DNA from: a virus
DNA length: 64,000 bases
Strand: one strand, 5' to 3'
IMG/VR virus record: IMGVR_UViG_3300050026_000388
Span: 1 to 64,000 of that record
Shown here: piece after piece, positions 1-64,000 of the stretch
How the letters are laid out: each line of letters opens with the position of its first letter
Numbering within the stretch: position 1 is the stretch's first letter
Translations under genes and position numbers: made by a program
The notes under the pieces: generated by a model
Seen by the model: only the letters and a program-made list of their open reading frames with translations
What the model was told of the DNA's origin: nothing
Databases searched by the model: none

Positions 1-1
1 T

Positions 2-1036
2 GTTTCCGGCGAACCGCTTATTTCACTCATAGGAGCCACGGATAACCAATATCTGAAGGATGCCGTATGCTACCCAGTAGTATCCGGGCCGATAACCATC
101 GGCGGCGGCGTGTATTTTTCGGATATCGCGGATGTAAACCAAACGCTGACGGTAGACTCAGCATTTCAGGGATACGACACGCGCAGCGGCCCCGCGCAGA
201 TTGTTATGCAGCAACTCGTGGATTATAATATAGGGCCGCACGCCTGTAAATATACCGTCGCGGTGCCGGAGGGGACCTATAATATCAACCGCAGCTTGTC
301 TAACCTCGTTATCGGCCCTGGCGGCGGTATAGGTCTACCGATAACATCAAACGCGAGAGGGGACAACCTTCTCACACAACTACAGAGCATCGCAGCAGCG
401 GGGTGTGTAAACTTCCAGATAACCCTTCACGGCGGCCCGTATTCTGATTTTGACGGGACGTGGCTTGAATTTGATACCTTTATCGGCCGTGACCTCACGC
501 AAACCGTGGAACTGAGTGTCGAATCTGGCACGTTAAAAGAGTATGAGTATATCGTGAGCAGACCAAAGGGCAATTTGATAATAGCCGCGGGGCCGAACGT
601 ACAGGCAAACCAACAGTTCTGGTTCGGCGCGGACCCAGATTCAATCGCGCAGTATGGAATGGTTGAAGAGTGGGCTAGCGGCGCTAGCGCGAACTCTCAG
701 GACACCGTAGATGAGATTAATACTGAGATGGGGGCAAGCGTTAACACGTCGCTACTCAATGATGCGTATACTACTTCAGTAACATTAACACTGCAGGAAA
801 CAGACCAACTCAGGTTCAAGCGAGATTTTGATTTAGGTGATAAGGTACGGGTGTGGGTTGATGATATTCCTGTCGATGAGACTGTAAGACAACTTTACTA
901 TGTGCTGTCCTCAAGTGGGACAGCGAGTGGTGGGTCGCTAGTAACAACGTTCAAACCACGGCAGACCTCTAAGGCGGTTCAACAAATACGACAGAACACA
1001 GAAGCGATTAATCGGCTTATGTTGCAGAAGGGATAA
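2..1036 (+). CDS. Minor tail protein (ReqiPepy6 Gp37-like), 5'-truncated by the window
   Basis: Frame is open from position 2. C-terminal RDFDLGDKVRV motif and a terminal coiled coil are typical of siphovirus Gp37-like tail proteins. Confidence 0.7.
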   Translation, partial: VSGEPLISLIGATDNQYLKDAVCYPVVSGPITIGGGVYFSDIADVNQTLTVDSAFQGYDTRSGPAQIVMQQLVDYNIGPHACKYTVAVPEGTYNINRSLSNLVIGPGGGIGLPITSNARGDNLLTQLQSIAAAGCVNFQITLHGGPYSDFDGTWLEFDTFIGRDLTQTVELSVESGTLKEYEYIVSRPKGNLIIAAGPNVQANQQFWFGADPDSIAQYGMVEEWASGASANSQDTVDEINTEMGASVNTSLLNDAYTTSVTLTLQETDQLRFKRDFDLGDKVRVWVDDIPVDETVRQLYYVLSSSGTASGGSLVTTFKPRQTSKAVQQIRQNTEAINRLMLQKG

Positions 1037-1040
1037 AAAA

Positions 1041-2714
1041 ATGATATTCGGCGCGCATGGTGGAATCATTGGCGATTTAAGTTGGGCAAAAGCGAACGGA
1101 ATAAGTGAAGTCGGGTACGTATGTCAAGATGGGGGGCTTCACTCAGATATAGCATCATCGATTCGCGGGGCCGGTATGTCCCCGGTACTTAATACATTTA
1201 ATGATAATCACGGTCCAGACGAAGACGGAAGCGGTTATGCTGGATTATTTAGCGCGTGCCGTGGCGTGTGGGATATGGAAGCCGGCGAGGGGTGTAGCGC
1301 ATCCGTGACCGGATATTGCTCGAACTATTTAACTTATGAGAATTACGGCGGCATTGTCGGCAGCAGCCAGGGAGATATGTACGCAGGTCCGTGGAGTCAC
1401 GCAACGGGCGGCTATGGGCATCAGGATATACTCGAGACGTATGATAATTCTAATAATGTGGTCCTTGACGGCCAGCTTGTTAACTGCCTCCACTCTGCCG
1501 CTTCACACGGTTCAGCAATGTTGGGGTTGCTCATCGGGATATTCCCTGCGCTACTCCCTAACTATGATGCGAACCAAGTTATAAACTTTATAAGTGGGTG
1601 CGGGGTTAATATAAGTAAAATTGTATTTTGGGGGGGCTATAACCAAGATGCTATTGGTATTATGCAGGGCTCCGGACTTTTTAGCGCGTTAAAATCGCAC
1701 TATGGCGCGTCAAGCGGCGGCGGTGGCGGCGGAGCTGTGGCGGTAACCCCAACCACTATCTTTATACAATTCCACACGAACCCCACCTGGTGGTGGCAAG
1801 GGAAAATAAACGCGGTTGCTGCAATATACGCCCATGCGTGGAAGGGTACTACCGCACATTCACTTAGCAGCAGCGAATTTCTTCAGGTACAAATTTCATG
1901 GGACCAAAAAAACTGGAGCGCGGTGAAATCACTCCATCCTGATGGCATCGGGTGTTGTGTGTTTACTGTATCATTCGCAGGAAATCAACCGCATATGTAC
2001 TTCCGTGTAGTTCAACGGGATACGGGTTATACCAGCAATACTATAGAGGGTTGCTGGGGGAAATGCACCGGAACAAGTTCAAGCGGAGTAACAACGTCAA
2101 CAACTGCATCACAAGCGACTTCCGCGTTTGGGACCTTCACGGCTGTAACCGGCTTAACCGGCGGCGGTACTATGGCTGGAACGTGGACAACCGGACCGCA
2201 TCTGTGGTTAGGAATTGCGGACCCTGGAACGGATTTAAAGACCTGCACGCAGACCGTAGGCGACATAGTACACGTCTATGGGTTATCAGGAAAAATAGAC
2301 AATAAAAGCGCGTGGGTCGCAGGAGCGTGGAGTAACGCGCTCGTTATATTGTATGAAAATGATGGAGGAACGTCGCCATCAACGTTGATAGGTGAAGTGA
2401 ACCCCCCAGCCAAGACGGGACACTTTGATATATCGTTTAGCCGCCCCACCGTTGGCATGAAGCAGTACTATGCAAAAACAGGCACCAATACTTTTTCCCC
2501 GGGGATTACTGTAAACTGGGTTGCGGCGACGACCAGTGAGGGAACTGGTGACCAATCAACAGGTACGGACCAAACAGACCAAACAGACCAAACAGTTACC
2601 CCTCCTGCGGCGATTCAATTTGATTTGCAACCAGTGGTTCCGGTGCCGCAACCGGTGACTACGGGAATCACAGTAGGGCTTCGGGATAAAACGCATAAGG
2701 GGCCAGGAAAATAG
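1041..2714 (+). CDS. Tail-module protein: putative glycoside-hydrolase-like N-domain plus Ig-like beta domains
   Basis: First ~220 aa align by eye with 26721..27773 (GMSP..ND, GE, NYGG, ETY). A Gly linker and beta-rich domains follow. Sits between tail genes. Confidence 0.5.
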   Translation: MIFGAHGGIIGDLSWAKANGISEVGYVCQDGGLHSDIASSIRGAGMSPVLNTFNDNHGPDEDGSGYAGLFSACRGVWDMEAGEGCSASVTGYCSNYLTYENYGGIVGSSQGDMYAGPWSHATGGYGHQDILETYDNSNNVVLDGQLVNCLHSAASHGSAMLGLLIGIFPALLPNYDANQVINFISGCGVNISKIVFWGGYNQDAIGIMQGSGLFSALKSHYGASSGGGGGGAVAVTPTTIFIQFHTNPTWWWQGKINAVAAIYAHAWKGTTAHSLSSSEFLQVQISWDQKNWSAVKSLHPDGIGCCVFTVSFAGNQPHMYFRVVQRDTGYTSNTIEGCWGKCTGTSSSGVTTSTTASQATSAFGTFTAVTGLTGGGTMAGTWTTGPHLWLGIADPGTDLKTCTQTVGDIVHVYGLSGKIDNKSAWVAGAWSNALVILYENDGGTSPSTLIGEVNPPAKTGHFDISFSRPTVGMKQYYAKTGTNTFSPGITVNWVAATTSEGTGDQSTGTDQTDQTDQTVTPPAAIQFDLQPVVPVPQPVTTGITVGLRDKTHKGPGK

Positions 2715-2810
2715 ATGCCACACGATAAACGCGACAAAACAGAAGAAGAATATTTCAAAGTTATAGGAGCTTATAAATGATAAAAACTAGAGGATGGAGT
2801 CGGTTGCCTT

Positions 2811-4862
2811 ATGAGTGAGGTCTACTTCCCCTTCAATTCGGGCAACGGGGCAATTGTGACTGAGCAACAATGGCAACAAATGGCGAGCTGTTGGGCAAAA
2901 ACCGGCGTTAGGACTAGTGTAGATAGAACGCAAGAACTAAAGGTCAACGCCGACCCCGAAGGCGGCAGAGTTGTGATGGTGGACCCTGGTGTATGTTATA
3001 TATTGGGGGAATATTACGCAACGGATGAACCTATTGAACTCTCTATTGATGAACCACCCACGACCTCTGGGCAGGTGCGCATTGATGCAATAGTGGCGAG
3101 ATGTAAATGGGGCGCAAATGCGAAAATTGACCTAGAGGTAGTTGACGGGATGCCTGGAACGCCGTGCGCCGCAGTAGAGATGTGGGACGCGAGCATGTAT
3201 GGAACCGCTGGATACCCGCCGGCCGTATCCTCTGAACCAGGGGTTCAATACGACCTAGTACTAGCATTTGTAACTATATATGCTTCTACCGGCTCAAACT
3301 ATACCGTAGCGCAAGCGGACATCCTTGACCAACGACAATACGGCGCAAACGCCGGTAGCGCGCAGTCATCTACGTTTGTAGTTGCGGCATCGAATGCTAG
3401 TGCTACCACGCGAGCGAGCGCCAATTTTGCAATACCGTATGGTTATGACCTCAACGGTGCCGTAACCCCGTATACAAGTGCACAGGTAGTAATAAATGCG
3501 GCCATAAGTATGCTAACGATTACGGGTGGTGGAGAACTACGCCTTACAGAAGGAACGTTTACTATTGATGATTCAATAATCCTTACCGACAATGTACGTA
3601 TTGTTGGGTCGGGGCGCAGCACCATAATACAAGCAGCTGCTAGTATGACCGCAAGCCCGATAATACAAGCTGGCGGAGTAGGTACGATAGGTAGTTACGC
3701 TACCGCGACGAGCCCCGTCGGTACGACAGGCGGCGGCTACGCTACCAATGATGCCGGAGCCGTCCCAGGATACTTTTTGACACTCAAAGATGGGGCGATA
3801 GTATGGATTACGAATGTTAACCAGCTACCGCTATACGAATACGACATCGGAACTGGCGGAGCCCCCATATACTTAGGAAACAATTCGTGGGCAGTCCCGA
3901 CGAATAGCCCTGTGGAGCCTGGCGGACCGATAAATTATTCAGCTGTTATATGGGGCACGACGCACCAGAATATGTCAGAGGGAAAATCGGCAAAAGTGAC
4001 TGTTGGAGCGACTGCCACGAGCGGGGGGTCATCTACTGCTGGTACCACAATACTCTCAACCGCCATGTTGCAGGGTATCATGTCCTCTGGAAGTATCACC
4101 AATGCGGCCGTTCAGGACTTAACCATTAGCGGCACTTACACTACATGGCCGGCGGTCAGCACCGCGACGGTAACTGGTGATGGGCGTTACGGCGTATCCC
4201 TTAATAACGCGACCAACTGTGAGCTGAGTGGTCTTGAGATATACAATACCTCTGATTCGGCAATTGTGGTTACTGGAACAACAAGCACTATGAACCGTAT
4301 TCACGACAACTACATTCACAACGCGGCGCAGAGTGGTATTTACCTAAACTCAAATCAGTCAACGGTACTAAACAACAATATGAACTACGTTGGATATGGG
4401 GTGGCTATAGCAGGGTCCGCGCAATGTACCGTAAACAACAACACGATGGACAACGTATGGGTCACTGGAATCGTACTTGACGGCACCACCGGTTTGAACA
4501 CCCAGGACAACATGGTAGAAGGAAACCATATCTATAATTGCAGTCAGTCGGGAACGAACAGCGCGTATGGTATTTTCGTCACTGGCGCAGGGGCTATCAG
4601 CAACTCGATAATGAGCAACTACGTTAAGGGCGTTCAGACGACCGCAATGGCCGCGGCAGGCATTAACGTTGGCGCTGGATGCACGGCTAATATCATTATG
4701 TTCAACGTGGTCATGTACGCAGCAAACACACAACCAGGTAATAACATAGTAGCAGCGTCTACTGAGGTAACCAACAACCACATCCGGATGAACTTTAGTG
4801 GTGCCGGAGCAACAGTCGCTCAGACTTCGCTTCCGTCGTTCGACGCACCGTGGCCGGCGTGA
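2811..4862 (+). CDS. Tail fibre/spike with right-handed beta-helix (pectin-lyase-like)
   Basis: N-terminal YFPFNSG..TEQQW and RIDAIVAR tail-fibre head. INAAI..GGGELRLTEGTF helix cap and repeated I.NN.I.N rungs. Confidence 0.8.
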   Translation: MSEVYFPFNSGNGAIVTEQQWQQMASCWAKTGVRTSVDRTQELKVNADPEGGRVVMVDPGVCYILGEYYATDEPIELSIDEPPTTSGQVRIDAIVARCKWGANAKIDLEVVDGMPGTPCAAVEMWDASMYGTAGYPPAVSSEPGVQYDLVLAFVTIYASTGSNYTVAQADILDQRQYGANAGSAQSSTFVVAASNASATTRASANFAIPYGYDLNGAVTPYTSAQVVINAAISMLTITGGGELRLTEGTFTIDDSIILTDNVRIVGSGRSTIIQAAASMTASPIIQAGGVGTIGSYATATSPVGTTGGGYATNDAGAVPGYFLTLKDGAIVWITNVNQLPLYEYDIGTGGAPIYLGNNSWAVPTNSPVEPGGPINYSAVIWGTTHQNMSEGKSAKVTVGATATSGGSSTAGTTILSTAMLQGIMSSGSITNAAVQDLTISGTYTTWPAVSTATVTGDGRYGVSLNNATNCELSGLEIYNTSDSAIVVTGTTSTMNRIHDNYIHNAAQSGIYLNSNQSTVLNNNMNYVGYGVAIAGSAQCTVNNNTMDNVWVTGIVLDGTTGLNTQDNMVEGNHIYNCSQSGTNSAYGIFVTGAGAISNSIMSNYVKGVQTTAMAAAGINVGAGCTANIIMFNVVMYAANTQPGNNIVAASTEVTNNHIRMNFSGAGATVAQTSLPSFDAPWPA

Positions 4863-4954
4863 GCTAAAATGGCTACAGACAAAAAAAGAAACGGAAAGAG
4901 CGCCGGATTAAGGAAAAAGAAAAAGAAGAGAGCTAATAAACGGAACGGCGGGGA

Positions 4955-5608
4955 GTGGTAATCGACGGAGACAACATGGATGAACTCAAGAGAAGTGTTA
5001 ATGCAGTAAAACTAGAGCTAGACGAAGAACTAAAGAAGATTAACGGTGTTTCAGCTAAACTAGACAAGAACCTGTCGCTTATCGACGACGTACGTAAAGA
5101 ACAGAAGCACGTTTTTACCGCGCATAAGAAAGAGCTCGACTCGATGGAAGAGTGTGTGAGGCATTGTCAGATTAGCATAGCGCAGCACGACGAGCGGCTT
5201 AAGGCGTATGAAGCTAACAGTACGCGCCAAAACGGTAATCTCGATAAGCTTAGTGATAATATAGGTGATGTCGCGCATAGTGTCAATGAAATAGTTAAGA
5301 AAGTTGATGCTCTGGATATCAACGTTGCGAACCGGGTGAATGAAATAGAGCGGAATGGGATAAAACGTGAATCCTCGAGGGAAATAGACACGCGGAACCG
5401 AGAGGCCGCGTGGGCTAAAGCGAGTGATGCACGGACTGACGCTGACAGGACAACGGCCGCCGCCGCGGTTGACGACTTACGGTCAGAATGGTTACGCAGT
5501 CGCATTACTTTTAATTGGAAAATAATTGGTGCGCTCTCTTCCCTTGCCTTCTTGTTTGTCTTAGTCTTCATCTCGTATACATTCCACGTGTTTGGAGGGT
5601 TGCCATGA
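4955..5608 (+). CDS. Coiled-coil protein with C-terminal TM helix (XhlA/holin-like)
   Basis: Long heptad region, RQNG motif and a hydrophobic C-terminus. Follows the tail fibre. Confidence 0.5.
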   Translation: MVIDGDNMDELKRSVNAVKLELDEELKKINGVSAKLDKNLSLIDDVRKEQKHVFTAHKKELDSMEECVRHCQISIAQHDERLKAYEANSTRQNGNLDKLSDNIGDVAHSVNEIVKKVDALDINVANRVNEIERNGIKRESSREIDTRNREAAWAKASDARTDADRTTAAAAVDDLRSEWLRSRITFNWKIIGALSSLAFLFVLVFISYTFHVFGGLP

Positions 5609-5895
5609 CAGACGACGTCACCGTCTTAGCACAGCGCATAGCTGAGCTCGAGGGATGCACAAAAACATCGCACGATAACGACCTTGTTTACGGGGAACGC
5701 CTGAACGCTATTAATGATAAATTCTCGGAAACTAAAGACCATTTGGATAAACAAGACGTAGAAGTTGGTGGCCGACTTGATAAACAAGACACCGCGCTGG
5801 AAGATATCCAAAATAAGATAGATACGTTCCGGTGGTATATCCTCACTACTATCATCGGTTTCCTAATAACAATTATTATTGTCAAGGTAATATAA
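5605..5895 (+). CDS. Small coiled-coil plus C-terminal TM protein (XhlA-like)
   Basis: ATGA overlap with the previous stop. MTDDV.. coiled coil, then WYILTTIIGFLITIIIV. Confidence 0.55.
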   Translation: MTDDVTVLAQRIAELEGCTKTSHDNDLVYGERLNAINDKFSETKDHLDKQDVEVGGRLDKQDTALEDIQNKIDTFRWYILTTIIGFLITIIIVKVI

Positions 5896-5911
5896 TAAAG
5901 AGGTGAAACAA

Positions 5912-6001
5912 ATGCAAATTAGTTATTTAGAGTTTATAGTTACGATGATATTCGTAGAAGTGCTGTTCGTACTGTTCTCAATGTACGGGCTCATCCACTA
6001 A
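5912..6001 (+). CDS. 29-aa single-TM peptide
   Basis: GAGGTG SD, then MQISYLEFIVTMIFVEVLFVLFSMYGLIH. Below the ORF-track size cutoff. Confidence 0.5.
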   Translation: MQISYLEFIVTMIFVEVLFVLFSMYGLIH

Positions 6002-6015
6002 TCAGGGGGTATTAG

Positions 6016-6510
6016 GTGGATAGATACTGGAAGAGACGATACCATAATCTACAAGCAATGCACGAGCGGGTAAAGGCAGCCGACCGCCGGCAGAAGCAAG
6101 CCCTTGTGGTATTCTTCGGTGTGATTATCCTGGGGCTTGCGGTATTTAGTGGGATGCAGTACTTCGCGTATAATAATTTGAAGGATAAGCCGGAGAAGCC
6201 ATGTCCGATTATCGTAGTGAATAAAACGGTAAACGCGACCGTGCCTACCGCGGCGGCCCAGTTCAGTATCCTCTATTTTACCCAAGAGGGCTGTCCGTTC
6301 TGTGCGCAGCAAACACCGATTATAAATAATGTTGCATCACACGTTAATGTGACAACAGTAGACTTGACCACCAACTCGAGCGGGCCTGCTCTTATTCAGC
6401 AATGGCGAGTGGTTACTACACCTACCACCGTAGTGCTAAAAGACGGGAAAGAAGTCGCGCGATTTACTACGGTGACTGATGCGACAACGATACTTAACGC
6501 TACTAAATAA
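6016..6510 (+). CDS. Membrane-anchored thioredoxin-fold protein
   Basis: TM helix, CPFC active site and cis-Pro motif VTTPTTVV. Confidence 0.8.
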   Translation: MDRYWKRRYHNLQAMHERVKAADRRQKQALVVFFGVIILGLAVFSGMQYFAYNNLKDKPEKPCPIIVVNKTVNATVPTAAAQFSILYFTQEGCPFCAQQTPIINNVASHVNVTTVDLTTNSSGPALIQQWRVVTTPTTVVLKDGKEVARFTTVTDATTILNATK

Positions 6511-6586
6511 TTAATCAGATTTATTAATTCATGCATGAATAAAACAGAAAGGGGGTGATAGTATAGACCCGACTACACTTACGTTT

Positions 6587-6838
6587 GTGTGTTTCTTTGT
6601 AGGAGCACTCATAGGTGTTATCGTGCCGGCACTTGGTCAATGGGACCCGTCTCCAGGTATGCAGCGAGGCGTTCAGTTGTTCTTGGCCTTTATGGCAATA
6701 ATCGTAGCCGCAATTTCTGGCGGACTTGCAGCCCCGGCTGCCGTTATTGGTATTTTGGCCGGATACAGTTTCGCAGTTCAAGCCAAGTTCAATGGGAAGA
6801 TGCGCTGGCTGCTCGCTGAAGTTGAGGTGAAGGAGTAA
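6587..6838 (+). CDS. Small membrane protein (holin-like candidate)
   Basis: 2-3 hydrophobic segments at the end of the late operon. Start is uncertain. Confidence 0.4.
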   Translation: MCFFVGALIGVIVPALGQWDPSPGMQRGVQLFLAFMAIIVAAISGGLAAPAAVIGILAGYSFAVQAKFNGKMRWLLAEVEVKE

Positions 6839-6870
6839 CTTCACCTTTTTTTTCTTTTTTTGCTGTTTTT
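6827..6870 (+). terminator. Hairpin plus long T tract ending the late operon
   Basis: GTGAAG..CTTCAC followed by T-runs, just before a convergent gene. Confidence 0.6.
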
Positions 6871-6985
6871 CGCTTTAGTTTGGATATTGACTATGATTAG
6901 TTAGGTAGCAAATGCGTCTTTTCGACAAATAGCGAGCGTATAGGGGTTGGTTTCCAGCCATTTGTTAACCATGTCAGGTTTGTTC

Positions 6986-7576
6986 TTATTTGCCGTCAAC
7001 AATGAGGTCGCGCATGTGCTTACTGGCGCCACCTCTAAAATGACCCCACTGGTTTATCTCATATAACTTAAAAATTTTACGTTTTTGCACATCGAGTCTT
7101 TTTGGTAGTGCGACAAATAAGTTTGCTTCGGGGTATGACGCACTATAAAATAGTAATTGGCCCAATGCCGACATTAAATTATGAGTATCCATATGACCCT
7201 TAACTTCTATAATTGAGGGGGGGTCGTCATTAATAAAAATATCTATAATTCCTGTTTCGCACGCCTTATTTACTTCATAGTTAAGTCCTTTCTTACTCAG
7301 TGGTTTACATAACCTTTTAACGAATTCTTTTTCAGATTCTGTTTTAATGTCTCCATTCCAGCGTGCATCATTTATTAATTCCTGTATGAGTGCTTTGTCT
7401 TTGCTAAGTAATAAATTTAATACCTTATTGCTATGTCCTTTCCGTGTCGATTCGCCAAAGGTGTATTTAGGGATTTCGTGGGCGTAGCAATTTGTGCAAA
7501 CCCAGTTTTGTGTGTCCATCACTTTAAAAGTGTAGTTACACTCAGGACACATCTTTTCTTTTAAAATAGATTCCAT
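6986..7576 (-). CDS. Zn-finger plus PD-(D/E)XK nuclease-like protein
   Basis: CPEC..CTNC, IDIF..IIEVK and ALGQLLFY. The Zn finger is paralogous to 37004..37213. Confidence 0.65.
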   Translation of the reverse strand: MESILKEKMCPECNYTFKVMDTQNWVCTNCYAHEIPKYTFGESTRKGHSNKVLNLLLSKDKALIQELINDARWNGDIKTESEKEFVKRLCKPLSKKGLNYEVNKACETGIIDIFINDDPPSIIEVKGHMDTHNLMSALGQLLFYSASYPEANLFVALPKRLDVQKRKIFKLYEINQWGHFRGGASKHMRDLIVDGK

Positions 7577-7636
7577 TTCAAAAGTTAATCTAGTTAACTA
7601 GATTAAGTAAGTTATGTATCTACTGCGAAAGTGTGA

Positions 7637-7650
7637 TTAACCAGTGTCAA
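7637..7650. promoter_or_regulatory. Operator TTAACCAGTGTCAA between divergent promoters
   Basis: Exact copies at 47453 and (reverse) 52638. TATA box TTATATA at 7671. Confidence 0.65.
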
Positions 7651-7922
7651 CTTGGCTTTTGAGTCGTTAGTTATATATACTATAATTGTTATATGTATCA
7701 TTGCAGTTATAGGCTGCAAGGTGAAACATAATGGCAATCTTTATTGAAGAACTAATCGAAGAGAACGTGCATTTAGCATACCCTTGGGCACACAGTATAG
7801 AGATTGAACACGTGACTGACAGTTACTATATAGCAAACATTTCGTTCTGGATGGACAACGACTGCAAAGTTGGTGTTACTGTCAATGATGAAGAAGAGAT
7901 AACAGCGATAGAGGAATTATAA

Positions 7923-8048
7923 ATGGCAAAAACAACTATTAGTATAGAAGAAGAGACACGCGACCGCATCATAAAGTTTGGTGAGAAGCGAGAAACGTAT
8001 GACACAATTATAAATCGAATTATTGACCATCTAGAAGCTATAGCATAA
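7923..8048 (+). CDS. Ribbon-helix-helix (archaeal VapB-like) regulator
   Basis: MAKTTISIEEETRDRIIKFGEKRETYDTIINRIID. Not in the ORF track (41 aa). Confidence 0.75.
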   Translation: MAKTTISIEEETRDRIIKFGEKRETYDTIINRIIDHLEAIA

Positions 8049-10644
8049 AGGTGAGTGAAATGGACGCTAAACAAAAAGAGTATTATGATTCAATGGGTGC
8101 AAGTGGCGAGATGTCCACGAACACTATGATAGCGATTGAGCAACTGTGGCAACGGAAGAGAATTGCTGATGCTTTAGAGAAGATTATTGAGAGGCTCAAT
8201 GGTTGGGATTACGGGTCGTCATTGTTGGTTACGCAGAGGAAGTGAGTAAAATGGGAAACGGTGACTGTGCAACTCGTGACGCGGGCTGGTGTGACCTTAT
8301 GGATGAAGAGGCAGCATTAGAATACGCTGAACAAATACTCTGCGGGAACTGTGACAAAGACGCTCAAATCAAACGCTTAACTGCCCACTTGGAAACGTGG
8401 AAAGTGTTGGCGCAGGCGCGGTATACAAAGATGGTGTCCGCGCGGTTGAGGATTAAAGAGTTGGAAGGACTGGGGGAGTAACGATGCTTCAACCAGAAAC
8501 CTGTGAGAAGTTCGAGGAAGACGAAAACCAATGCGCTACGTGTGAGTGTTACGTACATTGTTGGGGCGAATCGCCATGGACGGAAGCGCAGCGTGAATAC
8601 GACAGGAGTCGGTAAAGATGATAGAATGCTACAAATGTGAGTGGGCGCGTTTAGAGAAGTATCCGCCAAAAAGGTTCAAGCTGCTCTGCATCCGATATGT
8701 TGATGTAATAGGTATAGACAATCAAATACCGGAATGCTCAGAATACAAAGAACGGGAAATTTACCAGTGGAAAGAAGAGGAATAAAAAAATGAACGATAA
8801 ATGCTTAGAACGGATTGCTAGCGCATTAGAAATAATTGCAGACAAAATGGAAGCTAAACCGGTTAAGATTATCACGTATGACGCTGGTGATTTATCAAAA
8901 GAGAACTACGATGAAGTTATAGATAAAATGAGAAAAGAACTCCGTTATAGGGGGTGAAAAATGACTTATACGAACGAAGAACGTGCTGAAATGAAAATAC
9001 TAGTTGAAAAGGTAGTAGACGAAGTTATGATACACATAACGCTTCCACCAAAATATAGCATGCGATTTATTAGAGGTGAAGAATACAGCGGGGTGCCGTT
9101 GATTATTATGTTAGAGCACGATGAGCAAACCTTTACGATGTGTGGTGGGGATTTGTTCGATGAGGAAGATGAGGTGAAAAATGACTTGTAAAAAATTAAA
9201 GAAGTGGGTAGAAGCCGAGTTAAAAATGTTAGAACCGAACACCTGGGTAGGCACAGCACATGAGTATCACGACGGTAGGATTTCAGCATATCGAGACGTG
9301 CTAGAAATGATAGGTGAAAAATGACAACAGAAGTCAAAGAGGATATCCCTACGTTTTGTCCATACCTCAAAGAAGGTAACTGGACGTATGAAAAGTGTGA
9401 AAATGAATTAGAGGGTGGATGTTGGTTCCTAAACTTCACCGATGATTACAAAACAATCTACTGTATGTATGACACAGGTGAAACATGACCTACGATGACG
9501 CATTGAAACATTTAGAGCAATATATCTACACAATGAATGGTGAATATATCAGTGAAGATGCTATTCCTTCAAAAGCTAAACAGCTGTTAGATAGTATATA
9601 TAGTGACTTGGGAATCGATGACATTATCCTAGAGCTTTGGAAAAAGAGGGGTGAAAAATGACTGAACTTAAAGACGCAACGCTAGATGAGATTAAATTGG
9701 AATTAATAGAACGCTACCGCGCTACCGGCGACGAACGAATTAGTATTTGGCATGGGGACACCGAAGAAGAGAATAGCGTAGAAATTGACCTTCACCCCGA
9801 AAAGTGGGAAGAAGAAAAATGAGGTGAAAAATGAAATCTGAGGAAGAGTGGAAAGAAGAAACGGTAGCTAGAATTGAAAATAAGAAGCAATCACCGTTCA
9901 TGGATTTTGTCGATTGTAATGAAGCATGGGATAATAGACATGCTGACGAGGCAGAGGAAGCACTTGATAATTTAATCGGCCTTGTTCGGGGTAGCGAGTC
10001 AGATGCACAAGCGATAGCTGACAATATAAAGGTCTTACGGAAGTTTATTGACAAGAAAAGGAAGTGAAAAATGACTTTAACCATTTATGATTTAGAACAG
10101 TTTCAACCACTCACGCAATGTGTAACGTGTAAACATTTGTACCCTGTCATAGAGCGCGATATATACGCTCACGGTAGACACGGTTATGCCATCTCTCACG
10201 GGTGTGTACGATGGAATGACATCTTCCGTGACGAATGGCTATCAATCTGGATGGAACCCTGTTGGGATTGGGAAGAAAAGTGAGGGATAAAAAATGAGTT
10301 CAGATGAATGGCGGAAATTTTTGACGGAGAATTTTAAAGACGAAGGTGATGTTGCCTTAAATTTAGAAGAACTTACAGTACAGCAAATTCACGGTTTCTT
10401 AGGCATCGCAGAACGCAGGTTGTTGGCTTATGCAACAGAACAAGGTCATAAGGGAATGATGACGCGCATCGTGATATGGAGGTTAGACAAAATTCGTCGT
10501 CAACTTAAACAAGCACGAAACTCGTTAGGGGCAGTTATAGGTTTTGAAACGTGGCTTACTAACGCTTTAGAAAGTGCAAGAAACGGTGAAACACGGGAAG
10601 ATATTTTAAAGCGGTTAGAAGAAGAAGAAAAAGAGGGGTGAAAA

Positions 10645-10767
10645 ATGACTTACATGATACAAAATCTATCTAATAACTCTTACTGTTTTTAATTAAATAC
10701 GTTGTTTAAAAGTAAACATATATATAGGATAAGTGCGTATATGGGTGTAGAGGTGTTTGAAAAATGA
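10645..10767 (+). pseudogene. Micro-ORF with an internal in-frame TAA
   Basis: Starts at a junction ATG and stops after 15 codons. The same frame stays open to the next junction's GAA AAA TGA. Confidence 0.35.
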
Positions 10768-12444
10768 CGTATGATGATTGGATTACTCCTGAGATGACTC
10801 CATTCGACAAACTCTTTATCGAATCATGTTTTATCGGCATGGCGATAGGCGCAACCTTCTTATTAGCGGTTGTCTTACAGTGGATTTGGAATCTGTTGTA
10901 AAGAAGAAAAGTGAGGTGAAAAATGACTAAACTTGAGAATATAAAAGCTGCAATAGCTGAAGGAAACCCAGTTGTCGCCACGTTAGAAGGCAAGGCATCA
11001 ACTATAATTGGATACGACGATGAAAAGCAAAGCTTTTGGGCCGCGCCTTGTGGTGGTCCCAGGACGTGGATTCCGTATTCAGCATTAGAAGAAGAAAAAA
11101 GAGGGGTGAAAAATGACTTTAATTTGTGAGGGATGTGGGGAAAGAGTTGAACTAACACAGTGTTGTTTCTCAATTAGTAGTCGCGTATGGCATATCAAAT
11201 GTTTTACTTGGTATTTGAGTAGAGAAGAAAAATGAGGGGTGAAAAATGACCGTCCCTATTTTATTTCAATGTGATGTTCCAGATTGTGAGATAAGAGCAA
11301 CGCATAGATACTCCAATGGGTTTCGTTTTTGTGATGAACACTCTAAATGGTGGGATTCTTACGTGAAAAAAGAGTTGGCGAAATTCGAAGAGGGGTGAAA
11401 AATGGAAGTAGAATCTAAGATACCATTAAGTCCGGATGAGAGACGGCTATTCCGCGTTTTGTCTTTATCGCTTAAAGGGATGAATCAAGAACTTGAAAAG
11501 GAAGGGTGGACTATGGAAGTGGTGGTTAGGAGGTTTGAAAAATGACACCAGAAGATAAAGAGGCATTAAAAACGCTTGAGGATATGTATCATAACTGTCG
11601 ACCATATGGGTCAGACATCTACGACGAGTGTTATCACAAACTTCGAGAGTATATACTCAGCCGAAAGAAGAAAAATGATGAGTAACAAAGAGATTCTACA
11701 ATTTACTAAAGTAAAGCGCAAGTATTACGAAGAAGAACAGAGTAAGCCAGATGACAACTACGATGAATGTGGTTGTGGGGGTTGTCGTGAGGATGCATAT
11801 ATAGATGCGTACGACGAACTTATAGAATTTATTATTAATCCCTCTGTAACTCAAAAAGCAATCAGAGAACTTCAAGAACAAGCAGACAGAAAAAACAGAG
11901 AATGGGTAAGCATCTTTAACCCGTATAACGATGAGCGCGGGTATAAGTTACCACCAGTTAAGGAAATGGACCTTCCTCAATGTGAACTCGAAGCGATGGG
12001 GCTGCCAAATCCATTTCAGAATAAATTATATTATATCATGAAGTGGCTTAACGAGCCTTGAGGTGAAAAATGACTATTGAAGAAAGAATCATAGTGCTAC
12101 GCGAGGTTTATCACGTCTTTGAGTGGGCACTTGAAAAACACGCAGACTCAGACCCGTACGCTAGTGATGCCGACTACGTTTTACAAAAAGCGTTTATTAA
12201 ACTCTGCGAGTGTGAAAGTGTACCAATAGACATGATGATTCGGGAATTAGGTTTAACGTACGATAAATACGGTCATTTATCTGGTTGGATGTCTAAAGAT
12301 TGGATGAAAGAGAAAATGAGGGGGAATAATGAATCCTGATGCGGTAGAGCAAGAATTGTTTGGTCACATAATCACATTATTTAGGGACACCGTTACAAAA
12401 CTCTGTGAATTGGAAGGGCGAATCAAAGAGTTAGAGGGTGAAAA

Positions 12445-12726
12445 ATGAAACAGAAGCTTGAAATTGTATGTGAAAAAGGTGAGTATGATGTTGGCGACAT
12501 CTTAGAGTTTCAAGAACAAAATTCCTTTGAAGGGTATCATGGGTTTATCGCAAAAGTGCGAGTTGTTGACATTGATGTGCTTGAAGTTCTTGGAGCACAC
12601 GCGCCGCACCCGTTAATCTCAGCAGGTGGCGTGATTATTTGGGTTGCGAAGAACCAACCCCTACTCGATGAGGGCCGCCGTGTTAAACAAGGATGTAGTT
12701 TTGAGCTTATTGTTGAAGAGTGGTAA
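12445..12726 (+). CDS. Hypothetical protein, paralog of 48092..48349
   Basis: Shared D(V/L)GDILE..VRV.D.D.L..HP..SAGG pattern. Confidence 0.6.
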   Translation: MKQKLEIVCEKGEYDVGDILEFQEQNSFEGYHGFIAKVRVVDIDVLEVLGAHAPHPLISAGGVIIWVAKNQPLLDEGRRVKQGCSFELIVEEW

Positions 12727-12978
12727 AAAATGACCTGGTATCTGCAAACCAAACATTTCACTATGATGTATAGGAAAAGACATTGGTTTGGGTGGCATAA
12801 AACCGCTTATTATGGTCATCTTTTTAAAACATTTAAGAGAGAAAAAGAAAAATGACTCCTAAAGAAATAGTTAGATGGCTTAACCAGTATAATAGAGAAA
12901 TTGCGGAATGGGAACCGGTGCGTTTATCGGCAGTAATAAGCGAATTTATAGAAGAGTTTTGCGAACAAGAAGAAAACG

Positions 12979-13146
12979 ATGACAACCATACGCCTACAAG
13001 ATGAAACCGCCCACAACCTTAAGGCCCTCGGCCTGCGCGGTGACAGCTACGATAAGACAATAGCGATGCTTATTGACAGCTTCAAGAAGTGTGACCCACG
13101 ATATAAAGCGATTGAAGAGTTGAGGGTTGCGCTGGAAGGACAGTGA
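12979..13146 (+). CDS. Ribbon-helix-helix regulator (second paralog)
   Basis: MTTIRLQDETAHNLKALGLRGDSYDKTIAMLID. Confidence 0.7.
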   Translation: MTTIRLQDETAHNLKALGLRGDSYDKTIAMLIDSFKKCDPRYKAIEELRVALEGQ

Positions 13147-13454
13147 GGGGTGAAAAATGACTGAAGAATGTATCGGCTGTGGAGCGACAGAAAGTCGCCA
13201 GTGGTATTTATTGAACATGCACGATATAACCTTGGATTACTGCTGCGCTACGTGTTGGGAAAAGATGTGGGATGATGCTTTTAAAGATATTGATGAACAC
13301 AATGCGTGGGTCGATACGATTGAAAAAGAAGGAAAGTGATGAAAAAGACGGCACCAAAAAAATAAAGAATGGAACACATCAAGAAGGTGCCGCTTTCGGT
13401 CTTTCCGTATATCGGGAAGAGACGCTACTAATACTGAGTTGCAATTATTCTTAA

Positions 13455-13773
13455 GTGTTTCGTAAGTAGAGCGAGGCCGAAGGCCGAGCGGTTGACCAGT
13501 GTCTTTTTTTATTTTATAATAAGAATAATATTATTCCTATGTGTATCCTATGTATTTTTAGAAATTGTAGAAGAGCTTTTGCGGCTAATAATGAAGTTTA
13601 AAGTTATTATTTAGTTGTAGTCGTATGTATTGAAAGGTTAAATAGCTTTTGGTGGGGTGATGTACACTAATGTACATTTTTATACGCTAGTCATTAGATA
13701 CCTATACCTTCGCTGAAAATAGATAGGAAGACACATAGGAAAATATATAGCTAATCATGACATAGTAATAATC
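13455..13773. other. AT-rich intergenic region, candidate replication origin
   Basis: GGCC-GAA-GGCC hairpin, a partial operator, an ~18-bp imperfect inverted repeat (13534-13551 / 13723-13741) and an ATGTACA direct repeat. Confidence 0.35.
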
Positions 13774-14241
13774 ATGAAATTAGATGACATGCTGGGGTGG
13801 CGTGCCAACCCCACAGAGATTTATGAGCGACTTTTAACACATATAGTAGTAATGAATCACGGCGAGCACCATTGGATATGGCAGCATACTCACAACGATG
13901 ATGGCCAGTTTTACTTAACCGCTAAAGAAGTAGCGCCGTTGCCGCGGCAGGTTCATCCGAAAGGTAAGAACGTTTCAGCGCGGAGGTTAATGTACCTATT
14001 GTTTTATAACATAATTCCAGATGACGCAAAAATAAAAACACTCTGTAACGTAAAAGCGTGTCTGAATCCAGAGCATCTTACAATCAGCGGCCAAGAAGAA
14101 TGGGAGCAGGAAAGATTAGAAAAGATACAGGCAGAAGGTATTGGACTAGGTGGTGAGGCGGCGCGCGAGATTCATAACATTTTAACCGCACAGCCGTTGA
14201 TATATAAAGGAACATTCAGCGTTACAGGGGCTAAGAGGTAA
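13774..14241 (+). CDS. Divergent His-Me finger (HNH_3-like) protein
   Basis: HWIW..ARRLMY..LCNVKACLNPEHL. Confidence 0.55.
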   Translation: MKLDDMLGWRANPTEIYERLLTHIVVMNHGEHHWIWQHTHNDDGQFYLTAKEVAPLPRQVHPKGKNVSARRLMYLLFYNIIPDDAKIKTLCNVKACLNPEHLTISGQEEWEQERLEKIQAEGIGLGGEAAREIHNILTAQPLIYKGTFSVTGAKR

Positions 14242-14245
14242 AACG

Positions 14246-14599
14246 ATGTATGATGAAATAGTTCGTAAAATTTATGATGAAGTTAGCGAGCAAGGAACGT
14301 ACATCATAGCTGAAGATTGTGGGGGGTATGTAAAAGTTGGAAAAACAGGAGAGATTGGTCAGCGGATTAAAGAACTACAGGTAGGGAACCCCCGACATTT
14401 ATATGTGATTTTTTGGATTCCACATACAGATATAGAAAAAGAATTAGAAGTTATCTTTAAACCATTGTATGTTAAAGGGTCATGGTATCATCACGACCCA
14501 GAAATCGACGAGTTTATACGTGAGTTTGAAGCTGAGGTTGAGAATGTGGGACAGATAAAAGAGCGGCCAAACCTGCCGATAATTGTAGCTAGGCGGTAA
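14246..14599 (+). CDS. GIY-YIG (T5orf172/Mug113-like) nuclease
   Basis: TYII..YVKVGKT..RIKELQVGNP..GSWY. Confidence 0.75.
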   Translation: MYDEIVRKIYDEVSEQGTYIIAEDCGGYVKVGKTGEIGQRIKELQVGNPRHLYVIFWIPHTDIEKELEVIFKPLYVKGSWYHHDPEIDEFIREFEAEVENVGQIKERPNLPIIVARR

Positions 14600-14925
14600 G
14601 ATGTCGCCATGTGAAATCTGCGAAAGCTATGAAGAATCTGGCGGCCTCGTCACCTGCACCCAACCCCCAGGCACTACGGTCCTCTTTGACAACCGCGACT
14701 GTCCCCAGTATGTCAAAAAGATACAATAACTATATATAATAAGAAGAATATATATATTAACTCCGCGCATCTATATATCTTGGAGGTGAACTATTATTGT
14801 TGGCACTACTCAGTCTGCTATTATGGATGTGGAACAAAAGAGTTCCAATAAAAAAGTAGCCAAAAAATCTAAAACTAAAAAACTGCGTTCGATTGTTTTA
14901 CCGAACGAAAGCTACAAGTGGGACT

Positions 14926-15324
14926 TTATTCTTTAGCCGCTTTCTCTTTTTCTTTACTCTTCCGCTCGAGCGTGCGCCTTAAGTCCAGCATATCATAAAA
15001 AAGCAACCGCCTCATATACACGTCCTCAAGCATTTCCTGCTGCAGCTTTTCGTCTTGTATCTTTGTAGCGAATGCTTCAGCGTTTTGGATATCCTCAAGC
15101 ACGTGCTCAAGAACGGCGAGTTGATGTGAGTCGTGAACGGGGTATTCTATCGGGTCCCAACGGTCAGGGATAAATACTCGACCAATTCTCTCAAGAGCGT
15201 CGTCTATACGCCTTAGCTTCATCACACAACGCATATGCGCTATGCGGTCGTGCGCGTCAAAAATCACGACGCTATCAAAGCCTCTATCGGTAGGTAAAAT
15301 CATAATCGTGGTAATCAATTGCAT
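14926..15324 (-). CDS. Hypothetical protein
   Basis: Long ORF divergent from 15441, with a TATA-like element upstream. Confidence 0.55.
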   Translation of the reverse strand: MQLITTIMILPTDRGFDSVVIFDAHDRIAHMRCVMKLRRIDDALERIGRVFIPDRWDPIEYPVHDSHQLAVLEHVLEDIQNAEAFATKIQDEKLQQEMLEDVYMRRLLFYDMLDLRRTLERKSKEKEKAAKE

Positions 15325-15440
15325 AGTGCGTTGCAATTAGTTATATATGTTTTGATTTAACACGGTTTTGAAACCCCCTAAAAAACCACTGGTTAATTTC
15401 AAAACGTAATATATTTATAATATTAGAACTATTTGTTAAG

Positions 15441-15750
15441 TATGAAAACCTTAACTATCAAAGATGGCACACATACACGACTACAAGAGCGTGGGAAGAT
15501 GTATGACTCTTTTGATACACTCCTCAATCGTTTACTAGACTGCGAGCGCCATGAATTTATAATGCAAAACGCCGAGAGGTTAGATGCCGCGTTTGGATTG
15601 TTGTTGGATGCAGATGTAGACCCTATCCTTAAGGCGAGGGCTTTGTTCCAAGGGATAGGGACTGCGATAAAACTTTTCGAATTAGGTGAACTAGACAAAA
15701 GACTACATGAGTTAGAGATTGATGGTAAAGAGGAGAACGACAATGAGTGA
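15441..15750 (+). CDS. RHH regulator fused to a TerS-like helical tail
   Basis: MKTLTIKDGTHTRLQERG..DSFDTLLNRLLD. C-terminal ELDKRLHELE resembles DLDKRVRELE in 32802..33152. Start approximate. Confidence 0.65.
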
Positions 15751-16528
15751 AGTTATAGGACGAAGTAACGAACAGATAGAGAAATGTCGAGTAAAGTTAA
15801 GGCATTATATTGATGAGTGTGATGGTGATGGGATTATTATTGGAAGAGAACAAGCCCTAGCCATAACGAAGAGGAATACATTTGGAGAAGAAATTGCTAG
15901 TATAATAGGGTGGGATACTGCAGATGTATTACGTGTTTTTAGTGAAAAAGCTTCTAAGGCGGTGTATGGTCCTAAATCAGTGGAATATCTTCCTGCGGTA
16001 CAACTAGAGGTAGCCAATGTATTAAAAAAGGGCCTGGAAGTGAAAGGTAGGGGGCGAGGTAGGAGAAAGATTGCCACTCCTGAACAGATATTACCAGGGC
16101 AACTTGAGGAGCATATAAGGCTGTATCTAAAAGAGTTGTATGGTTTACTAACGCACGCTCAACTCCAAGCTTTAGTAGTGGACCGCCTAAGCTCTGATGG
16201 ATTTAGTGTAAATACAAAAGCAGGAGTTGTAGGAGACACCGGCAAACGCGTGGATATAATAGCTGATGCAACGTGGGGTAATAAAAGAGACAGGGCATAT
16301 GAAATAAAACTTAGCCCAGATGTGACTAATGCGTCAAATGCATTGGGTTCTTTGTTGATGGGTGTTGATGACGACGACAGGGAATTATATTTCCTTACAC
16401 CATATTCTAGGAAAAAGAAAGAGGATTGGAATAGTTACGGAGTACCGGAACAAAAAGTTATAGCAAGATTAGAAAAGAAGGGAGTAAAGTGGGTTGGATT
16501 TGACGGAAAAAAGTTTGTGAGGGCTTGA
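15719..16528 (+). CDS. PD-(D/E)XK restriction-endonuclease-like protein
   Basis: RVDIIAD..AYEIK..NALGSLL. Confidence 0.6.
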   Translation: MMVKRRTTMSEVIGRSNEQIEKCRVKLRHYIDECDGDGIIIGREQALAITKRNTFGEEIASIIGWDTADVLRVFSEKASKAVYGPKSVEYLPAVQLEVANVLKKGLEVKGRGRGRRKIATPEQILPGQLEEHIRLYLKELYGLLTHAQLQALVVDRLSSDGFSVNTKAGVVGDTGKRVDIIADATWGNKRDRAYEIKLSPDVTNASNALGSLLMGVDDDDRELYFLTPYSRKKKEDWNSYGVPEQKVIARLEKKGVKWVGFDGKKFVRA

Positions 16529-16552
16529 TAACACAACCCCGCAACGTTTTCG

Positions 16553-16604
16553 GGCTCTGGTGAAACAACGGTGAAACCCAATGGTGAAAAAGCGGTTGGT
16601 GAAA
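16553..16604 (+). repeat. Left terminal inverted repeat with 4 GGTGAA sub-repeats
   Basis: ggctctggtgaaacaacggtgaaacccaatggtgaaaaagcggttggtgaaa. Confidence 0.9.
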
Positions 16605-16640
16605 CGGTTGGCAAAGGAAAATAGCCAGAAAATATCTACG

Positions 16641-16928
16641 CTAAACTATCCCAGAGTTACGAACGTGAGTAACACCGCTTGGGGTCAGCCTTACCAAAGA
16701 GATTGTGTCCCGCCCAGTTCTATCTTTTTCTTTAAGTATCCATAGATACCCTAAAAAATCAAGCGCGACTGAAATGCTCACGACTTCGTCGTCGTTAAAG
16801 CCGAACCTTCCTGCGAGCGGGTATAACTCCCCCCCTACCACCATACGAGACACGTCTCCCCCAGTATAGTCGTAAAGCATTTTAATGAATTTCTCTTGAC
16901 TATCTAACAGTTCTACCATTATACTCAC
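16641..16928 (-). CDS. Winged-helix-like cargo protein
   Basis: ..LDFLGYL..VRLTPSGV wHTH wing pattern. Confidence 0.55.
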   Translation of the reverse strand: MSIMVELLDSQEKFIKMLYDYTGGDVSRMVVGGELYPLAGRFGFNDDEVVSISVALDFLGYLWILKEKDRTGRDTISLVRLTPSGVTHVRNSGIV

Positions 16929-17027
16929 CTATCCTTTGAATATAGCTTTGCTGCAATAAAGAAATAGCCTTTATTAGCAATTGCATCCCAATAAAATCAA
17001 GTGACTTCAGCCAGATAGTGTTGAGAT

Positions 17028-17321
17028 ATGGACGATAGAAGACACCTTTACGATAAGGCGAGAATAATGCTGCTTCAAGCGAATGATGCGTTTGACAAGA
17101 AGGAATGGTACGCTTATCGCACGTACGTCGACGGTTATAATGAACTTTTAGAGCAAACTGCGAAAATCTGTGGCGACGAAATATATCACTATATGAATCC
17201 TATTGAACTGTCTAAGCGAGTTAGTGCCTATCCGATGGAGAACGCGGCGACGTATATGGCAACTGCGGTAGCCAAACTCAGAGAATTAGTGGGCTATCTG
17301 CAAGTTGATAAAGAGAAGTAA
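17028..17321 (+). CDS. Helical hypothetical cargo protein
   Basis: 97-aa all-alpha-like ORF inside the transposon. Confidence 0.55.
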   Translation: MDDRRHLYDKARIMLLQANDAFDKKEWYAYRTYVDGYNELLEQTAKICGDEIYHYMNPIELSKRVSAYPMENAATYMATAVAKLRELVGYLQVDKEK

Positions 17322-17411
17322 TGAAGGTGAGAGAGGAAAAATAGTTGTGGTGATTTGCTGTAAGTCTAAGAATAACTGAACTTAAATACCGTTTAAACGT
17401 TTAAGCGAATT

Positions 17412-18251
17412 GTGGAAATCTTAGCGCAGCACGGCATTTCTAACAGGCTTCACGAACTTGTCAGGAACTTAACAGAACTGGTTGTCGCCAAAAGTGACGG
17501 TAAGTCAGAAGTTGAACTTTCCACTGTCGAATTTGTTACCCCACTTTCCATTTTACCTCTTGCAGCGTACGGCAACCATTATGGCGTAACTATACGCTGC
17601 ACTGAAGACCCGAACAGTGACGCTTGCCGCTACTTGAACACTATATGCTTTCAAAAAGGAGTTGAATATTTTCAACGCAGCGATACAGGTCACCTTCCAA
17701 TCATGTGGCGACCGGCCAGAGAGGATGATTTTCTTACAAATTACGAAGAAGGTATATGCTTGCGGGCAGACTTGCCTAAAACTTCTGGATTACTAAACAG
17801 CTTAGAAGTACTCACGAGTGAGGTAGTTGCTAATGTGCGGCAACACGCCGAAATTGGCTATTATTGGATTCTCGCACAGTTCTATGAACGTTCCAGCAAT
17901 CTTTGCGAAATTGTAATTGCTGATAACGGGAGAGGCTACAAGAAGTCGTTCGAAGGCACAGAGTTTGAAGTGAAAACAGACGCAGAAGCAATTCAGAACG
18001 CCTTTGAAGGAAAATCCTCGAAACCACGTAAGAGCGATTTAATGCCTAGGGGTTATGGAATACGCCATATCAGAAATGCGTTTATAAATCGTTTTCACGG
18101 CAAACTTGTTATCATTTCGGGAAAATCAATACGATATTACAAAGAAAGTGCAAGCAAAGAAATTCCCCTGCCTCTTGGATGGCCAGGGTCAATAGTCTGT
18201 GTTAATTTTAATGCAAAAGACATCGACGCGCTGGACGATATGCCAGATTAA
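17412..18251 (+). CDS. STAS-like domain plus HATPase_c (GHKL) kinase-like protein
   Basis: VELSTVEFVTP (STAS), N box EVVANVRQHA, G1 IADNGRG, G2 RGYGI, G3 GSIV. Confidence 0.8.
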   Translation: MEILAQHGISNRLHELVRNLTELVVAKSDGKSEVELSTVEFVTPLSILPLAAYGNHYGVTIRCTEDPNSDACRYLNTICFQKGVEYFQRSDTGHLPIMWRPAREDDFLTNYEEGICLRADLPKTSGLLNSLEVLTSEVVANVRQHAEIGYYWILAQFYERSSNLCEIVIADNGRGYKKSFEGTEFEVKTDAEAIQNAFEGKSSKPRKSDLMPRGYGIRHIRNAFINRFHGKLVIISGKSIRYYKESASKEIPLPLGWPGSIVCVNFNAKDIDALDDMPD

Positions 18252-18655
18252 GCGCTTATAGAGGCCATTTCTGCTTGGAATTTTTCTATCATGCCTTGCA
18301 CAAACTCGGGCGTATGCTTAAAACTTACTTTCCGACTGCCGAGGCCAGAAAGCAACTCTCGCAAAAATGAAGGTGAGGTGAATTCTATATAATCAAAGTC
18401 TATTACAACAGGAGAATCTCCTTTAGGTAGACTTTCAATGACTTCCTCGGCAGACTCTCTGAAGCGCAGCTTAGTTACACCAAACATCTGATATAGGTTC
18501 ACTATAGATTCGTGTTTGATTTTCCCCCGCGGCCTATTCCAGTAAGGGCTTTTGCACTTAGGGCACACTTTTGGCTCTCCTTCGGACTCTCTTCTCGGAG
18601 CCCAAACGTGCTCGCAGCGCTCGCATTGGAACGCGGGTATCTGAATCTTTGCCAT
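18248..18655 (-). CDS. Zn-ribbon plus STAS-like (DUF4325-type) protein
   Basis: CERCEHVWAPR..CPKCKSPYW, then VVIDFDYIEFTSPSFLRELL. Confidence 0.75.
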   Translation of the reverse strand: MAKIQIPAFQCERCEHVWAPRRESEGEPKVCPKCKSPYWNRPRGKIKHESIVNLYQMFGVTKLRFRESAEEVIESLPKGDSPVVIDFDYIEFTSPSFLRELLSGLGSRKVSFKHTPEFVQGMIEKFQAEMASISA

Positions 18656-18775
18656 ATTAGATATTCTCGCTTGCTTTCTATTTAATCCTTACCTTTTAGT
18701 CTATTACTTTTAGTATACTAGCATTAAGTATATATAGTTATATACCTATTAGTAATATACTAGAAGGTAATTAAG

Positions 18776-19960
18776 ATGTATCCCCACACAACCCCTCAAC
18801 AATCTGCGCGAATCCTTCGCGGGCAGTCGATGATTGAACAAGGCTTTGAGCCTAGCCAAATTGATAATACGACGTTTACTATTCATTCTCAATCGAGCGA
18901 CAAGCAATACAGCGTCCTTCACAAGTACAACGCGTGGTACTGCGACTGTCCCGATTACCTTTACAGGAAACTTGAGTGCAAACACATACACGCTGTCCGT
19001 TTTTGGCAGGAGCTTAAGAACAAGCTCGTTATCGAGCAGGCTCAAGAAGCTCAAGAGGTAGAGAACGAAATTGTCGCCAACCGCCAACCAGAGAATTTTA
19101 CGTGCGTTTACTGCGGCTGTGAAGAGATTATAAAGCACGGCACGCGCACGACAAAAACCGGCAGCAAGACGCGGATGTGGTGTAAGAGCTGCAACCACAC
19201 GTTTACGCTGGAATCTGAAGCAGGATTCGAGAAGATGCAAGTTACCTCCAAGATGGTCACGGTCGCACTTGACCTTTACTTCAAAGGAACTTCGCTACGC
19301 AAAATCACAGACCACCTAGGGCAGTTCTACGACCGAAAACTAGACCACACAACCGTCCTTTACTGGATTAAGAAATACAGCGCGATAATCAGTCACTACG
19401 CTGAAACCCTCAACCCAAAACTCGGCGGCATTTGGCACGCGGATGAAATGAAGGTCAAGACGAAGCGGGATGAATGGTCGTGGTTGTGGCACGTTATGGA
19501 CAGCGAAACGCGGTTTATGGTCGCTAACCTTGTCACTAAGAAACGGGAAGTGCAGGATGCTCAGGAGCTGTTCAAAGAGGCAAGAGAAGCGGGGAAACCG
19601 GAATTGCTCATCACTGATGGCTTGCAGTCGTACCACAAGGCGTTCAACAGGGAGTTTTACGACCACCATCAGGAGAGTGAGCACGTCGTGGCTGAGGGGT
19701 TGACCGCTCGGAGTAACAATAACAAGGTTGAAAGGTTACACAACACTGTCAGGGAGCGCGTTAAGGTAATGCGGGGGTTGCACAGCGATAAGTCGGCTGC
19801 GGTGTTCAATCAGGGGTTCAAGGCGTATTACAACTTCGTAAGGCCAAATCAGGCGCTAAACGGGAAAACTCCGGCTGAGGTAGCGGGGATTAATTTGAAG
19901 TTAGGGGAGAATAGGTGGCTGACGCTTGTAAAAAAGGCTAAGAACAATAGTCAGGGGTAA
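18776..19960 (+). CDS. tnp: IS6-family DDE transposase with N-terminal SWIM and Zn-ribbon domains
   Basis: SWIM CDCPD..CKH, Zn ribbon CVYC..CKSC, and DDE motifs WHADE, ITDGLQSY, NNKVERLH, YNFVRP. Confidence 0.93.
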   Translation: MYPHTTPQQSARILRGQSMIEQGFEPSQIDNTTFTIHSQSSDKQYSVLHKYNAWYCDCPDYLYRKLECKHIHAVRFWQELKNKLVIEQAQEAQEVENEIVANRQPENFTCVYCGCEEIIKHGTRTTKTGSKTRMWCKSCNHTFTLESEAGFEKMQVTSKMVTVALDLYFKGTSLRKITDHLGQFYDRKLDHTTVLYWIKKYSAIISHYAETLNPKLGGIWHADEMKVKTKRDEWSWLWHVMDSETRFMVANLVTKKREVQDAQELFKEAREAGKPELLITDGLQSYHKAFNREFYDHHQESEHVVAEGLTARSNNNKVERLHNTVRERVKVMRGLHSDKSAAVFNQGFKAYYNFVRPNQALNGKTPAEVAGINLKLGENRWLTLVKKAKNNSQG

Positions 19961-20172
19961 ATCCCCTGTATTCACTTTTTCTTTTCAAAGTCAGAGCTGT
20001 ATTTCTGAGCTTTTTCCAACCGCGTTAGTTCAAACCCTGAGCTAGTCCAGTAAGCTCTTACCTTTTCTCTATCCTCTGCTGAAGGTGCTTTTGTTGTTTG
20101 GCTCGTGGTCTGCATACAACTAAACCTATGATGCGATTGTTTTTAAGCCTTTTCTCTACCTCTTAACAAATA

Positions 20173-20667
20173 CTAAGCGACCATAGCATAAATGCTCCAA
20201 AGCGCCAAGGCTGTGATTATAGCTATTCCAACAGCAAACAAGCCGGCCATGTATTTTGTATATCTCAGTTTATGCTCTGCGGTCTCAAGGACTTCAATAA
20301 ACGACTGCAACATAGAATCTTGTACAATGCTTTCGTAGTCTTTGTCAGCGCCGCTAACGTATGAGTTGATAGTTTCTGTAATATCAACACCTGTCGGGTA
20401 TCCTCCTTCACCTCTGTTGAAATAGGCTAGCATCCCAGTAATTATCGAGCCAAAAAGAAATACTATCCCGATTGCGTAAATCTCTAATTCCAATGTTGAT
20501 AATTTAAGAACAAAACTACCCAGCAATATCACTTGAATAAATACTAAAAAAACAAAACCGAGAAAAATTCCAGTTTTGCTATCAATCGAGCTGTCATACC
20601 CTACTAGAATCGGGATTTGCCTTTTCAGTTCGTCGCCAATGAGCTTATTAAAGTCGTCTGGATTCAA
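20173..20667 (-). CDS. 3-TM membrane cargo protein
   Basis: SIDSK, two TM helices, a loop and a third TM helix. Resembles small membrane effectors of defence islands. Confidence 0.55.
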   Translation of the reverse strand: MNPDDFNKLIGDELKRQIPILVGYDSSIDSKTGIFLGFVFLVFIQVILLGSFVLKLSTLELEIYAIGIVFLFGSIITGMLAYFNRGEGGYPTGVDITETINSYVSGADKDYESIVQDSMLQSFIEVLETAEHKLRYTKYMAGLFAVGIAIITALALWSIYAMVA

Positions 20668-20743
20668 TGTCTAAACCAATAAGCATGCTGAGGTTTCCAA
20701 CAAAAAGCTTTCGATTTTGTCAGAAACGATTAAAAATTGTAGG

Positions 20744-21256
20744 TCACAAGAACTTAGCTAGCGTATCGTCTGTCGTTTCCCCTTCTTTTGTTGAGAGTCC
20801 TAAGAAGTCGCCTATGAGCCACCACGCCTCAATATACTTCTCATATTCGGCAGGGCCGTTTGGTCTCGGCAGATTAATATAAAGCTTAACACCCAATTTG
20901 CCCGTTAATGCTTGTGCGGGAACTATGTAAAACTTTGATTCGGGAAATACGTAGAAAAAGAAAAAATTTACATCGCCCAAGTTATAGATTTGCTTTTTTC
21001 CACTCCCAGCTCCGTGTTGGATAGTAACAGCATAAAATTGGCTCTTCCCGACGACACCCTTACTATTTGTCGCCTTGACTTGTATTTTACATATATTCTC
21101 GGTTAGCTGCTCGTCTTTTTTCCTTATCTCAATATCGTGTAATTGGTTATTTTCCACCTTACTAACGATACAGCCCTCAAAAAGTGTGCCAAGTTTGATA
21201 ATGGCTAAATCCTCGGCCGCCCTACCTAGTTTATCGGTGTGAGCTACGTTCCTCAT
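20744..21256 (-). CDS. PD-(D/E)XK endonuclease (group I intron-associated type)
   Basis: GRAAE..HDIEI..KIQVKAT..FYIVP. Confidence 0.75.
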   Translation of the reverse strand: MRNVAHTDKLGRAAEDLAIIKLGTLFEGCIVSKVENNQLHDIEIRKKDEQLTENICKIQVKATNSKGVVGKSQFYAVTIQHGAGSGKKQIYNLGDVNFFFFYVFPESKFYIVPAQALTGKLGVKLYINLPRPNGPAEYEKYIEAWWLIGDFLGLSTKEGETTDDTLAKFL

Positions 21257-21340
21257 TATCTGGTTCCTGTCGCCGTAGAAGGCTTTGGAAACATGTTACT
21301 CATTTTCTCAAGGATAATAACAGTTGCTATGTTTCACCGC

Positions 21341-21392
21341 TTTCACCAACCGCAGATTCACCATTGGTTCTCACCTAAGTTTCACCAGAGCC
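21341..21392 (-). repeat. Right terminal inverted repeat
   Basis: Reverse complement is ggctctggtgaaacttaggtgagaaccaatggtgaatctgcggttggtgaaa. Confidence 0.9.
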
Positions 21393-21404
21393 CGTTTTCG
21401 GCAA

Positions 21405-21517
21405 TTATATATACCTTTAGGCTAAATACACTAAGTAGTGAAACAACACCGGCGCGAGGGGCTTCATGATTCATCACATGCACCCCCTACCCTCGCGCCC
21501 CCTCCGATTCTTTTTTG
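21405..21517 (+). promoter_or_regulatory. TATA box plus leader hairpin and T tract upstream of the SSB-like gene
   Basis: TTATATA at 21405. GGCGCGAGGG (21451) pairs with CCCTCGCGCC (21490), followed by TTCTTTTTT. Confidence 0.5.
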
Positions 21518-21546
21518 AGAGGTGAACTGAAAATGGAGAATGGTAA

Positions 21547-22014
21547 ATGGCAAAAAGATTTATGACACCAGAAGAAGTTCGGTTTGATGCGGGCGATGCA
21601 GACAATGACGACGCAAAGCCGTACACCGAACTAGAAACGCGCGAGGACTTTCAGCATGAATCGTTCAAGCTGGAAAACCCACCTTATATAACAACAATCC
21701 CAGAGGGTACCCACCCATCGGAAATCGTAAAACTCCGCAGGGCAGAGGCGCCAAGCTTCACCGACCCAACCGTGATGGAAGACAAGATTATAGTTCTTTT
21801 TAAAACCGAGTATGGAAACATACAAAAGACTATGAATCTCAAGTTCCACGAACTAAGCACCCTGGGGCATTTTCTTAGTGCTACACTCGGCGAGATTCCT
21901 GCAAGCATCGACAGTGACGACCTAATCGGCCGCAAGGTGAAAATAACAATCTTACATAAAGAGAAAGGCGAGAATACATACGCGAATATTGTGGATTTTA
22001 AGAGGATGAAGTAG
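21547..22014 (+). CDS. Putative OB-fold ssDNA-binding protein
   Basis: DDLIGRKVKITI..YANIVDF is typical of phage SSB-like proteins. Confidence 0.55.
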   Translation: MAKRFMTPEEVRFDAGDADNDDAKPYTELETREDFQHESFKLENPPYITTIPEGTHPSEIVKLRRAEAPSFTDPTVMEDKIIVLFKTEYGNIQKTMNLKFHELSTLGHFLSATLGEIPASIDSDDLIGRKVKITILHKEKGENTYANIVDFKRMK

Positions 22015-22102
22015 CAAGAATAACCACTGGTTAACTCCACTAACGATTAATAACGCAACGTAAACACAAACTTTAAGCTAAGGTAAGCGAACCGTACAAA
22101 CC

Positions 22103-22333
22103 ATGAACCAAGGGGAACGGGAGCTGCTGCGGCAGGTGGCGGCGGAAAACATTAAGATGCAGGCGCGCTACGAGAACGTACTCATCGAACTCAGCAACCT
22201 CTGGACTTCTTTTAGGGAGCTCCAGGACTCACACGATGATTTTTATGAGCGGGCAATGGCGTTCCACGCCGAGGCGCTGAAGAGCGACCCTGCAAGAGCT
22301 AAACTTGTCGAAGAGCTAAAATATAAGCAGTAG
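22103..22333 (+). CDS. Hypothetical helical protein
   Basis: ORF with an upstream operator-like site at 22021. Confidence 0.55.
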   Translation: MNQGERELLRQVAAENIKMQARYENVLIELSNLWTSFRELQDSHDDFYERAMAFHAEALKSDPARAKLVEELKYKQ

Positions 22334-22421
22334 TTACGTGGCGGCGGCATCGCAGGAGCACCGACTGCCGCTGCCGTGACCGCAGCTGGTCTACAGTAAC
22401 CGTCGGCCGGCTGCATTTTTT
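22333..22421 (+). ncRNA. Tandem GC-rich hairpins plus U tract (structured RNA or terminator)
   Basis: Stems at 22333-22380 and 22382-22414 with G-U pairs, followed by a T run. Confidence 0.35.
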
Positions 22422-22434
22422 ATTACAGAGGCGA

Positions 22435-22812
22435 ATGGTAAGACCTAAACATTGTTTGTGCGGGGCGCGTTTAGATTATTCAGCCACCGACGGTAAAGTC
22501 CATTTAGCCTGTTCCTCATGTGAGCGCAATTATCCTCTTGACGGCACGATTAACACTGGTCAAGATATTACGCTTGATGATACCGATTATCATATTTTAA
22601 GACATATAGCGTTTGTAGCATACTCCTGCCCGAATGAGCTAATAAGATGCGGGATTTCCTACGCTACAGTCATCCGCCGCGTTAGGCGGCTGGCAAAGGC
22701 GGGTTATTTACACTTACACAAAAAGAACAACCACAGATTATTTTTATACCGCACCGAGCGGCTGGAAGCGCTAGCGGCAGAGAAGAAGTGGTGTGGGTTG
22801 AAGAAGAAATGA
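22435..22812 (+). CDS. Zn-ribbon plus winged-helix regulator
   Basis: CLCG..CSSC, then LDDTDYHIL..ISYATVIRRVRRLAKAGYL. Confidence 0.7.
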   Translation: MVRPKHCLCGARLDYSATDGKVHLACSSCERNYPLDGTINTGQDITLDDTDYHILRHIAFVAYSCPNELIRCGISYATVIRRVRRLAKAGYLHLHKKNNHRLFLYRTERLEALAAEKKWCGLKKK

Positions 22813-23558
22813 GAGTTTGTCCATATTGCCACAAAGAGTTTGATGAGCCGCATCAGTTTAAGATATGTGATGCTTGTCGAATGCGTTGTAGGGAAAATGA
22901 AGTTAAGCGGCGAGCAAGAGCAAAAGCCAATTTTGGGAATATTTGTCCCCAATGTCTAAAACCGTTGGAGTCAACACAATACAAGCTGTGTGCTGCATGT
23001 AGGGCATACCAAAGAAGCAGAGCAGATTATAAAGTGAAATGGGCGCAGAAAAACAGACAGAAGCGTATAGCGGCGGGGCTTTGCGCGCACTGCGGCGAAC
23101 CGAACGATTCAGAAGGGTTTAAGCATTGTAGTAAATGCCGCGAGGACGTGCGCGAATGGTTTGATAATCACCCAGATTACGCTAGTGTATATATGGCCAC
23201 GTGGCGTGAAGATAACCAAGAGATGCGCCGCGAGTACCAGAAAGGTTGGTATGATGGGAACTATGAGCGGTACAAAGTGTATAACCAGAACCGTAAGGCC
23301 CGCAAATTAGGGAACGGTGGAGAACTTCCTCAAGGTATAGAAACCGTGTTATTTGAGCAGCAAGAGGGACTTTGTTACCTTTGTGGGGAACTGTTGTACC
23401 GTGGATTCAATGACCCATTAAGCATTGACCATCTAGTGCCAATCTCGCGTGGTGGCCGGAACGACACATCAAACGTTAAGTTGGCGCACTTGAGCTGCAA
23501 TATGAAGAAGAGCATAAGAACACACGACGAATACTTAGAACACCTATCGAAACTATAA
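22788..23558 (+). CDS. HNH endonuclease with tandem Zn fingers
   Basis: NRKARKLGNGG..CYLCG..IDHLVPISRGG..HLSCN. Confidence 0.85.
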   Translation: MVWVEEEMRVCPYCHKEFDEPHQFKICDACRMRCRENEVKRRARAKANFGNICPQCLKPLESTQYKLCAACRAYQRSRADYKVKWAQKNRQKRIAAGLCAHCGEPNDSEGFKHCSKCREDVREWFDNHPDYASVYMATWREDNQEMRREYQKGWYDGNYERYKVYNQNRKARKLGNGGELPQGIETVLFEQQEGLCYLCGELLYRGFNDPLSIDHLVPISRGGRNDTSNVKLAHLSCNMKKSIRTHDEYLEHLSKL

Positions 23559-23562
23559 CTAA

Positions 23563-24093
23563 ATGGTTGCACCGAATTTCCAAAAAGACTTAGCATTTAG
23601 CATGAACCCTAATTACCTTCAACTTATCGAGGAGTTCTACAGAAATTTCTTTTCACCACTAGGTCACGTTGAAATAAAACGTATAACGGAAATCGATGAG
23701 CAGCGCCGTGGCTACGATACCTTGATTATAATCGACGGCGGGGAACAGTATATAAAATGCGAGCAAAAGGTCGATAGACATGATAGTCCGAATATAGTCT
23801 TAGAATTATGGAGTGACGCATACAAGAAGCCAGGTTGGCTGAAAACGGCAAGGTGCGATTGGCTTGCATATACATACATAAACAAGGGAATAACTCAAAT
23901 GATACCATTCCCAGCGTTAAAAAAGGCATTTGCCGAACGAGAGCCAGAATGGCTAGACACATACAGAATAGTAACTATAGAAAATAAAGGGTGGAATACC
24001 GAGATTATGCTTGTGCCATTAGAAGATTTGTGGCGAGCCATTCAAGAAACCCTCATTCACGACCACGCGATTAATCACGGCGAGAGGTGGTGA
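23563..24093 (+). CDS. PD-(D/E)XK-fold nuclease-like protein
   Basis: QRRGYD..CEQKVD..NIVLE..KPGWL..CDWLAY. Confidence 0.6.
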   Translation: MVAPNFQKDLAFSMNPNYLQLIEEFYRNFFSPLGHVEIKRITEIDEQRRGYDTLIIIDGGEQYIKCEQKVDRHDSPNIVLELWSDAYKKPGWLKTARCDWLAYTYINKGITQMIPFPALKKAFAEREPEWLDTYRIVTIENKGWNTEIMLVPLEDLWRAIQETLIHDHAINHGERW

Positions 24094-24094
24094 G

Positions 24095-24490
24095 ATGGAG
24101 ATAACGGGCCCAAACGAAGTAAAAATCACCAATGACGAACATATCTATGAACTGATTAAGCTGATTAAGCACAAATACGAAAACGTATGCCATTTTTATC
24201 GTGGGCCTTTATGGAAGACCGCCGAAAGGAAATACAACGATAAGCTAGTCTGGCGCTCGTTTCATTTGATAAACCACCACATTTATGAACTGCAAGAACG
24301 CGGCGACCTAAAAATAAAGAAGTCATACTGGCGGGTTAGCGGACGCGGTAATGTTAACCCCCTAAGCCGCGAGGAGGCTATTGAGATTATCAGTAAAAGA
24401 ACCGATTACGTGGAAGACTCCGACCTTGGGGACCTCGGCCCGAACGATGACCCAGAGATACCGTACCGAACTCCAAATTGTGATTTCTGA
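24095..24490 (+). CDS. Hypothetical protein
   Basis: Tightly coupled ORF in the operon. Confidence 0.5.
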   Translation: MEITGPNEVKITNDEHIYELIKLIKHKYENVCHFYRGPLWKTAERKYNDKLVWRSFHLINHHIYELQERGDLKIKKSYWRVSGRGNVNPLSREEAIEIISKRTDYVEDSDLGDLGPNDDPEIPYRTPNCDF

Positions 24491-24492
24491 AT

Positions 24493-25050
24493 ATGACTGA
24501 AAGAACGTGCTCTCAATGTGGTAAACCACATAACGAGGATACGCGATGGTGTCCTGAGTGTAAGGCACGGAAGCGCAAGCACAACAAAGAGTACTATCCA
24601 ATAGAAAAAGAGAAAGATAACGCGCGCTCAAAGGCTTGGCGGGTAAAAAATCCAGAGAAGGTGAAAAAGAACAATGCAAAGAGGTACCTAGTAGACCCTG
24701 TTAAATACAGGCTTCAAGTCAAACAATGGGTATCTAGGAATCCCCAACGCAGAAGCATTATTTCAAATCGCTATTCACACAACCGCAGAGCTCGTATGAA
24801 CGGTAACGGCGGCAATTATACAAGCGACGAGTTAAATGCATTGATGGTTTCACAGGAGTATTCTTGTTTTTATTGCAGTAAGCCCTTCTTTGATAATACA
24901 TTAGATACTAAAATTCACGTAGACCACAAGATACCGATATCACGCGGCGGGAAAAACAACATAGCGAATATCGCACTGACATGCCCGCAATGTAACCTAT
25001 CTAAGAATGCAAGAACCGCCGAAGAGTTTATATCATTATTAAAAAAATGA
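24493..25050 (+). CDS. HNH endonuclease
   Basis: HNRRARMNGNGG..CFYC..HVDHKIPISRGG..CPQCN. Confidence 0.88.
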   Translation: MTERTCSQCGKPHNEDTRWCPECKARKRKHNKEYYPIEKEKDNARSKAWRVKNPEKVKKNNAKRYLVDPVKYRLQVKQWVSRNPQRRSIISNRYSHNRRARMNGNGGNYTSDELNALMVSQEYSCFYCSKPFFDNTLDTKIHVDHKIPISRGGKNNIANIALTCPQCNLSKNARTAEEFISLLKK

Positions 25051-25796
25051 ACCTAAAAAGGACATATAGAAAAGGGATTGGTCGAGTTTATATCGACGAA
25101 AACAAGCGGGAGTACCCCAGTGTAACTACCGTCCTCGGCTCAACACTGAAACCAGGCGAATGGCTTGGTAGTTGGCAGGACCGCGTACGGCGGGGGTGTT
25201 TTGTTGAAAGATACGAGGAAGCAAAACTGAAGGACGAAAACAACATCCCGGTGTATGACCTCTACGATGAATCCCTTAAATACCCCAACGCATATCGCGA
25301 CGCTGCCGGTAGGCGGGGGACGCTTTACCATAATGCAATCGAGGCTTATTTCAACGGCACCCAAGTAGATTCGTTTATTGCCGAGGACCCGCGGATTAAG
25401 GACATATTAACCGCCATTTCTGAATGGGAAGAAAAGACCCAACTTGACCCAATTAAAGTAGAGTATTACATAGCGAGCCCCCGTTGGGGATACGCCGGTA
25501 CAATAGACTTAATGGCTTATCAGACAATCGATGGTAGGAAGACACTTTGTCTTTTCGATTTTAAGACTGGAAGCTTGCAGCGCGATTCTTTACTTCAATT
25601 GGCCGCCTATGCATCAGCCTTTGAGGAAAACCACGGCAGTAGGCCGGATAAAGCGGCATTTGTGAAGGTAGATATAGATAAAGGTACTGTAAAAGAAGAC
25701 AAACCACTTTCTTATCATGACATCGCAGTGCATACTGAGATGTTTCTAAAAGCCTTTGATATCTGGAAATGGAGAACCCTGAAGTGTTTCAACTAG
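25047..25796 (+). CDS. Phage PD-(D/E)XK exonuclease (Cas4/lambda-exo-like)
   Basis: YPSVTTVL..RGTLYH..GYAGTIDL..DFKT..QLAAY. Confidence 0.85.
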   Translation: MNLKRTYRKGIGRVYIDENKREYPSVTTVLGSTLKPGEWLGSWQDRVRRGCFVERYEEAKLKDENNIPVYDLYDESLKYPNAYRDAAGRRGTLYHNAIEAYFNGTQVDSFIAEDPRIKDILTAISEWEEKTQLDPIKVEYYIASPRWGYAGTIDLMAYQTIDGRKTLCLFDFKTGSLQRDSLLQLAAYASAFEENHGSRPDKAAFVKVDIDKGTVKEDKPLSYHDIAVHTEMFLKAFDIWKWRTLKCFN

Positions 25797-26207
25797 ACAC
25801 AGCCGACCCGATGCTAGCGGTCGCGGTATTCATAGCGCTGCTGGCTGGCTTCAGCCTCGGCCGCATTATCGTGGCGTGGCTGGACATGCGCTCATTGCGG
25901 CGCGAGGAGGAATTAAACGGTATGCGGTGGGGGAAGATGCGGTGACTACGAAAGAATGGAAACCAAATGATGAACTTACTTTTGCATTACAAGCATTAGA
26001 TAAACTCAACGATGAGAATGAACAACTCAAGCGCGATATAGAATACCTAGCAGCAGAGCGCGTTGCCGAGAAAAAGCGCGCGGAGAAGCTGGAAGGGCAG
26101 ATGAAAACAATGCGTACCCTCTACGAGGCTGAGGCAAATGAAGCGGATGACCTAGCGCACGAAATATCTCGGTTAAACGCGGTTATAAAGGAGTATGAGA
26201 TTCATTC

Positions 26208-26708
26208 ATGAGAATATACGTCCCTTACACCACCCTACAACCGCACACTGAGATGGTTCTTACTGGCTATGATTATGAGCTGGTACGAATGGTCAATGAC
26301 AACAGCTACAACGATTACCTTCAAGAACGCTGGCAGGAAAGAGAATCGTTCATCAACTGCGAACACGACGTAGTTTTCTGGTGTGGGGCAATAGAATCAT
26401 TAGAACGCTGTATAGAACCGTGGTGCGCGTTTGGGATAGATAATGAGCATATATTCGCGGACGGTGCGCCACCCACCCTAAACCTAATGAAATTCACTCG
26501 CAGATTTATACAAAAACACCCAGGCATATGGAACGACGTAATTTTTAAGAAACAGACCGAACCGAGTGAAATTAACAAACCACTATGGAAAGTAAATGAT
26601 TATTGGCTAAGTAGGTTGCTGGCCGAAAAAGGAATTATCTGCCACCAGCATTTCCCGCCGGTAATGAACGCGAATCCGATAAAGGAAAGTGTAGAGATTT
26701 ATATTTAG
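26208..26708 (+). CDS. Glycosyltransferase-like (GT-A) protein
   Basis: FINCEHDVVF DxD-like motif. Confidence 0.4.
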   Translation: MRIYVPYTTLQPHTEMVLTGYDYELVRMVNDNSYNDYLQERWQERESFINCEHDVVFWCGAIESLERCIEPWCAFGIDNEHIFADGAPPTLNLMKFTRRFIQKHPGIWNDVIFKKQTEPSEINKPLWKVNDYWLSRLLAEKGIICHQHFPPVMNANPIKESVEIYI

Positions 26709-26720
26709 GAGACAAATAAA

Positions 26721-27773
26721 ATGACACATTCAATAGCATATGGAATAGCAGCAGAATCGTATTCTAACCTTGCCGCACTCAAGAACGCGGGGATAATCGA
26801 TGCGCACCTCGTCCTACACGGTGGCGGCGTTACACTCCCGGCGCAATTCCCAAAAGATTGTGCGGCGGCCGGGATGAGTCCTATAGCTAATGTGGGTAAT
26901 GATGGGATTCCTGGGTGGAACGGAAGCCCCAGTTACTATCAAAACGCTGCCGCACTTGGCTATATGGCCGCAGGCGGCGAGAGCGAACAAGCCCCCGAAA
27001 TGGATGCCATTATGGACAATCTTATTTTCATGAACTATGGTGGAGAAGGGACTCCCGGGGGAAACCAAGATGACGTATTTGCCGTCACACACCCTGGCGC
27101 TGTTCACGGCCACGGCTGTGCTTCGTGGCTTGAAACCTATGGAAGTGCGGATGACTTCTGGAACTGGAACACTGTTGGCGAAGGCGCTAAGAATGCGAAG
27201 GCGCATGGCTGTAAAGAAGTTGGTATCCTTGTAGGAAACTGGATGATGAATTATTCATCACCACAGAACTACATCGACTTAGGAAACGCATACGAAGCAA
27301 ACGGTGTTACACTTGCCGGTATAATGGTTTGGGCGGGGTATGGTAGTGAGATGAACTCACTTTATAATCAATTTGCTGGATGGTATAAAGCATGGCAAGC
27401 AGTATGGCCTGCTAATATGACAACGATTGATAAGAGGTTTGGAACCCCGACACCAGGCCCAGCGCCACCGGCACCAACAGTAATCCCCACAAACTTTACC
27501 TTCGGCATTCATGCGCTTGACCCAACCGCCAAAACAGTAACCTACGTAGGCACAGCGCTCGACGCAGCCAACCACCCAATCGCGAATGCGCAGATAAACA
27601 TCGACCGCGGCGCTCAACAGGCCGCGCCAGTGACGTATGCCGGTAAAGCAGTTTCAGGCGCAAACGGCGCGTGGAGCTTTACTACACCAGTAACAAGCGG
27701 CGCGAACTACTTCTGGTTTGTCACAAAAGATGGCCGAAAAGGGTACTGGAGTAAGGACGTTGTGTGGGTATAA
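26721..27773 (+). CDS. Putative glycoside-hydrolase-like lysin with C-terminal binding domain
   Basis: N-domain is paralogous to 1041..2714, then a PT linker. C-domain is paralogous to that of the C1A peptidase 41128..42249. Confidence 0.55.
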   Translation: MTHSIAYGIAAESYSNLAALKNAGIIDAHLVLHGGGVTLPAQFPKDCAAAGMSPIANVGNDGIPGWNGSPSYYQNAAALGYMAAGGESEQAPEMDAIMDNLIFMNYGGEGTPGGNQDDVFAVTHPGAVHGHGCASWLETYGSADDFWNWNTVGEGAKNAKAHGCKEVGILVGNWMMNYSSPQNYIDLGNAYEANGVTLAGIMVWAGYGSEMNSLYNQFAGWYKAWQAVWPANMTTIDKRFGTPTPGPAPPAPTVIPTNFTFGIHALDPTAKTVTYVGTALDAANHPIANAQINIDRGAQQAAPVTYAGKAVSGANGAWSFTTPVTSGANYFWFVTKDGRKGYWSKDVVWV

Positions 27774-28269
27774 TGACAGAGAATAAGATTATATTTCCAA
27801 CGGGTAGATTTATTCTTGACGGCCCGATAATAGTTGAAGGGTGTATTGAGATTCGTGGAACGTTAACCCAAGGATTTTGGGATACATTCAAACCAAAATT
27901 TCTTAGTAGAAAGAAAAGATGACACGACCGTGTGAATGTGAAACTTGCACAAGAATAGACCGTGATGAAGGCATCATCGCCTTCGAAGGGGTAGGAGAAA
28001 CAATCTTCTGCCGGTTCCGTGACGTGTGGGTTTCGAGAGGCTGCGTCTGCGAGGAATTTTGGCCGCAATGTTGGTAACTAGGGACTAAAAATGCCGCTAA
28101 AGCACACAAAGAAATGCACAGAAGCAAAAGCCGAACGCAATAAGGGTAAGTATAAACCAGTCTATATCACCCAGGAGCATCACGACAGAATAGTCGCCAA
28201 AGCAAAGGTTGAGATGTGTACGAATGCGCATGTTGGAGAGTGTCTGATACAACAATTCCTTGATTCGTT

Positions 28270-28659
28270 ATGACAAACAACTGCCCCCACTGCAAAGGAT
28301 TGATAGACAACCCCCGATACGTCACCTGCAGCCGCTGCCGGCAGAAGGCGGCCGCTGCCTCCAAAAGGCGGCGGGATGCGCGTAAGGATGCAGGAAAGTG
28401 TTCAATTTGTGGGGCAGCAAAAGCAGACGATGGTTTCACTAGGTGTTTGACCTGCAGAGAAAAAGACCGGAATTACCGCCCCCGCAGACGGCCGGATTTC
28501 AAACATGAGCCAATGCATTCGGTAAATGCAAAAGTCCAAATTAAAACTGAGTTCATAGAGCTGCTAGAGGAAAAGGCGGCAGAGAAAGGAGTGAGCAAAC
28601 AAATAGTTTTTGAAGAGTTGATTGATAAATACATTGAGAAGGTTGTGGTGTGGGGGTAA
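28270..28659 (+). CDS. Zn-finger plus RHH-like protein
   Basis: Four CxxC pairs and a C-terminal VQIKTEF..GVSKQIVFEELI. Confidence 0.55.
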   Translation: MTNNCPHCKGLIDNPRYVTCSRCRQKAAAASKRRRDARKDAGKCSICGAAKADDGFTRCLTCREKDRNYRPRRRPDFKHEPMHSVNAKVQIKTEFIELLEEKAAEKGVSKQIVFEELIDKYIEKVVVWG

Positions 28660-28688
28660 AAAATGAAGCAAAGAGGAGAAGTTTATAA

Positions 28689-29258
28689 ATGGCAATAAAA
28701 GTTAATCAAAAAAGCGTTTTTGCGAGCAAGACGATGTGGGCGTCCGGAATTACGATTGCTCTCGGCTTAATAGCAAGCCATACCGGCGTCACTTTCGTCG
28801 CAGGCGAAGCAACAACGATAATGGGTTTTATATTCATGATATTGCGGTTGGTGACTAACAGCGCGATAAATTTAACAGTTCCTACAGGGGCGGCAGATGT
28901 GCCTGTGGAACCTGACCCCGTACCAACACCAGAGCCAACGCCTGAGCCGACACCAGAACCAATGCCCGCACCAGTTCCTGAGCCGACACCAGACCCAGCG
29001 CCGCCAGTTCCAGAACCAGAACCAGAGCCGCCGGCCCCCGAACCACCAGCGCCAGTAACACAAGCCTATAAAAGCAGTACAGGAACGCAAGGAGTGGTTC
29101 TCACAGCGCCAGAGGGAATTACCATAATGACGCCATCAATAACGCTGGAATCTATGCAAGACAGCCACGAAATCAATGACGAAGTTAGAGGTAAGATATT
29201 CACAGCTATGCGTAAGATGGATGTGGCCCCGATGCTGCCGGAAGCTAAGGATAAATGA
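28689..29258 (+). CDS. Holin-like N-terminal TM domain with Pro-Glu-rich stalk
   Basis: KSVFASKTMW..FMILRLVT, then (PEPT)n. Confidence 0.55.
   Translation: MAIKVNQKSVFASKTMWASGITIALGLIASHTGVTFVAGEATTIMGFIFMILRLVTNSAINLTVPTGAADVPVEPDPVPTPEPTPEPTPEPMPAPVPEPTPDPAPPVPEPEPEPPAPEPPAPVTQAYKSSTGTQGVVLTAPEGITIMTPSITLESMQDSHEINDEVRGKIFTAMRKMDVAPMLPEAKDK
28905..29055 (+). repeat. Degenerate coding repeat (PEPT/PEPE)
   Basis: Low-complexity Pro-Glu tract. Confidence 0.7.
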
Positions 29259-29623
29259 AAACATACTGCGCCGACTGCGGCAAAGAACTACCTACTTCCC
29301 ACTTTACCGTAATCGCCGGCGAGGTGTTCTGTCAAACGTGTGAGGATAAACTGATAAGGCAATACCTAGAAACAGCTGGGTTTGCGTGGAGATTAGAACA
29401 AGACTTCAGCACGAAGAAAACGGAGAATGGGAGACACTACGGCTAAAGGTCCTAAAGGGTAATAAAATGGCATTAGTCTGCAAAAACGTCGCGTCCAAGC
29501 ATTTCGGATATCAGTGCATCCACAGGTATAGTGGAGACGATAAATATATGCTGGAGCGCCTTTGCAGGCCGTGTTTGGAAGAACAGAAGTTAGAGAACGA
29601 AGTGGGAAAAAATGGGTAACTAA

Positions 29624-30190
29624 ATGACTCCTTGTTTGGATTGGAAAGGTGGAAAGAATTCGTGGGGTTATGGTCATATCTGGGATAAAGAAAAGAAAAA
29701 GCAAGTTAGAGCCCATAGATATTATTATGAAAAGTTAGTAGGTCCGATTCCTAAAGGTATGCTTGTGTGTCACAAATGCGATAACCGTGCATGTATTAAT
29801 CCCGAACATTTATTTTTAGGAACACATAAGGATAATACACAAGATGCGGTCAAAAAAGGGCGTATTAAGTTTCCGCTAATCATTCTTAAAGGGGAACAGA
29901 GCAATAGTGCGAAATTATCTCAAAAACAAGTCGACGAAATTCGTGCAGAATATTCACCGCGTTTGGTAACTAAACAGCAATTAGCTCAGAAATTTGGTGT
30001 AAGTTTAGGTACTGTCTACAACATCGCCCACAGTAAGTATCTCGGGACAAGAAAACTAACACAAGAACAAATCAATGAGATTAGGGTAAACTGCCCCCCA
30101 CATAAAGTGACGTGTCGAAGCCTAGCTGAGAAATTTGGGGTGGCTGAAAGCACAATTAATCGTATAGTGCTCGGTAAGTATTGGAAGTGA
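29624..30190 (+). CDS. HNH_3 endonuclease with two C-terminal HTH repeats
   Basis: RAHR..VCHKCDNRACINPEHLFLGT..DN, plus duplicated KL(S/T)Q.Q..EIR..LA.KFGV. Confidence 0.88.
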   Translation: MTPCLDWKGGKNSWGYGHIWDKEKKKQVRAHRYYYEKLVGPIPKGMLVCHKCDNRACINPEHLFLGTHKDNTQDAVKKGRIKFPLIILKGEQSNSAKLSQKQVDEIRAEYSPRLVTKQQLAQKFGVSLGTVYNIAHSKYLGTRKLTQEQINEIRVNCPPHKVTCRSLAEKFGVAESTINRIVLGKYWK

Positions 30191-30539
30191 TAGTATCCCC
30201 CATTATGCCTTATGTTGTAACTGCGCCAAAACGCATGATTCTGCCTATAATAGTTTTTATTGTTCGGCGCGATGTATTGTAATACCAAACGAAGAGGTAA
30301 TATGTCGTTGTGAATATTATACGCGGCGGAGTGATACGGAGATAGCGCAGTGACGCGACTCCCAACATTGAAGGAATTTCTAAAGCCATATCGCAAAGAA
30401 TATGAGGACCACCCAGATGAACATAAGTATATTTCCCGCGAAGAATATGAAAGACAGTGGGAGAGCTACTATTACGAAACAATCGGGCGGGGATTTATGA
30501 AACGATATGGTAAAGAAGCTACTGCAAAGGTGATTAAGG

Positions 30540-30710
30540 ATGAACATTGAGATACCTTTGTGTTTAGCATGTAAACATTTAATTGATATAAAGACCCAGA
30601 AGTGTGAGGCATACGATGTAATCCCTGATGCTATTTGGGATATTGAGGTTCAACATAATAAACCATATCCTGGCGACCACGGCATACAGTTTGAAGCGCG
30701 GCAGGATTGA
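30540..30710 (+). CDS. Small Cys/His protein (CxxCxH..C.A..IP..H..PYPGDHGIQFE)
   Basis: 56-aa ORF missing from the track, with a recognisable phage small-protein motif. Confidence 0.65.
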   Translation: MNIEIPLCLACKHLIDIKTQKCEAYDVIPDAIWDIEVQHNKPYPGDHGIQFEARQD

Positions 30711-31288
30711 AGAAGGCGGCAAGGTATAACGTATCTTTAAACAGGTGTATAACTAATCGTACATAACAAACAGATGATTGATACAGTAACTAAGGAACTA
30801 CTACAATGGTAGAATATATACAAGAAGATAAACAATTCAGGGTAGTCCTTGAACGTAATAAGCTGCTTACTGAAGATGAATGTATTGAGTGTGAACAATG
30901 CAAACACCCCAACCATAACCTGAAGATAGTGCGGCCGTGTAGTGTGTGTGGCACAATGTTCCAACAGTGGAATCCTAGGTTGTATACCCACTACTGTGAA
31001 GCGTGCGCTAAGAGCGCAGAAGGCGGCAAGAGGTGGCCGGAAAAGGGGGTGAGATGATTACTCTTGAAGAGGTATTAAATTACATCGAAGAACGATTAAC
31101 GATGGCGCAATTAAACGCTCAACTTATATGTGGTCATGATTGGGATGAAGGTTTCTATATGGGTAAAATCCATGTATGGGAAGAAATACGTGAGAAGATA
31201 AAAGAAGGGTGAAAGGCGGCAAGGTACAGTAAGAGATGTATTCTTTAAACAGATGTAGTATAACGAACGTAACGAACATGAGTAATAG

Positions 31289-32269
31289 ATGATTGATTCA
31301 ATTATATGCGGAGATTGCTTAGAGGTACTCCCTACGATTGAAGCTAGTTCGATTAACTTAGTTATTCTCGATTTGCCTTACAACATCAAGAAAGATACAT
31401 GGGATTCAATACCTGAGTATATGACGTTCGTCGGTGACGTATTCAAAGAATGTGAGCGTGTGCTTAAGGATAACGGAAGTCTTTATTGGTTTCATAATGA
31501 CTTTGATTCTATTGTTAATGTTTATACGTGGCTTAGGGATAATTCACGATTTGCCTTTAGGCAGTTCATAGTGTGGAACAAGAAGTATCCCGGTGTTGGC
31601 AATGAAGGATACCTACAAGGCTACAATGAACCGGAGATACTAAGGAACTACCAACGCTTTGCTGAGTATATCCTGTTCTTTGTGCGGCGCGAGAGTATGA
31701 AAACAGAATGGGATAAGACAGGACTCTTACGAGTGAAGCAGGATATTAATAACTTCACATCGCTGCGTGATTACTTCAAGTGGTTTCAGCAACAGCTCGG
31801 TATGACAAAGCTAGGGATAATGGAAAGATTAGGGCAATGTACTGACCATTGTTTTAGGTGGAATAGTTCACAGTGGGACTTGCCAACGGAAGAAACGTAT
31901 GCTGAATTATGTAAGCTACTTGATGAACAGATAGGATTAAGAGACTACGAAGACCTGCGCCGTGACTACGAAGACCAGCGCCGTGACTATGAGGGTCAGC
32001 GCTATACATTCAACAATCAGAAGACACACCATTCTGTATGGAATTATCCCGTAGAAAAGAAAGTAGGACACGTAACACCGAAGCCAGTAGCATTGATAGA
32101 GAACATAATTGAATACAGCAGCAATGAAGGCGACCTCGTTCTCGACCCAACAGCAGGCAGCGGCACAACCGCAGTAGCGTGTAAGCGTACAGGTAGACAC
32201 TATATCTGCATAGAGAAAGAAGAAGAGTATTGCAGGATAGCAGAGCGAAGAGTTAAGGAGATGCTATAA
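31289..32269 (+). CDS. DNA N6-adenine/N4-cytosine methyltransferase (beta class)
   Basis: DLPY, HVTPKP, VLDPTAGSGTT. Confidence 0.92.
   Translation: MIDSIICGDCLEVLPTIEASSINLVILDLPYNIKKDTWDSIPEYMTFVGDVFKECERVLKDNGSLYWFHNDFDSIVNVYTWLRDNSRFAFRQFIVWNKKYPGVGNEGYLQGYNEPEILRNYQRFAEYILFFVRRESMKTEWDKTGLLRVKQDINNFTSLRDYFKWFQQQLGMTKLGIMERLGQCTDHCFRWNSSQWDLPTEETYAELCKLLDEQIGLRDYEDLRRDYEDQRRDYEGQRYTFNNQKTHHSVWNYPVEKKVGHVTPKPVALIENIIEYSSNEGDLVLDPTAGSGTTAVACKRTGRHYICIEKEEEYCRIAERRVKEML
31943..32001 (+). repeat. 21-bp coding tandem repeat, ~3 copies (DYEDxRR)
   Basis: gactacgaagacctgcgccgt / gactacgaagaccagcgccgt / gactatgagggtcagcg. Confidence 0.8.
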
Positions 32270-32801
32270 TGCGGCAGGGAAAGCGGCAAGGTAAATCAAG
32301 ATGAAGTATATTCTTTAAACAGATGTAGTTAATCGGATAGGTAACTAAACATGACATACGCAATAGTAACTGAAGAAGTAAAGAAGAACAGGACTATCTA
32401 TTGTAGTAAGCCGTTCGTAGGTAAGCTCAAGGGTACAGGTAAGGATAAGGTACCAACCACTAACGAACTGATTGGATAGTAATAGAGTGATATAAGGAGA
32501 TGGATATACATGACGAGCGTATCAATAGACAAAGGAACTATCTTTGTTAAGATAGAGAGTGGCGACGCGCCTAAGCTAGTTATCGAACAAGCATTAGAAT
32601 TGTTTGATGCAGTCAATAAGAAGGATACCAAAACATAGAGCATAACAAAAGTAAGGAGACTATATAAAGAAGTAAGGAGATGAAGGAATAACAGTAATAA
32701 CAAAAGATTAGTATGTATATCCTATCTCAATACCATACATTCAATACAATGATGGAGAGCAAAGACAGCGCCGAAGGCGCGATATACCTAATCGGAGAAC
32801 A

Positions 32802-33152
32802 TTGATGGCATATAAGGATAAAGAGAAACGTAACGAGTATCAGCGCAACCTTATGCGCAGGCGGCGGTCAGCGGCAAACCCCAATCATTCGTTAGTAGAC
32901 TCTGAAGGCAAGACACTTAAAGAGTACAACCTCAAGACCGCAGCGCAGTTGAGGGAGATACTAGAGAGCACCCTCGATGAGCTGCAGCGCAATAAGGAAG
33001 TAGACATAGCGATTAAGATGAAGGCCGTGACGGGTGCCATCAAGGTAGCGGCAGAGCTGCTGAAGGTCACGGACTTGGATAAGCGAGTGCGTGAACTTGA
33101 AGACAAAGCTAAGGAGAAGACGGAAGGAAGTTGGAAGGACTCGCAGTTCTAG
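32802..33152 (+). CDS. Putative terminase small subunit
   Basis: Helical protein ending DLDKRVRELE, upstream of HNH and TerL. Confidence 0.45.
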   Translation: MMAYKDKEKRNEYQRNLMRRRRSAANPNHSLVDSEGKTLKEYNLKTAAQLREILESTLDELQRNKEVDIAIKMKAVTGAIKVAAELLKVTDLDKRVRELEDKAKEKTEGSWKDSQF

Positions 33153-33314
33153 CTTGACGGGGATACAAAAGATATATTTTGGATTGTAACGCTGGCCGTG
33201 TAGGACTTCTAGCACAAACCTGTGGACAAAACGACAAACGCGTGCGATATACTTCGAGTAAAACGCTTCGGCATTACACAACTGTGTTAAACTATTAGAG
33301 ACATATACTATCTT

Positions 33315-33728
33315 ATGCTATGCAAGAACTGCGGCATCAATGAACGCGAAGAACCTTTCGGCTGGTGCTCGATGTGTCTTGATGCTCCACCACTGGACAA
33401 ACAACCGAAGAAGGGCCGCTTCATCCTGAACGCAAAGGATACAGGTGGTGTGTGGCGCGAAGCATTGCGTGAGGCCTTGACCCCTATACCGCTGCCCGAG
33501 ACCAAGAAGCATCATCGCGTCGACAGGGGCAAGTCGCGCGCTGCGTGGCGGCGAGCATATAAACGACCGATACCAAGAGGATGGCACATCCACCACCTTG
33601 ACGGAAACCCTGAGAACAACGACCCAAACAACCTTGTCTGTGTCTCTCTTGAGCAGCACATCAATCTGCACGACGCTAATGGGGATACCCTAGCGGTTAG
33701 ATTACTGAAGCGCGGGTTTAAGAAGTAG
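33315..33728 (+). CDS. HNH endonuclease (packaging-associated candidate)
   Basis: WHIHHLDGNPENNDPNNLVCVS..H, adjacent to the terminase. Confidence 0.8.
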   Translation: MLCKNCGINEREEPFGWCSMCLDAPPLDKQPKKGRFILNAKDTGGVWREALREALTPIPLPETKKHHRVDRGKSRAAWRRAYKRPIPRGWHIHHLDGNPENNDPNNLVCVSLEQHINLHDANGDTLAVRLLKRGFKK

Positions 33729-34030
33729 CGAAGGCCGAAGGCCGGAGCGAAATTAACACTGGCGAATCGCCAACGAAAAAAATAAAAAAGAAATTGAAAA
33801 GTTGGAGGGGGGGGGCGGTAAGCGAGTCAACTCTATTCCAACTTGGCCAAACACCCCACTCATATAAAAAAAATGGGAGACTAATTTGAAGCATTTGTTA
33901 GTTTGCAGGCGAGAGGCGGCCGGCAGCGGCAGCGGTTGCCGGCAGCGGCAGCAAATTAACACTGGTCAACTCGGCAGGTATATAAACATTTAGGAGAATA
34001 TCATAACTGTGCAGGATGTTGCAGAGGTAT
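33729..34030. other. Candidate cos/pac region and TerL promoter
   Basis: GGCC-GAA-GGCC hairpin, G9 tract, A tracts, GGCAGC repeats, operator at 33956 and TATATAAA at ~33979. Confidence 0.4.
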
Positions 34031-34034
34031 AATA

Positions 34035-36020
34035 GTGCCAGGTAGCGACCCCATCGAAACCCGCGTAAAGAAACTTGAACGCAGCCATCAACCCAAAGAC
34101 GTTTCACGCATACCAAAAACCCCCGAAGAATTCTGCGCTTCCATCGAATTCGAGCCCGACCCCTGGCAACTCGACCTCATGAACGTCATCGCCACCGACA
34201 AACCCGCTAAAATCCTCGCCAACTGCGCCAGGCAATCCGGTAAAGAACTTCACGTTGACACGCCAGTCCCAACCCCCACGGGATGGACGACAATGGGCGA
34301 CTTGAACGCTGGCGATACAGTATTTGATGAGCAAGGAGAACCAACAAAAGTTACGTACTGCTCTGAGATTAGGATGCACCCCACATATCGCGTCGTTTTT
34401 TCAGATGGAAGTGAGATTATAGCTAATGGCGAGCACTTATGGACGACGCTTGATGCTGCGACCCGCAGCGCAGTATCCAGAAGTGTAAAAGACGTGCCGG
34501 TTTATTGGCCGTTCTGGAAATCACACGGTGCGCGTGGGCACGCTAATAAAAACCACCCTCAACAAAAGCACGCAAAGACACTGACAACGGAAGAAATTCG
34601 CGCGACAATACGCTATGGCGCGCGGCAAGATACAAACCACGCAATACCTACAACGCAACCACTCAAATTGCCAGAAGCCGAACTTCCGATTGACCCATAT
34701 GTTCTCGGCGTGTGGCTCGGGGACGGAACCTCAGCAGATGGTAGTATAACCTGTGTAGAGGAAGAGATAATTGGTAGCATCCGAGCGAGAGAATATGTTG
34801 TTCGCAAGCAAAACACGCGTTCTGATAGGGCGCAGGGGTGGGGCATTCTTGAACTACACCCTAAATTACGTGCATCAAACCTTACAAACAACAAACACAT
34901 CCCCTCGATATACCTACGTGCATCCACAGAACAGCGCCTAGCGCTGCTTCGCGGCCTTATGGATACGGACGGGTCAGCGAGCAGCGGCGCACGAAGCATG
35001 TGTGAATTTAGTGTAACATCAAAACCCCTCGCCGATGGGACGATGGAGCTATTACATAGTTTAGGAATACTCGCGCGCATAAAAGAAAGCCACGCAAAAT
35101 TAAACGGGCGTGTAACCGGACTACGCTACCGTATCACATTTACACCGTGGTTTAATCCGTTTTCTCTGAAACGCAAGGCAGCGCGCGTCAATTTAAACCC
35201 CGCGCGCCTGCGCAAAGGACTCAGCAAACTTCGCTTTATCACAGATATACTATCAAACGGCGTTCATAATGTTCGCTGCATTGCAGTTGATTCCCCATCA
35301 GGATTATACCTCGCAGGCAAATCGATGATTCCAACCCACAACACCCAAACGGCGGCCATCTGTAGCGTCTACCATGCTATAACCGGCTCCAACCGCACCG
35401 TAGTTATAATCAGCCCGTCAATGCGACAGTCACAGTATATGTTCCGACGCATTATGCAGGTATACCGCGCGGCCCTACGCCCAGTGAGAGCCGTCTCGGA
35501 AACTGCACTCCAACTCAGACTCGAAAACAACTCGTGGATAGTCGGCCTTCCCTCATCGGAGGAGACAATCCGCGGCTTAACCGCTTCTCTGTTGTGGGTG
35601 GAAGAAGCATCCCGCTGCTCTGACTCCCTAATCAGCGCTGCACTTCCTTTCGTCGCCACAATCCCCAACGCCAAACTGTGTATGATGAGCACCCCCGCAG
35701 GTCAAAGGGGCATGTGGTACAACGAGTGGAGTAAAGGAGTCGGCTACAAAAAGATTCTAGTGAACGCGGACCAGTGCCCACGCATCTCCCGCAACTTCCT
35801 TGACAGCCAGCTCGAGATGATGGGCAGCCGCTGGTATCAGCAGGAATATTACAACTCCTTCGAATCAAATGAAGCCTCGCTATTCAGGCATGAGGTTATC
35901 CAGAAGTGTATCCGCGATGATTTGGAAACGTTGGATGACGTGCTGGACGCCGCCCTTGAACTAGACGACGCCGAGCAGGAAGAAGACGGAATTAATATTG
36001 ACGATATAGGTTTGGATTAG
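34035..36020 (+). CDS. terL: Terminase large subunit ATPase domain, intein-containing
   Basis: PDPWQ, Walker A ARQSGK/T split by the intein, IRG..LWVEEA (Walker B), motif III STP. Confidence 0.92.
   Translation: MPGSDPIETRVKKLERSHQPKDVSRIPKTPEEFCASIEFEPDPWQLDLMNVIATDKPAKILANCARQSGKELHVDTPVPTPTGWTTMGDLNAGDTVFDEQGEPTKVTYCSEIRMHPTYRVVFSDGSEIIANGEHLWTTLDAATRSAVSRSVKDVPVYWPFWKSHGARGHANKNHPQQKHAKTLTTEEIRATIRYGARQDTNHAIPTTQPLKLPEAELPIDPYVLGVWLGDGTSADGSITCVEEEIIGSIRAREYVVRKQNTRSDRAQGWGILELHPKLRASNLTNNKHIPSIYLRASTEQRLALLRGLMDTDGSASSGARSMCEFSVTSKPLADGTMELLHSLGILARIKESHAKLNGRVTGLRYRITFTPWFNPFSLKRKAARVNLNPARLRKGLSKLRFITDILSNGVHNVRCIAVDSPSGLYLAGKSMIPTHNTQTAAICSVYHAITGSNRTVVIISPSMRQSQYMFRRIMQVYRAALRPVRAVSETALQLRLENNSWIVGLPSSEETIRGLTASLLWVEEASRCSDSLISAALPFVATIPNAKLCMMSTPAGQRGMWYNEWSKGVGYKKILVNADQCPRISRNFLDSQLEMMGSRWYQQEYYNSFESNEASLFRHEVIQKCIRDDLETLDDVLDAALELDDAEQEEDGINIDDIGLD
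34245..35342 (+). mobile_element. Class 3 intein with LAGLIDADG homing endonuclease (366 aa)
   Basis: Starts ELHVDTP. Block B HLW, block F VRCIAV, block G PTHN/T (the WCT triplet). LAGLIDADG motifs LGVWLGDG and LRGLMDTDG. Confidence 0.92.
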
Positions 36021-36029
36021 AGGATTAAA

Positions 36030-36803
36030 ATGACACGATTCACCCACGACGAATCCCCCAACTTCCGCGACCCTGAACCGGAGGCCACCCGCGGCGGTAT
36101 CTACGTTTACGGCCTCGAGCGCACAATAAACCCAGAAACTGACCTCGACGGCCGCCAGTTGCGGCAGGGGGACGAACCCCCACCGGAATCGGGCAAACTC
36201 AGAGCCTACGCAATCGGCCTCGACATCGGCGCGCGGCATGACCGCACCGCTTTGGCAGTCTTAGAGCTGAGATATAAGGGCGACACCCCACACTTATTCG
36301 TGAAATACCTCAAGAGATTAAAACTCGGCATCCTCTTCGCCGACGTGGCAACCCAAACCCGCCGCGTTGTCTCACTCCTGAGAAAAGAAGCCACGAAAAA
36401 CGGTGCGCGTTGTGATATAACCCTACTGGTCGACGCAAGCGGAGTCGGCGGCGGGGTGGCAGAGATGATAGTCGCCGCTCTCCCGAACGAAGACGTCCGG
36501 TCGGTCTTCATTACTGGTGGCCAATCGGCACGGTTGGAGGACGGCGGCCATGTCTACCTAAGCAAATCCCTTTTAGTATCAAACCTAGTCGCCCTCTTCG
36601 AATCCCACAGGATTTACTTATCAAAATACTCAAGGGAGATGGACGCGCTGCTCGATGAACTCGCCAACTTTGAAGTAAAGGTATCGGAAGACACCGGCAA
36701 CGAATCTTATAACGCTAAAACCGGAAAGTTTGACGACCTCGTAACCGCTCTAGGGCTGGCGGCATGGTGGGGGGAACGAAATCGCCCGGCGAGGCTATTC
36801 TAA
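36030..36803 (+). CDS. Terminase large subunit nuclease (RNase H-like) domain as a separate ORF
   Basis: AIGLDIG..DRTA..VDASGVG..DDLVTAL. Confidence 0.88.
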   Translation: MTRFTHDESPNFRDPEPEATRGGIYVYGLERTINPETDLDGRQLRQGDEPPPESGKLRAYAIGLDIGARHDRTALAVLELRYKGDTPHLFVKYLKRLKLGILFADVATQTRRVVSLLRKEATKNGARCDITLLVDASGVGGGVAEMIVAALPNEDVRSVFITGGQSARLEDGGHVYLSKSLLVSNLVALFESHRIYLSKYSREMDALLDELANFEVKVSEDTGNESYNAKTGKFDDLVTALGLAAWWGERNRPARLF

Positions 36804-39800
36804 TCATGACACAGGATGAAATACGCGCTGTGCTACTCACCGCGAAAGGCTGGCGGTCATCTGCGGAACTCGCGACGGCGATAGGCTGCACAAGGAAGGT
36901 AGCAATGGTTGGATTGAGGCGGCTGTATAAAAAGAGAGACATAGAGCGCACCCGCGCGCTACGCGGGGGGTGGGGGTATCGGCTGGCCGGTAGAAGGTGA
37001 AACGTGACTACTAAAGAACCAAAAACAAAACGAACCAAACTGTTTACGATAAAGTGCCCGGTGTGCAAGCACGAGTTTAAAGTCGCGGACCAAAACAATT
37101 ACGTCTGCACAAACTGCTATGAGCGGCATGCGCCGGATTGGATTAAGCCAAAGGGGTTATACACGTCCAGAAAACCGAAATCAAAACCCAAAGTAGATAA
37201 AGAAGGAGACTAATCTAACGTATGATACAACTCGCGTGCCCGCTAGACAACGCATCAGTCAGATTCGCTGAACTCCCTGGCGTATACCCTAAGCGCTGCC
37301 TTGATTGCGAATACTTCCGCAGCGACAGGAAAGGATGTTATTGTGGTAGGAAAACAACAGATTAAAAAGGCGCTTTTGGCGCTTACGTGGAACGAGTGGG
37401 TCGAACTATTTCTTATGATAGTAATAACCGGCAGTCTGATAGGCTTCTGGGGTCGATAATGAAAGCAGAGATAACCTGTCCATCCTGCTCAACGGGATTA
37501 ACCTTATTCCGCGGCGAAGTGCTGGCAAACCGCTGCCTTGAAATCAGGGCGGCATGCATGTGTCCGATATGCGCGTCGACGTTCACGGTAACAATACGCA
37601 TCGAACGTGAGTTAACAGTGGTTAATTACGAAGAAACCGAGGAAGCGATAGAGGGGGAGTAAGATGTGTAAAGAAACGCCTGAGACGCGCGACACACCAT
37701 GCCACTTGTGCAAATACGCGGGCGACGTCAATGAGGAAGGATGGTATATCTGCGCGGCACACGGGTTCCCACTTAAAGAGGGGGCTGAATTATTCCCCAC
37801 TTTGTGTATCTACTTTAAGGAGCGATGATGGGCCTTGTCCAGGTGACAGTGAAAGCAGTGTATTGCCCGGCGCTTGAAGCGTATACACCAATCGAAGGAT
37901 GCCGCACATGTAAGAACAACGAAGGGTGGGCGTTCGCAAAGGATGAAGACCACCATAACTTTGGGGTTATATGCGGCAGGTCTATAGACGGCTACATCCC
38001 AGAAAAAGTGCACCGGCACGATAGCCATTGGTGGCCTGGGAGAGACGAATCGTGGCAGTGACAACATGACAAAAATAATGCCTGTTCGGTGTCCCGCCTG
38101 TAGGAAACCGTTGTTACCGTCACTCCTTACAATCACCGATGACGATGACATAGAAAAGAAACAGTATGTGCTTTGCCCGTGGTGTCAAACAAAAGTATAT
38201 CTGCCGTTTGCTTCAAACGGCGGCAGCAACCCAACGCTCCATGAGCAAAACAGGCATAGCTCCCGGGACCCCATCACTGGAAGATTTGTAAGTGATAGCG
38301 ATGAGTAATAGATACACAATAGATAGAAAGTATACTTCGATGACTATCCGTCATTGTCCTAAGTACAACGTCCATGACCACTATGTTTTTACCTGCCTTA
38401 GCTCGTGCGAAGACTTCGAAGGGATTGTTGAAGGCGCGGTAATCTGCAACTACAAGTACCCGCCGACGGAATCCTCTGTTGACGAAAGCCCCAAACCTAG
38501 AAAGATTCCAGGTGTTGGCGGTCCATTGGATACGCCGAGTGTGGACGGGAAACCGAGTGGAGAGCGTGCACGGGACACGGCCGTCGGTCCAGAATTTGCA
38601 ATCCCTGTTGTAGACATGGGACCGCTTAAACCTAAAAAGCGGAAGGAGAAGAAGAAGAATGGATGCTAAAAATGCATTGGCGACGATGTACGGCATGGCA
38701 TTAACGACCTCGAATAATGACTCAACCTTAGATTATCTAGACAAGCTTTTCAAATGCATCCGTGATGCTATTGAGGAGAAAAAGAATGGATGAACTTATC
38801 AGCCAAGAACAAGCCGCTAGGAACCAACTAATACAGAACCTGCTTGTGGTTACGGGAATCGTTACCGCCGCGGAGATGTCGAACGTTGGCAGGAAGGTAG
38901 TGATGGATGCGTTGATGCAGTTGATGGCGTACCTAACCGCCCCGACGGATGAAAAGGTAATCGAAAACGTAACCCCCTTATACCCCTTGTATGGTTAAGA
39001 TTAGGTGAATATGACTGACGAAACCGACGAAGAGCAACGCATTGTCCAGGCGGCTATCGGCGGCTGGCTGCACGCGATGGTCGGGCGGCAGGAAAAACTA
39101 GAGGAAGACATTAGAGAACTTGCCGCGCAGGTTGAAATGCTGACTGCCGAGATGACGCGAATATTAACTGCACTGGGGGTTGATGCAGATTGGTCGAAGA
39201 CGAACAGCGCCCAATAATCTGCCCGCAGAAGAAAGTGAAATACGGTGCGTGCTTTGACTGTGAGTACTGCGAAAGAATCGGTTTCTGCGACTACCCTACC
39301 CCGGTAGACACACTCATCCGTGAAATCAAGCGCCGGCCCATGAGTACCCCGCTGTGGATGGGTGCGCTGCAGCGAAACACTACTGAAGTACAACTAGACG
39401 GCCGCCGCTGGTGCGACCGAAACGGCAACGAGGTTTTTATAATACAACCGTCACTTCAGGGCGCAAGCAAGAGCAAGAGGAAAGAAGAAAATGACGTGTG
39501 AAATGTGTATCGACTGCGGCAAGGTGTTCGAGCAATGGAATTCTCGGCTGTACGTGTATTACTGCAAAGAATGTAACGATAAAAGTATGTATGACGAAGC
39601 AGTGAAAAAGTTAGAAGGAAAAAGATGATTAAGAAAGTTTGTAAAAACTGTATTCATTGGGGAAAGAACGAACCGTACAGAAATGGAAAGCCACGGTTCG
39701 GCGGAGAATGTGATAGCGAAAAGTTTGTTTACGACGGTATGGATACCTATTACAATAAAGAGCCAGACGAGGATATGTTACAATACGGCGACTTTGAAGG

Positions 39801-41123
39801 ATACTCAGCGGACTTTGATACTGGCCCAGAGTTTGGATGTATTCACTTTGAACCGCACCGCGCGCGCGAGGAAAAAGATGAGGACGTAAAAGACAACGAT
39901 GACCACGATGCTGCAATGGAAGCAGCCGGCGAACAATGGAACCCCGAAGACGGATGTTGGGATTAAAATTGCGCGGAGAAAAAAGATGACTAAAATCGAG
40001 AAGAAATCAGAAACTAAGTGCATCGACTGCGAGCATTACCTCCTAAAAAACGAGACGGTAAGCTTAGATTTAATATTTGATTCTGTGGTAGCGACAGCTA
40101 AATACATCTGCGAGAAGGGTGACAAACCCAATATGATTAACTGGTGCGACCACTACTCGCGCGCCATTATCGAGGACGCAATCGTGTGGAAGCGGGGAGA
40201 TGTTGACGAGGACCCATAATGAACTGCATCGACTGCAAATATATGAGCAAGTCAGCAGGCAGCCAGTTCAGCGCGGGCATTCATGTGTACTGCCTCAAAT
40301 TAAAGTGCGTGGTCGAGCGCGACCACGGCTGCCCATCAGGAGAAAAAAGGAGGAATAAAAAATGATATTAGGACAACCAGATTGGTTGGTATATGTTATA
40401 GGATTTGTAGTATGGAGTGTGGCGCTGTACCTACTAGGATTCATCCACGGGATGCACCATAAGGAGATTGTATACATCCGCGAACGTAACGCGAAGCACG
40501 AAAATTTAGTAACGAAGGGGTGGTAAAATACATAAGCATGAGTTTCACCATAGTTGCTTCAAAGGCCGCAGCCTGAGAAACGACGCGCTGAAAACACTTG
40601 TAATGTGCATAGCCTTCGTGGTTATCGTAACAGTGATATTTACGTCAACGTGTTGGCCGTGTCTATGACGATGCGAGACGATATACTTAAGGTTTTTACT
40701 AGTGGAGAAGAGATGAAGAAAAAGAAAGACGAAGAGTTAGAATTAAAAAAGCCAGGGCCTGATGAAGACCGAGTACAGACATGCGAGCGCGCGATATGTG
40801 GTATGCTTGACCGGCTTGATTCCCTTGAAAAAAGCATGGACCACGCGTGGGGGGAAATCGCGAAGGGAGTACACCTGTGCAACTCCGATACGCGGCTGTA
40901 TACAGTAGAAGAACGCTTAACGCAGTTAGAGCAGAATTCATTAGATAACTTTCATGACATTCGAGCAGTAAAACATAAAGAACCCGAACCGATATTTGAA
41001 GAACTTGAAAAACGTGGGCTTGTCAGAAAAAGTAGCCAGACAGGGGACCTCTTGCTAACTGGAAAAGGAAGGCAACTTAAAAAACTGTTTGATGATACAT
41101 ATATTGTAGATATACGGGAGTGA
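36786..41123 (+). other. Cluster of small, mostly Cys-rich (CxxC) hypothetical ORFs
   Basis: Tightly packed ORFs at 37004, 37825, 38066, 38292, 39005, 39625, 39899 and others. Confidence 0.65.
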
Positions 41124-41127
41124 TAAG

Positions 41128-42249
41128 ATGGTTAAGATATACCCACATGGAATGGGGTGGAAACCTCAATTAAAAGATTTAAGAGACTATAAATTCACAG
41201 CGCGACCGGAACAAGTAGAAGCGCTACCCGCTAGCGCGGACATACGCGCGTATGACACACCAATATTAGACCAGGGAAATTTAGGAAGCTGCACGGCTAA
41301 CGCGGGCGTAGCAGTATTTATGTACCTACAGAAAAAGCGGCTAGGCACATTTACCCAAGGTTCGCGACTCTTTATTTACAAAAAAACCCGCGATATGGAA
41401 GGTGTGACAGGCGATGTTGGCGCAACCCTTAGAGACACCGCCAGCGAGATGGTTAAATACGGCGTACCCCCGGAATCCGAGTGGCCATATAACGAAGGTC
41501 AGTTCGACGTCGAGCCGTCGCCGGCAGTGGCAGCGGACGCTGCTAAAATGGAGTCAACTAACTACTACCTGTGCGACGGCTCTAATCCAAGCGCGACAAT
41601 CACCAACATAAAGGCCGCCGTGGCGACCGCAGGACTTCCGGTGATGTTCGGTTCGACGGTTTACGAATCAATCTTCAATACTGGCAGCAATGGTATGATA
41701 GCCAACCCCGGCGGCCAAGTAGCTGGCGGCCACGCGATGGCCATAATGGGATACGACGACCAGAGGCAATGCTTCTTGATTAAGAATTCGTGGGGCTTGG
41801 GATGGGGTGCACAAGGCTACGGTTGGATGGGCTACACCTACTGGACCTCGGGGCTTGCTTCGGATTGTTGGGTCGTCGCAGATGAGAGCGAACTGGATGG
41901 ACCCACCCCAACACCTACTCCAACGCCAACACCTACCCCAACGCCAAACCCTCATGTAGCGCCTGCAGGCTTCTCGCGTGGCTTTCACGCCGTTAGCCCC
42001 ACAAGCAAAACGGCCACGCTTGTCGGAAGCATGGTAGGCGCGGATAAAAAACCATTAGCGAACGGGCAAATTAATATCTATCGCGCGGGGCAGCACGCTA
42101 AGCCGTGGGTTGGGGTGGCCACACCCGTCAGTGATTCTGCAGGAAACTGGAATGCTACTGTACCGATAGTCACAGGAGCCAACTACTTCTGGCTTGTTGG
42201 AATCGATGGAAAGAATGGATACTGGACGCAGGACGTGGTGTGGATTTAG
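41128..42249 (+). CDS. Papain-family (C1A) cysteine peptidase with PT linker and C-terminal binding domain
   Basis: DQGNLGSCTAN (Q, C), GGHAM (H), KNSWG (N). Confidence 0.9.
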   Translation: MVKIYPHGMGWKPQLKDLRDYKFTARPEQVEALPASADIRAYDTPILDQGNLGSCTANAGVAVFMYLQKKRLGTFTQGSRLFIYKKTRDMEGVTGDVGATLRDTASEMVKYGVPPESEWPYNEGQFDVEPSPAVAADAAKMESTNYYLCDGSNPSATITNIKAAVATAGLPVMFGSTVYESIFNTGSNGMIANPGGQVAGGHAMAIMGYDDQRQCFLIKNSWGLGWGAQGYGWMGYTYWTSGLASDCWVVADESELDGPTPTPTPTPTPTPTPNPHVAPAGFSRGFHAVSPTSKTATLVGSMVGADKKPLANGQINIYRAGQHAKPWVGVATPVSDSAGNWNATVPIVTGANYFWLVGIDGKNGYWTQDVVWI

Positions 42250-42599
42250 GTAAGATGACAGAATACGATATGTGCCAAGAATGTGGCGGCTTATGCTGTG
42301 CTCTAGCAGAGAGTATCGAGTTTGGATACGAAGACAGACTCCGCATAGCAAATGAGTTTGGGATGACACCCGGAGAAGTGACGCAGCAGTTATCAGTCCC
42401 GACGTTGTGGAACGGTGAACGGCCTACGCGGAAGATGAAGTTTAGGCCGTGCATCTTTTGGTCGCAGGGACGCTGTGGGGTTCATAGCGTTAAGCCGAGT
42501 GCATGTGCCCAGTATGAACCAAAAGACCATTGCGATAAGCGTTACTTAAAAGCAGCAAAAAACGGTACGATTTTAATTGACGTGAGATACAGAGAATGA
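42240..42599 (+). CDS. YkgJ-family cysteine-cluster protein
   Basis: CQECGGLCC..PCIFW..CGVH..KP..C..Y. Confidence 0.8.
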   Translation: MDLGKMTEYDMCQECGGLCCALAESIEFGYEDRLRIANEFGMTPGEVTQQLSVPTLWNGERPTRKMKFRPCIFWSQGRCGVHSVKPSACAQYEPKDHCDKRYLKAAKNGTILIDVRYRE

Positions 42600-43318
42600 A
42601 CTACTACTGCTCGTGGTATGGGAAAGACGTGCAACCTACCGCAGAGACGTGCTTTTGGTTGTTCGGCCCCCGAGCCGCGTGCGATGCATACGTAGAACTG
42701 ACGCGCGGCAACGGAGACGGGCCGCGCTGCGCGTATTTGGTGCAGGTATACGGGGTAAAGCCTAGAGAAGAATGATAAACTACGACAACGTCATCCGGCT
42801 TACCGAGTGCCGCCGCTGCATGCTGCGGGCGGCCAGGAACCACGACCACTGCGAGGACTGTTCAATCACAAGGGATGCGCGGATATATATCGCGTTAAGA
42901 GAAAACGAGAGGAAAAAGAATGATTGGGAGTAGCGTAAGAGAAGCATTACTTGTCTTGTACGGTATGGCAATGGCGTCTGCAAGCACAGAAACCGCGCTA
43001 GCGCGGGTAGATAATTCCTATGGGACTATCTGCGATTACATTGAGTGGTCGGAGAAAAATAATGGTTGATAAATGGGACGAAGCGAGCCGTAAAGGGAAT
43101 GAAATACCAATACGGCCGGTAGACGACGAAAGCGGCCCGAAAATATTAGGGATGCCGGCTAAGACGGTCGTTCGTTTTATTGGGGGTCCTGATGGCCAAC
43201 CACAGATAGCGATACCATCCCAACCCGATAGTCGATGGGGTATGGTAGTCCTCACATTGGCGCTAGTATTCGCGTGGCTGTTCGGGATAATGTCGCAAGC
43301 ACTGTTCCATATCGTCTG

Positions 43319-43588
43319 ATGTGGCAGGATTTTTGCATACTCTCATTAAACCTAGTGTTTGGGTTCACATTAATACCTCAAGTACGTGAACTATACACAA
43401 AGAAGACTTCAATGAGCATCGCATCGTGTAGTATGACTTTCTCCGCTTTAATAATCCTTGGGGTTACGTATGCGACTCTTGGACTTTTGCTTGCAGTGTG
43501 TGGCAACCTACTCGACTTGGCGGCATGGGGCTCACTGTTGGGGTTATCAATTATACATCGTAATAGGGTGAAAAATGCCAATTTGTAA
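43319..43588 (+). CDS. PQ-loop (SemiSWEET-like) small membrane protein
   Basis: LIPQV after TM1, with three TM helices. Confidence 0.55.
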   Translation: MWQDFCILSLNLVFGFTLIPQVRELYTKKTSMSIASCSMTFSALIILGVTYATLGLLLAVCGNLLDLAAWGSLLGLSIIHRNRVKNANL

Positions 43589-44030
43589 GGGTAACTGTCA
43601 TTATCACTATGGTAAAGGTGAAGAGCGAGAAGACTTTAGTATAAACCCAGCTACAGGAGAACTATTTAAAACATGCGATGTATGTCGCAAATACTATAGT
43701 AAGCGGATGCAACAAACAGAGCGCAGAAGAGAAGAGCGGATACGAAGTAAGAATAAAAGCCACCAACTTAGGTACACCATTCTAATTTTCTACTCAGAAG
43801 GGCAAGGCCCACACATACCGCGCTGTGCGTGCTGTGGAGAAACAAGTGAAGAGTTTTTAGCTATTGACCACACTAATGGCGGCGGTAATAGACATAGGAA
43901 AGCAATTAACTTTAGTCCTATATACCAATGGCTTAAAAGCAACAAATATCCGATGGGTTACCGCGTGCTATGCCATGACTGTAATATGTCTTTCGCATTT
44001 TATGGATACTGCCCCCACGATAAAGAATAA
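43575..44030 (+). CDS. His-Me finger nuclease-like protein
   Basis: CACCGE..LAIDH..GG..RVLCHDCN. Confidence 0.7.
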   Translation: MPICKGNCHYHYGKGEEREDFSINPATGELFKTCDVCRKYYSKRMQQTERRREERIRSKNKSHQLRYTILIFYSEGQGPHIPRCACCGETSEEFLAIDHTNGGGNRHRKAINFSPIYQWLKSNKYPMGYRVLCHDCNMSFAFYGYCPHDKE

Positions 44031-44032
44031 AC

Positions 44033-45736
44033 ATGCCACCTAAGAAACCCAAACGCACCCCCGAACAAACCGCCCGCCTACGGCAGTTTGACGCTATGTT
44101 GCGCGCCTTCAAACGAGTCCAAATGAGGGTCGGCGCAGTTACTATCAACAATGCCATCAAAAAGGACAGGGGCAACATCAGTTCAATCTTATCACACGGC
44201 GACATCAACAGAATAAAACAGGAACTCAACCACTACTTCCGCGCGACATCGCCAGTGATATGGCGCAACGCGCTTAAACAAGTTTGGTTAGACGCCGGCG
44301 CGGCTAGCATTGAGCTACACCACTCATTCTTCACTGGTACAAAAAGTTCAACATATGATGATGAACTTGATATAGAACAAAAGGATTGGTGGGATTCTGA
44401 AGCCGATGAATGGGCACCCCTACCGGAATTTGACTTCTTTACTAACGTTACTAAAGCCGCCGACCCACCCGATACATGGGCGCAGTCGGTTGATGATTAC
44501 CTTCGCGGAAACGGAGCTGGAAGGGCGGACGGGATTAGTTCAACAACCGGCGACCAAGTGATGAACGCGATAGCAGACGGCGTGGCTGCCGGCGAACCAA
44601 CACGAGACGTAGCAGCCCGCGTGGAGTCGCAACTTGACGAGACGTGGCCGGGACGCGCAGACACCATCGCGCGCACGGAAACCGCGGCGGCAACGAATCA
44701 GGCTTCTTTAGAGGACGCGAAGGCAACTGTTCCAGGAATGAATAAGACGTGGATATGCTCGTTTGTAAACTCAAGAGAATGGCACCAAGATGCCGACGGC
44801 CAGAGTGTGCCGCTTGAAGAGCCGTTCATCGTGATGGAAGAAGAGTTAGACGTCCCAGGCGACCCTAGTGGCGAACCGGAAAATGTGATTAATTGTATGT
44901 GCTCGGTTGGCTACGAGTCGCCAAGCGGCGAAGAAGTTGGCGAAGGTGAAGAAGCTGCAGCCCCAGAACTCACTGATGAGCAAACAGCTCAGCTTGCGGA
45001 TATGTTCGACCAGTTAGCCGCCGGCGAGGGCGAGCTGACTCCTGAAGAAGGTACAAATATAGCTGATGGCATAAGTAGTATTATGGGTACATCGGCAGAG
45101 GGCGCACCAGAAACATACACAGATTATAAAGACGCATATAATGCGTTTCAACAGTACGCTGATGACACCCTAACAAAGGATGAGCGGAAACTTGTAACAG
45201 ATTACACCATACGCGAGTTCCAGCCAATCAACTACTTTTTGCGCTACGGAGGGAAAGCCGGCTGGGGACCAGACTTAACTGCGGACATTGAAGCTGAAGC
45301 TAATAGTATGGTTGGAATAATACAAAACGCCCCACAATTTGAAGGAACAGTTTATAGGGCGGTATGGACCCCATACATTAGCGATTTTTATACACAGCTA
45401 CAAAGTGCGCAAGTCGGTGATGAGCTTTCGTTTGCTGGAATAACTTCAACGTCGGCCGAACCCGATACGATGGGTAATATTTTAGAGGCCATGAAGCAAA
45501 GTGGAGTTACCGGAAACAATCAAATTTATTATACAATAGAAGATGCTAAAGGAGCCGTTATACAACCCTTAAGTGGAATGCCGCAGGAAAATTTAAATGA
45601 GGTAGTACTCAATGACGGTGTGAAAGGAGAGATAACTAACATTAAAGAAGTACAAGACGTAGAAGGGCGCACACAATGGCCAAATCACCCAAGTAATTGG
45701 AAGGATAAGTTGTATATAACTGTGAAGATGTTGTAG
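44033..45736 (+). CDS. MuF/SPP1-gp7 minor head protein with C-terminal ADP-ribosyltransferase domain
   Basis: IARTET..KTW..REWH..DG..PGDP..VINCMC (MuF). INYFLR..VYR..TSTS..NEVVL (R-S-E clade ART). Confidence 0.85.
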   Translation: MPPKKPKRTPEQTARLRQFDAMLRAFKRVQMRVGAVTINNAIKKDRGNISSILSHGDINRIKQELNHYFRATSPVIWRNALKQVWLDAGAASIELHHSFFTGTKSSTYDDELDIEQKDWWDSEADEWAPLPEFDFFTNVTKAADPPDTWAQSVDDYLRGNGAGRADGISSTTGDQVMNAIADGVAAGEPTRDVAARVESQLDETWPGRADTIARTETAAATNQASLEDAKATVPGMNKTWICSFVNSREWHQDADGQSVPLEEPFIVMEEELDVPGDPSGEPENVINCMCSVGYESPSGEEVGEGEEAAAPELTDEQTAQLADMFDQLAAGEGELTPEEGTNIADGISSIMGTSAEGAPETYTDYKDAYNAFQQYADDTLTKDERKLVTDYTIREFQPINYFLRYGGKAGWGPDLTADIEAEANSMVGIIQNAPQFEGTVYRAVWTPYISDFYTQLQSAQVGDELSFAGITSTSAEPDTMGNILEAMKQSGVTGNNQIYYTIEDAKGAVIQPLSGMPQENLNEVVLNDGVKGEITNIKEVQDVEGRTQWPNHPSNWKDKLYITVKML

Positions 45737-45750
45737 CAGGAGACGTAATA

Positions 45751-45864
45751 ATGCCAAAAACTAAAAAGTTGACTGAAAAGGAAAAATTAGAGCTTGCCGC
45801 GGCGCAGAGATTTACTGACAGTGAGGGTATAACTTTAGTTCCAAAAAAGAAGGCCAAAAAATGA
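45751..45864 (+). CDS. 37-aa basic peptide, candidate ART partner/immunity
   Basis: GGAG SD, then MPKTKKLTEKEKLELAAAQRFTDSEGITLVPKKKAKK. Confidence 0.45.
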   Translation: MPKTKKLTEKEKLELAAAQRFTDSEGITLVPKKKAKK

Positions 45865-46176
45865 AAGACAACCTATGCGAAGCAATGCTGCGCCCCTGCG
45901 ACGCCATCCGCGGCGGCAGTGAGTGTCAGATGTGCCAGATGACTTACCTAGTAAAAGAGTTGAGAAAGATAAAGGACGAATTAAAACTACTGAACACACG
46001 GCTCTTTCCAACCCCCTATAAAGAATCGGACTTTAGTAATACCCAAACGGCAAACACTGAATGGAGGGGTACACACTGGTATACGCCGAGTGATGGGCAA
46101 TGGCAGTACCCAAAGAAAGACGAGTAAACACCTAAGCGCCTAATCGCAACCATATTTACCGTAATCATAATCATCA

Positions 46177-46965
46177 ATGACACGAAGAAACGAACGTGTA
46201 GAATTTAGGGAATGTATTATCTGTGGGTTTTGGGTAGTATCTAACCTAGTAGGATATCGGCGCGGGTTAGTTTATTGCCCTAGCTGTCGAGATGTTCTTA
46301 CGCGGAAGAAGAACGCGTTGATATGGGATAAAAATAGGCCAAAGTATTATGCGGCCATGGCTATAAAAGCAAAGGAAAAGTGGGCTGCAATTAAAGCTTC
46401 AGCAAAACCTAAGCTAATAAAATGTGGTATATGTGGGAAGATTATAATACAAAATTCTGGTAACCATAAGTACTGTAATGATTGTAAGACCGAATCACGC
46501 CGCAGGAACAGTAAAAACTGGCGGACAAAGAACCCAAAACAATATAGAGCTCTTAATCGAAAGCGGAGATTAGAAGACCCAGAATCTGAAAGAAAACGTA
46601 GTAGAGTATACTGCCATCAGAACTTAGATAAGTATAGGATATATGCACATAATCGCCGCGCACGGATAGAAGGCAATGGCGGCACACATACAATTCAAGA
46701 ATTGAACAACTTATTTAAAGAGCAAGATGACCTCTGTTATTACTGCGGCACCAGCATTTTTAGAAATGTTAGGAAATCATATCATATAGACCATAAACTC
46801 CCGTTATCACGGGGTGGGTCTAATGACATTCACAATATAGTCTTAACGTGTCCAGCGTGTAATTGGAAAAAGAGGACACTTACAGATATTGAATTTTTAT
46901 CTCTATATGAAAAAAATGAAGAGGACACAAACTCTGGAACCAAAGTTGGTTCGACAAATCAATGA
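46177..46965 (+). CDS. HNH endonuclease
   Basis: HNRRARIEGNGG..CYYCG..HIDHKLPLSRGG..CPACN. Confidence 0.88.
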   Translation: MTRRNERVEFRECIICGFWVVSNLVGYRRGLVYCPSCRDVLTRKKNALIWDKNRPKYYAAMAIKAKEKWAAIKASAKPKLIKCGICGKIIIQNSGNHKYCNDCKTESRRRNSKNWRTKNPKQYRALNRKRRLEDPESERKRSRVYCHQNLDKYRIYAHNRRARIEGNGGTHTIQELNNLFKEQDDLCYYCGTSIFRNVRKSYHIDHKLPLSRGGSNDIHNIVLTCPACNWKKRTLTDIEFLSLYEKNEEDTNSGTKVGSTNQ

Positions 46966-47428
46966 ATTTTTCACGGCCACCGAACAGCACGCCTGCGCCA
47001 TCCGCCTCCGCCAACCCTCTCCGTTCGGTTCCTACCAGCCGTGCGACGTCCTGGTTTTATCATCATTATCACAGTACAGATTGGCCATCGAGTGCAAGAG
47101 CGTGCTTGAGCCGGCCGCCGATAAACTGTATTTCAGCAGCCACTTCACCACCGATGCCAAAGGCGTACACCAAATCACCCGAATAACCGGATTCTGTGGG
47201 GAGTCGGGGATGCGGGGAATCCTCGCCGTCGAACTGCGGAATGGTGTGAAAGGCGCGAAGAGTGCGGTGCATTTCGTTCCATGGCGAGTTGTCTATCGTA
47301 CGTATAATGACGGCGAGAAAGGTATCCAATATGAAACCGTGCGCGAGTGGCCGCAATTTCGCAGGGTTCGTGGGGTGTTAAATCTTGACTCCTGCCTGGA
47401 AGAGCTACAATATTCCCTAGACGAGTAG
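46889..47428 (+). CDS. Holliday junction resolvase (Hjc-like)
   Basis: TLE..AIRL..PCDVLV..LAIECKS..HQ. Confidence 0.65.
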   Translation: MNFYLYMKKMKRTQTLEPKLVRQINEFFTATEQHACAIRLRQPSPFGSYQPCDVLVLSSLSQYRLAIECKSVLEPAADKLYFSSHFTTDAKGVHQITRITGFCGESGMRGILAVELRNGVKGAKSAVHFVPWRVVYRTYNDGEKGIQYETVREWPQFRRVRGVLNLDSCLEELQYSLDE

Positions 47429-47452
47429 CTCTTTAGAGCTTTAGAGTTGAGA

Positions 47453-47466
47453 TTAACCAGTGTCAA
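47453..47466. promoter_or_regulatory. Operator TTAACCAGTGTCAA
   Basis: Intergenic, upstream of TATAAATA at ~47503. Confidence 0.65.
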
Positions 47467-48766
47467 TTCCCACCTAGCTGTGCGTATCAAAACGTAGGCA
47501 ACTATAAATACCATAGTGTGTATGTTACTCTTGTTAAAACATAGTTAACAGGAGTTGAACAATATGCAAAAAACCGTGAGCCGCGCCGAAAGGCTTGGGT
47601 CATTATCGGAAACCGAACTAGAGAATCTGTATAATTTACTCAGCTATGGATACTTCGACGAACGGGCGCTTAAACTCGACGTTCAGCGCGAGATACAGAG
47701 GCGGCATAAGCCGACGTATGCAGAAGCGTGGAAGGCACAAGTTGAAGCTATGGGGAACAAACAATGAAGGCATACGTGCAGGCCGCGGCCGCGCTCATAA
47801 TGTTGACGATAGCGGCTGTGTTCCTCTCGATAGTAGAATTGGTTACGGGGCAAAAGCCGGTAGAAGGAGATGAGCATTGTGCTTATAGCTGGATTATATA
47901 ACCTAAACGAATTGGAACAAATCAAGCGCGCGGTCGAAGAGGTTGACGAGCATGTTTGTTTCGCCACTGAGATAGCTCCCGGACACTTTAATATCGAAAC
48001 GATAAGCGGCAGCGGCACGCGCTCGCGCGCGGCTAAGGTAGTTGGCGACACGGTTGAGGTGTTCTAAAATTCTGAAGTTGGAGATAAAAAAATGAACGCT
48101 AAACTTTTTTGTAGAAGCGCCAATAAGGGTTGTGATTTAGGAGATATCTTAGAATATCACGAAGGCGACTGGAACTATAAAAGGGCTTTAGTAAGGGTCA
48201 CCGATTGGGATACGCTTGTAATAGTCGCTAAGAAAACAAGCCATCCTGAACAGATGATAGAATATTACAGTGCTGGCGGAATACGGATGGTTGTTGAAAC
48301 CGTTGGTGACGGTCAGTTTAAAAATTGCGGGATTGAAAAAGGAAGATGATGCGTGCAAATGACAGAAGAACCAGAACCGTATAAATGTGAAATATGTGGT
48401 GAGTCTACGAACAATAACACGATGAGCGGACATTGGACGTGTTATAAGTGTCACTCTAAAGCGAAAAAACGCGGTTGGTGATGGTAAAAAATGAACACAA
48501 CACCGCAACTAATAGTAATGTTCGCGCCAGCAATGGTGCTACTCACGCTGTATATCGTTGTAATAACGCTCGACGCAATTGTAGGGAGAATTTCGATATG
48601 GAACAAAACAAACGTAAAGGAATCATGGTCCCTATAGAGGCCCATGAATGGCTATTGAATAAAGTGAGAGAGGTACAAGGGACGCAACCCATGAACCGCG
48701 TCACGCTTGGTGACGTTGTACTCGACGTGATTCGCGCGGTTGAAGACTATGAATAGGTGATTAAAA

Positions 48767-49054
48767 ATGTCAGAAGAAAAACTACCAGGCATGAAGAGGG
48801 TATGGCTGGCTGCGCTTCTCGGAATACTAATTGTCGGCGTCGGACATATGTATCTCGGCGAGTGGGGTAAAGGAATTGGGATTCTCATAGTGGCACTGAT
48901 ACTATCAGCCGCAACGGGAGGAATACTCGCGCCTGTGATGTGGATTATCAGTTGCGTGTGGGCATACTCAGACGCAAAGAAGCTCAACGCGGCGATAATC
49001 GCAAAGGCACGACACGATGACGCGCAGACATATAATAGAGAGGTTACCGCATGA
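48767..49054 (+). CDS. TM2-domain membrane protein
   Basis: LAALLG..GVGHMYLG..KG. Confidence 0.75.
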   Translation: MSEEKLPGMKRVWLAALLGILIVGVGHMYLGEWGKGIGILIVALILSAATGGILAPVMWIISCVWAYSDAKKLNAAIIAKARHDDAQTYNREVTA

Positions 49055-49581
49055 GAAATTTGTATAAAATATCGGCAATCATTTGCATCGTCTTTGTGCT
49101 GGCTGTAGGTGTGACGGGCTGCGTCACATCAAACCCAAGTCAGCAATCAACACCAGTTACGCAAGCAACACCAGTGCCAACAGCAGTCGCCGCTGCGCCG
49201 ACCACAACGCCAACCGCAGCAGACACCACAAGTCTAACCAAGTTGACGCCAGACCAGCTAGCTACAATAGACAACTCAATGGTGAGCCAAGGATATACAG
49301 TAGTCAAGCCGCTAGTATTTGTTGAGACAACAGGGAACGGCTGGTATATGTACCAGGCAACCTACACCAAGGACGGCCTAAGTTACGGTGCCAATGTGAT
49401 ACAGACAGACAGCAACGCACACGCCATAGCGGAAATGCCACACCAAACAAGCCTTGTAGAACAGATGGGCTTTACTGGTAGCATTGGTTCAGATGGCCAC
49501 TGGATTGGGTCTGATGACAACGGTTCAAGTGCTGCAATAGGGGTATACGGAACGAACGTCATTGTGATGTTCGCAGAGTAG
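49051..49581 (+). CDS. Archaeal-type lipoprotein
   Basis: Lipobox VGVTGC and a Thr/Pro-rich stalk. Confidence 0.7.
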   Translation: MRNLYKISAIICIVFVLAVGVTGCVTSNPSQQSTPVTQATPVPTAVAAAPTTTPTAADTTSLTKLTPDQLATIDNSMVSQGYTVVKPLVFVETTGNGWYMYQATYTKDGLSYGANVIQTDSNAHAIAEMPHQTSLVEQMGFTGSIGSDGHWIGSDDNGSSAAIGVYGTNVIVMFAE

Positions 49582-49784
49582 GGGGTAAACCCCTTTTCCT
49601 CTGCAGTGAGGGTGAAGAAATGTGGTGTACAAAACAAGAGCGAGAAGAAAATAAATACTGTAAAAAGTGTGAATGCTTTGAGTTTCAAGAACCGGACATA
49701 GTAGGTGATACTTATTGTATATGGCTCAGTCCAGCAAAAGGAATTGATTTAATATTTGTTTAGAAGAAAGCGAGGGGTAGGAAA

Positions 49785-49982
49785 ATGGTAGAAGCAAACG
49801 AAGAAAAATATTATCTTACAGTTAAAGACGTTTCCGTGATTCTGCAGGTGAGTACGATGCACGTTTACCGCCTGCTTCATAGCGGTAAAATTCCTTATAC
49901 TAAAGTAGTCGGTGAGCGTTCATACCGCATACCGCGAGAGCCGTTCTTCCGCTGGCTTGCGGGGGGGCTCGTACAGTCATAG
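49785..49982 (+). CDS. Excisionase-like HTH_17 DNA-binding protein
   Basis: YLTVKDVS.ILQVS..HVYRL..GKIP..RIP. Confidence 0.85.
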   Translation: MVEANEEKYYLTVKDVSVILQVSTMHVYRLLHSGKIPYTKVVGERSYRIPREPFFRWLAGGLVQS

Positions 49983-50310
49983 GGATATTGAAGCGAGGAG
50001 TCAAGGAGCAACGAAATAATGTACTGCTATATGGAAGAAAAAGGCATACCAGCCATCTCATGTGATGACCTCACCTGTGGGTGGCGCGCGCTCTGTAGCG
50101 CGTTAAACGATTTGAACTTGCGGGTAAGAAAGATAGAGGAAGGCCGCCGCGAGACATGATAAAGAAGCACAAGGCCACGGAGAACGAAAAGCGCAGGGAC
50201 AAGGAAGCGAAGGTTTACAAGTATATGATGAATGGGTTTAGCCAGCGTGATGCTGAATTACTCGCGGATGCAGAACTCTCGTTAGAAGATGGGGAGAAAC
50301 TGAAAACGGA

Positions 50311-50634
50311 ATGACAACATCCGGAAGCCTACTCCTATCCACGTTCACGCGGAACGCTAAATGGTCGCAGGTTCAAAAGAAGTTCCTGAAGCTCAATGGT
50401 GAGTGTGCAGTATGCGGCGCGCGGAAGCGGTTAGAAGCACACCATATCCGGCCACACCACGTATTCCCGGAGCTTGAACTTGATGTTGATAATCTTATAA
50501 CCTTATGCTCGGCCCACCACCTTTCATTTGGGCATCTGATGAGCTATAAAAGTTATAACGTAAACGTAGTAGAAGACGCTAAAATCTGGCGGGCAAAAAT
50601 AGCGGCCCGACCTAAGTGGAGACAACTCCTTTAA
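50311..50634 (+). CDS. Small HNH endonuclease
   Basis: CAVCG..EAHHI..NLITLC..HH. Confidence 0.8.
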   Translation: MTTSGSLLLSTFTRNAKWSQVQKKFLKLNGECAVCGARKRLEAHHIRPHHVFPELELDVDNLITLCSAHHLSFGHLMSYKSYNVNVVEDAKIWRAKIAARPKWRQLL

Positions 50635-50646
50635 AGCTTTAAAATC

Positions 50647-51726
50647 ATGTGGATAATCTTTCTCGCGGAGCTGTGCTGGGCCATGTTCACGGTCTTTGTG
50701 GTAATGGGTATGATTGCTCAGTTATATAAGCCAAAACACACTTATTACAAAGCCAAAAACGTGGAGTGTGTAATAGTCACAATAGCTTCAGAGGGGGTTA
50801 GGAACTGTTTGTTTGAATGCATTGAGCATCACCGAAAGATGTTTAAAAATCTGGCTGTCTTGCTGGATGAAGGAAGCGCATTACTTCCAGAATTATGGTG
50901 GTTGGGGGTTCCATTAATAATCGTTCCAAAACATTATCGTCCAGATTTGGTGGGTAAAGGCCGCGCAATGAATTATGCAATCGAGACGCACGTTGGAAAC
51001 GAGGGTTGGGTGTGCTTTTTGGATGACGACAATCTAGTTTTGTCAGATGATTTTCTTTATGAGATTCCTTGGTATGACGCCAAGGGGTACGTCGCTATGA
51101 GCCCCACCATCGTGCCTCGCAAGGCCAAGAGCACAATGGCGTTTGTCATGGATTGGATAAGAGTATTCGACGGAATTATTCTATACCGGCTCTTTACTGG
51201 ATTGTGTAAAACCCCACTATTGGGGCTCTATGGTGAACTACTCACCGTAAAATGGAAAACATTAAAAGAAATAGGCTTTGGAGAACGCTCTACGGTAGAA
51301 GATTTCAAGTTCGCATCGCAGATTGTTAGACGTGGATATAAAACATGGCAAAGCGCGAGCAAGGTATCGGTAAAATCTGCGAACTCAGTTAAAGACCTCA
51401 TGCGGCAAAGAGGCCGCTGGTACAAAGGGATAATGATGGATGTTGACTCATGTCCGTTTTTAATGCGGTTTTTCGTTAGTCTGAGAATGGCGATGTGGAC
51501 GATTGGGTTGTTTGGTTCGTGGGTTTTTATTTTATTCTGGTATAATGCAAACGCTGTCTGGGCGTTGCCTGCTGGAGCCGTTTACTTTGGTGTTTACATT
51601 TACGGCGCGTATAAAGCCGATGCACTACGATATATTTTTGCAATACCAGTATTTGGCATAATCGAATGTTCTTCTATATTTGTAGGATTAAAGAGTAACG
51701 GCTTCACGGTCATAGATAAAAGCTAA
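50647..51726 (+). CDS. Membrane GT2 glycosyltransferase
   Basis: GKGRAMNY, FLDDD, VED, RQRGRW and flanking TM helices. Confidence 0.88.
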   Translation: MWIIFLAELCWAMFTVFVVMGMIAQLYKPKHTYYKAKNVECVIVTIASEGVRNCLFECIEHHRKMFKNLAVLLDEGSALLPELWWLGVPLIIVPKHYRPDLVGKGRAMNYAIETHVGNEGWVCFLDDDNLVLSDDFLYEIPWYDAKGYVAMSPTIVPRKAKSTMAFVMDWIRVFDGIILYRLFTGLCKTPLLGLYGELLTVKWKTLKEIGFGERSTVEDFKFASQIVRRGYKTWQSASKVSVKSANSVKDLMRQRGRWYKGIMMDVDSCPFLMRFFVSLRMAMWTIGLFGSWVFILFWYNANAVWALPAGAVYFGVYIYGAYKADALRYIFAIPVFGIIECSSIFVGLKSNGFTVIDKS

Positions 51727-52271
51727 GGAGAAACTAATGTGGAAAGAAATAATAGCATATACCATTGCCGCCGCGATTGTTTGTTTCTTCGCGTGGCTGG
51801 TGTTGGGGTGAAAAATGAAACTGTCTATTGAACTTCCTGACGATGTGTGGGAACAAGTTAAGTCGCGCTGTTGGAACCTTGCAGCAATAGATAAAGACTT
51901 TAAACCGGCGTATTTGGTAACGCATATCTCTTGGAATGAAGGGGTGAAAAATGACTAGCCGATATAAATGTATCTACTGTTCCCAAGAGTTCACCACCGA
52001 GGAGGCTGAAGATAAATGTGCGGCGTATTATGGTGTTATTATAACAGGGTTTACTAAGTGTATCTGCAACATATGTTTCGTGGAACGGTGGAAGAAGGCA
52101 GAACCATTAGTGACTATCTATGATTTGGGTGAAAAGTGAGAAAAATGAGATTAGTATTTAACGGCAAATGCGGGCGGTGCCCGCAGGCGGCATATCTACC
52201 GGAAAACTATCCGTATATACGCTGCCAAGTATTGAAAACCGACGAACCACCAAAGGCAAAATGCCGCATAG

Positions 52272-52637
52272 GTGTTAGGCGCAGTGAAACGCGTGGCCAT
52301 CAAAAAAGCCTATAAAGAGTGTGAGTCATGCCCAGGTTACTGTTGCGTCACAAGCGTATCGCACCCGTGCGTACGGCTTACCGAGGACGATATACCGCGA
52401 ATCGCTAAACATTTAGGAATGAGTGAAGAAGTGTTTAGGCGCGATTATGTACACTATGCGTATCGTGACGAAGCGCCGTGCATCAAACAGTTCCGCCCTG
52501 GGCCGTGCACGTTCTGGCGCAGCGGGCTGTGCGGCATCCAGCCGGTCAAGCCGTCGACCTGCCGCCGCACGCCGCCCGAGGGGTATGGTAATATAACGTG
52601 CAAGATGTGGAATAAGGCGCGGGCAGGAATCGGCTGA
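52272..52637 (+). CDS. YkgJ-family cysteine-cluster protein (second copy)
   Basis: CESCPGYCC..PCTFW..CGI..KP..CR. Confidence 0.8.
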   Translation: MLGAVKRVAIKKAYKECESCPGYCCVTSVSHPCVRLTEDDIPRIAKHLGMSEEVFRRDYVHYAYRDEAPCIKQFRPGPCTFWRSGLCGIQPVKPSTCRRTPPEGYGNITCKMWNKARAGIG

Positions 52638-52651
52638 TTGACACTGGTTAA
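52638..52651. promoter_or_regulatory. Operator (reverse, TTGACACTGGTTAA) before the head module
   Basis: Exact reverse complement of the 7637 site. Confidence 0.65.
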
Positions 52652-53593
52652 TTGATTACTTTCATTGTGCTTAGGATATTGGTTTATAGTGTCAATAGCT
52701 ATATCAATATGATGTATAATCTAAAGGTGTGCGCACAGTGTGAGGTCGTATATCAACCACTTAGTGGTCACTCTAAATATTGTAGTAAGGAATGCCGGCG
52801 AGATGCAATAAATGGAATGCACAGGCAACGCTATGCTGACGATGACCAATACCGAAAGAAGATAATTGTGCAAAACACGCAGTTACGCATGCAGCGAATG
52901 GAAGACCCAGAATACCGAGCAGAAGCCAACGCGCAGCGCAGACAGCGCCGCGCAGATGGTTTAGAATCTTACGAAAAAGAAAAGGAACGGTTTAGGCAGC
53001 GGTATACAGAAGACCTAGAATTCCGCGAGAAAATGCGCAGTCGAGGTAATACTTGGAAAAGAAACAATCCTGAAAAGGTCAAAGCCAAAAATAAAAAATA
53101 TAACAGTTTGGAGATATCCCGTATACAAAAAAGAGCTTGGAAACTTAAAAATCCATTTCTTGTTAGGTTGAGTACTAAGCGCCGCCGCGCGCGTATCGCT
53201 GCTGTTTATCATGCATCTTACACAGAAGGAGAAGTGCTAAAGCAACTTAATGCACAAAACTATCTTGATTTTTATACCGATGAGCCGCTCTTTAATGGGT
53301 CAATCAAACCCGATATAACCGAAGACCATATTATTCCAATAGTAAATGGTGGCCCTGATATTTTAGATAACATTGTATTTGTAAAGATGGAAACTAACTC
53401 ACACAAACACACTAAGTTGCCAAGTGAGTTTATAGCTGGATTAGTAGACAGCGGTATAATAACACAAGAAGCCGCAGACCGTAAACTCAACTATCTACGT
53501 GAACGGTTATCTATGATTACGGTTCAAACGTGGCTATCTGAGTGGTACGCTCCGAATGAGTTTGAGTTTTTGATAAAAGAGCACCTAGGTTGA
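52652..53593 (+). CDS. HNH endonuclease with degenerate Zn ligands
   Basis: RRRAR..EDHIIP..GG..N..TN. The CxxC pairs are replaced (DFYT, VKMETN). Confidence 0.75.
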   Translation: MITFIVLRILVYSVNSYINMMYNLKVCAQCEVVYQPLSGHSKYCSKECRRDAINGMHRQRYADDDQYRKKIIVQNTQLRMQRMEDPEYRAEANAQRRQRRADGLESYEKEKERFRQRYTEDLEFREKMRSRGNTWKRNNPEKVKAKNKKYNSLEISRIQKRAWKLKNPFLVRLSTKRRRARIAAVYHASYTEGEVLKQLNAQNYLDFYTDEPLFNGSIKPDITEDHIIPIVNGGPDILDNIVFVKMETNSHKHTKLPSEFIAGLVDSGIITQEAADRKLNYLRERLSMITVQTWLSEWYAPNEFEFLIKEHLG

Positions 53594-53658
53594 TGATGGT
53601 TACGTTTCTGGTTTTACGAGATTCATTATATTAAACTTTGCAACCCACCTATTAGACG

Positions 53659-55140
53659 GTGTCTGAAGAAGACGCGCCGACGCCTGAACAGCGAAGCTTT
53701 TTTGAAAGATTTAGAGATAGACTTAGCGGGCGCCAACAGAAGGCCGCGGGTTTACCTGGCGTTTTAATCAAACTTCTCGGAAATAGAGAGACAGCCAGTA
53801 TCAAGCGGGATTCGGCTGCGTACCTCAAAGCCTTCAACGAACTACCATGGCTCCGTACAACCGTCACCAAAATCGCAAACTCAATGGCGGCCAACGACTG
53901 GGAGATTTTAAAGGTTACCACTGTAACCGATGAAACAGGCGAAACACGCGTCGTTGAAGAAGAGCCAAACGAACTATTACCTATCCATAATTTTTTGAAC
54001 AATCCAAACCCTCAGTTTAGCTTCGCGCAGTTGGTTTGGCTAATTACAATTTACCTAGAGCTAGTGGGCGAAGCCTTTCTATGGATGGTTCCCATTAATG
54101 GTGAGGTTAATGCATACCCAATCCCCCCAGACAAAGTAGTTAGAACACCAACCTTTGAGGACCCGTACTACCACATAAGCGGACCGCAGGGCGAATACAG
54201 CGCAGGTTTAGACGAAATCGTTGTCTTTATGCACCCCGACCCCGTCGACCCGTATAGCCGCGGTGTGGGACTCGCGCAATCGTTATCACACGACTTGGAC
54301 ACCGACGACGCCGCATCGCGCTATACCCTATCACACTTCAACAACAGCGCCCGCCCTGAGCTTTTGGTTTTTGGCGAGGGGCTGAATGCCGAACGCGCAA
54401 AACAGATGGAAGACGACTGGAACCAGCAGCATATGGGCTTCTGGAACGCCGGCAAAACTAGGTTCTTATCGCGCAAAGTAGAGATAAAAGAGATATCCCA
54501 GAAGTTTGAAGGCACGGATATTGTCAACCTACGCCAACACCAAAGGGACGTTGTGGCGTCGGTTATGGGCGTCCCCCCAGAAATCTTAGGGATTTTGCAA
54601 GCGTCAAACCGCGCCACGATAGACGCGGCAGACCTTTTCTTTTCACGTTACACCCTTAAACCCCGCCTCGACTTTTTGCAGGAAGTTTTCAACAAGCAGC
54701 TCATGCCACGCTTCGATGACACCGGCACCGTCGTAATGAAGTTTATAAACCCGACGCAGAAGGATAAGGAAACAATACTAAAAGCTGCACGGTTTATGCC
54801 TTCCGCATTATCAATAAACGACTGGCGCGAGCTCATGGAGTTTGACCCACTTGACGGCGATGAGGGTGACTGTTATCTTGTACCACTTAACATGCAGGTT
54901 TTGAGTAAGCTGAAAGGTGGCGTCACCGAAGCAGGGCCGCCACAAGCGGTAGGGTCACCAGCTGTGCCTTCAGCGCCTTCAGCACCGAAACCAACTACAC
55001 CCGCAGCCCCAGGAGAAACACCCGCACCCACACCTGCCGCTGAGCCGGCAGCCGCAGCATCGGCCGCCTACGGTGAGCTGGAAACAAAGTTTGGCACCCT
55101 CAAAGGCCGCAAGGTAAAGCATTTTAAGGACTTGAAGTAA
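53659..55140 (+). CDS. Portal protein (HK97 family)
   Basis: NPNP..LVGEAF..FNNSARP..GVPPEILG..INDWR. Confidence 0.93.
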   Translation: MSEEDAPTPEQRSFFERFRDRLSGRQQKAAGLPGVLIKLLGNRETASIKRDSAAYLKAFNELPWLRTTVTKIANSMAANDWEILKVTTVTDETGETRVVEEEPNELLPIHNFLNNPNPQFSFAQLVWLITIYLELVGEAFLWMVPINGEVNAYPIPPDKVVRTPTFEDPYYHISGPQGEYSAGLDEIVVFMHPDPVDPYSRGVGLAQSLSHDLDTDDAASRYTLSHFNNSARPELLVFGEGLNAERAKQMEDDWNQQHMGFWNAGKTRFLSRKVEIKEISQKFEGTDIVNLRQHQRDVVASVMGVPPEILGILQASNRATIDAADLFFSRYTLKPRLDFLQEVFNKQLMPRFDDTGTVVMKFINPTQKDKETILKAARFMPSALSINDWRELMEFDPLDGDEGDCYLVPLNMQVLSKLKGGVTEAGPPQAVGSPAVPSAPSAPKPTTPAAPGETPAPTPAAEPAAAASAAYGELETKFGTLKGRKVKHFKDLK

Positions 55141-55168
55141 GGGCGTGGAACTTACGAGGAGATGACGC

Positions 55169-55711
55169 GTGCCGTATAAAGACCCCGAAAAAGACCGAGA
55201 ATGTCAACAGAAGTATCGGGAAGAGCATCGAGCGGAAGCCCTAGAATATGCGCGCGAATACCGGACTAAGAACCGCGATGAGATACTTGCCAAGAAACGT
55301 GACTATAATTCTAAACATTACGAAGCAAACCACGAAGAGCTGTTAGAACAGCAGAGGCAGAACTACAGGGCAAACAAGGAAAAAGTGCTCAAACGCTGTC
55401 AAGAATACCGTAAAAAGAATCCAGAAAAGTGCCGGATATGGAAACATAACCGTCGCGCAAAACTAAAAGAGAACGGTGGCACTTTTACCTTCAGAGAACT
55501 TAATGAGCAATTCGAAAGGCAAGAGGGATTCTGTTACTATTGCGGTGAACTTCTTTACAAATCGTTTGATAGCAGCGTTCACATAGACCATAAAACTCCA
55601 ATCTCTCGTGGTGGTTCTAACAACATATCAAATATTGCACTAGCATGCTCAGCTTGTAATCAAAAGAAGTTTACAAAGACGGCAGAAGAATTCATGGAGA
55701 TGATTAAATGA
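55169..55711 (+). CDS. HNH endonuclease between portal and protease
   Basis: HNRRAK..GG..CYYCG..HIDHKTPISRGG..CSACN. Confidence 0.88.
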   Translation: MPYKDPEKDRECQQKYREEHRAEALEYAREYRTKNRDEILAKKRDYNSKHYEANHEELLEQQRQNYRANKEKVLKRCQEYRKKNPEKCRIWKHNRRAKLKENGGTFTFRELNEQFERQEGFCYYCGELLYKSFDSSVHIDHKTPISRGGSNNISNIALACSACNQKKFTKTAEEFMEMIK

Positions 55712-57765
55712 CGCTTGCAAAAGACATTGCGCATGGCGTTCCGGTATTTAAAACGTTTAGGGTTAAAGACGTTCAAGATTTGTCAACCGACGGCGCAATG
55801 CGTTTACAGTTCACAATTTCGAATGAGGATACTGACCGTGATGGGGATACTATAGATGCAAAGGGTTGGACGCTTGCCAATTTTAGTAAGAACCCCGTTG
55901 CAATGTGGGCACACGATTATACGAAATTGCCTGCCGCACGTGCTCTAAAGACCTGGCAAGTTGGACCAGACCTAAAAACGCTGGCCGAATTTACACCTGA
56001 CGAACTATACGATAATAACTACCACGGCATACGTGGGTCAACCATTTATCGCTTTTATAAAGCAGGGTTCCTCAACGCAGTAAGCGCGGGGTTTTATCCA
56101 GTTGCTTGGGAACCAATGACGGGCAAAGGTGCGATGGGTACGCATTTTACATCACAGGACCTTATAGAGTTTAGTTTTGTGCCAGTTCCATCAAATCCAG
56201 GCGCATTGGTCGCACGTGACGGTTTTAATAATAACGAAATTAAATCAATGAAAAAGGAGATGCGCCGCTGGATAAAGGAAGCTGACGCGCTCTGTTCCTG
56301 CCCCGTCGAAGAGAAAGCATTAGGGGCATCTGAAGATAGCACCGGAGGCGCGCTTGTGCCTTCAGGAAATCAAGAACAAGAAGGAGATTCTAAAATGAAA
56401 AAAGGAGCGATATCATATAAAGACGCTCATCCTGACGGCACACCAAAAGCGGAACCGGACGAACCATGGTCGGCAGCAGCCGAACGCGCAAAATGCCAGA
56501 AGGCCGCGCACCTGAAGGCAGTTCACGCGGGCTTCACTGGTGGCGACGACTCTGATAAGGGCAACTTTATTTTACCTCATCACGGCGGCGAACCACCCCA
56601 CCCTGTTCACCTCAAGGCGGTTAAAACAATCGCTAAGAAGTTTACATCCAGTAAGAAGGCCGCCGCGAATATGCAGTACGGGGATGAGTGGGATTTCACG
56701 CAGAATGATAATCAAGTTATAATGGACCACGTCGCGCAGCACCTCAACGAGTTTAAGGAGCCGATACCGTGGGACGTTTCAACGGATGACAAACCGGGGG
56801 CGGCTAAAGATGCTTCCGACGTTGAAGTAAAATCAATCACTGACTCTGACAAATCCTCTTTACAAGCAGGAATCAACAAAGAAAACCTGCAAGACCTCTC
56901 AGCATATCACCGGCGCATGCACATGTTTGCCGCGCAGGGCAATATGATGACTGGATTCTCACAAGCGGATATGAACTGGCTACACGCAGCGATTGAATCG
57001 GCAATGTGCAAAGCGCACAAAGCACAAGACCCGCCAACAGATTGCGCGCCAGCGTCACCTCTTGAATGGAAAAAGTCTGTTAAGGCAGCTAAGCCAAAGC
57101 CAGATGAAGACGATGAAGAAGACGGCAAGGAAGAAGACGGCGACGAGGAAGAGAAGTGCAGTCATATCACGGACGTAACCGGCGCGATTGCCGAGCGTGA
57201 AAACAGCAAGAAGTCTGAGAAGGCCGAAGCTGGCGAGGATGACAAAGAGGACGAGGATGAGGAGGAAGAACCAGTGACCCCAGAAAAGCCTGAAAAACCA
57301 ACGGAAAAGAAGGCAGCGGAAGACGGCCACGTAACGAAGATAGGCCGCGCACTCAGCAAAGCCAACGAAGCCGCGCTTAACGAAGCACTCGGCAAGTTCA
57401 GCGAAGGATTCGGCCAGCACGACAAAGGACTTCAGTTCCACGAAAAAGTAACTAAAGCGCACGCAAAGGCACTGGACGCGCACGAAGAGGCAATGAAGTG
57501 CTATCAGGCGGGCGCGGACAAATTGAAATCTGTGCTGAAGGCAATGGGTGACAAACCTGACGAAGGCTCCGAAGCGGAAGAGGAAAACGAAACCCCCGAA
57601 GAGGAAGCTGAAGAGCAGGGTAAGCCTCAACAGAAGGCACCCGTCGCAGAGCCAGTAGAAAAGGCAGAACCAGAAGATGAAGTCATCGCGGTCGACCCTG
57701 ATATGCTGGCAGAAGAATTGACAGAATTTTTCAAACAGATTAGAAAGGAATTTGAATTATCGTGA
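55708..57765 (+). CDS. HK97-type prohead protease with long multi-domain/acidic extension
   Basis: DRDGD..NPVAMWAHD..AVSAGF..EFSFVPVPSNP, then an LPHH domain and an acidic scaffold-like tail. Confidence 0.9.
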   Translation: MTLAKDIAHGVPVFKTFRVKDVQDLSTDGAMRLQFTISNEDTDRDGDTIDAKGWTLANFSKNPVAMWAHDYTKLPAARALKTWQVGPDLKTLAEFTPDELYDNNYHGIRGSTIYRFYKAGFLNAVSAGFYPVAWEPMTGKGAMGTHFTSQDLIEFSFVPVPSNPGALVARDGFNNNEIKSMKKEMRRWIKEADALCSCPVEEKALGASEDSTGGALVPSGNQEQEGDSKMKKGAISYKDAHPDGTPKAEPDEPWSAAAERAKCQKAAHLKAVHAGFTGGDDSDKGNFILPHHGGEPPHPVHLKAVKTIAKKFTSSKKAAANMQYGDEWDFTQNDNQVIMDHVAQHLNEFKEPIPWDVSTDDKPGAAKDASDVEVKSITDSDKSSLQAGINKENLQDLSAYHRRMHMFAAQGNMMTGFSQADMNWLHAAIESAMCKAHKAQDPPTDCAPASPLEWKKSVKAAKPKPDEDDEEDGKEEDGDEEEKCSHITDVTGAIAERENSKKSEKAEAGEDDKEDEDEEEEPVTPEKPEKPTEKKAAEDGHVTKIGRALSKANEAALNEALGKFSEGFGQHDKGLQFHEKVTKAHAKALDAHEEAMKCYQAGADKLKSVLKAMGDKPDEGSEAEEENETPEEEAEEQGKPQQKAPVAEPVEKAEPEDEVIAVDPDMLAEELTEFFKQIRKEFELS

Positions 57766-57814
57766 GCGCGCGGTGTAATTGCGCACTCAATACAAAACTA
57801 TAGGAGTAAAAAAC

Positions 57815-59035
57815 ATGGACGAAGCAGAAATGTCCCGTAATCAAATAAGGGACATGATTAAAGAAGTGCTTGGCCCGCAACTAGAGGACATGAAGAAAGC
57901 GCAAGCAGCGCGCGACAATCTACAGACGCGCGCCATGCTCAGCGGTCCACAGGGAACCCAGAAAACTGGTGAGCCTGAACCCGTTGGCAGATTTATTAAA
58001 GCGCTTGTATTGTCTCGTGGGGACCCAGACCGCGCGCTTAAGTTTGCAGAGTCAAACTATGGGAAGGATTCAATCGTTTCCAAAGCTTTGGCAGCAAACA
58101 TAGACGTGTCCGGCGGATTCCTCATCCCAGAAGTCCTCTCGGCTGAGATTATTGAATTTCTCAGGCCAGCATCCGTCGTACGTTCGATGGGTGCAAGGGT
58201 TTTGCCACTGAATAATCTTCAGATGAGTATCCCCAAGATAACAGGTGGGGCCCGGGCATCGTATGTTGGTGAAAACGTTAACATGCGGGCTACGCAAGAG
58301 TCATTCGGTCAGATAACGCTCTCAGCGAAAAAGCTGGCGGCATTGGTTCCAATCAGCAACGAACTGTTGCAGGTTAACAGCGCCTCTGCAGACCAAATCG
58401 TTAGAGAAGACCTTGTGAAGGCGCTCGCAATGCGCGAGGACCAAGCATTTATCCGCGATGTCGGCAGTGAAAACACGCCGCGCGGATTGAAGTCGTGGAT
58501 ACATCCCGACAACCAGTTCTATCCAAGCGCAATAACTACGGCAGCAACTCTTAAGACGGTTACTAACGACCTCGCCACGTGTATCTTGAAGCTTCGGAAC
58601 GCGAACATACCCATGACAAACTGTGGGTGGATATTCGCACCGAGGATTGAGTATACCCTTATGACAATACGCGACTCGCTAGGTAACTACGCATTTAGGC
58701 CAGAGATGAGCACAGGAAAGCTCATGAACTTCCCATACGCAGTCACGACCCAAATCCCAACGAATTTGACTACAACCGGAACTAATGCAGTTACCGGAAC
58801 AGGTAGTGAAATTTACTTTGTGAACTTCGACGACGCCATTATTGGCGACGCGATGCAGGTCAGAATTGACGTCAGCAATACCGCAGCTTACTACGATGGA
58901 ATGAACGTAGTCGCTACGTTCTCCGAAGACCAGACGGTCATTAGGGCAGTCTCTATGCACGATTTCGCTATGAGATACGACAGAGCAGCAGCCCTCATGT
59001 ACGGCGTCGATTGGGGAACTTCGATTATGAGCTAA
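57815..59035 (+). CDS. Major capsid protein (HK97 fold)
   Basis: GGFLIPE..YVGE..KKLAALVPISNELL. SD AGGAG before ATG 57815. Confidence 0.95.
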   Translation: MDEAEMSRNQIRDMIKEVLGPQLEDMKKAQAARDNLQTRAMLSGPQGTQKTGEPEPVGRFIKALVLSRGDPDRALKFAESNYGKDSIVSKALAANIDVSGGFLIPEVLSAEIIEFLRPASVVRSMGARVLPLNNLQMSIPKITGGARASYVGENVNMRATQESFGQITLSAKKLAALVPISNELLQVNSASADQIVREDLVKALAMREDQAFIRDVGSENTPRGLKSWIHPDNQFYPSAITTAATLKTVTNDLATCILKLRNANIPMTNCGWIFAPRIEYTLMTIRDSLGNYAFRPEMSTGKLMNFPYAVTTQIPTNLTTTGTNAVTGTGSEIYFVNFDDAIIGDAMQVRIDVSNTAAYYDGMNVVATFSEDQTVIRAVSMHDFAMRYDRAAALMYGVDWGTSIMS

Positions 59036-59048
59036 GGAGTGAAAGAAA

Positions 59049-59810
59049 ATGAATAAGTACGATATTTCGAGTAGGGTTGATGTGCGACACTGTGCTGTAG
59101 CAAGTGCAGCAAGTGGTGCATCTATTATCACTCCAACGAATTCACTTACCATTGCGGATGGCATTCTAGTACCATGGCCAGTTGACAGAACGGGCTTTCA
59201 GTCCTGGATGCTTCACGTGTGTATGCAGGTGGCTCTCGTAGACGCAGGCGCTCACGTGGCAACGGTAACGGCAGTTAAGATGCAGTCTTACTCCGAAGCA
59301 AGCGGCGATGAAAACCTTGCGGCTAACGTCGGAACGTGGGAGGATATGACCTCCGTTACGACTACCGATGTTAACTACAAACCCTTGTATATGGCCAAGA
59401 CTGGTGTTCTTGGAACGCCATGGTTTAACCTAAACCAACAGGCAGCGGAAACGCCTGCATTTACAGGTGCGCCTTACGTGGCGGCGGGTGGAAACTTTGT
59501 TGACCAGCCGTTTACCTACGATTCGACGGCGCTTGTTGGTGGGGTTGACATCCACGACGGCGAAGTTGCTGCATATCCGGTTATACTTGATATGCGCATT
59601 TTCGGAAACTTCCGAGACTACAACACGCAGGCGGCATCACCCTACGAGCACGGCACCGTTGGAAAGTGCGTTGCGCCTTATATCAGCGTTACGTCAACGG
59701 CGGCATATACTGTGTACGCAGACCTGCTACTCGGTGGAGCTGACGAACTGCCAGTTATCCAGGGTAACACGATGGGCGGCACGGCGGCCTACTACTCTCG
59801 GGGAACATAA
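59049..59810 (+). CDS. Putative capsid decoration protein
   Basis: Directly after MCP, beta-rich, with VDRTGF motif. Confidence 0.5.
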   Translation: MNKYDISSRVDVRHCAVASAASGASIITPTNSLTIADGILVPWPVDRTGFQSWMLHVCMQVALVDAGAHVATVTAVKMQSYSEASGDENLAANVGTWEDMTSVTTTDVNYKPLYMAKTGVLGTPWFNLNQQAAETPAFTGAPYVAAGGNFVDQPFTYDSTALVGGVDIHDGEVAAYPVILDMRIFGNFRDYNTQAASPYEHGTVGKCVAPYISVTSTAAYTVYADLLLGGADELPVIQGNTMGGTAAYYSRGT

Positions 59811-59818
59811 GACCCTAA

Positions 59819-60016
59819 ATGAAAGAAGTTAGGTTTACTCGCAGCAGACCACCATATACTACGGGAGACGTGGCACAGTTCGAAGACAAAGTCGCTGACG
59901 ACTTTGTTACGATGGGGGTGGCAGAATACTACCAGCCCCCTTTAGCCAAAAACTTAGACGCGCCACCCGAGGACAAAATGGTGAAAAGCAGCGAGGTAAA
60001 GAAAAAGGCAATTTGA
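59819..60016 (+). CDS. Small head-associated protein
   Basis: VRF..PY..GDVA.F..GVAE..PPEDKMVK is a typical post-capsid small protein. Confidence 0.6.
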   Translation: MKEVRFTRSRPPYTTGDVAQFEDKVADDFVTMGVAEYYQPPLAKNLDAPPEDKMVKSSEVKKKAI

Positions 60017-60053
60017 GAGAGTTATTCTCTCATCTTTCTTTTTTACATAAAAA

Positions 60054-60629
60054 ATGACGGTCTGTTCACGCTGCAAAACAGAATATCTAGCAGATGGCTT
60101 TAAGCGGTGTCTCGCGTGTCGAGAAAAACATAGCAAATATATGAAGGATTATCGCAAGAAAAATCCTGAATATTCTGAATATATGAAAATATATTTGAAA
60201 GATTACCGAACGACACACACAGAAAAATGCAAAGAAGCTATAAAAAAGTGGAGAGAAGCAAATCGTGAGTATATGAGAGAATACATGCGTGCGTATATGC
60301 GTTGTTACAAAACCCGCGAACTCGGTACGTTTAAATTAGAAGATATTAAACGTCTAACGCGAGAGCAGCGTAATCTGTGTTTCTACTGTGGAAACCCAGT
60401 AGGTAATGAGCGCGAAGCACACATTGAACACGTTATCCCGTTATCTAACGGGGGCAGCAATGAATTATCAAATATAGTCATTGCTTGTGGAACGTGCAAC
60501 CGCTCTAAATATACAAAAGATGGATTTACCTTTCTTTCATATCTTGTAGAACGAGGGGACATCACACCCGAAGCCGCCTCTGAAAGATTAAATCTATTAG
60601 TTGAGAGACAGACCAAACTTTTTTCATAG
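60054..60629 (+). CDS. HNH endonuclease
   Basis: CFYCG..HIEHVIPLSNGG..CGTCN. Confidence 0.85.
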   Translation: MTVCSRCKTEYLADGFKRCLACREKHSKYMKDYRKKNPEYSEYMKIYLKDYRTTHTEKCKEAIKKWREANREYMREYMRAYMRCYKTRELGTFKLEDIKRLTREQRNLCFYCGNPVGNEREAHIEHVIPLSNGGSNELSNIVIACGTCNRSKYTKDGFTFLSYLVERGDITPEAASERLNLLVERQTKLFS

Positions 60630-60638
60630 GAGGTAATA

Positions 60639-61190
60639 ATGGCTTTTCCAGCAGGAACAGGCATAGACACAGACGGCGACATGAGTGGTTCGGCGTGGAA
60701 CGCTGACGGCACGGCGCTGATAGAATGGGGGGCAATACTTGAAAACTTAGGTAATGCGATTGACCCTGTAACGAACAGCCTTAACGTAGGCGCAGGGCCG
60801 ACAACGGTAAGCGGCCTCGTAATGACTAAGACCACCATTCACTATAACGACGCGTCACCTGTTACACTTACAACCACCGCCACAAATACGATACTTACAG
60901 ACGTTATCGTTGTAGCTACTACAGCATGGAACGGTACTACCCCATCAATAGACATCGGCACCATAGCGGACGCGGACGGCATACTACCAAACGCGAGTAT
61001 TACGAAAACCCTTAACGCGGTAAGCGGTGAGGATGTAACTACGCGCGGGGTGGACCTTTACGCTAGTTCACACGCGAAGCTTAAGTTCTATGCGGCGGCA
61101 ACGGCGATAAGAGCTACAATAGCAATTACAGATACAAGCGCGGGTGTAGCGGACGTCTATCTAATATGGGCACATTATACACCCCCGTAG
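60639..61190 (+). CDS. Virion structural protein (decoration-like)
   Basis: TTAWNG..IDIG..DG beta-sandwich pattern. Paralog of the next gene. Confidence 0.5.
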   Translation: MAFPAGTGIDTDGDMSGSAWNADGTALIEWGAILENLGNAIDPVTNSLNVGAGPTTVSGLVMTKTTIHYNDASPVTLTTTATNTILTDVIVVATTAWNGTTPSIDIGTIADADGILPNASITKTLNAVSGEDVTTRGVDLYASSHAKLKFYAAATAIRATIAITDTSAGVADVYLIWAHYTPP

Positions 61191-61199
61191 GCGGCAATC

Positions 61200-61964
61200 A
61201 TGAAGAACAAAGTATACTTCGATGATGAAAGCGATAGTATAGAGTATCTTAATCCACTATTCAACCACGTTGAGTCAGGGAACGAATCTGATGGTATGTT
61301 TGTTACGTTTCCGAGTGAGACTATTGGTAACTTTTTCTATGGGTACATTGATAAAGTTGCAGGTACAAAAGAAGTTGGGATAATTCCTGCCTACTCGCTA
61401 CTCACTGGTTGTATCGCAATTACTACTACAGCTTTTAACGGCAACATTACCATTAATATAGGTGACGCTGGCGATACGGACGGGATACTTCCTGACGCGA
61501 GCATAACAAAGACCCTTAACGCGGTCAGCGGAGAGGACCCCGCAACCTATGGGGTATATCTATGGAATGTTGGCGCTCAGACAAAAACAGCGGGGGACTA
61601 TTCAGTTACGGCGTGGCCCGCTCTTACGACAGGGGGAGACTGGACGGTTGCTCCGTTGGATTCACAGCCACAGACCCAAACTAAAACACCCGCAGCACTA
61701 AGTGGGGCAGGAACGCAAACCAAGACTGCAACGAACTGGGCAGTAACAACATATGGTCACGCAAAACAGAAGTTGTATACTGCAGACACACTTATTAATG
61801 CAACGGTCGCGCAAACAACAACGACGGTAGGGATGCTTGTTGTTTATATCCTCTATACACCCCTAGCATCACCACAGTTAGGGCTTGTAAAAGAAGTGCA
61901 GGAAATTGAAGAAGTTCCACACAAACGCAGCCATCACAAAAAAGGGAGGCGCAGTGAGTTATAG
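61200..61964 (+). CDS. Virion structural protein, paralog of 60639..61190
   Basis: Shared DGILP.ASITKTLNAVSGED block. Confidence 0.5.
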   Translation: MKNKVYFDDESDSIEYLNPLFNHVESGNESDGMFVTFPSETIGNFFYGYIDKVAGTKEVGIIPAYSLLTGCIAITTTAFNGNITINIGDAGDTDGILPDASITKTLNAVSGEDPATYGVYLWNVGAQTKTAGDYSVTAWPALTTGGDWTVAPLDSQPQTQTKTPAALSGAGTQTKTATNWAVTTYGHAKQKLYTADTLINATVAQTTTTVGMLVVYILYTPLASPQLGLVKEVQEIEEVPHKRSHHKKGRRSEL

Positions 61965-62384
61965 AAGATTCAGCTCAGCGCACCGGCGCACAGAGGCAGA
62001 GGGCCTACAGCCAGACGGCAAGCACCACGGCGAACAGCGGCTTTACACGCGCAACCCCACCGACATTGAGCGGATGACCGGCATCCCATATCCTAAAGAG
62101 GACTGGAAGGACGGCATTCAAGTCGGCCCGCACACGACAGAACCCACCTTACGATTACAGAACTACACCCACGACGTGCCAATGGAAAAGCGCACGACGT
62201 GCGTGTCTTGTAAACATGCCACTAACCACAAAGAAATAAGTGGCGGGATACACGAGTGCTGGTGCCGGGATGCGTTCGTTAAGGGCGCGTCTGGATGGAA
62301 GCGGGTTCCTACTGAATTGAATGATAATGGCTGCCGCGATTGGCTGCCAGCGCATCACGATTGTATCGGCTAGACGGCTAGAGA

Positions 62385-62732
62385 ATGAAGGTTATCATAA
62401 TGGATAAAGAAAAAGCTAAAGAGTGCAGATGCAACGGAGAAATCAAATGCAGCACCCATCTTGCTAATAAACTCGACGGCGAACCGTTCTGCGCTAACGG
62501 CCCCGCAAAGGCCAAAACAATCGTAGAAGGCGGATGCAACTGCCAAGGTTGCCCGATTCATAAGGATTTCGCAGGCGTACAGTTCTGTATGGGCAACGAG
62601 GTAACGGAAGTCCGCAAAAGCACAGAGGAAACGGTTATAGATTTAACACCCGCTGGAACTGTTGCGAACGCGAACCCCAAAGTAATTGATTTAACTAACG
62701 AGAATTTAAACTATAAACAGGAGAATAGATAA
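62385..62732 (+). CDS. Cys-rich hypothetical protein
   Basis: Multiple Cys, CNCQGCP. Confidence 0.5.
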   Translation: MKVIIMDKEKAKECRCNGEIKCSTHLANKLDGEPFCANGPAKAKTIVEGGCNCQGCPIHKDFAGVQFCMGNEVTEVRKSTEETVIDLTPAGTVANANPKVIDLTNENLNYKQENR

Positions 62733-63220
62733 TGTCTTCAGGAAGTCACGTATGGTCAAAAGGGCTACAGCTCATCACAGATGGTAACACCGCGGGTAGC
62801 CCGGCATTTGCAAGTTGGAGAAGCATCGCGGCAGGCACGTACACGGGTTCATGGCGCTGTGCCCTCGGGACGGCAGTAGGAACGTATACCTCGTCCCAGT
62901 TGCTTTCGGCATGTACCGAAATAACAGGAACGAACTATGCGCAATACGGCGCAGGTCCTATGGCAACGAACAGCGTTGCGATTGACGGCACGCTGGCCAC
63001 ACATGTTGAATATGTCAGTTCAGGCAGCCCACAATGGACAAGCGCATCGTTCACCGCGGATTATGCAATTATAATCGCGTCATTGGGGACGACATCAAGT
63101 CCAGTGCTGTGCAATTTCGACTTTGCCGGCGATAAAACCGTAACAGCAGGCACGTTCACGTTAACATTCGGAACGGACAGCGTAACGGCTAACAGCGTTT
63201 TCAACCTCGTAATATCGTAG
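62732..63220 (+). CDS. Virion structural protein
   Basis: EITGTNY..WTSASFTA.YAII..DF..DKTVTAGTFTL is a common phage structural family. Confidence 0.6.
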   Translation: MSSGSHVWSKGLQLITDGNTAGSPAFASWRSIAAGTYTGSWRCALGTAVGTYTSSQLLSACTEITGTNYAQYGAGPMATNSVAIDGTLATHVEYVSSGSPQWTSASFTADYAIIIASLGTTSSPVLCNFDFAGDKTVTAGTFTLTFGTDSVTANSVFNLVIS

Positions 63221-63335
63221 GTAGGGGTAGCGATGCCCCATCTATACATTTTTCCTACGTATAGGGATAGTTTAGCTGGCGGCATCGTAAGTATCACAGG
63301 AATAAAATGACGGTAGACGTAGACGGCAGTAGACA

Positions 63336-64000
63336 ATGACTGGTGTTACCACCTACCAGGGGTCATTTACTACACCTGCTAGTGGAACAACTACGGTTAG
63401 TACCGTCGGTTTCCAACCCAATGCTATTATCTTTTGGGTCAGCGGCGCGTGCGGCACGACTAACGATACGTGGACAACGACCGGTATAGAGAGTAGCACT
63501 GGATTTGCGGCCTTTGATGGCACAAACTATTATAATGCTACTATCACATACATGGCAAAATACGCCACGTCCGGTGGCGAAACGTGCGGTCTAAATCAAG
63601 ACGCCACAAACTGTTTTAATGTATATAGTACCGCAGGGGCGCAATTAGTAGCTGGCCACGTAAGCAGCGTTTCGAGCAGCGGTTTTGTTATCACGTACGG
63701 CGCGGCTGCCGCAAACTATGTAATTCACTACCTCTGCATCGGCGGCGATGTCGATAAGGCGTGTATTACTACCATGGCGATGGATACGTCGGCTACGTCG
63801 CCGCAGACGTATCAACAGTTCACACTGCCCAACAGCAATTCATGGACTCCTTCGGCGGTAATGTTCCTTACAACTACAAGCAGCACTACTGGTTTTGCTT
63901 ATGGCACCTCATCAGCCTATTATGGCGTCACGGTGTTGGGTGCTATGGATGCTGCAGGAAACCAAAATAGTGTATCGGCGTGGACTCACGGTGAGACATC
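63336..64000 (+). CDS. Thr/Ser-rich virion protein, 3'-truncated
   Basis: Frame is open to the window end and contains VGFQPNAIIFW. Absent from the ORF track because there is no stop. Confidence 0.65.
   Translation, partial: MTGVTTYQGSFTTPASGTTTVSTVGFQPNAIIFWVSGACGTTNDTWTTTGIESSTGFAAFDGTNYYNATITYMAKYATSGGETCGLNQDATNCFNVYSTAGAQLVAGHVSSVSSSGFVITYGAAAANYVIHYLCIGGDVDKACITTMAMDTSATSPQTYQQFTLPNSNSWTPSAVMFLTTTSSTTGFAYGTSSAYYGVTVLGAMDAAGNQNSVSAWTHGET

Follow-up and report, generated by a model that had tools for sequence, protein, structure and literature searches.

The window analyzed here is a stretch of 64,000 nucleotides from a 102-kb tailed archaeal virus record (IMG/VR, metagenome-derived; IMGVR_UViG_3300050026_000388), and it contains an element of 4840 bp (16553-21392), an intact unit composed of one transposase gene and six passenger ORFs, with viral genes present on either flank (Table 1). 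Both copies of the 8-bp duplication (TSD) are flush with the tips of the inverted repeats and match each other at 8/8 positions. The insertion point is located 17 nt past the stop codon of a viral gene (15719-16528), and the promoter of the next viral gene follows on the other side of the element. Thus, the duplication, the site between a stop codon and a promoter, and the absence of gene disruption, all of which had been claimed in a first-pass annotation of this DNA, were confirmed; the site is intergenic. No tRNA was found when the window was scanned, and an Rfam search in and around the element gave no match. Note that this IMG/VR sequence was assembled from a metagenome, and that the "bacterial" MAG labels found among the relatives of the element (see below) hint at binning errors in such data. 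An assembly artefact, namely a chimeric contig made of a host transposon and viral DNA, is nevertheless extremely improbable: viral genes flank both sides, the flanks when rejoined in silico give a clean intergenic region with a single copy of the 8-mer, a flush TSD would not arise from a chimera, and the GC content of the element is the same as that of the neighbouring sequence.

Table 1. Features of the element and of its insertion site (positions in the window)
Feature	Position	Strand	Description
Left TSD copy	16545..16552	.	CGTTTTCG, 8 bp
Left end	16553..16612	+	Tip GGCTCTGGTGAAAC, then repeated TGGTGAA-N4-5-CGGT(T/G)(G/A) units
Passenger ORF, 95 aa	16641..16928	-	No family match
Passenger ORF, 97 aa	17028..17321	+	54% identical homolog in sister contig L103
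Passenger, 279 aa	17412..18251	+	GHKL (Bergerat-fold) ATPase/kinase-like, alpha/beta N-domain
Passenger, 135 aa	18248..18655	-	N-terminal Zn ribbon (CERC...CPKCKSPYW) and STAS-like (DUF4325) domain
Divergent control region	18689..18770	.	AT-rich, nested palindromes; between STAS-like and transposase genes
Transposase, 394 aa, intact	18776..19960	+	SWIM-like motif, Zn ribbon, HTH, IS6 DDE
Passenger, 164 aa	20173..20667	-	Three TM-like segments, PycTM-like (Pycsar membrane effector family)
Passenger, 170 aa	20744..21256	-	PD-(D/E)XK nuclease; PDDEXK_5 27.4 bits (cutoff 26.1)
Right end	21333..21392	-	Mirror of left end; inner tip-motif copy at offset 29, 12/16 matches
Right TSD copy	21393..21400	.	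CGTTTTCG, 8 bp
TATA-like box of next viral gene (21547-22014)	21405..21413	+	TTATATATA, 4 nt beyond TSD

The transposase is encoded by a single intact ORF, in agreement with the one central SWIM-DDE transposase described earlier, with the SWIM match (PF04434) lying below the Pfam cutoff (16.6 bits versus 19.6); the same profile gave 26-30 bits on three aligned homologs (P0030, P0039, and P0062). The SWIM-like motif is C56-x-C58...C68-x-H70, of which the four residues (C56, C58, C68, and H70) are invariant among the aligned homologs, the Zn ribbon residues are C110/C113/C136/C139, and the DDE triad (D223/D281/E319) is invariant across 23 homologs. PF13610 was matched with 74.7 bits (cutoff 27), NF033587 (NCBIfam transpos_IS6) was aligned over the whole 202-position profile with 122.3 bits against a cutoff of 125, and the relatives are named "IS6 family transposase" by NCBI. 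When the N-terminal 105 residues were used as the query, only close archaeal kin were matched, and no catalogued match covers the SWIM-like first 136 residues. Searching the PDB sequences with a profile of the transposase was uninformative. In the structure model, which is of moderate quality (pLDDT 68), the predicted structural neighbours of the DDE core include TnsB, MuA, and IstA. The SWIM or Zn modules are likely to read the extra end sites or the promoter complex (see below).

The inverted ends (16553-16604 and 21341-21392) are identical at 44/52 positions without gaps, including all of the first 14 nt (14/14), and contain spaced GGTGAA units, which start at end positions 7, 18, 31, and 46 in the left end and at 7, 31, 46, and 55 in the right end; the 52-bp repeats reported in the first-pass annotation were thus reproduced exactly. 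In the left end, the tip motif recurs further inside, at offset 29 (13/16 matches). Markov shuffles (n = 30) yielded three pairs with a 12-mer inverted seed and at least 30/52 identity, and the 14-nt tip occurs just twice in the entire 102-kb record when up to two mismatches are allowed. Both tips begin with GGCTCTG, that is, with the GG start and the G at position 7 of the IS6/IS26 family, whereas the ends as a whole (52 nt, 2-3 motif copies per end) differ from the single-site 14-20-bp repeats of that family. Four of the six passenger ORFs lie upstream of the transposase gene and two downstream, so that passengers do occur on both sides as had been stated. The GHKL and STAS-like genes, together with the transposase, are common to sister elements; the GHKL gene is conserved beside the transposase in three of them (L002, L086, and L100), and in 8 of the 34 loci the Zn-ribbon part of the STAS-like passenger is found again in a small divergent ORF that precedes the transposase gene. 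The six passengers (the GHKL ATPase with its STAS-like partner, the PycTM-like membrane protein, the PD-(D/E)XK nuclease, and the two small ORFs) resemble components of conflict or defence systems that are carried along. The PD-(D/E)XK gene is not conserved across the family, and its product is therefore unlikely to act in the manner of TnsA.

A search of archaeal genomes, metagenomes, and viral contigs allowed 24 further homologous elements to be delimited (one of them on another viral contig), each with a perfect 8-bp TSD, and the family is widespread in archaea. The delimited elements range from 2495 to 8015 bp with a varied cargo (1-7 kb per element), the ends of all 24 relatives lie 0.3-5 kb from the transposase gene, and none of them is a transposase-only member (0/24). 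The tips of most relatives are GG(T/C)TCTG, and in both ends the tip site is followed, at a fixed offset, by further occurrences of its motif. Comparison among the like-ended elements showed that the cargo is variable and that the transposase is the sole gene common to all; the family cargo is mostly restriction-modification, toxin-antitoxin, and other defence-type genes, and no recombinase was present among the 25 cargo families listed out of 40. Several relatives carry "bacterial" MAG labels, which suggest binning errors. The archaeal IS6-like lineage that had been postulated from the viral copy, with one transposase, passenger genes, and multi-site ends, thus extends to 24 relatives, and we found no published description of such an archaeal family of single-transposase cargo elements.

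The element in the virus is very probably an intact 4840-bp unit transposon of this archaeal family, with a transposase that combines a SWIM-like zinc motif, a Zn ribbon, and an IS6-type HTH-DDE core. Since classical IS6 elements are 0.7-0.9 kb in length (PMC7986276), and a weak likeness to the inner right end is located 36-66 nt past the transposase stop codon, a small ordinary IS may be imagined that merely has a repeat copy on each side, the two being unrelated or solo, in which case the 4.8 kb would not be one mobile unit. This is highly improbable and already largely refuted: the internal likeness consists of 16 nt at 81%, which is the chance level, there is no further tip-like sequence in the 102-kb record even at two mismatches, the outer repeats are flanked exactly by the 8-bp duplication, and all 24 relatives have distant ends and genes besides the transposase. 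Passengers of IS6/IS26 are known to be carried when two IS copies flank the cargo, through cointegration and recombination (PMC7986276, PMC6807381), and the element might be such a pseudo-compound transposon or its remnant; however, a single transposase gene and a single pair of ends, inverted and not direct, are present in the whole record, passenger genes are found to the left and to the right of the transposase within the repeats, and the layout recurs in the 24 relatives, so that this origin is also very improbable.

Returning to the unit transposon, its description as recently inserted is unproven: the perfect TSD, the identical tips, and the intact ORFs fit with it, but the empty-site allele was not found in viral or metagenome contigs. 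The empty-site (joined) form is expected as ...GCAACGTTTTCG to GCAATTATATA..., and neither the empty nor the filled junction pattern was detected in either set of contigs. Both flanking viral genes were searched in viral contigs and had no close relatives, and hence gave no uninterrupted allele; no second copy of the exact viral element was recovered in the viral and metagenome contig searches. In archaeal genomes, the nearest copy was found in a Methanomicrobia MAG (92% transposase identity; sister of the viral copy with SH-aLRT 97), and it shares the GHKL-ATPase/STAS-like gene pair and the transposase with the viral element, which suggests that the host of the virus belongs to Methanomicrobia. 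This host assignment rests on the transposon, because the viral capsid and terminase gave no close match in the sister-bearing archaea (five genomes; no match for the capsid gene, distant partial matches only for the terminase). Family transposases were found in three further viral contigs out of 2.9 million, all of them distant relatives, and a single-protein scan of viral contigs with the transposase of the viral copy was empty. With one insertion, three distant relatives, and nearest kin that is chromosomal, the term "virus-disseminated" used in the first-pass annotation is unproven. The single copy in the virus, the cargo resembling parts of conflict systems, and the occurrence of family transposases in only these three further viral contigs would agree with an element that is real but now immobile, the cargo being kept for the virus (e.g. 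for superinfection exclusion or counter-defence). We consider this unlikely, since the viral copy encodes a complete transposase that retains all of the invariant residues, its two tips do not differ, its TSD is perfect, and there is no sign of decay; on these sequence features, we infer that the viral copy is mobile.

A TATA-like box is located 2-7 nt from the TSD in 16 of the 25 elements (including the viral copy) against a background of 3.6%, where the hot-spot loci are homologous and the p-value overstates independence. The insertions are often at promoters of heat-shock genes, with elements piling up there, and the genes downstream of the targeted promoters include those for a heat-shock regulator and the thermosome. 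That no gene was disrupted in the virus is better explained by a family-wide preference for sites immediately ahead of a TATA box than by luck. Targeting of element ends was considered for abutting elements with 8 bp between them and was rejected; repeated hits on one promoter-proximal 8-mer explain this arrangement better. Tentatively, the targets may be chosen by reading the archaeal core promoter (TATA/BRE DNA or bound TBP-TFB, possibly via the SWIM-like domain), and the family may be an unrecognised vehicle by which archaeal chromosomes and viruses exchange sets of defence-type genes; we regard this proposal as possible rather than probable. As to the mechanism, several transposase protomers would occupy the tip site of each end together with its inner site(s), the bound protomers would pair the two distant ends, and the DDE core would join the ends to staggered cuts 8 bp apart, with the target picked 4-5 bp ahead of a TATA box. 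The chromosome of a Methanomicrobia-type host was probably the source from which the virus gained its copy while infecting the cell, and, if the chemistry is IS6-like copy-in, a virus-chromosome cointegrate would have been formed and resolved by homologous recombination.

Passenger-carrying DNA transposons were stated in 2019 to be undetected in Archaea (PMC6563490), and among the members listed in the reviews of IS6 just one bears a passenger and none is a long archaeal form (PMC7986276, PMC6807381). A single-transposase cargo family would alter the picture of archaeal gene flow, as such elements carry cargo of kilobase size that consists of conflict genes (restriction-modification, toxin-antitoxin, and others), land beside promoters without breaking genes, and can reside in a virus. 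The family would provide a compact, possibly promoter-directed DDE system for study, and the viral copy would be a concrete virus-host link and would exemplify how a virus acquires defence-like cargo in nature.

Among known systems, the IS6/IS26 family (IS26, IS257, IS6100; archaeal ISH14/ISC774/ISPfu1 groups) shares with the viral element the PF13610 HTH-DDE transposase as its single transposase gene, the GG-start tips with G at position 7, and the 8-bp TSD. Classical members, however, are passenger-free with 14-20-bp repeats and move cargo only as two-copy pseudo-compound units, whereas the viral element has seven ORFs (six passengers) in 4.8 kb and multi-site ends of at least 52 nt, and its transposase has an additional SWIM-like and Zn-ribbon N-terminus with a core identity of just 25-29%. 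The best catalogued match is the long clostridial IS6 (ISCpe7 group, "clade h/VII"; "clade i/VIII"; 31.7% over residues 137-382, E 4e-30), of which the members also have an N-terminal zinc-finger extension, but are bacterial, 1.2-1.8 kb, and without cargo. A single "transporter IS", ISDsp3, is catalogued in the IS6 family; it likewise has a passenger gene inside the repeats of an IS6-type element (PMC7986276), but it is bacterial, about 1.46 kb, with one hypothetical passenger and a Zn finger that is not intact. Tn7-like and Mu-type transposons are similar in their arrayed transposase sites per end and their large defence-rich cargo (PMC8649781); they differ in that the viral element has no TnsA/TnsC/MuB-type partners and a TSD of 8 bp, not 5 bp, and Tn7-like elements are reported to be absent from archaea and viruses. 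The Tn3 family, with its large Tn3-type transposase, 5-bp TSD, 38-bp repeats, and resolvase, does not match the 394-aa IS6-type transposase and the 8-bp TSD found here; aloposons are tRNA-integrating giant-gene elements and not relatives, and the "IS6" matches in the TnpB paper are actually IS605/IS607/IS630. The eukaryotic retroelements Ty3 and Tf1 insert close to core promoter elements, at a constant spacing, and spare coding sequence, although they belong to an enzyme lineage unrelated beyond the DDE fold and move through RNA intermediates. If promoter reading is true, the archaeal family would be a prokaryotic DNA-transposon counterpart of these promoter-targeting eukaryotic elements.

Both copies of CGTTTTCG, read from the sequence (see the table below), directly adjoin an inverted repeat starting with GGCTCTGGTGAAAC. 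The inverted arms were 54 nt (85%) with the repeat finder, and in the ungapped comparison of the ends 44 of the 52 outermost nucleotides matched, the first 14 being identical. GGTGAA starts at positions 7, 18, 31, and 46 of the left end and 7, 31, 46, and 55 of the right end, with CGGT(T/G)(G/A) interspersed among these units; on re-reading, the 8-bp duplication, the 52-nt ends, and the GGTGAA units were exactly as the first-pass annotation gave them. The 14-nt tip (the outermost nucleotides of each end) had no further copy in the 64-kb window or the full 102-kb record with two mismatches allowed, and in a control of 30 Markov shuffles, a pair sharing a 12-mer inverted seed and matching at 30/52 positions or better came up only three times. 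Since the duplication is flush with the inverted repeats and the tip is absent elsewhere, the element is 16553-21392 (4840 bp), and it is precisely bounded, real, and intact. An inner copy of tip positions 5-20 was found at its two ends (13/16 and 12/16 matches; a score of at least 12/16 comes up in approximately 0.3% of random-sequence trials). Across the family, this copy recurs at an equal offset on both ends (29, 39, or 43-44); therefore, the multi-site ends, earlier claimed for this element, are a trait of the whole family.

The source IMG/VR virus record (102,175 bp, with the window covering its first 64 kb) was rated 93% complete. Viral genes occupy three stretches of the window, which places the element within the viral genome rather than in flanking host DNA. 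Its GC content was unremarkable. The rejoined flanks gave an ordinary intergenic region, in which the stop codon of 15719-16528 is followed by 16 nt, the 8-mer, 4 nt, and TTATATATA; this bears out the placement between a stop codon and a promoter with no gene disrupted. Downstream of the TATA-like box and ahead of the next start codon, a GC-rich stem of 10 bp (GGCGCGAGGG...CCCTCGCGCC) leads into a T-run (RNA fold z = -3.5; no Rfam match); judged from sequence, it is a possible leader, attenuator, or small RNA terminator. As for the 661-aa terminase, archaeal-genome matches covered only residues 8-71 and approximately 437-638, and the two matching segments adjoin in the archaeal DNA; the middle may be divergent or an insertion.

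Positions of features in the window and in other loci or contigs holding family members (L numbers)
Sequence	Position	Feature	Remark
Window	0-5 kb	Siphovirus Gp37-like tail protein, beta-helix fibre	
Window	16545-16552; 21393-21400	CGTTTTCG	8-bp duplication
Window	18689-18770	Nested AT-rich palindromes	
Window	18776-19960	Transposase ORF	394 aa; PF13610 IS6-type DDE domain, E 1e-20
Window	21451-21515	GC-rich stem and T-run	
Window	22-32 kb	HNH nucleases, PD-(D/E)XK nuclease, DNA methylase	
Window	34-59 kb	Large terminase, MuF-like, portal, major capsid genes	
Window	34035-36020	Terminase	661 aa
L002	6515-6524	End-to-end junction	
L086	9452-9461	End-to-end junction	
L006	10361-10370	End-to-end junction	
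L003	11003-11012	End-to-end junction	
L003	7761-7952	Small Zn-ribbon ORF	
L011	7756-7899	Small Zn-ribbon ORF	
L012	7640-7810	Small Zn-ribbon ORF	
L061	2669-2815	Small Zn-ribbon ORF	
L029	4268-4597	Small Zn-ribbon ORF	
L082	3373-10592	7.2-kb family element	Perfect 8-bp duplication

The NCBIfam IS6 equivalog aligned with the transposase over the whole profile (122.3 bits; cutoff, 125). In the alignment with 22 homologs, the C-x-C...C-x-H motif (C56, C58, C68, H70), the Zn ribbon (C110, C113, C136, C139), the helix-turn-helix LDLYFK...S.RK, and the DDE residues (D223, D281, E319) were invariant; with the Pfam SWIM model the window protein was sub-threshold (16.6 bits), and three of the aligned homologs passed (26-30 bits). 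The AlphaFold model was moderate (pLDDT 68; N-domain, approximately 85), and the solved folds closest to it are ISCth4, TnsB, IstA, MuA, and retroviral integrases. The top catalogued relatives were clostridial ISCpe7-type transposases (31.7% identity over residues 137-382), identity to classical bacterial and haloarchaeal IS6 transposases was 25-29%, and no catalogued match covered residues 1-136. The STAS-like and transposase genes diverge from a 120-nt spacer filled with the nested palindromes, likely an operator and promoter region common to both.

The protein database held at least 729 relatives (350-410 aa), and all those with a source name were archaeal; scans gave 78 genomic, 29 metagenomic, and 3 viral loci. 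Inverted repeats were paired around each transposase gene by script, and the flanks were tested for duplication. Twenty-four further elements with a perfect 8-bp duplication were delimited (2495-8015 bp; median, 4101), the tips being mostly GG(T/C)TCTG. Homologous transposases bounded by closer repeats, a possibility raised in the first-pass annotation, were not found, since none of the 24 was transposase-only. The L082 element comes from a different IMG/VR contig; because the 4 nt at its very ends are non-complementary, the exact tips are less certain. Archaeal-type elements were also present on contigs that binning had assigned to MAGs of Acidiferrales, Desulfobacteria, and Ignavibacteriaceae (L003, L028, and L042). 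In L003, the element region was identical to that of L087, a metagenome contig, and an archaeal-style regulator flanks it; for these labels, mis-binning is a likelier explanation than transfer between domains.

In 16 of 25 elements, the reconstructed empty site had an all-A/T TATA-like 8-mer on one side, 2-7 nt outside the duplication (background at randomly chosen positions of these loci, 3.6%; binomial p ~1e-17, with a smaller effective sample because several loci are homologous), and the two orientations were equally frequent (8 and 8). The insertion in the window, 4 nt from TTATATATA, agrees with this pattern. The adjacent promoters drive ArsR-type double winged-helix regulators in four loci (L002, L003, L004, and L006), where a CTAAC-N5-GTTAG palindrome follows the TATA box, and thermosome genes in four others (L059, L060, L068, and L079). 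Four loci (L002, L003, L006, and L086) have two family members end to end, their tips separated by nothing but the 8-mer that they share, and the newest element was always the one adjoining the TATA box. This stacking looks like serial insertion, the repeated use of one promoter-proximal target explaining the arrangement. Abutting members were seen stacked beside heat-shock regulator promoters.

The all-against-all comparison of the ORFs of 21 elements left the transposase as the only gene common to all. In the Pfam census of 77 passenger proteins, the recurrent families listed included DNA methylases, type II and IIS restriction enzymes, GmrSD, Mrr, and HNH nucleases, PIN, HEPN, and Panacea toxin-antitoxin parts, HD phosphohydrolases, ParB-N, and nucleoside deoxyribosyltransferase; in line with this, PADLOC returned methyltransferase and candidate defence models. 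Among the window passengers, the 279-aa protein gave a good structural model (pLDDT 85), of which the C-terminal half matches the GyrB and TopoVI-B ATPase folds (E 2.5e-4), and some homologs are annotated by JGI as anti-sigma Ser/Thr kinases. Its 135-aa neighbour has a Zn ribbon and a STAS-like DUF4325 domain, the 164-aa protein, with three TM-like segments, is PycTM-like by two leads (PADLOC, E 5e-4 over the near-full profile; Atlas, 0.93), the 170-aa protein is a PDDEXK_5 nuclease (Pfam match), and the two small ORFs were without match. Together, the GHKL and STAS-like genes and the transposase make up a block of approximately 2.6 kb that is shared with L002 and L086 at approximately 75% nucleotide identity, the outer cargo being unlike theirs. 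In 8 of 34 loci, spread over several phyla, the Zn-ribbon part stands alone as a small ORF that lies upstream of the transposase and points away from it. In distant members, this ORF (CERC...CPKCKSPYW) lies just upstream of the transposase, and in the window it is fused to the STAS-like domain; a role as regulator or accessory factor is possible.

In a quick maximum likelihood tree of 77 transposases (support by SH-aLRT only), the viral transposase was sister to a copy in a Methanomicrobia MAG from peat (92-93% identity; SH-aLRT 97), nested among chromosomal copies from related euryarchaea in a clade with full support. The clades broadly track host taxa, with one to three copies per host genome. 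Beyond this virus, family members turned up in only three viral contigs, all at 36-42% identity, and one of these contigs is a provirus. The descriptions "recently inserted" and "virus-disseminated" both remain unproven.

No published description of the family was found in the papers searched. Aloposons were considered as relatives and rejected, being unrelated tRNA-site integrators (PMC8813620). A 2019 survey reported passenger-gene transposons as undetected in archaea (PMC6563490). The 2021 IS6 review (PMC7986276) gives archaeal members as approximately 700-750 bp, assigns the long zinc-finger forms to Clostridia, and has ISDsp3 as the single passenger-bearing IS; a 2019 analysis is in accord with it and doubts the place of archaeal members in the family altogether (PMC6807381). 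The tips, duplication length, and catalytic core of the window element are of IS6 type. By its size, ORF number, and repeats, it falls outside the family definition, which calls for a small element with one ORF and repeats that are short and single-site; therefore, it is best filed as a unit (or 'transporter') transposon lineage of Archaea.

Follow-up and report, generated by a model that had tools for sequence, protein, structure and literature searches.

A barrel protein and a cysteine peptidase with a common C-terminal module

The window, i.e. the whole stretch of 64,000 nucleotides analysed here, is part of a 102-kb record from a group of tailed viruses found in peat and wetland metagenomes. 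Two of its open reading frames, both confirmed to exist, encode P0001 (26721–27773, 350 aa) and P0002 (41128–42249, 373 aa), with the following parts:

26721..27440, + strand: TIM-barrel catalytic-type domain of P0001, residues 1–240 (AlphaFold2, fold matches, residue conservation)
26979–26981, + strand: candidate catalytic Glu87 of P0001 (family conservation)
27132–27134, + strand: candidate catalytic Glu138 of P0001 (family conservation)
27441..27485, + strand: Pro/Thr/Ala-rich linker of P0001 (sequence; pLDDT <50 at residues 247–251)
27486..27773, + strand: Ig-like C-terminal module of P0001, residues 256–350 and stop (likeness to P0002, predicted fold)
41128..41880, + strand: xylellain-type C1A cysteine peptidase domain of P0002, residues 1–251 (Pfam Peptidase_C1; PDB 3OIS)
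41881..41961, + strand: (Pro-Thr)n linker of P0002 (sequence)
41962..42249, + strand: Ig-like C-terminal module of P0002, residues 279–373 and stop (likeness to P0001)

The public gene call for P0001 is shorter, at 299 aa; its start is placed too late, because the 350-aa form has an AGGAG ribosome-binding site, conserved homologues, and strands 1 and 2 of the barrel. AlphaFold2 predicted the N-terminal domain as a (beta/alpha)8 barrel of eight alternating strand/helix units (pLDDT 88) with two conserved glutamates probably on the catalytic face, as an earlier note on this DNA had expected. Profile searches gave no Pfam or PHROG family match for P0001. The barrel family is rare, with 48 cluster representatives among 1.84 billion proteins, and a search of 185,579 species genomes from bacteria and archaea gave no relative. 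Foldseek returned GH30, GH26, GH2, GH158, GH71, and GH18 matches at approximately E 1e-6, and the matches in a viral structure library were phage depolymerases and GH5 enzymes. In the VIA comparison, SleL came first (Z 14.5, rmsd 3.5, 215 aligned residues), followed by XIP-I, ChiA, and hevamine. This ranking was flat (Z 13–14.5 for GH18-type barrels versus Z 12–13 for unrelated TIM barrels), and thus the label "glycosidase" depends on the fold and the conserved carboxylates. Glu87 and Tyr140 are kept in all 72 barrel-family members, Glu138 in 71 of the 72, and Trp204 in 70 of 70. All four residues lie at the C-terminal strand ends in the model, Glu87 at the predicted end of strand 4 and Glu138 at that of strand 6, and Glu87 and Glu138 are the likely catalytic pair. 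The barrel represents a new, unnamed family, for which the predicted fold and the conserved carboxylates suggest the glycoside-hydrolase type.

The P0001 barrel shares its compact (beta/alpha)8 form with the GH18-type barrels (SleL 4S3J and hevamine 1HVQ) and DUF4434/GHL10 (Cwp19 5OQ2), as well as acidic residues after strand 4, a tyrosine after strand 6, and a tryptophan at strand 8. The VIA Z scores against these barrels (14.5 to 12.3) are barely above those of unrelated barrels, the atlas lead is DUF4434/GHL10 at 0.87, and no sequence similarity to them was found. Assignment to GH18 by the strand-4 motif DxxDxDxE was rejected, because GGESE replaces the motif and its second glutamate, E89, is kept in only 61 of 72 members. 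The second invariant carboxylate of the P0001 family is located on strand 6, which is a further difference from the GH18-type barrels.

P0002 matched Pfam Peptidase_C1 over residues 33–237 (57 bits, cut-off 20.7) and PHROG 16701 "peptidase" (E 2e-17). Its residues 7–251 matched xylellain, a short prokaryotic C1A enzyme of Xylella fastidiosa (PDB 3OIS, E 1e-39), and the match includes the short N-terminal segment. The catalytic residues of xylellain align with Gln49, Cys55, His202, and Asn220, so that the C1A peptidase proposed earlier for this frame has proved to be intact. Judged from its sequence, P0002 is an intact xylellain-type C1A peptidase, and we infer that it is active. It differs from xylellain in being viral and in having an added (Pro-Thr)n linker and Ig-like domain. 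Classification as a C71 or C39 peptidase was rejected: no C71 match was obtained, and the C39_2 score (16.6 bits) was below the cut-off of 24.

The earlier note had also recognised that a shared C-domain and PT linker follow the two unrelated N-domains. Residues 252–350 of P0001 and 275–373 of P0002 indeed align without gaps (~99 aa, 48% identity, E 1e-28), each copy being preceded by a Pro/Thr-rich linker, and no third copy was found in the rest of the 102-kb record. The expected Ig-like fold was predicted as a seven-strand sandwich (pLDDT 95.5). VIA matched it with MG, invasin, intimin, and SSV19 tail domains (Z 8.9, rmsd 2.8–3.0, 86–92 aligned residues), Foldseek found nothing below E 1e-3 in the PDB, and the score with Pfam CarboxypepD_reg (18 bits) was under the 32.3 cut-off. 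As modelled, the C-domain is a generic Ig-like sandwich.

A complex model of the two Ig-like modules, built from alignments made in this analysis, scored 0.87, versus 0.01 for the best of three controls. Of 80 solved complexes, 58 reached the mark of 0.87, as did 2 of 110 mismatched pairs. The runs showed 100% contact agreement with a partner pLDDT of at least 92, and the predicted interface is formed by the first and last strands, which are the most conserved ones. Because the two chains are paralogues, the complex model cannot separate a heterodimer from a homodimerising domain. The model suggests that the C-module may pair P0001 with P0002, instead of or besides envelope binding.

A paralogous barrel in the tail-tip protein

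The tail region at the start of the window contains a third confirmed open reading frame, P0003, and its neighbours:

2..1036, + strand: Sipho_Gp37-like tail protein, directly upstream of P0003 (Pfam E 2e-15; full copy at the contig end)
1041..1706, + strand: paralogous TIM-barrel domain at the N-terminus of tail-tip P0003, residues 1–222 (alignments, family HMM)
1707..2714, + strand: rest of P0003, Gly/Ser/Thr linkers and uncharacterised domains (no Pfam/PHROG match)
2811..4862, + strand: right-handed beta-helix (depolymerase-like) protein, directly downstream of P0003 (Pfam Beta_helix E 1e-21)

The contig ends with a repeat of its first 3,270 nt (offset 98,802, 3 mismatches). This terminal repeat places 1041–2714 after the tape-measure gene, two more tail genes, and the Sipho_Gp37-like gene, and before the beta-helix protein, and the label "tail gene" given to it earlier is correct by position. 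The reported recurrence of the P0001 N-domain in this gene also holds: residues 16–210 of P0001 align with 12–203 of P0003 (28% identity, E 5e-10), the barrel-family HMM aligns residues 1–222 of P0003, and matches with other family members reach E 6e-47. P0003 retains Glu83, Glu132, Tyr134, and the strand-8 tryptophan, and has no equivalents of E89 and E166. P0003 and the beta-helix protein resemble a virion-borne glycan-degrading set, as in phage tail-spike and tail-fibre depolymerases. Unlike in the tail depolymerases, the barrel of P0003 is N-terminal and common to a free non-structural paralogue, P0001.

Pairing, module matching, and probable host of related viruses

The barrel and the peptidase co-occur on 14 of 19 related viral contigs, where the pair is often adjacent and usually located beside the terminase gene. 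The two genes are adjacent in L003–L006, L017, and L018 and spaced by 1–4 kb in L015, L019, and L020, and these pairs mostly adjoin TerL; of five further contigs, four have both enzymes. The peptidase gene of L017 and L018 contains an intein. In the window, 14 kb separate the barrel gene from the peptidase gene, and the large terminase, which the pair directly adjoins in the relatives, lies between them. Two small membrane ORFs flank the peptidase gene:

34035..36803, + strand: large terminase in two ORFs, the first with a LAGLIDADG intein, between the enzyme genes (profile searches)
40362..40526, + strand: 54-aa single-pass membrane ORF, 0.6 kb upstream of the peptidase gene, a weak holin-like candidate (hydropathy scan)
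43235..43588, + strand: 117-aa multi-pass membrane ORF, 1 kb downstream of the peptidase gene (no Pfam match)

Small membrane ORFs comparable with the 54-aa one are present beside or near the pair in L003, L006, L015, and L020, and homologues of the 117-aa one in L004 and L006. No homology of the small membrane ORFs across lineages or to known holins was found, and viral genomes commonly contain such ORFs.

Both enzymes carry the same kind of C-module in 10 of the 14 contigs with the pair, and the rule is broken in the other four (L003, L004, L006, and G028). Depending on the lineage, the modules are Ig-like, PLL-propeller blades of the lectin type, or a peptide of 15–18 aa. The propeller type was identified from the precomputed PF26607 (PLL-like beta-propeller lectin) on 13 homologues and from the nearest atlas clusters (Beta-prop_PLL, 0.92, 183 shared features). 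In the L015/L020 lineage, the C-module is closest to that of the same-genome partner (81–91% identity versus 45–50% to others), as it also is in G027 (64%) and G025 (55%); the 48% identity between the C-domains of P0001 and P0002 is no closer than that to the C-domains of other viruses. In the C-domain tree, the N-domain type must have changed at least twice, and both types occur within one clade supported at 100/100. The recurrence of pairing and matching with three module types strengthens the earlier idea that a shared module aims two unrelated enzymes at one place.

Copies of the IS6 transposase of the virus with 92, 91, 88, and 85% identity occur in MAGs of a single GTDB class, which is archaeal and comprises 24 species; all five of its genomes that were examined have mcrA. 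Two of the four closest transposase-bearing archaeal genomes are complete chromosomes, and one 74% match comes from a MAG with the label Acidiferrales bacterium. Searches of the class for related proviruses and for spacer matches gave none. The host is probably a methanogen of this small class, an assignment that is based on one mobile gene; the transposase identity lends independent support to the archaeal virus claimed previously. We take the class to lie outside the pseudomurein-walled orders.

Proposed function, alternatives, and comparison with known lysins

We give an even chance to the explanation that P0001 and P0002 together make up a conserved two-enzyme cassette for envelope degradation, with exit as the favoured stage and a virion-borne barrel paralogue for entry; we infer the activity, substrate, timing, and host. 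Each free enzyme is built from a catalytic domain joined by a Pro/Thr linker to its C-terminal module. Since the module kind is matched within a virus and changes between lineages, the module would bring both activities to one place, where it may bind one glycosylated envelope component, pair both enzymes into one complex, or do both. Between them, the enzymes would degrade a glycoprotein envelope, possibly the S-layer suggested in the earlier note, one cutting its glycans and the other its protein. Progeny release is the most likely stage, because P0001 and P0002 have no signal peptide and their genes are outside the tail module, with the terminase adjacent and often a small membrane ORF nearby. 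At entry, glycan cutting would be performed by the paralogous barrel of the tail tip, beside the depolymerase-like beta-helix protein. The predicted folds, the C1A peptidase, the archaeal host, and the common module of the earlier interpretation are thus supported; the search that it had proposed for the C-domain in host surface proteins yielded only weak, generic matches to tandem Big_3_5 repeats.

The free enzymes could instead be virion-associated entry enzymes, although we regard this as unlikely; the matched module would then dock both on one virion site, such as a tail, neck, or head fibre, or bind the host surface, and the envelope would be opened at infection, not release. The modules fit this alternative, as Ig-like and lectin-like modules typically occur in structural and decoration proteins of phages, the fold matches include the SSV19 tail protein and phage Big-1 or tail proteins, and the C-terminal peptide of 15–18 aa resembles a docking tag more than a wall-binding domain. 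A paralogous barrel, that of P0003, is clearly virion-borne, and the genes that come after the pair in L003 and L004 are homologous to appendage-region genes of this virus. However, the enzyme genes lie beside the terminase and outside the tail module, the 102-kb genome has no further C-domain protein as a like-with-like docking partner, and the virus already possesses tail-borne hydrolase-like proteins.

A bacterial host, e.g. a peat Acidobacteriota member, is improbable. The two enzymes would then be an ordinary, divergent peptidoglycan endolysin pair, consisting of a muramidase- or chitinase-like barrel and an endopeptidase with a wall-binding domain. The plan of catalytic domain, linker, and binding domain is that of Gram-positive endolysins, cortex-lytic SleL, hevamine, and Cwp19 are among the closest neighbours of the barrel in structure, and the best matches of the capsid protein in a phage collection are bacterial phages (35–41% identity), in addition to the Acidiferrales-labelled transposase relative. 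Against these points, the four closest transposases all come from archaeal genomes that belong to one class and bear mcrA, the lack of a barrel relative in the species genomes would be unusual for a peptidoglycan hydrolase, and sigma-70 promoter-like sites showed no enrichment.

Still more improbable are enzymes not directed at the envelope, i.e. auxiliary metabolic genes that break down plant or microbial glycoproteins in the environment, or enzymes working inside the cell (a peptidase for the processing of proteins of the virus or host, and a barrel with a sugar metabolite or modified DNA as substrate): soil and peat viruses with glycoside hydrolases among their auxiliary genes are known, the signal peptides are absent, and many TIM barrels at similar Z are metabolic enzymes, but a lectin-type or Ig-like module after a Pro/Thr linker is an extracellular-type architecture, strict protease pairing with matched modules across lineages is unexpected for metabolic genes, a barrel paralogue is in the tail tip, and the L017 and L018 peptidases contain an intein, an element that tends towards genes important to the virus.

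The proposed cassette can be compared with known lysis enzymes. Gram-positive phage endolysins consist of a catalytic domain, a linker, and a C-terminal wall-binding domain; some, such as CTP1L/CD27L and Lys170, have oligomerising C-terminal domains, and mycobacteriophages use a multi-enzyme set, LysA and LysB. P0001 and P0002 resemble the modular endolysins in their N-terminal catalytic domain, flexible linker, C-terminal module, and absence of a signal peptide, and in the shuffling of modules between enzymes. Two enzymes of differing bond specificity in one virus recall the LysA and LysB type of set, and a C-terminal domain predicted to self-associate recalls the oligomerising endolysins. 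In contrast to endolysins, neither catalytic domain falls within a known endolysin family, the probable host lacks murein, one module is matched between two different enzymes across lineages, and the holin partner is at most a candidate.

To our knowledge, PeiW/PeiP (Peptidase_C71) and PeiR (C39-like) are the only characterised lysins of methanogen viruses. P0002 is, like these, a cysteine peptidase of a tailed virus, probably of a methanogen, and a proposed envelope opener. It belongs to papain family C1 and not to C71 or C39, its module is C-terminal and Ig-like whereas the Pei enzymes bear N-terminal pseudomurein-binding repeats, and it is paired with a barrel whereas they have no known glycosidase partner. 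What is new here is the barrel-peptidase pairing, the lineage-dependent module matching, the predicted Ig-like pairing, and the probable methanogen host.

A more specific form of the cassette, which we put forward tentatively and consider rather doubtful, is that the matched C-modules join the barrel and the papain-type peptidase into a hetero-complex, a bifunctional glycosidase-protease lysin for pseudomurein-less archaea. The modules would be Ig-like domains, propeller blades that close only by oligomerising, or a strand-like peptide, and their interface would co-evolve within each virus lineage. Because it recurs in related viruses, the pair is a concrete candidate for the archaeal envelope-breaking tool of such viruses. 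If true, the hetero-complex would be the long-sought lysin with which head-tailed viruses open archaeal glycoprotein envelopes without pseudomurein.

Two enzymes with a common C-terminal module and a paralogous tail protein

The earlier note held that two otherwise unrelated enzymes of this virus share a C-terminal domain and that the N-terminal domain of one of them recurs in a tail gene; both observations were confirmed. The C-terminal domains of P0001 (gene 26721–27773, 350 aa) and P0002 (gene 41128–42249, 373 aa) align over 99 residues without a gap at 48% identity (E 1e-28), and the linker preceding the shared domain is of the Pro/Thr type in both proteins. The N-terminal domains are unrelated: that of P0002 belongs to Peptidase_C1, and that of P0001 has no Pfam or PHROG family. 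The closest solved relative of P0002 is xylellain (3OIS; E 1e-39, residues 7–251), and Gln49, Cys55, His202, and Asn220 are all present at the xylellain-equivalent places; judged from its sequence, P0002 is an intact C1A peptidase. The N-terminal domain of P0001 recurs in residues 1–222 of the tail protein P0003, as seen in both a pairwise comparison (E 5e-10) and a family-HMM alignment, and P0003 represents its own subfamily of this domain, with matches up to E 6e-47. The public gene call of P0001 (299 aa) starts at Met52 (26874 instead of 26721), which is too late and would delete strands 1 and 2 of the predicted barrel. An AGGAG site precedes the ATG at 26721 by 8 nt, and the homologs conserve the N-terminus that starts there.

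The IMG/VR record is 102,175 bp long with a CheckV completeness of 93%, and the window, its first 64 kb, belongs to a tailed virus.

Genes that place the enzymes in the viral genome (positions of the record)
2–1036, Sipho_Gp37-like tail protein
1041–2714, tail-tip gene (P0003)
2811–4862, beta-helix protein
18776–19960, IS6-type transposase
34035–36803, large terminase with a LAGLIDADG intein
44033–45736, MuF-ADP-ribosyltransferase
53659–55140, portal
57779–59035, HK97-type capsid protein
90009–96920, tape-measure gene

Positions 1–3270 recur at the end of the record (98803–102072, offset 98,802) with three mismatches, the last ~100 nt being divergent. This terminal ~3.27-kb repeat indicates that the genome is a complete unit of ~98.8 kb, circularly permuted or terminally redundant, though it is classed as linear in the collection. 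The gene order runs from the tape-measure gene through two tail genes to the Gp37-like gene and then directly to gene 1041–2714, which is a tail-tip gene. A near-DNA search of the phage collection with the virus gave no match. The large terminase consists of two ORFs, the ATPase part with the LAGLIDADG intein (34035–36020) and a separate RNaseH-like nuclease part (36030–36803), and the same split is found in the related loci L005, L013–L015, and L020. Small zinc-ribbon ORFs crowd the region of 36.8–43 kb, and a putative zinc/iron-chelating CxxCxxCC protein (PF03692; 42240–42599) overlaps the stop codon of the peptidase gene.

The barrel domain and its candidate active site

The AlphaFold2 model of P0001, built on a 34-row alignment (mean pLDDT 88.3), predicts eight alternating strand/helix units forming a TIM barrel in residues 1–240 and a seven-strand sandwich in residues 256–350. 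A Foldseek search of the PDB with P0001 found barrel-plus-sandwich glycoside hydrolases (GH30, GH26, GH2, GH158, GH71, and GH18) at about E 1e-6, and the matches in a viral structure library were capsular depolymerase and GH5 proteins. A fold search independent of Foldseek placed GH18-type chitinase/lysozyme proteins at the top, led by SleL (Z 14.5, rmsd 3.5, 215 aligned residues) and followed by XIP-I, ChiA, and hevamine; the ranking is flat, with unrelated barrels at Z values of 12–13, and we therefore regard the predicted TIM-barrel fold as certain but its family as not. Membership in GH18 was ruled out, the motif DxxDxDxE being absent. The ESM Atlas pointer for the barrel, DUF4434/GHL10 (0.87), lies in the same direction as the fold matches and is taken as a lead only. 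The family is rare: of 1.84 billion cluster representatives, 48 belong to it. In 185,579 bacterial and archaeal species, each represented by one genome, none of 101 pattern hits was confirmed, and the barrel had no significant match among PHROGs or PDB sequences.

Conservation was counted over 72 barrel domains, and the residues were located on the P0001 model.

Conserved residues of the barrel family
E87, 72/72, C-terminal end of strand 4
E138, 71/72, C-terminal end of strand 6
Y140, 72/72, directly past strand 6
W204, 70/70, end of strand 8
N60, 62/72, past strand 3
D61, 63/72, past strand 3
E89, 61/72, past strand 4
E93, 66/72, start of helix 4
E166, 66/72, start of strand 7

The active sites of TIM-barrel enzymes sit on one known face, and in the model the invariant residues are found on that face. 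E87 and E138, the two glutamates that had been flagged from the sequence, are among the best conserved residues of the family and are candidate catalytic residues of a hydrolase-type family. The tail copy P0003 retains equivalents of E87, E138, and Y140 (E83, E132, and Y134, respectively) and of W204, N60, and D61, and it lacks equivalents of E89 and E166.

A conserved gene pair with exchangeable modules

Eighteen related viral loci were fetched. The barrel gene directly adjoins a C1 peptidase gene in six of them (L003, L004, L005, L006, L017, and L018) and is separated from it by 1–4 kb in L015, L019, and L020; the pair is mostly located beside the terminase gene. In four of five further contigs, the peptidase lies outside the fetched flank but elsewhere on the contig, which is the arrangement of the window. 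Both enzymes were found on 14 of 19 contigs, the remaining ones being short or incomplete, and the barrel and the C1 peptidase form, on gene content and order, a conserved cassette. An intein that carries an HNH endonuclease (Pfam Intein_splicing, E 7e-17; HNH_3) splits the peptidase genes of L017 and L018 (6814–8805 in both loci). Inteins are unusual in papain-family peptidases, and their presence suggests that the gene is important to the virus.

The kind of C-terminal module is usually the same on both enzymes of one virus and varies by lineage. The modules are matched on 10 of 14 contigs, the exceptions being L003, L004, L006, and G028.

Modules found on both enzymes of one virus
Ig-like domain of about 100 aa: the window, L015, L020
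W..SLGG repeats of a PLL-like lectin propeller (PF26607): L005, G025, G026, G027
15–18-residue peptide behind the linker: L017/L018, L019

In the L015/L020 lineage, the closest relative of a module is its partner in the same genome, with 81–91% amino acid identity (69–74% at the DNA level) compared to 45–50% with other lineages. The same holds for the contigs G027 (64% versus at most 42%) and G025 (55% versus at most 48%), but not for the window (48%) or G026. The maximum-likelihood tree of the Ig-like domains requires at least two changes of the N-domain type, and both types are found together in one clade supported at 100/100. All proteins of the collection that have the Ig-like domain carry it behind one of three N-terminal partners: the barrel, a divergent barrel-like domain, or Peptidase_C1. 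A word-based search with the C-terminal domain of P0002 alone found two peptidases only, and a profile search found more proteins, still with two or three known architectures. The divergent N-domain is that of the metagenomic protein P0086, a third type in which VSSEGG replaces GGESE; its Ig-like domain is 78–79% identical to those of the ordinary barrel proteins P0006 and P0010, and by these sequence comparisons it appears to be a further case of module exchange. A small Ig-like ORF with sub-threshold Big_1/CarboxypepD_reg similarity lies directly 3' of the barrel gene in L015 (6975–7301), L013, L014, and L020; in the L015 lineage, it shares 48–50% identity with the last ~106 residues of a protein of 417 aa from the appendage region of our virus (record positions 70926–72179).

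Modeled alone (pLDDT 95.5), the C-terminal domain is a generic Ig-like sandwich, with a Z value of 8.9 to macroglobulin, invasin, intimin, and SSV19 tail domains; Foldseek found nothing below E 1e-3 for it in the PDB. The lectin type of the alternative module speaks for a glycan or a glycoprotein as the target. In a complex model built on our own alignments, the Ig-like modules of P0001 and P0002 scored 0.87 compared to 0.01 for the best of three controls, although the chains are paralogous, so that a homodimerizing domain would score alike. Among solved complexes, 58 of 80 attain this score, compared to 2 of 110 mismatched pairs. The contacts agreed 100% among the runs, with a partner pLDDT of at least 92, and the model supports pairing of the two modules. 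The predicted interface comprises the first strand (F-G-I-H-A-L-D-P in P0001 and R-G-F-H-A-V-S-P in P0002) and the last strand (..D-V-V-W-V/I), and conservation within the domain is highest in these two strands. Module pairing and target binding are compatible with each other; some Gram-positive endolysins oligomerize via their wall-binding domains.

Release, entry, and the probable host

The earlier note further proposed that the two enzymes are aimed at one envelope target for exit and that the virion copy serves entry, an interpretation that is partly supported. We favor action of the free enzyme pair at release, since the genes lie outside the tail module and next to the terminase gene and the proteins have no signal peptides. 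The terminase neighborhood is a classical site of lysis cassettes, as in lambda.

Small membrane ORFs near the enzyme genes
L003:1483–1629 and L006:5821–5967, 48 aa, two predicted membrane helices, directly upstream of the adjacent pair, identical in both
L015 and L020, 64 aa, upstream of the pair
window 40362–40526, 54 aa
window 43235–43588, 117 aa, multi-pass, homologs of 53–66% identity near the pair in L004 and L006, no Pfam match

The 48-aa ORF is the best holin-like candidate of the group, and the 117-aa protein, with an internal PQ motif, is possibly PQ-loop/SemiSWEET-like by eye. Because these ORFs are not one family, they lend weak support to release. The position of the tail copy between the Gp37-like and beta-helix proteins fits a role in entry. 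The tail module of a related virus (L016:4327–12967) has three barrel copies, in the order Gp37-like protein, 241-aa P0003-like protein, 898-aa barrel protein, beta-helix protein, and 648-aa P0003-like protein with a weak Big_3_5 domain.

A 'Methanomicrobia archaeon' MAG from the SPRUCE peat bog contains a copy of the viral transposase with 92% identity, and copies of 91, 88, and 85% identity are found in further MAGs, two of them in complete 2–2.7-Mb chromosomes. The genomes with these 85–92% copies all belong to a single GTDB class, which comprises only 24 species, and mcrA was present in all five of its genomes tested. From the MAG names, the habitat, and the literature (10.1101/2025.08.21.671631 and PMC12296737), this class is probably the Bog-38/Candidatus Methanoflorens lineage. 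A search of the 24 genomes with the capsid protein found no provirus. DNA searches of the class with 22–62 kb of the window gave no convincing CRISPR spacer, but only low-complexity matches to the Pro/Thr linkers and short matches that were at chance level or conserved and P-loop-like. Because neither a related provirus nor a spacer was found and one 74% relative of the transposase is in a MAG labeled bacterial, a methanogen of this class is the probable rather than the proven host. The GT2 gene was dropped as a host marker, its matches being weak (27–34% identity).

The C-terminal domain, which the earlier note had suggested seeking in host surface proteins, gave weak matches only (E 4e-5 to 4e-3), in two large proteins of one genome. 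These matches are to tandem Big_3_5/CarboxypepD_reg repeats and reflect generic fold kinship; they do not speak for a receptor relation. In G021, a genome of the candidate host class, proteins of 1060 and 893 aa (L040:3946–7128 and L040:12660–15341) with tandem Big_3_5/CarboxypepD_reg/transthyretin-like domains flank three GT4 glycosyltransferase genes and may be glycosylated surface proteins of this group.

To our knowledge, the characterized archaeal lysins all cut pseudomurein. Modular phage lysins are known to combine a catalytic domain, a linker, and a module and to shuffle their modules, and the same design is seen here. What is new is the barrel family, its apparently obligate pairing with a C1A protease, the presence of matched, interchangeable modules on both enzymes, and the probable setting in methanogens without pseudomurein. 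According to a 2024 review, the envelope-disruption players of head-tailed archaeal viruses are 'still completely uncharacterized' (PMC10791045). The hydrolase-type family with its two candidate catalytic residues, the intact C1A protease, and the interchangeable C-terminal modules make up a candidate set for envelope disruption in hosts without pseudomurein that is specific, recurs among related viruses, and can be tested; the module matching gives direct access to the question of targeting or complex formation. The probable hosts are the methanogens that dominate in northern peatlands, and the enzymes could therefore also serve to lyse uncultured methanogens or to probe their envelopes.
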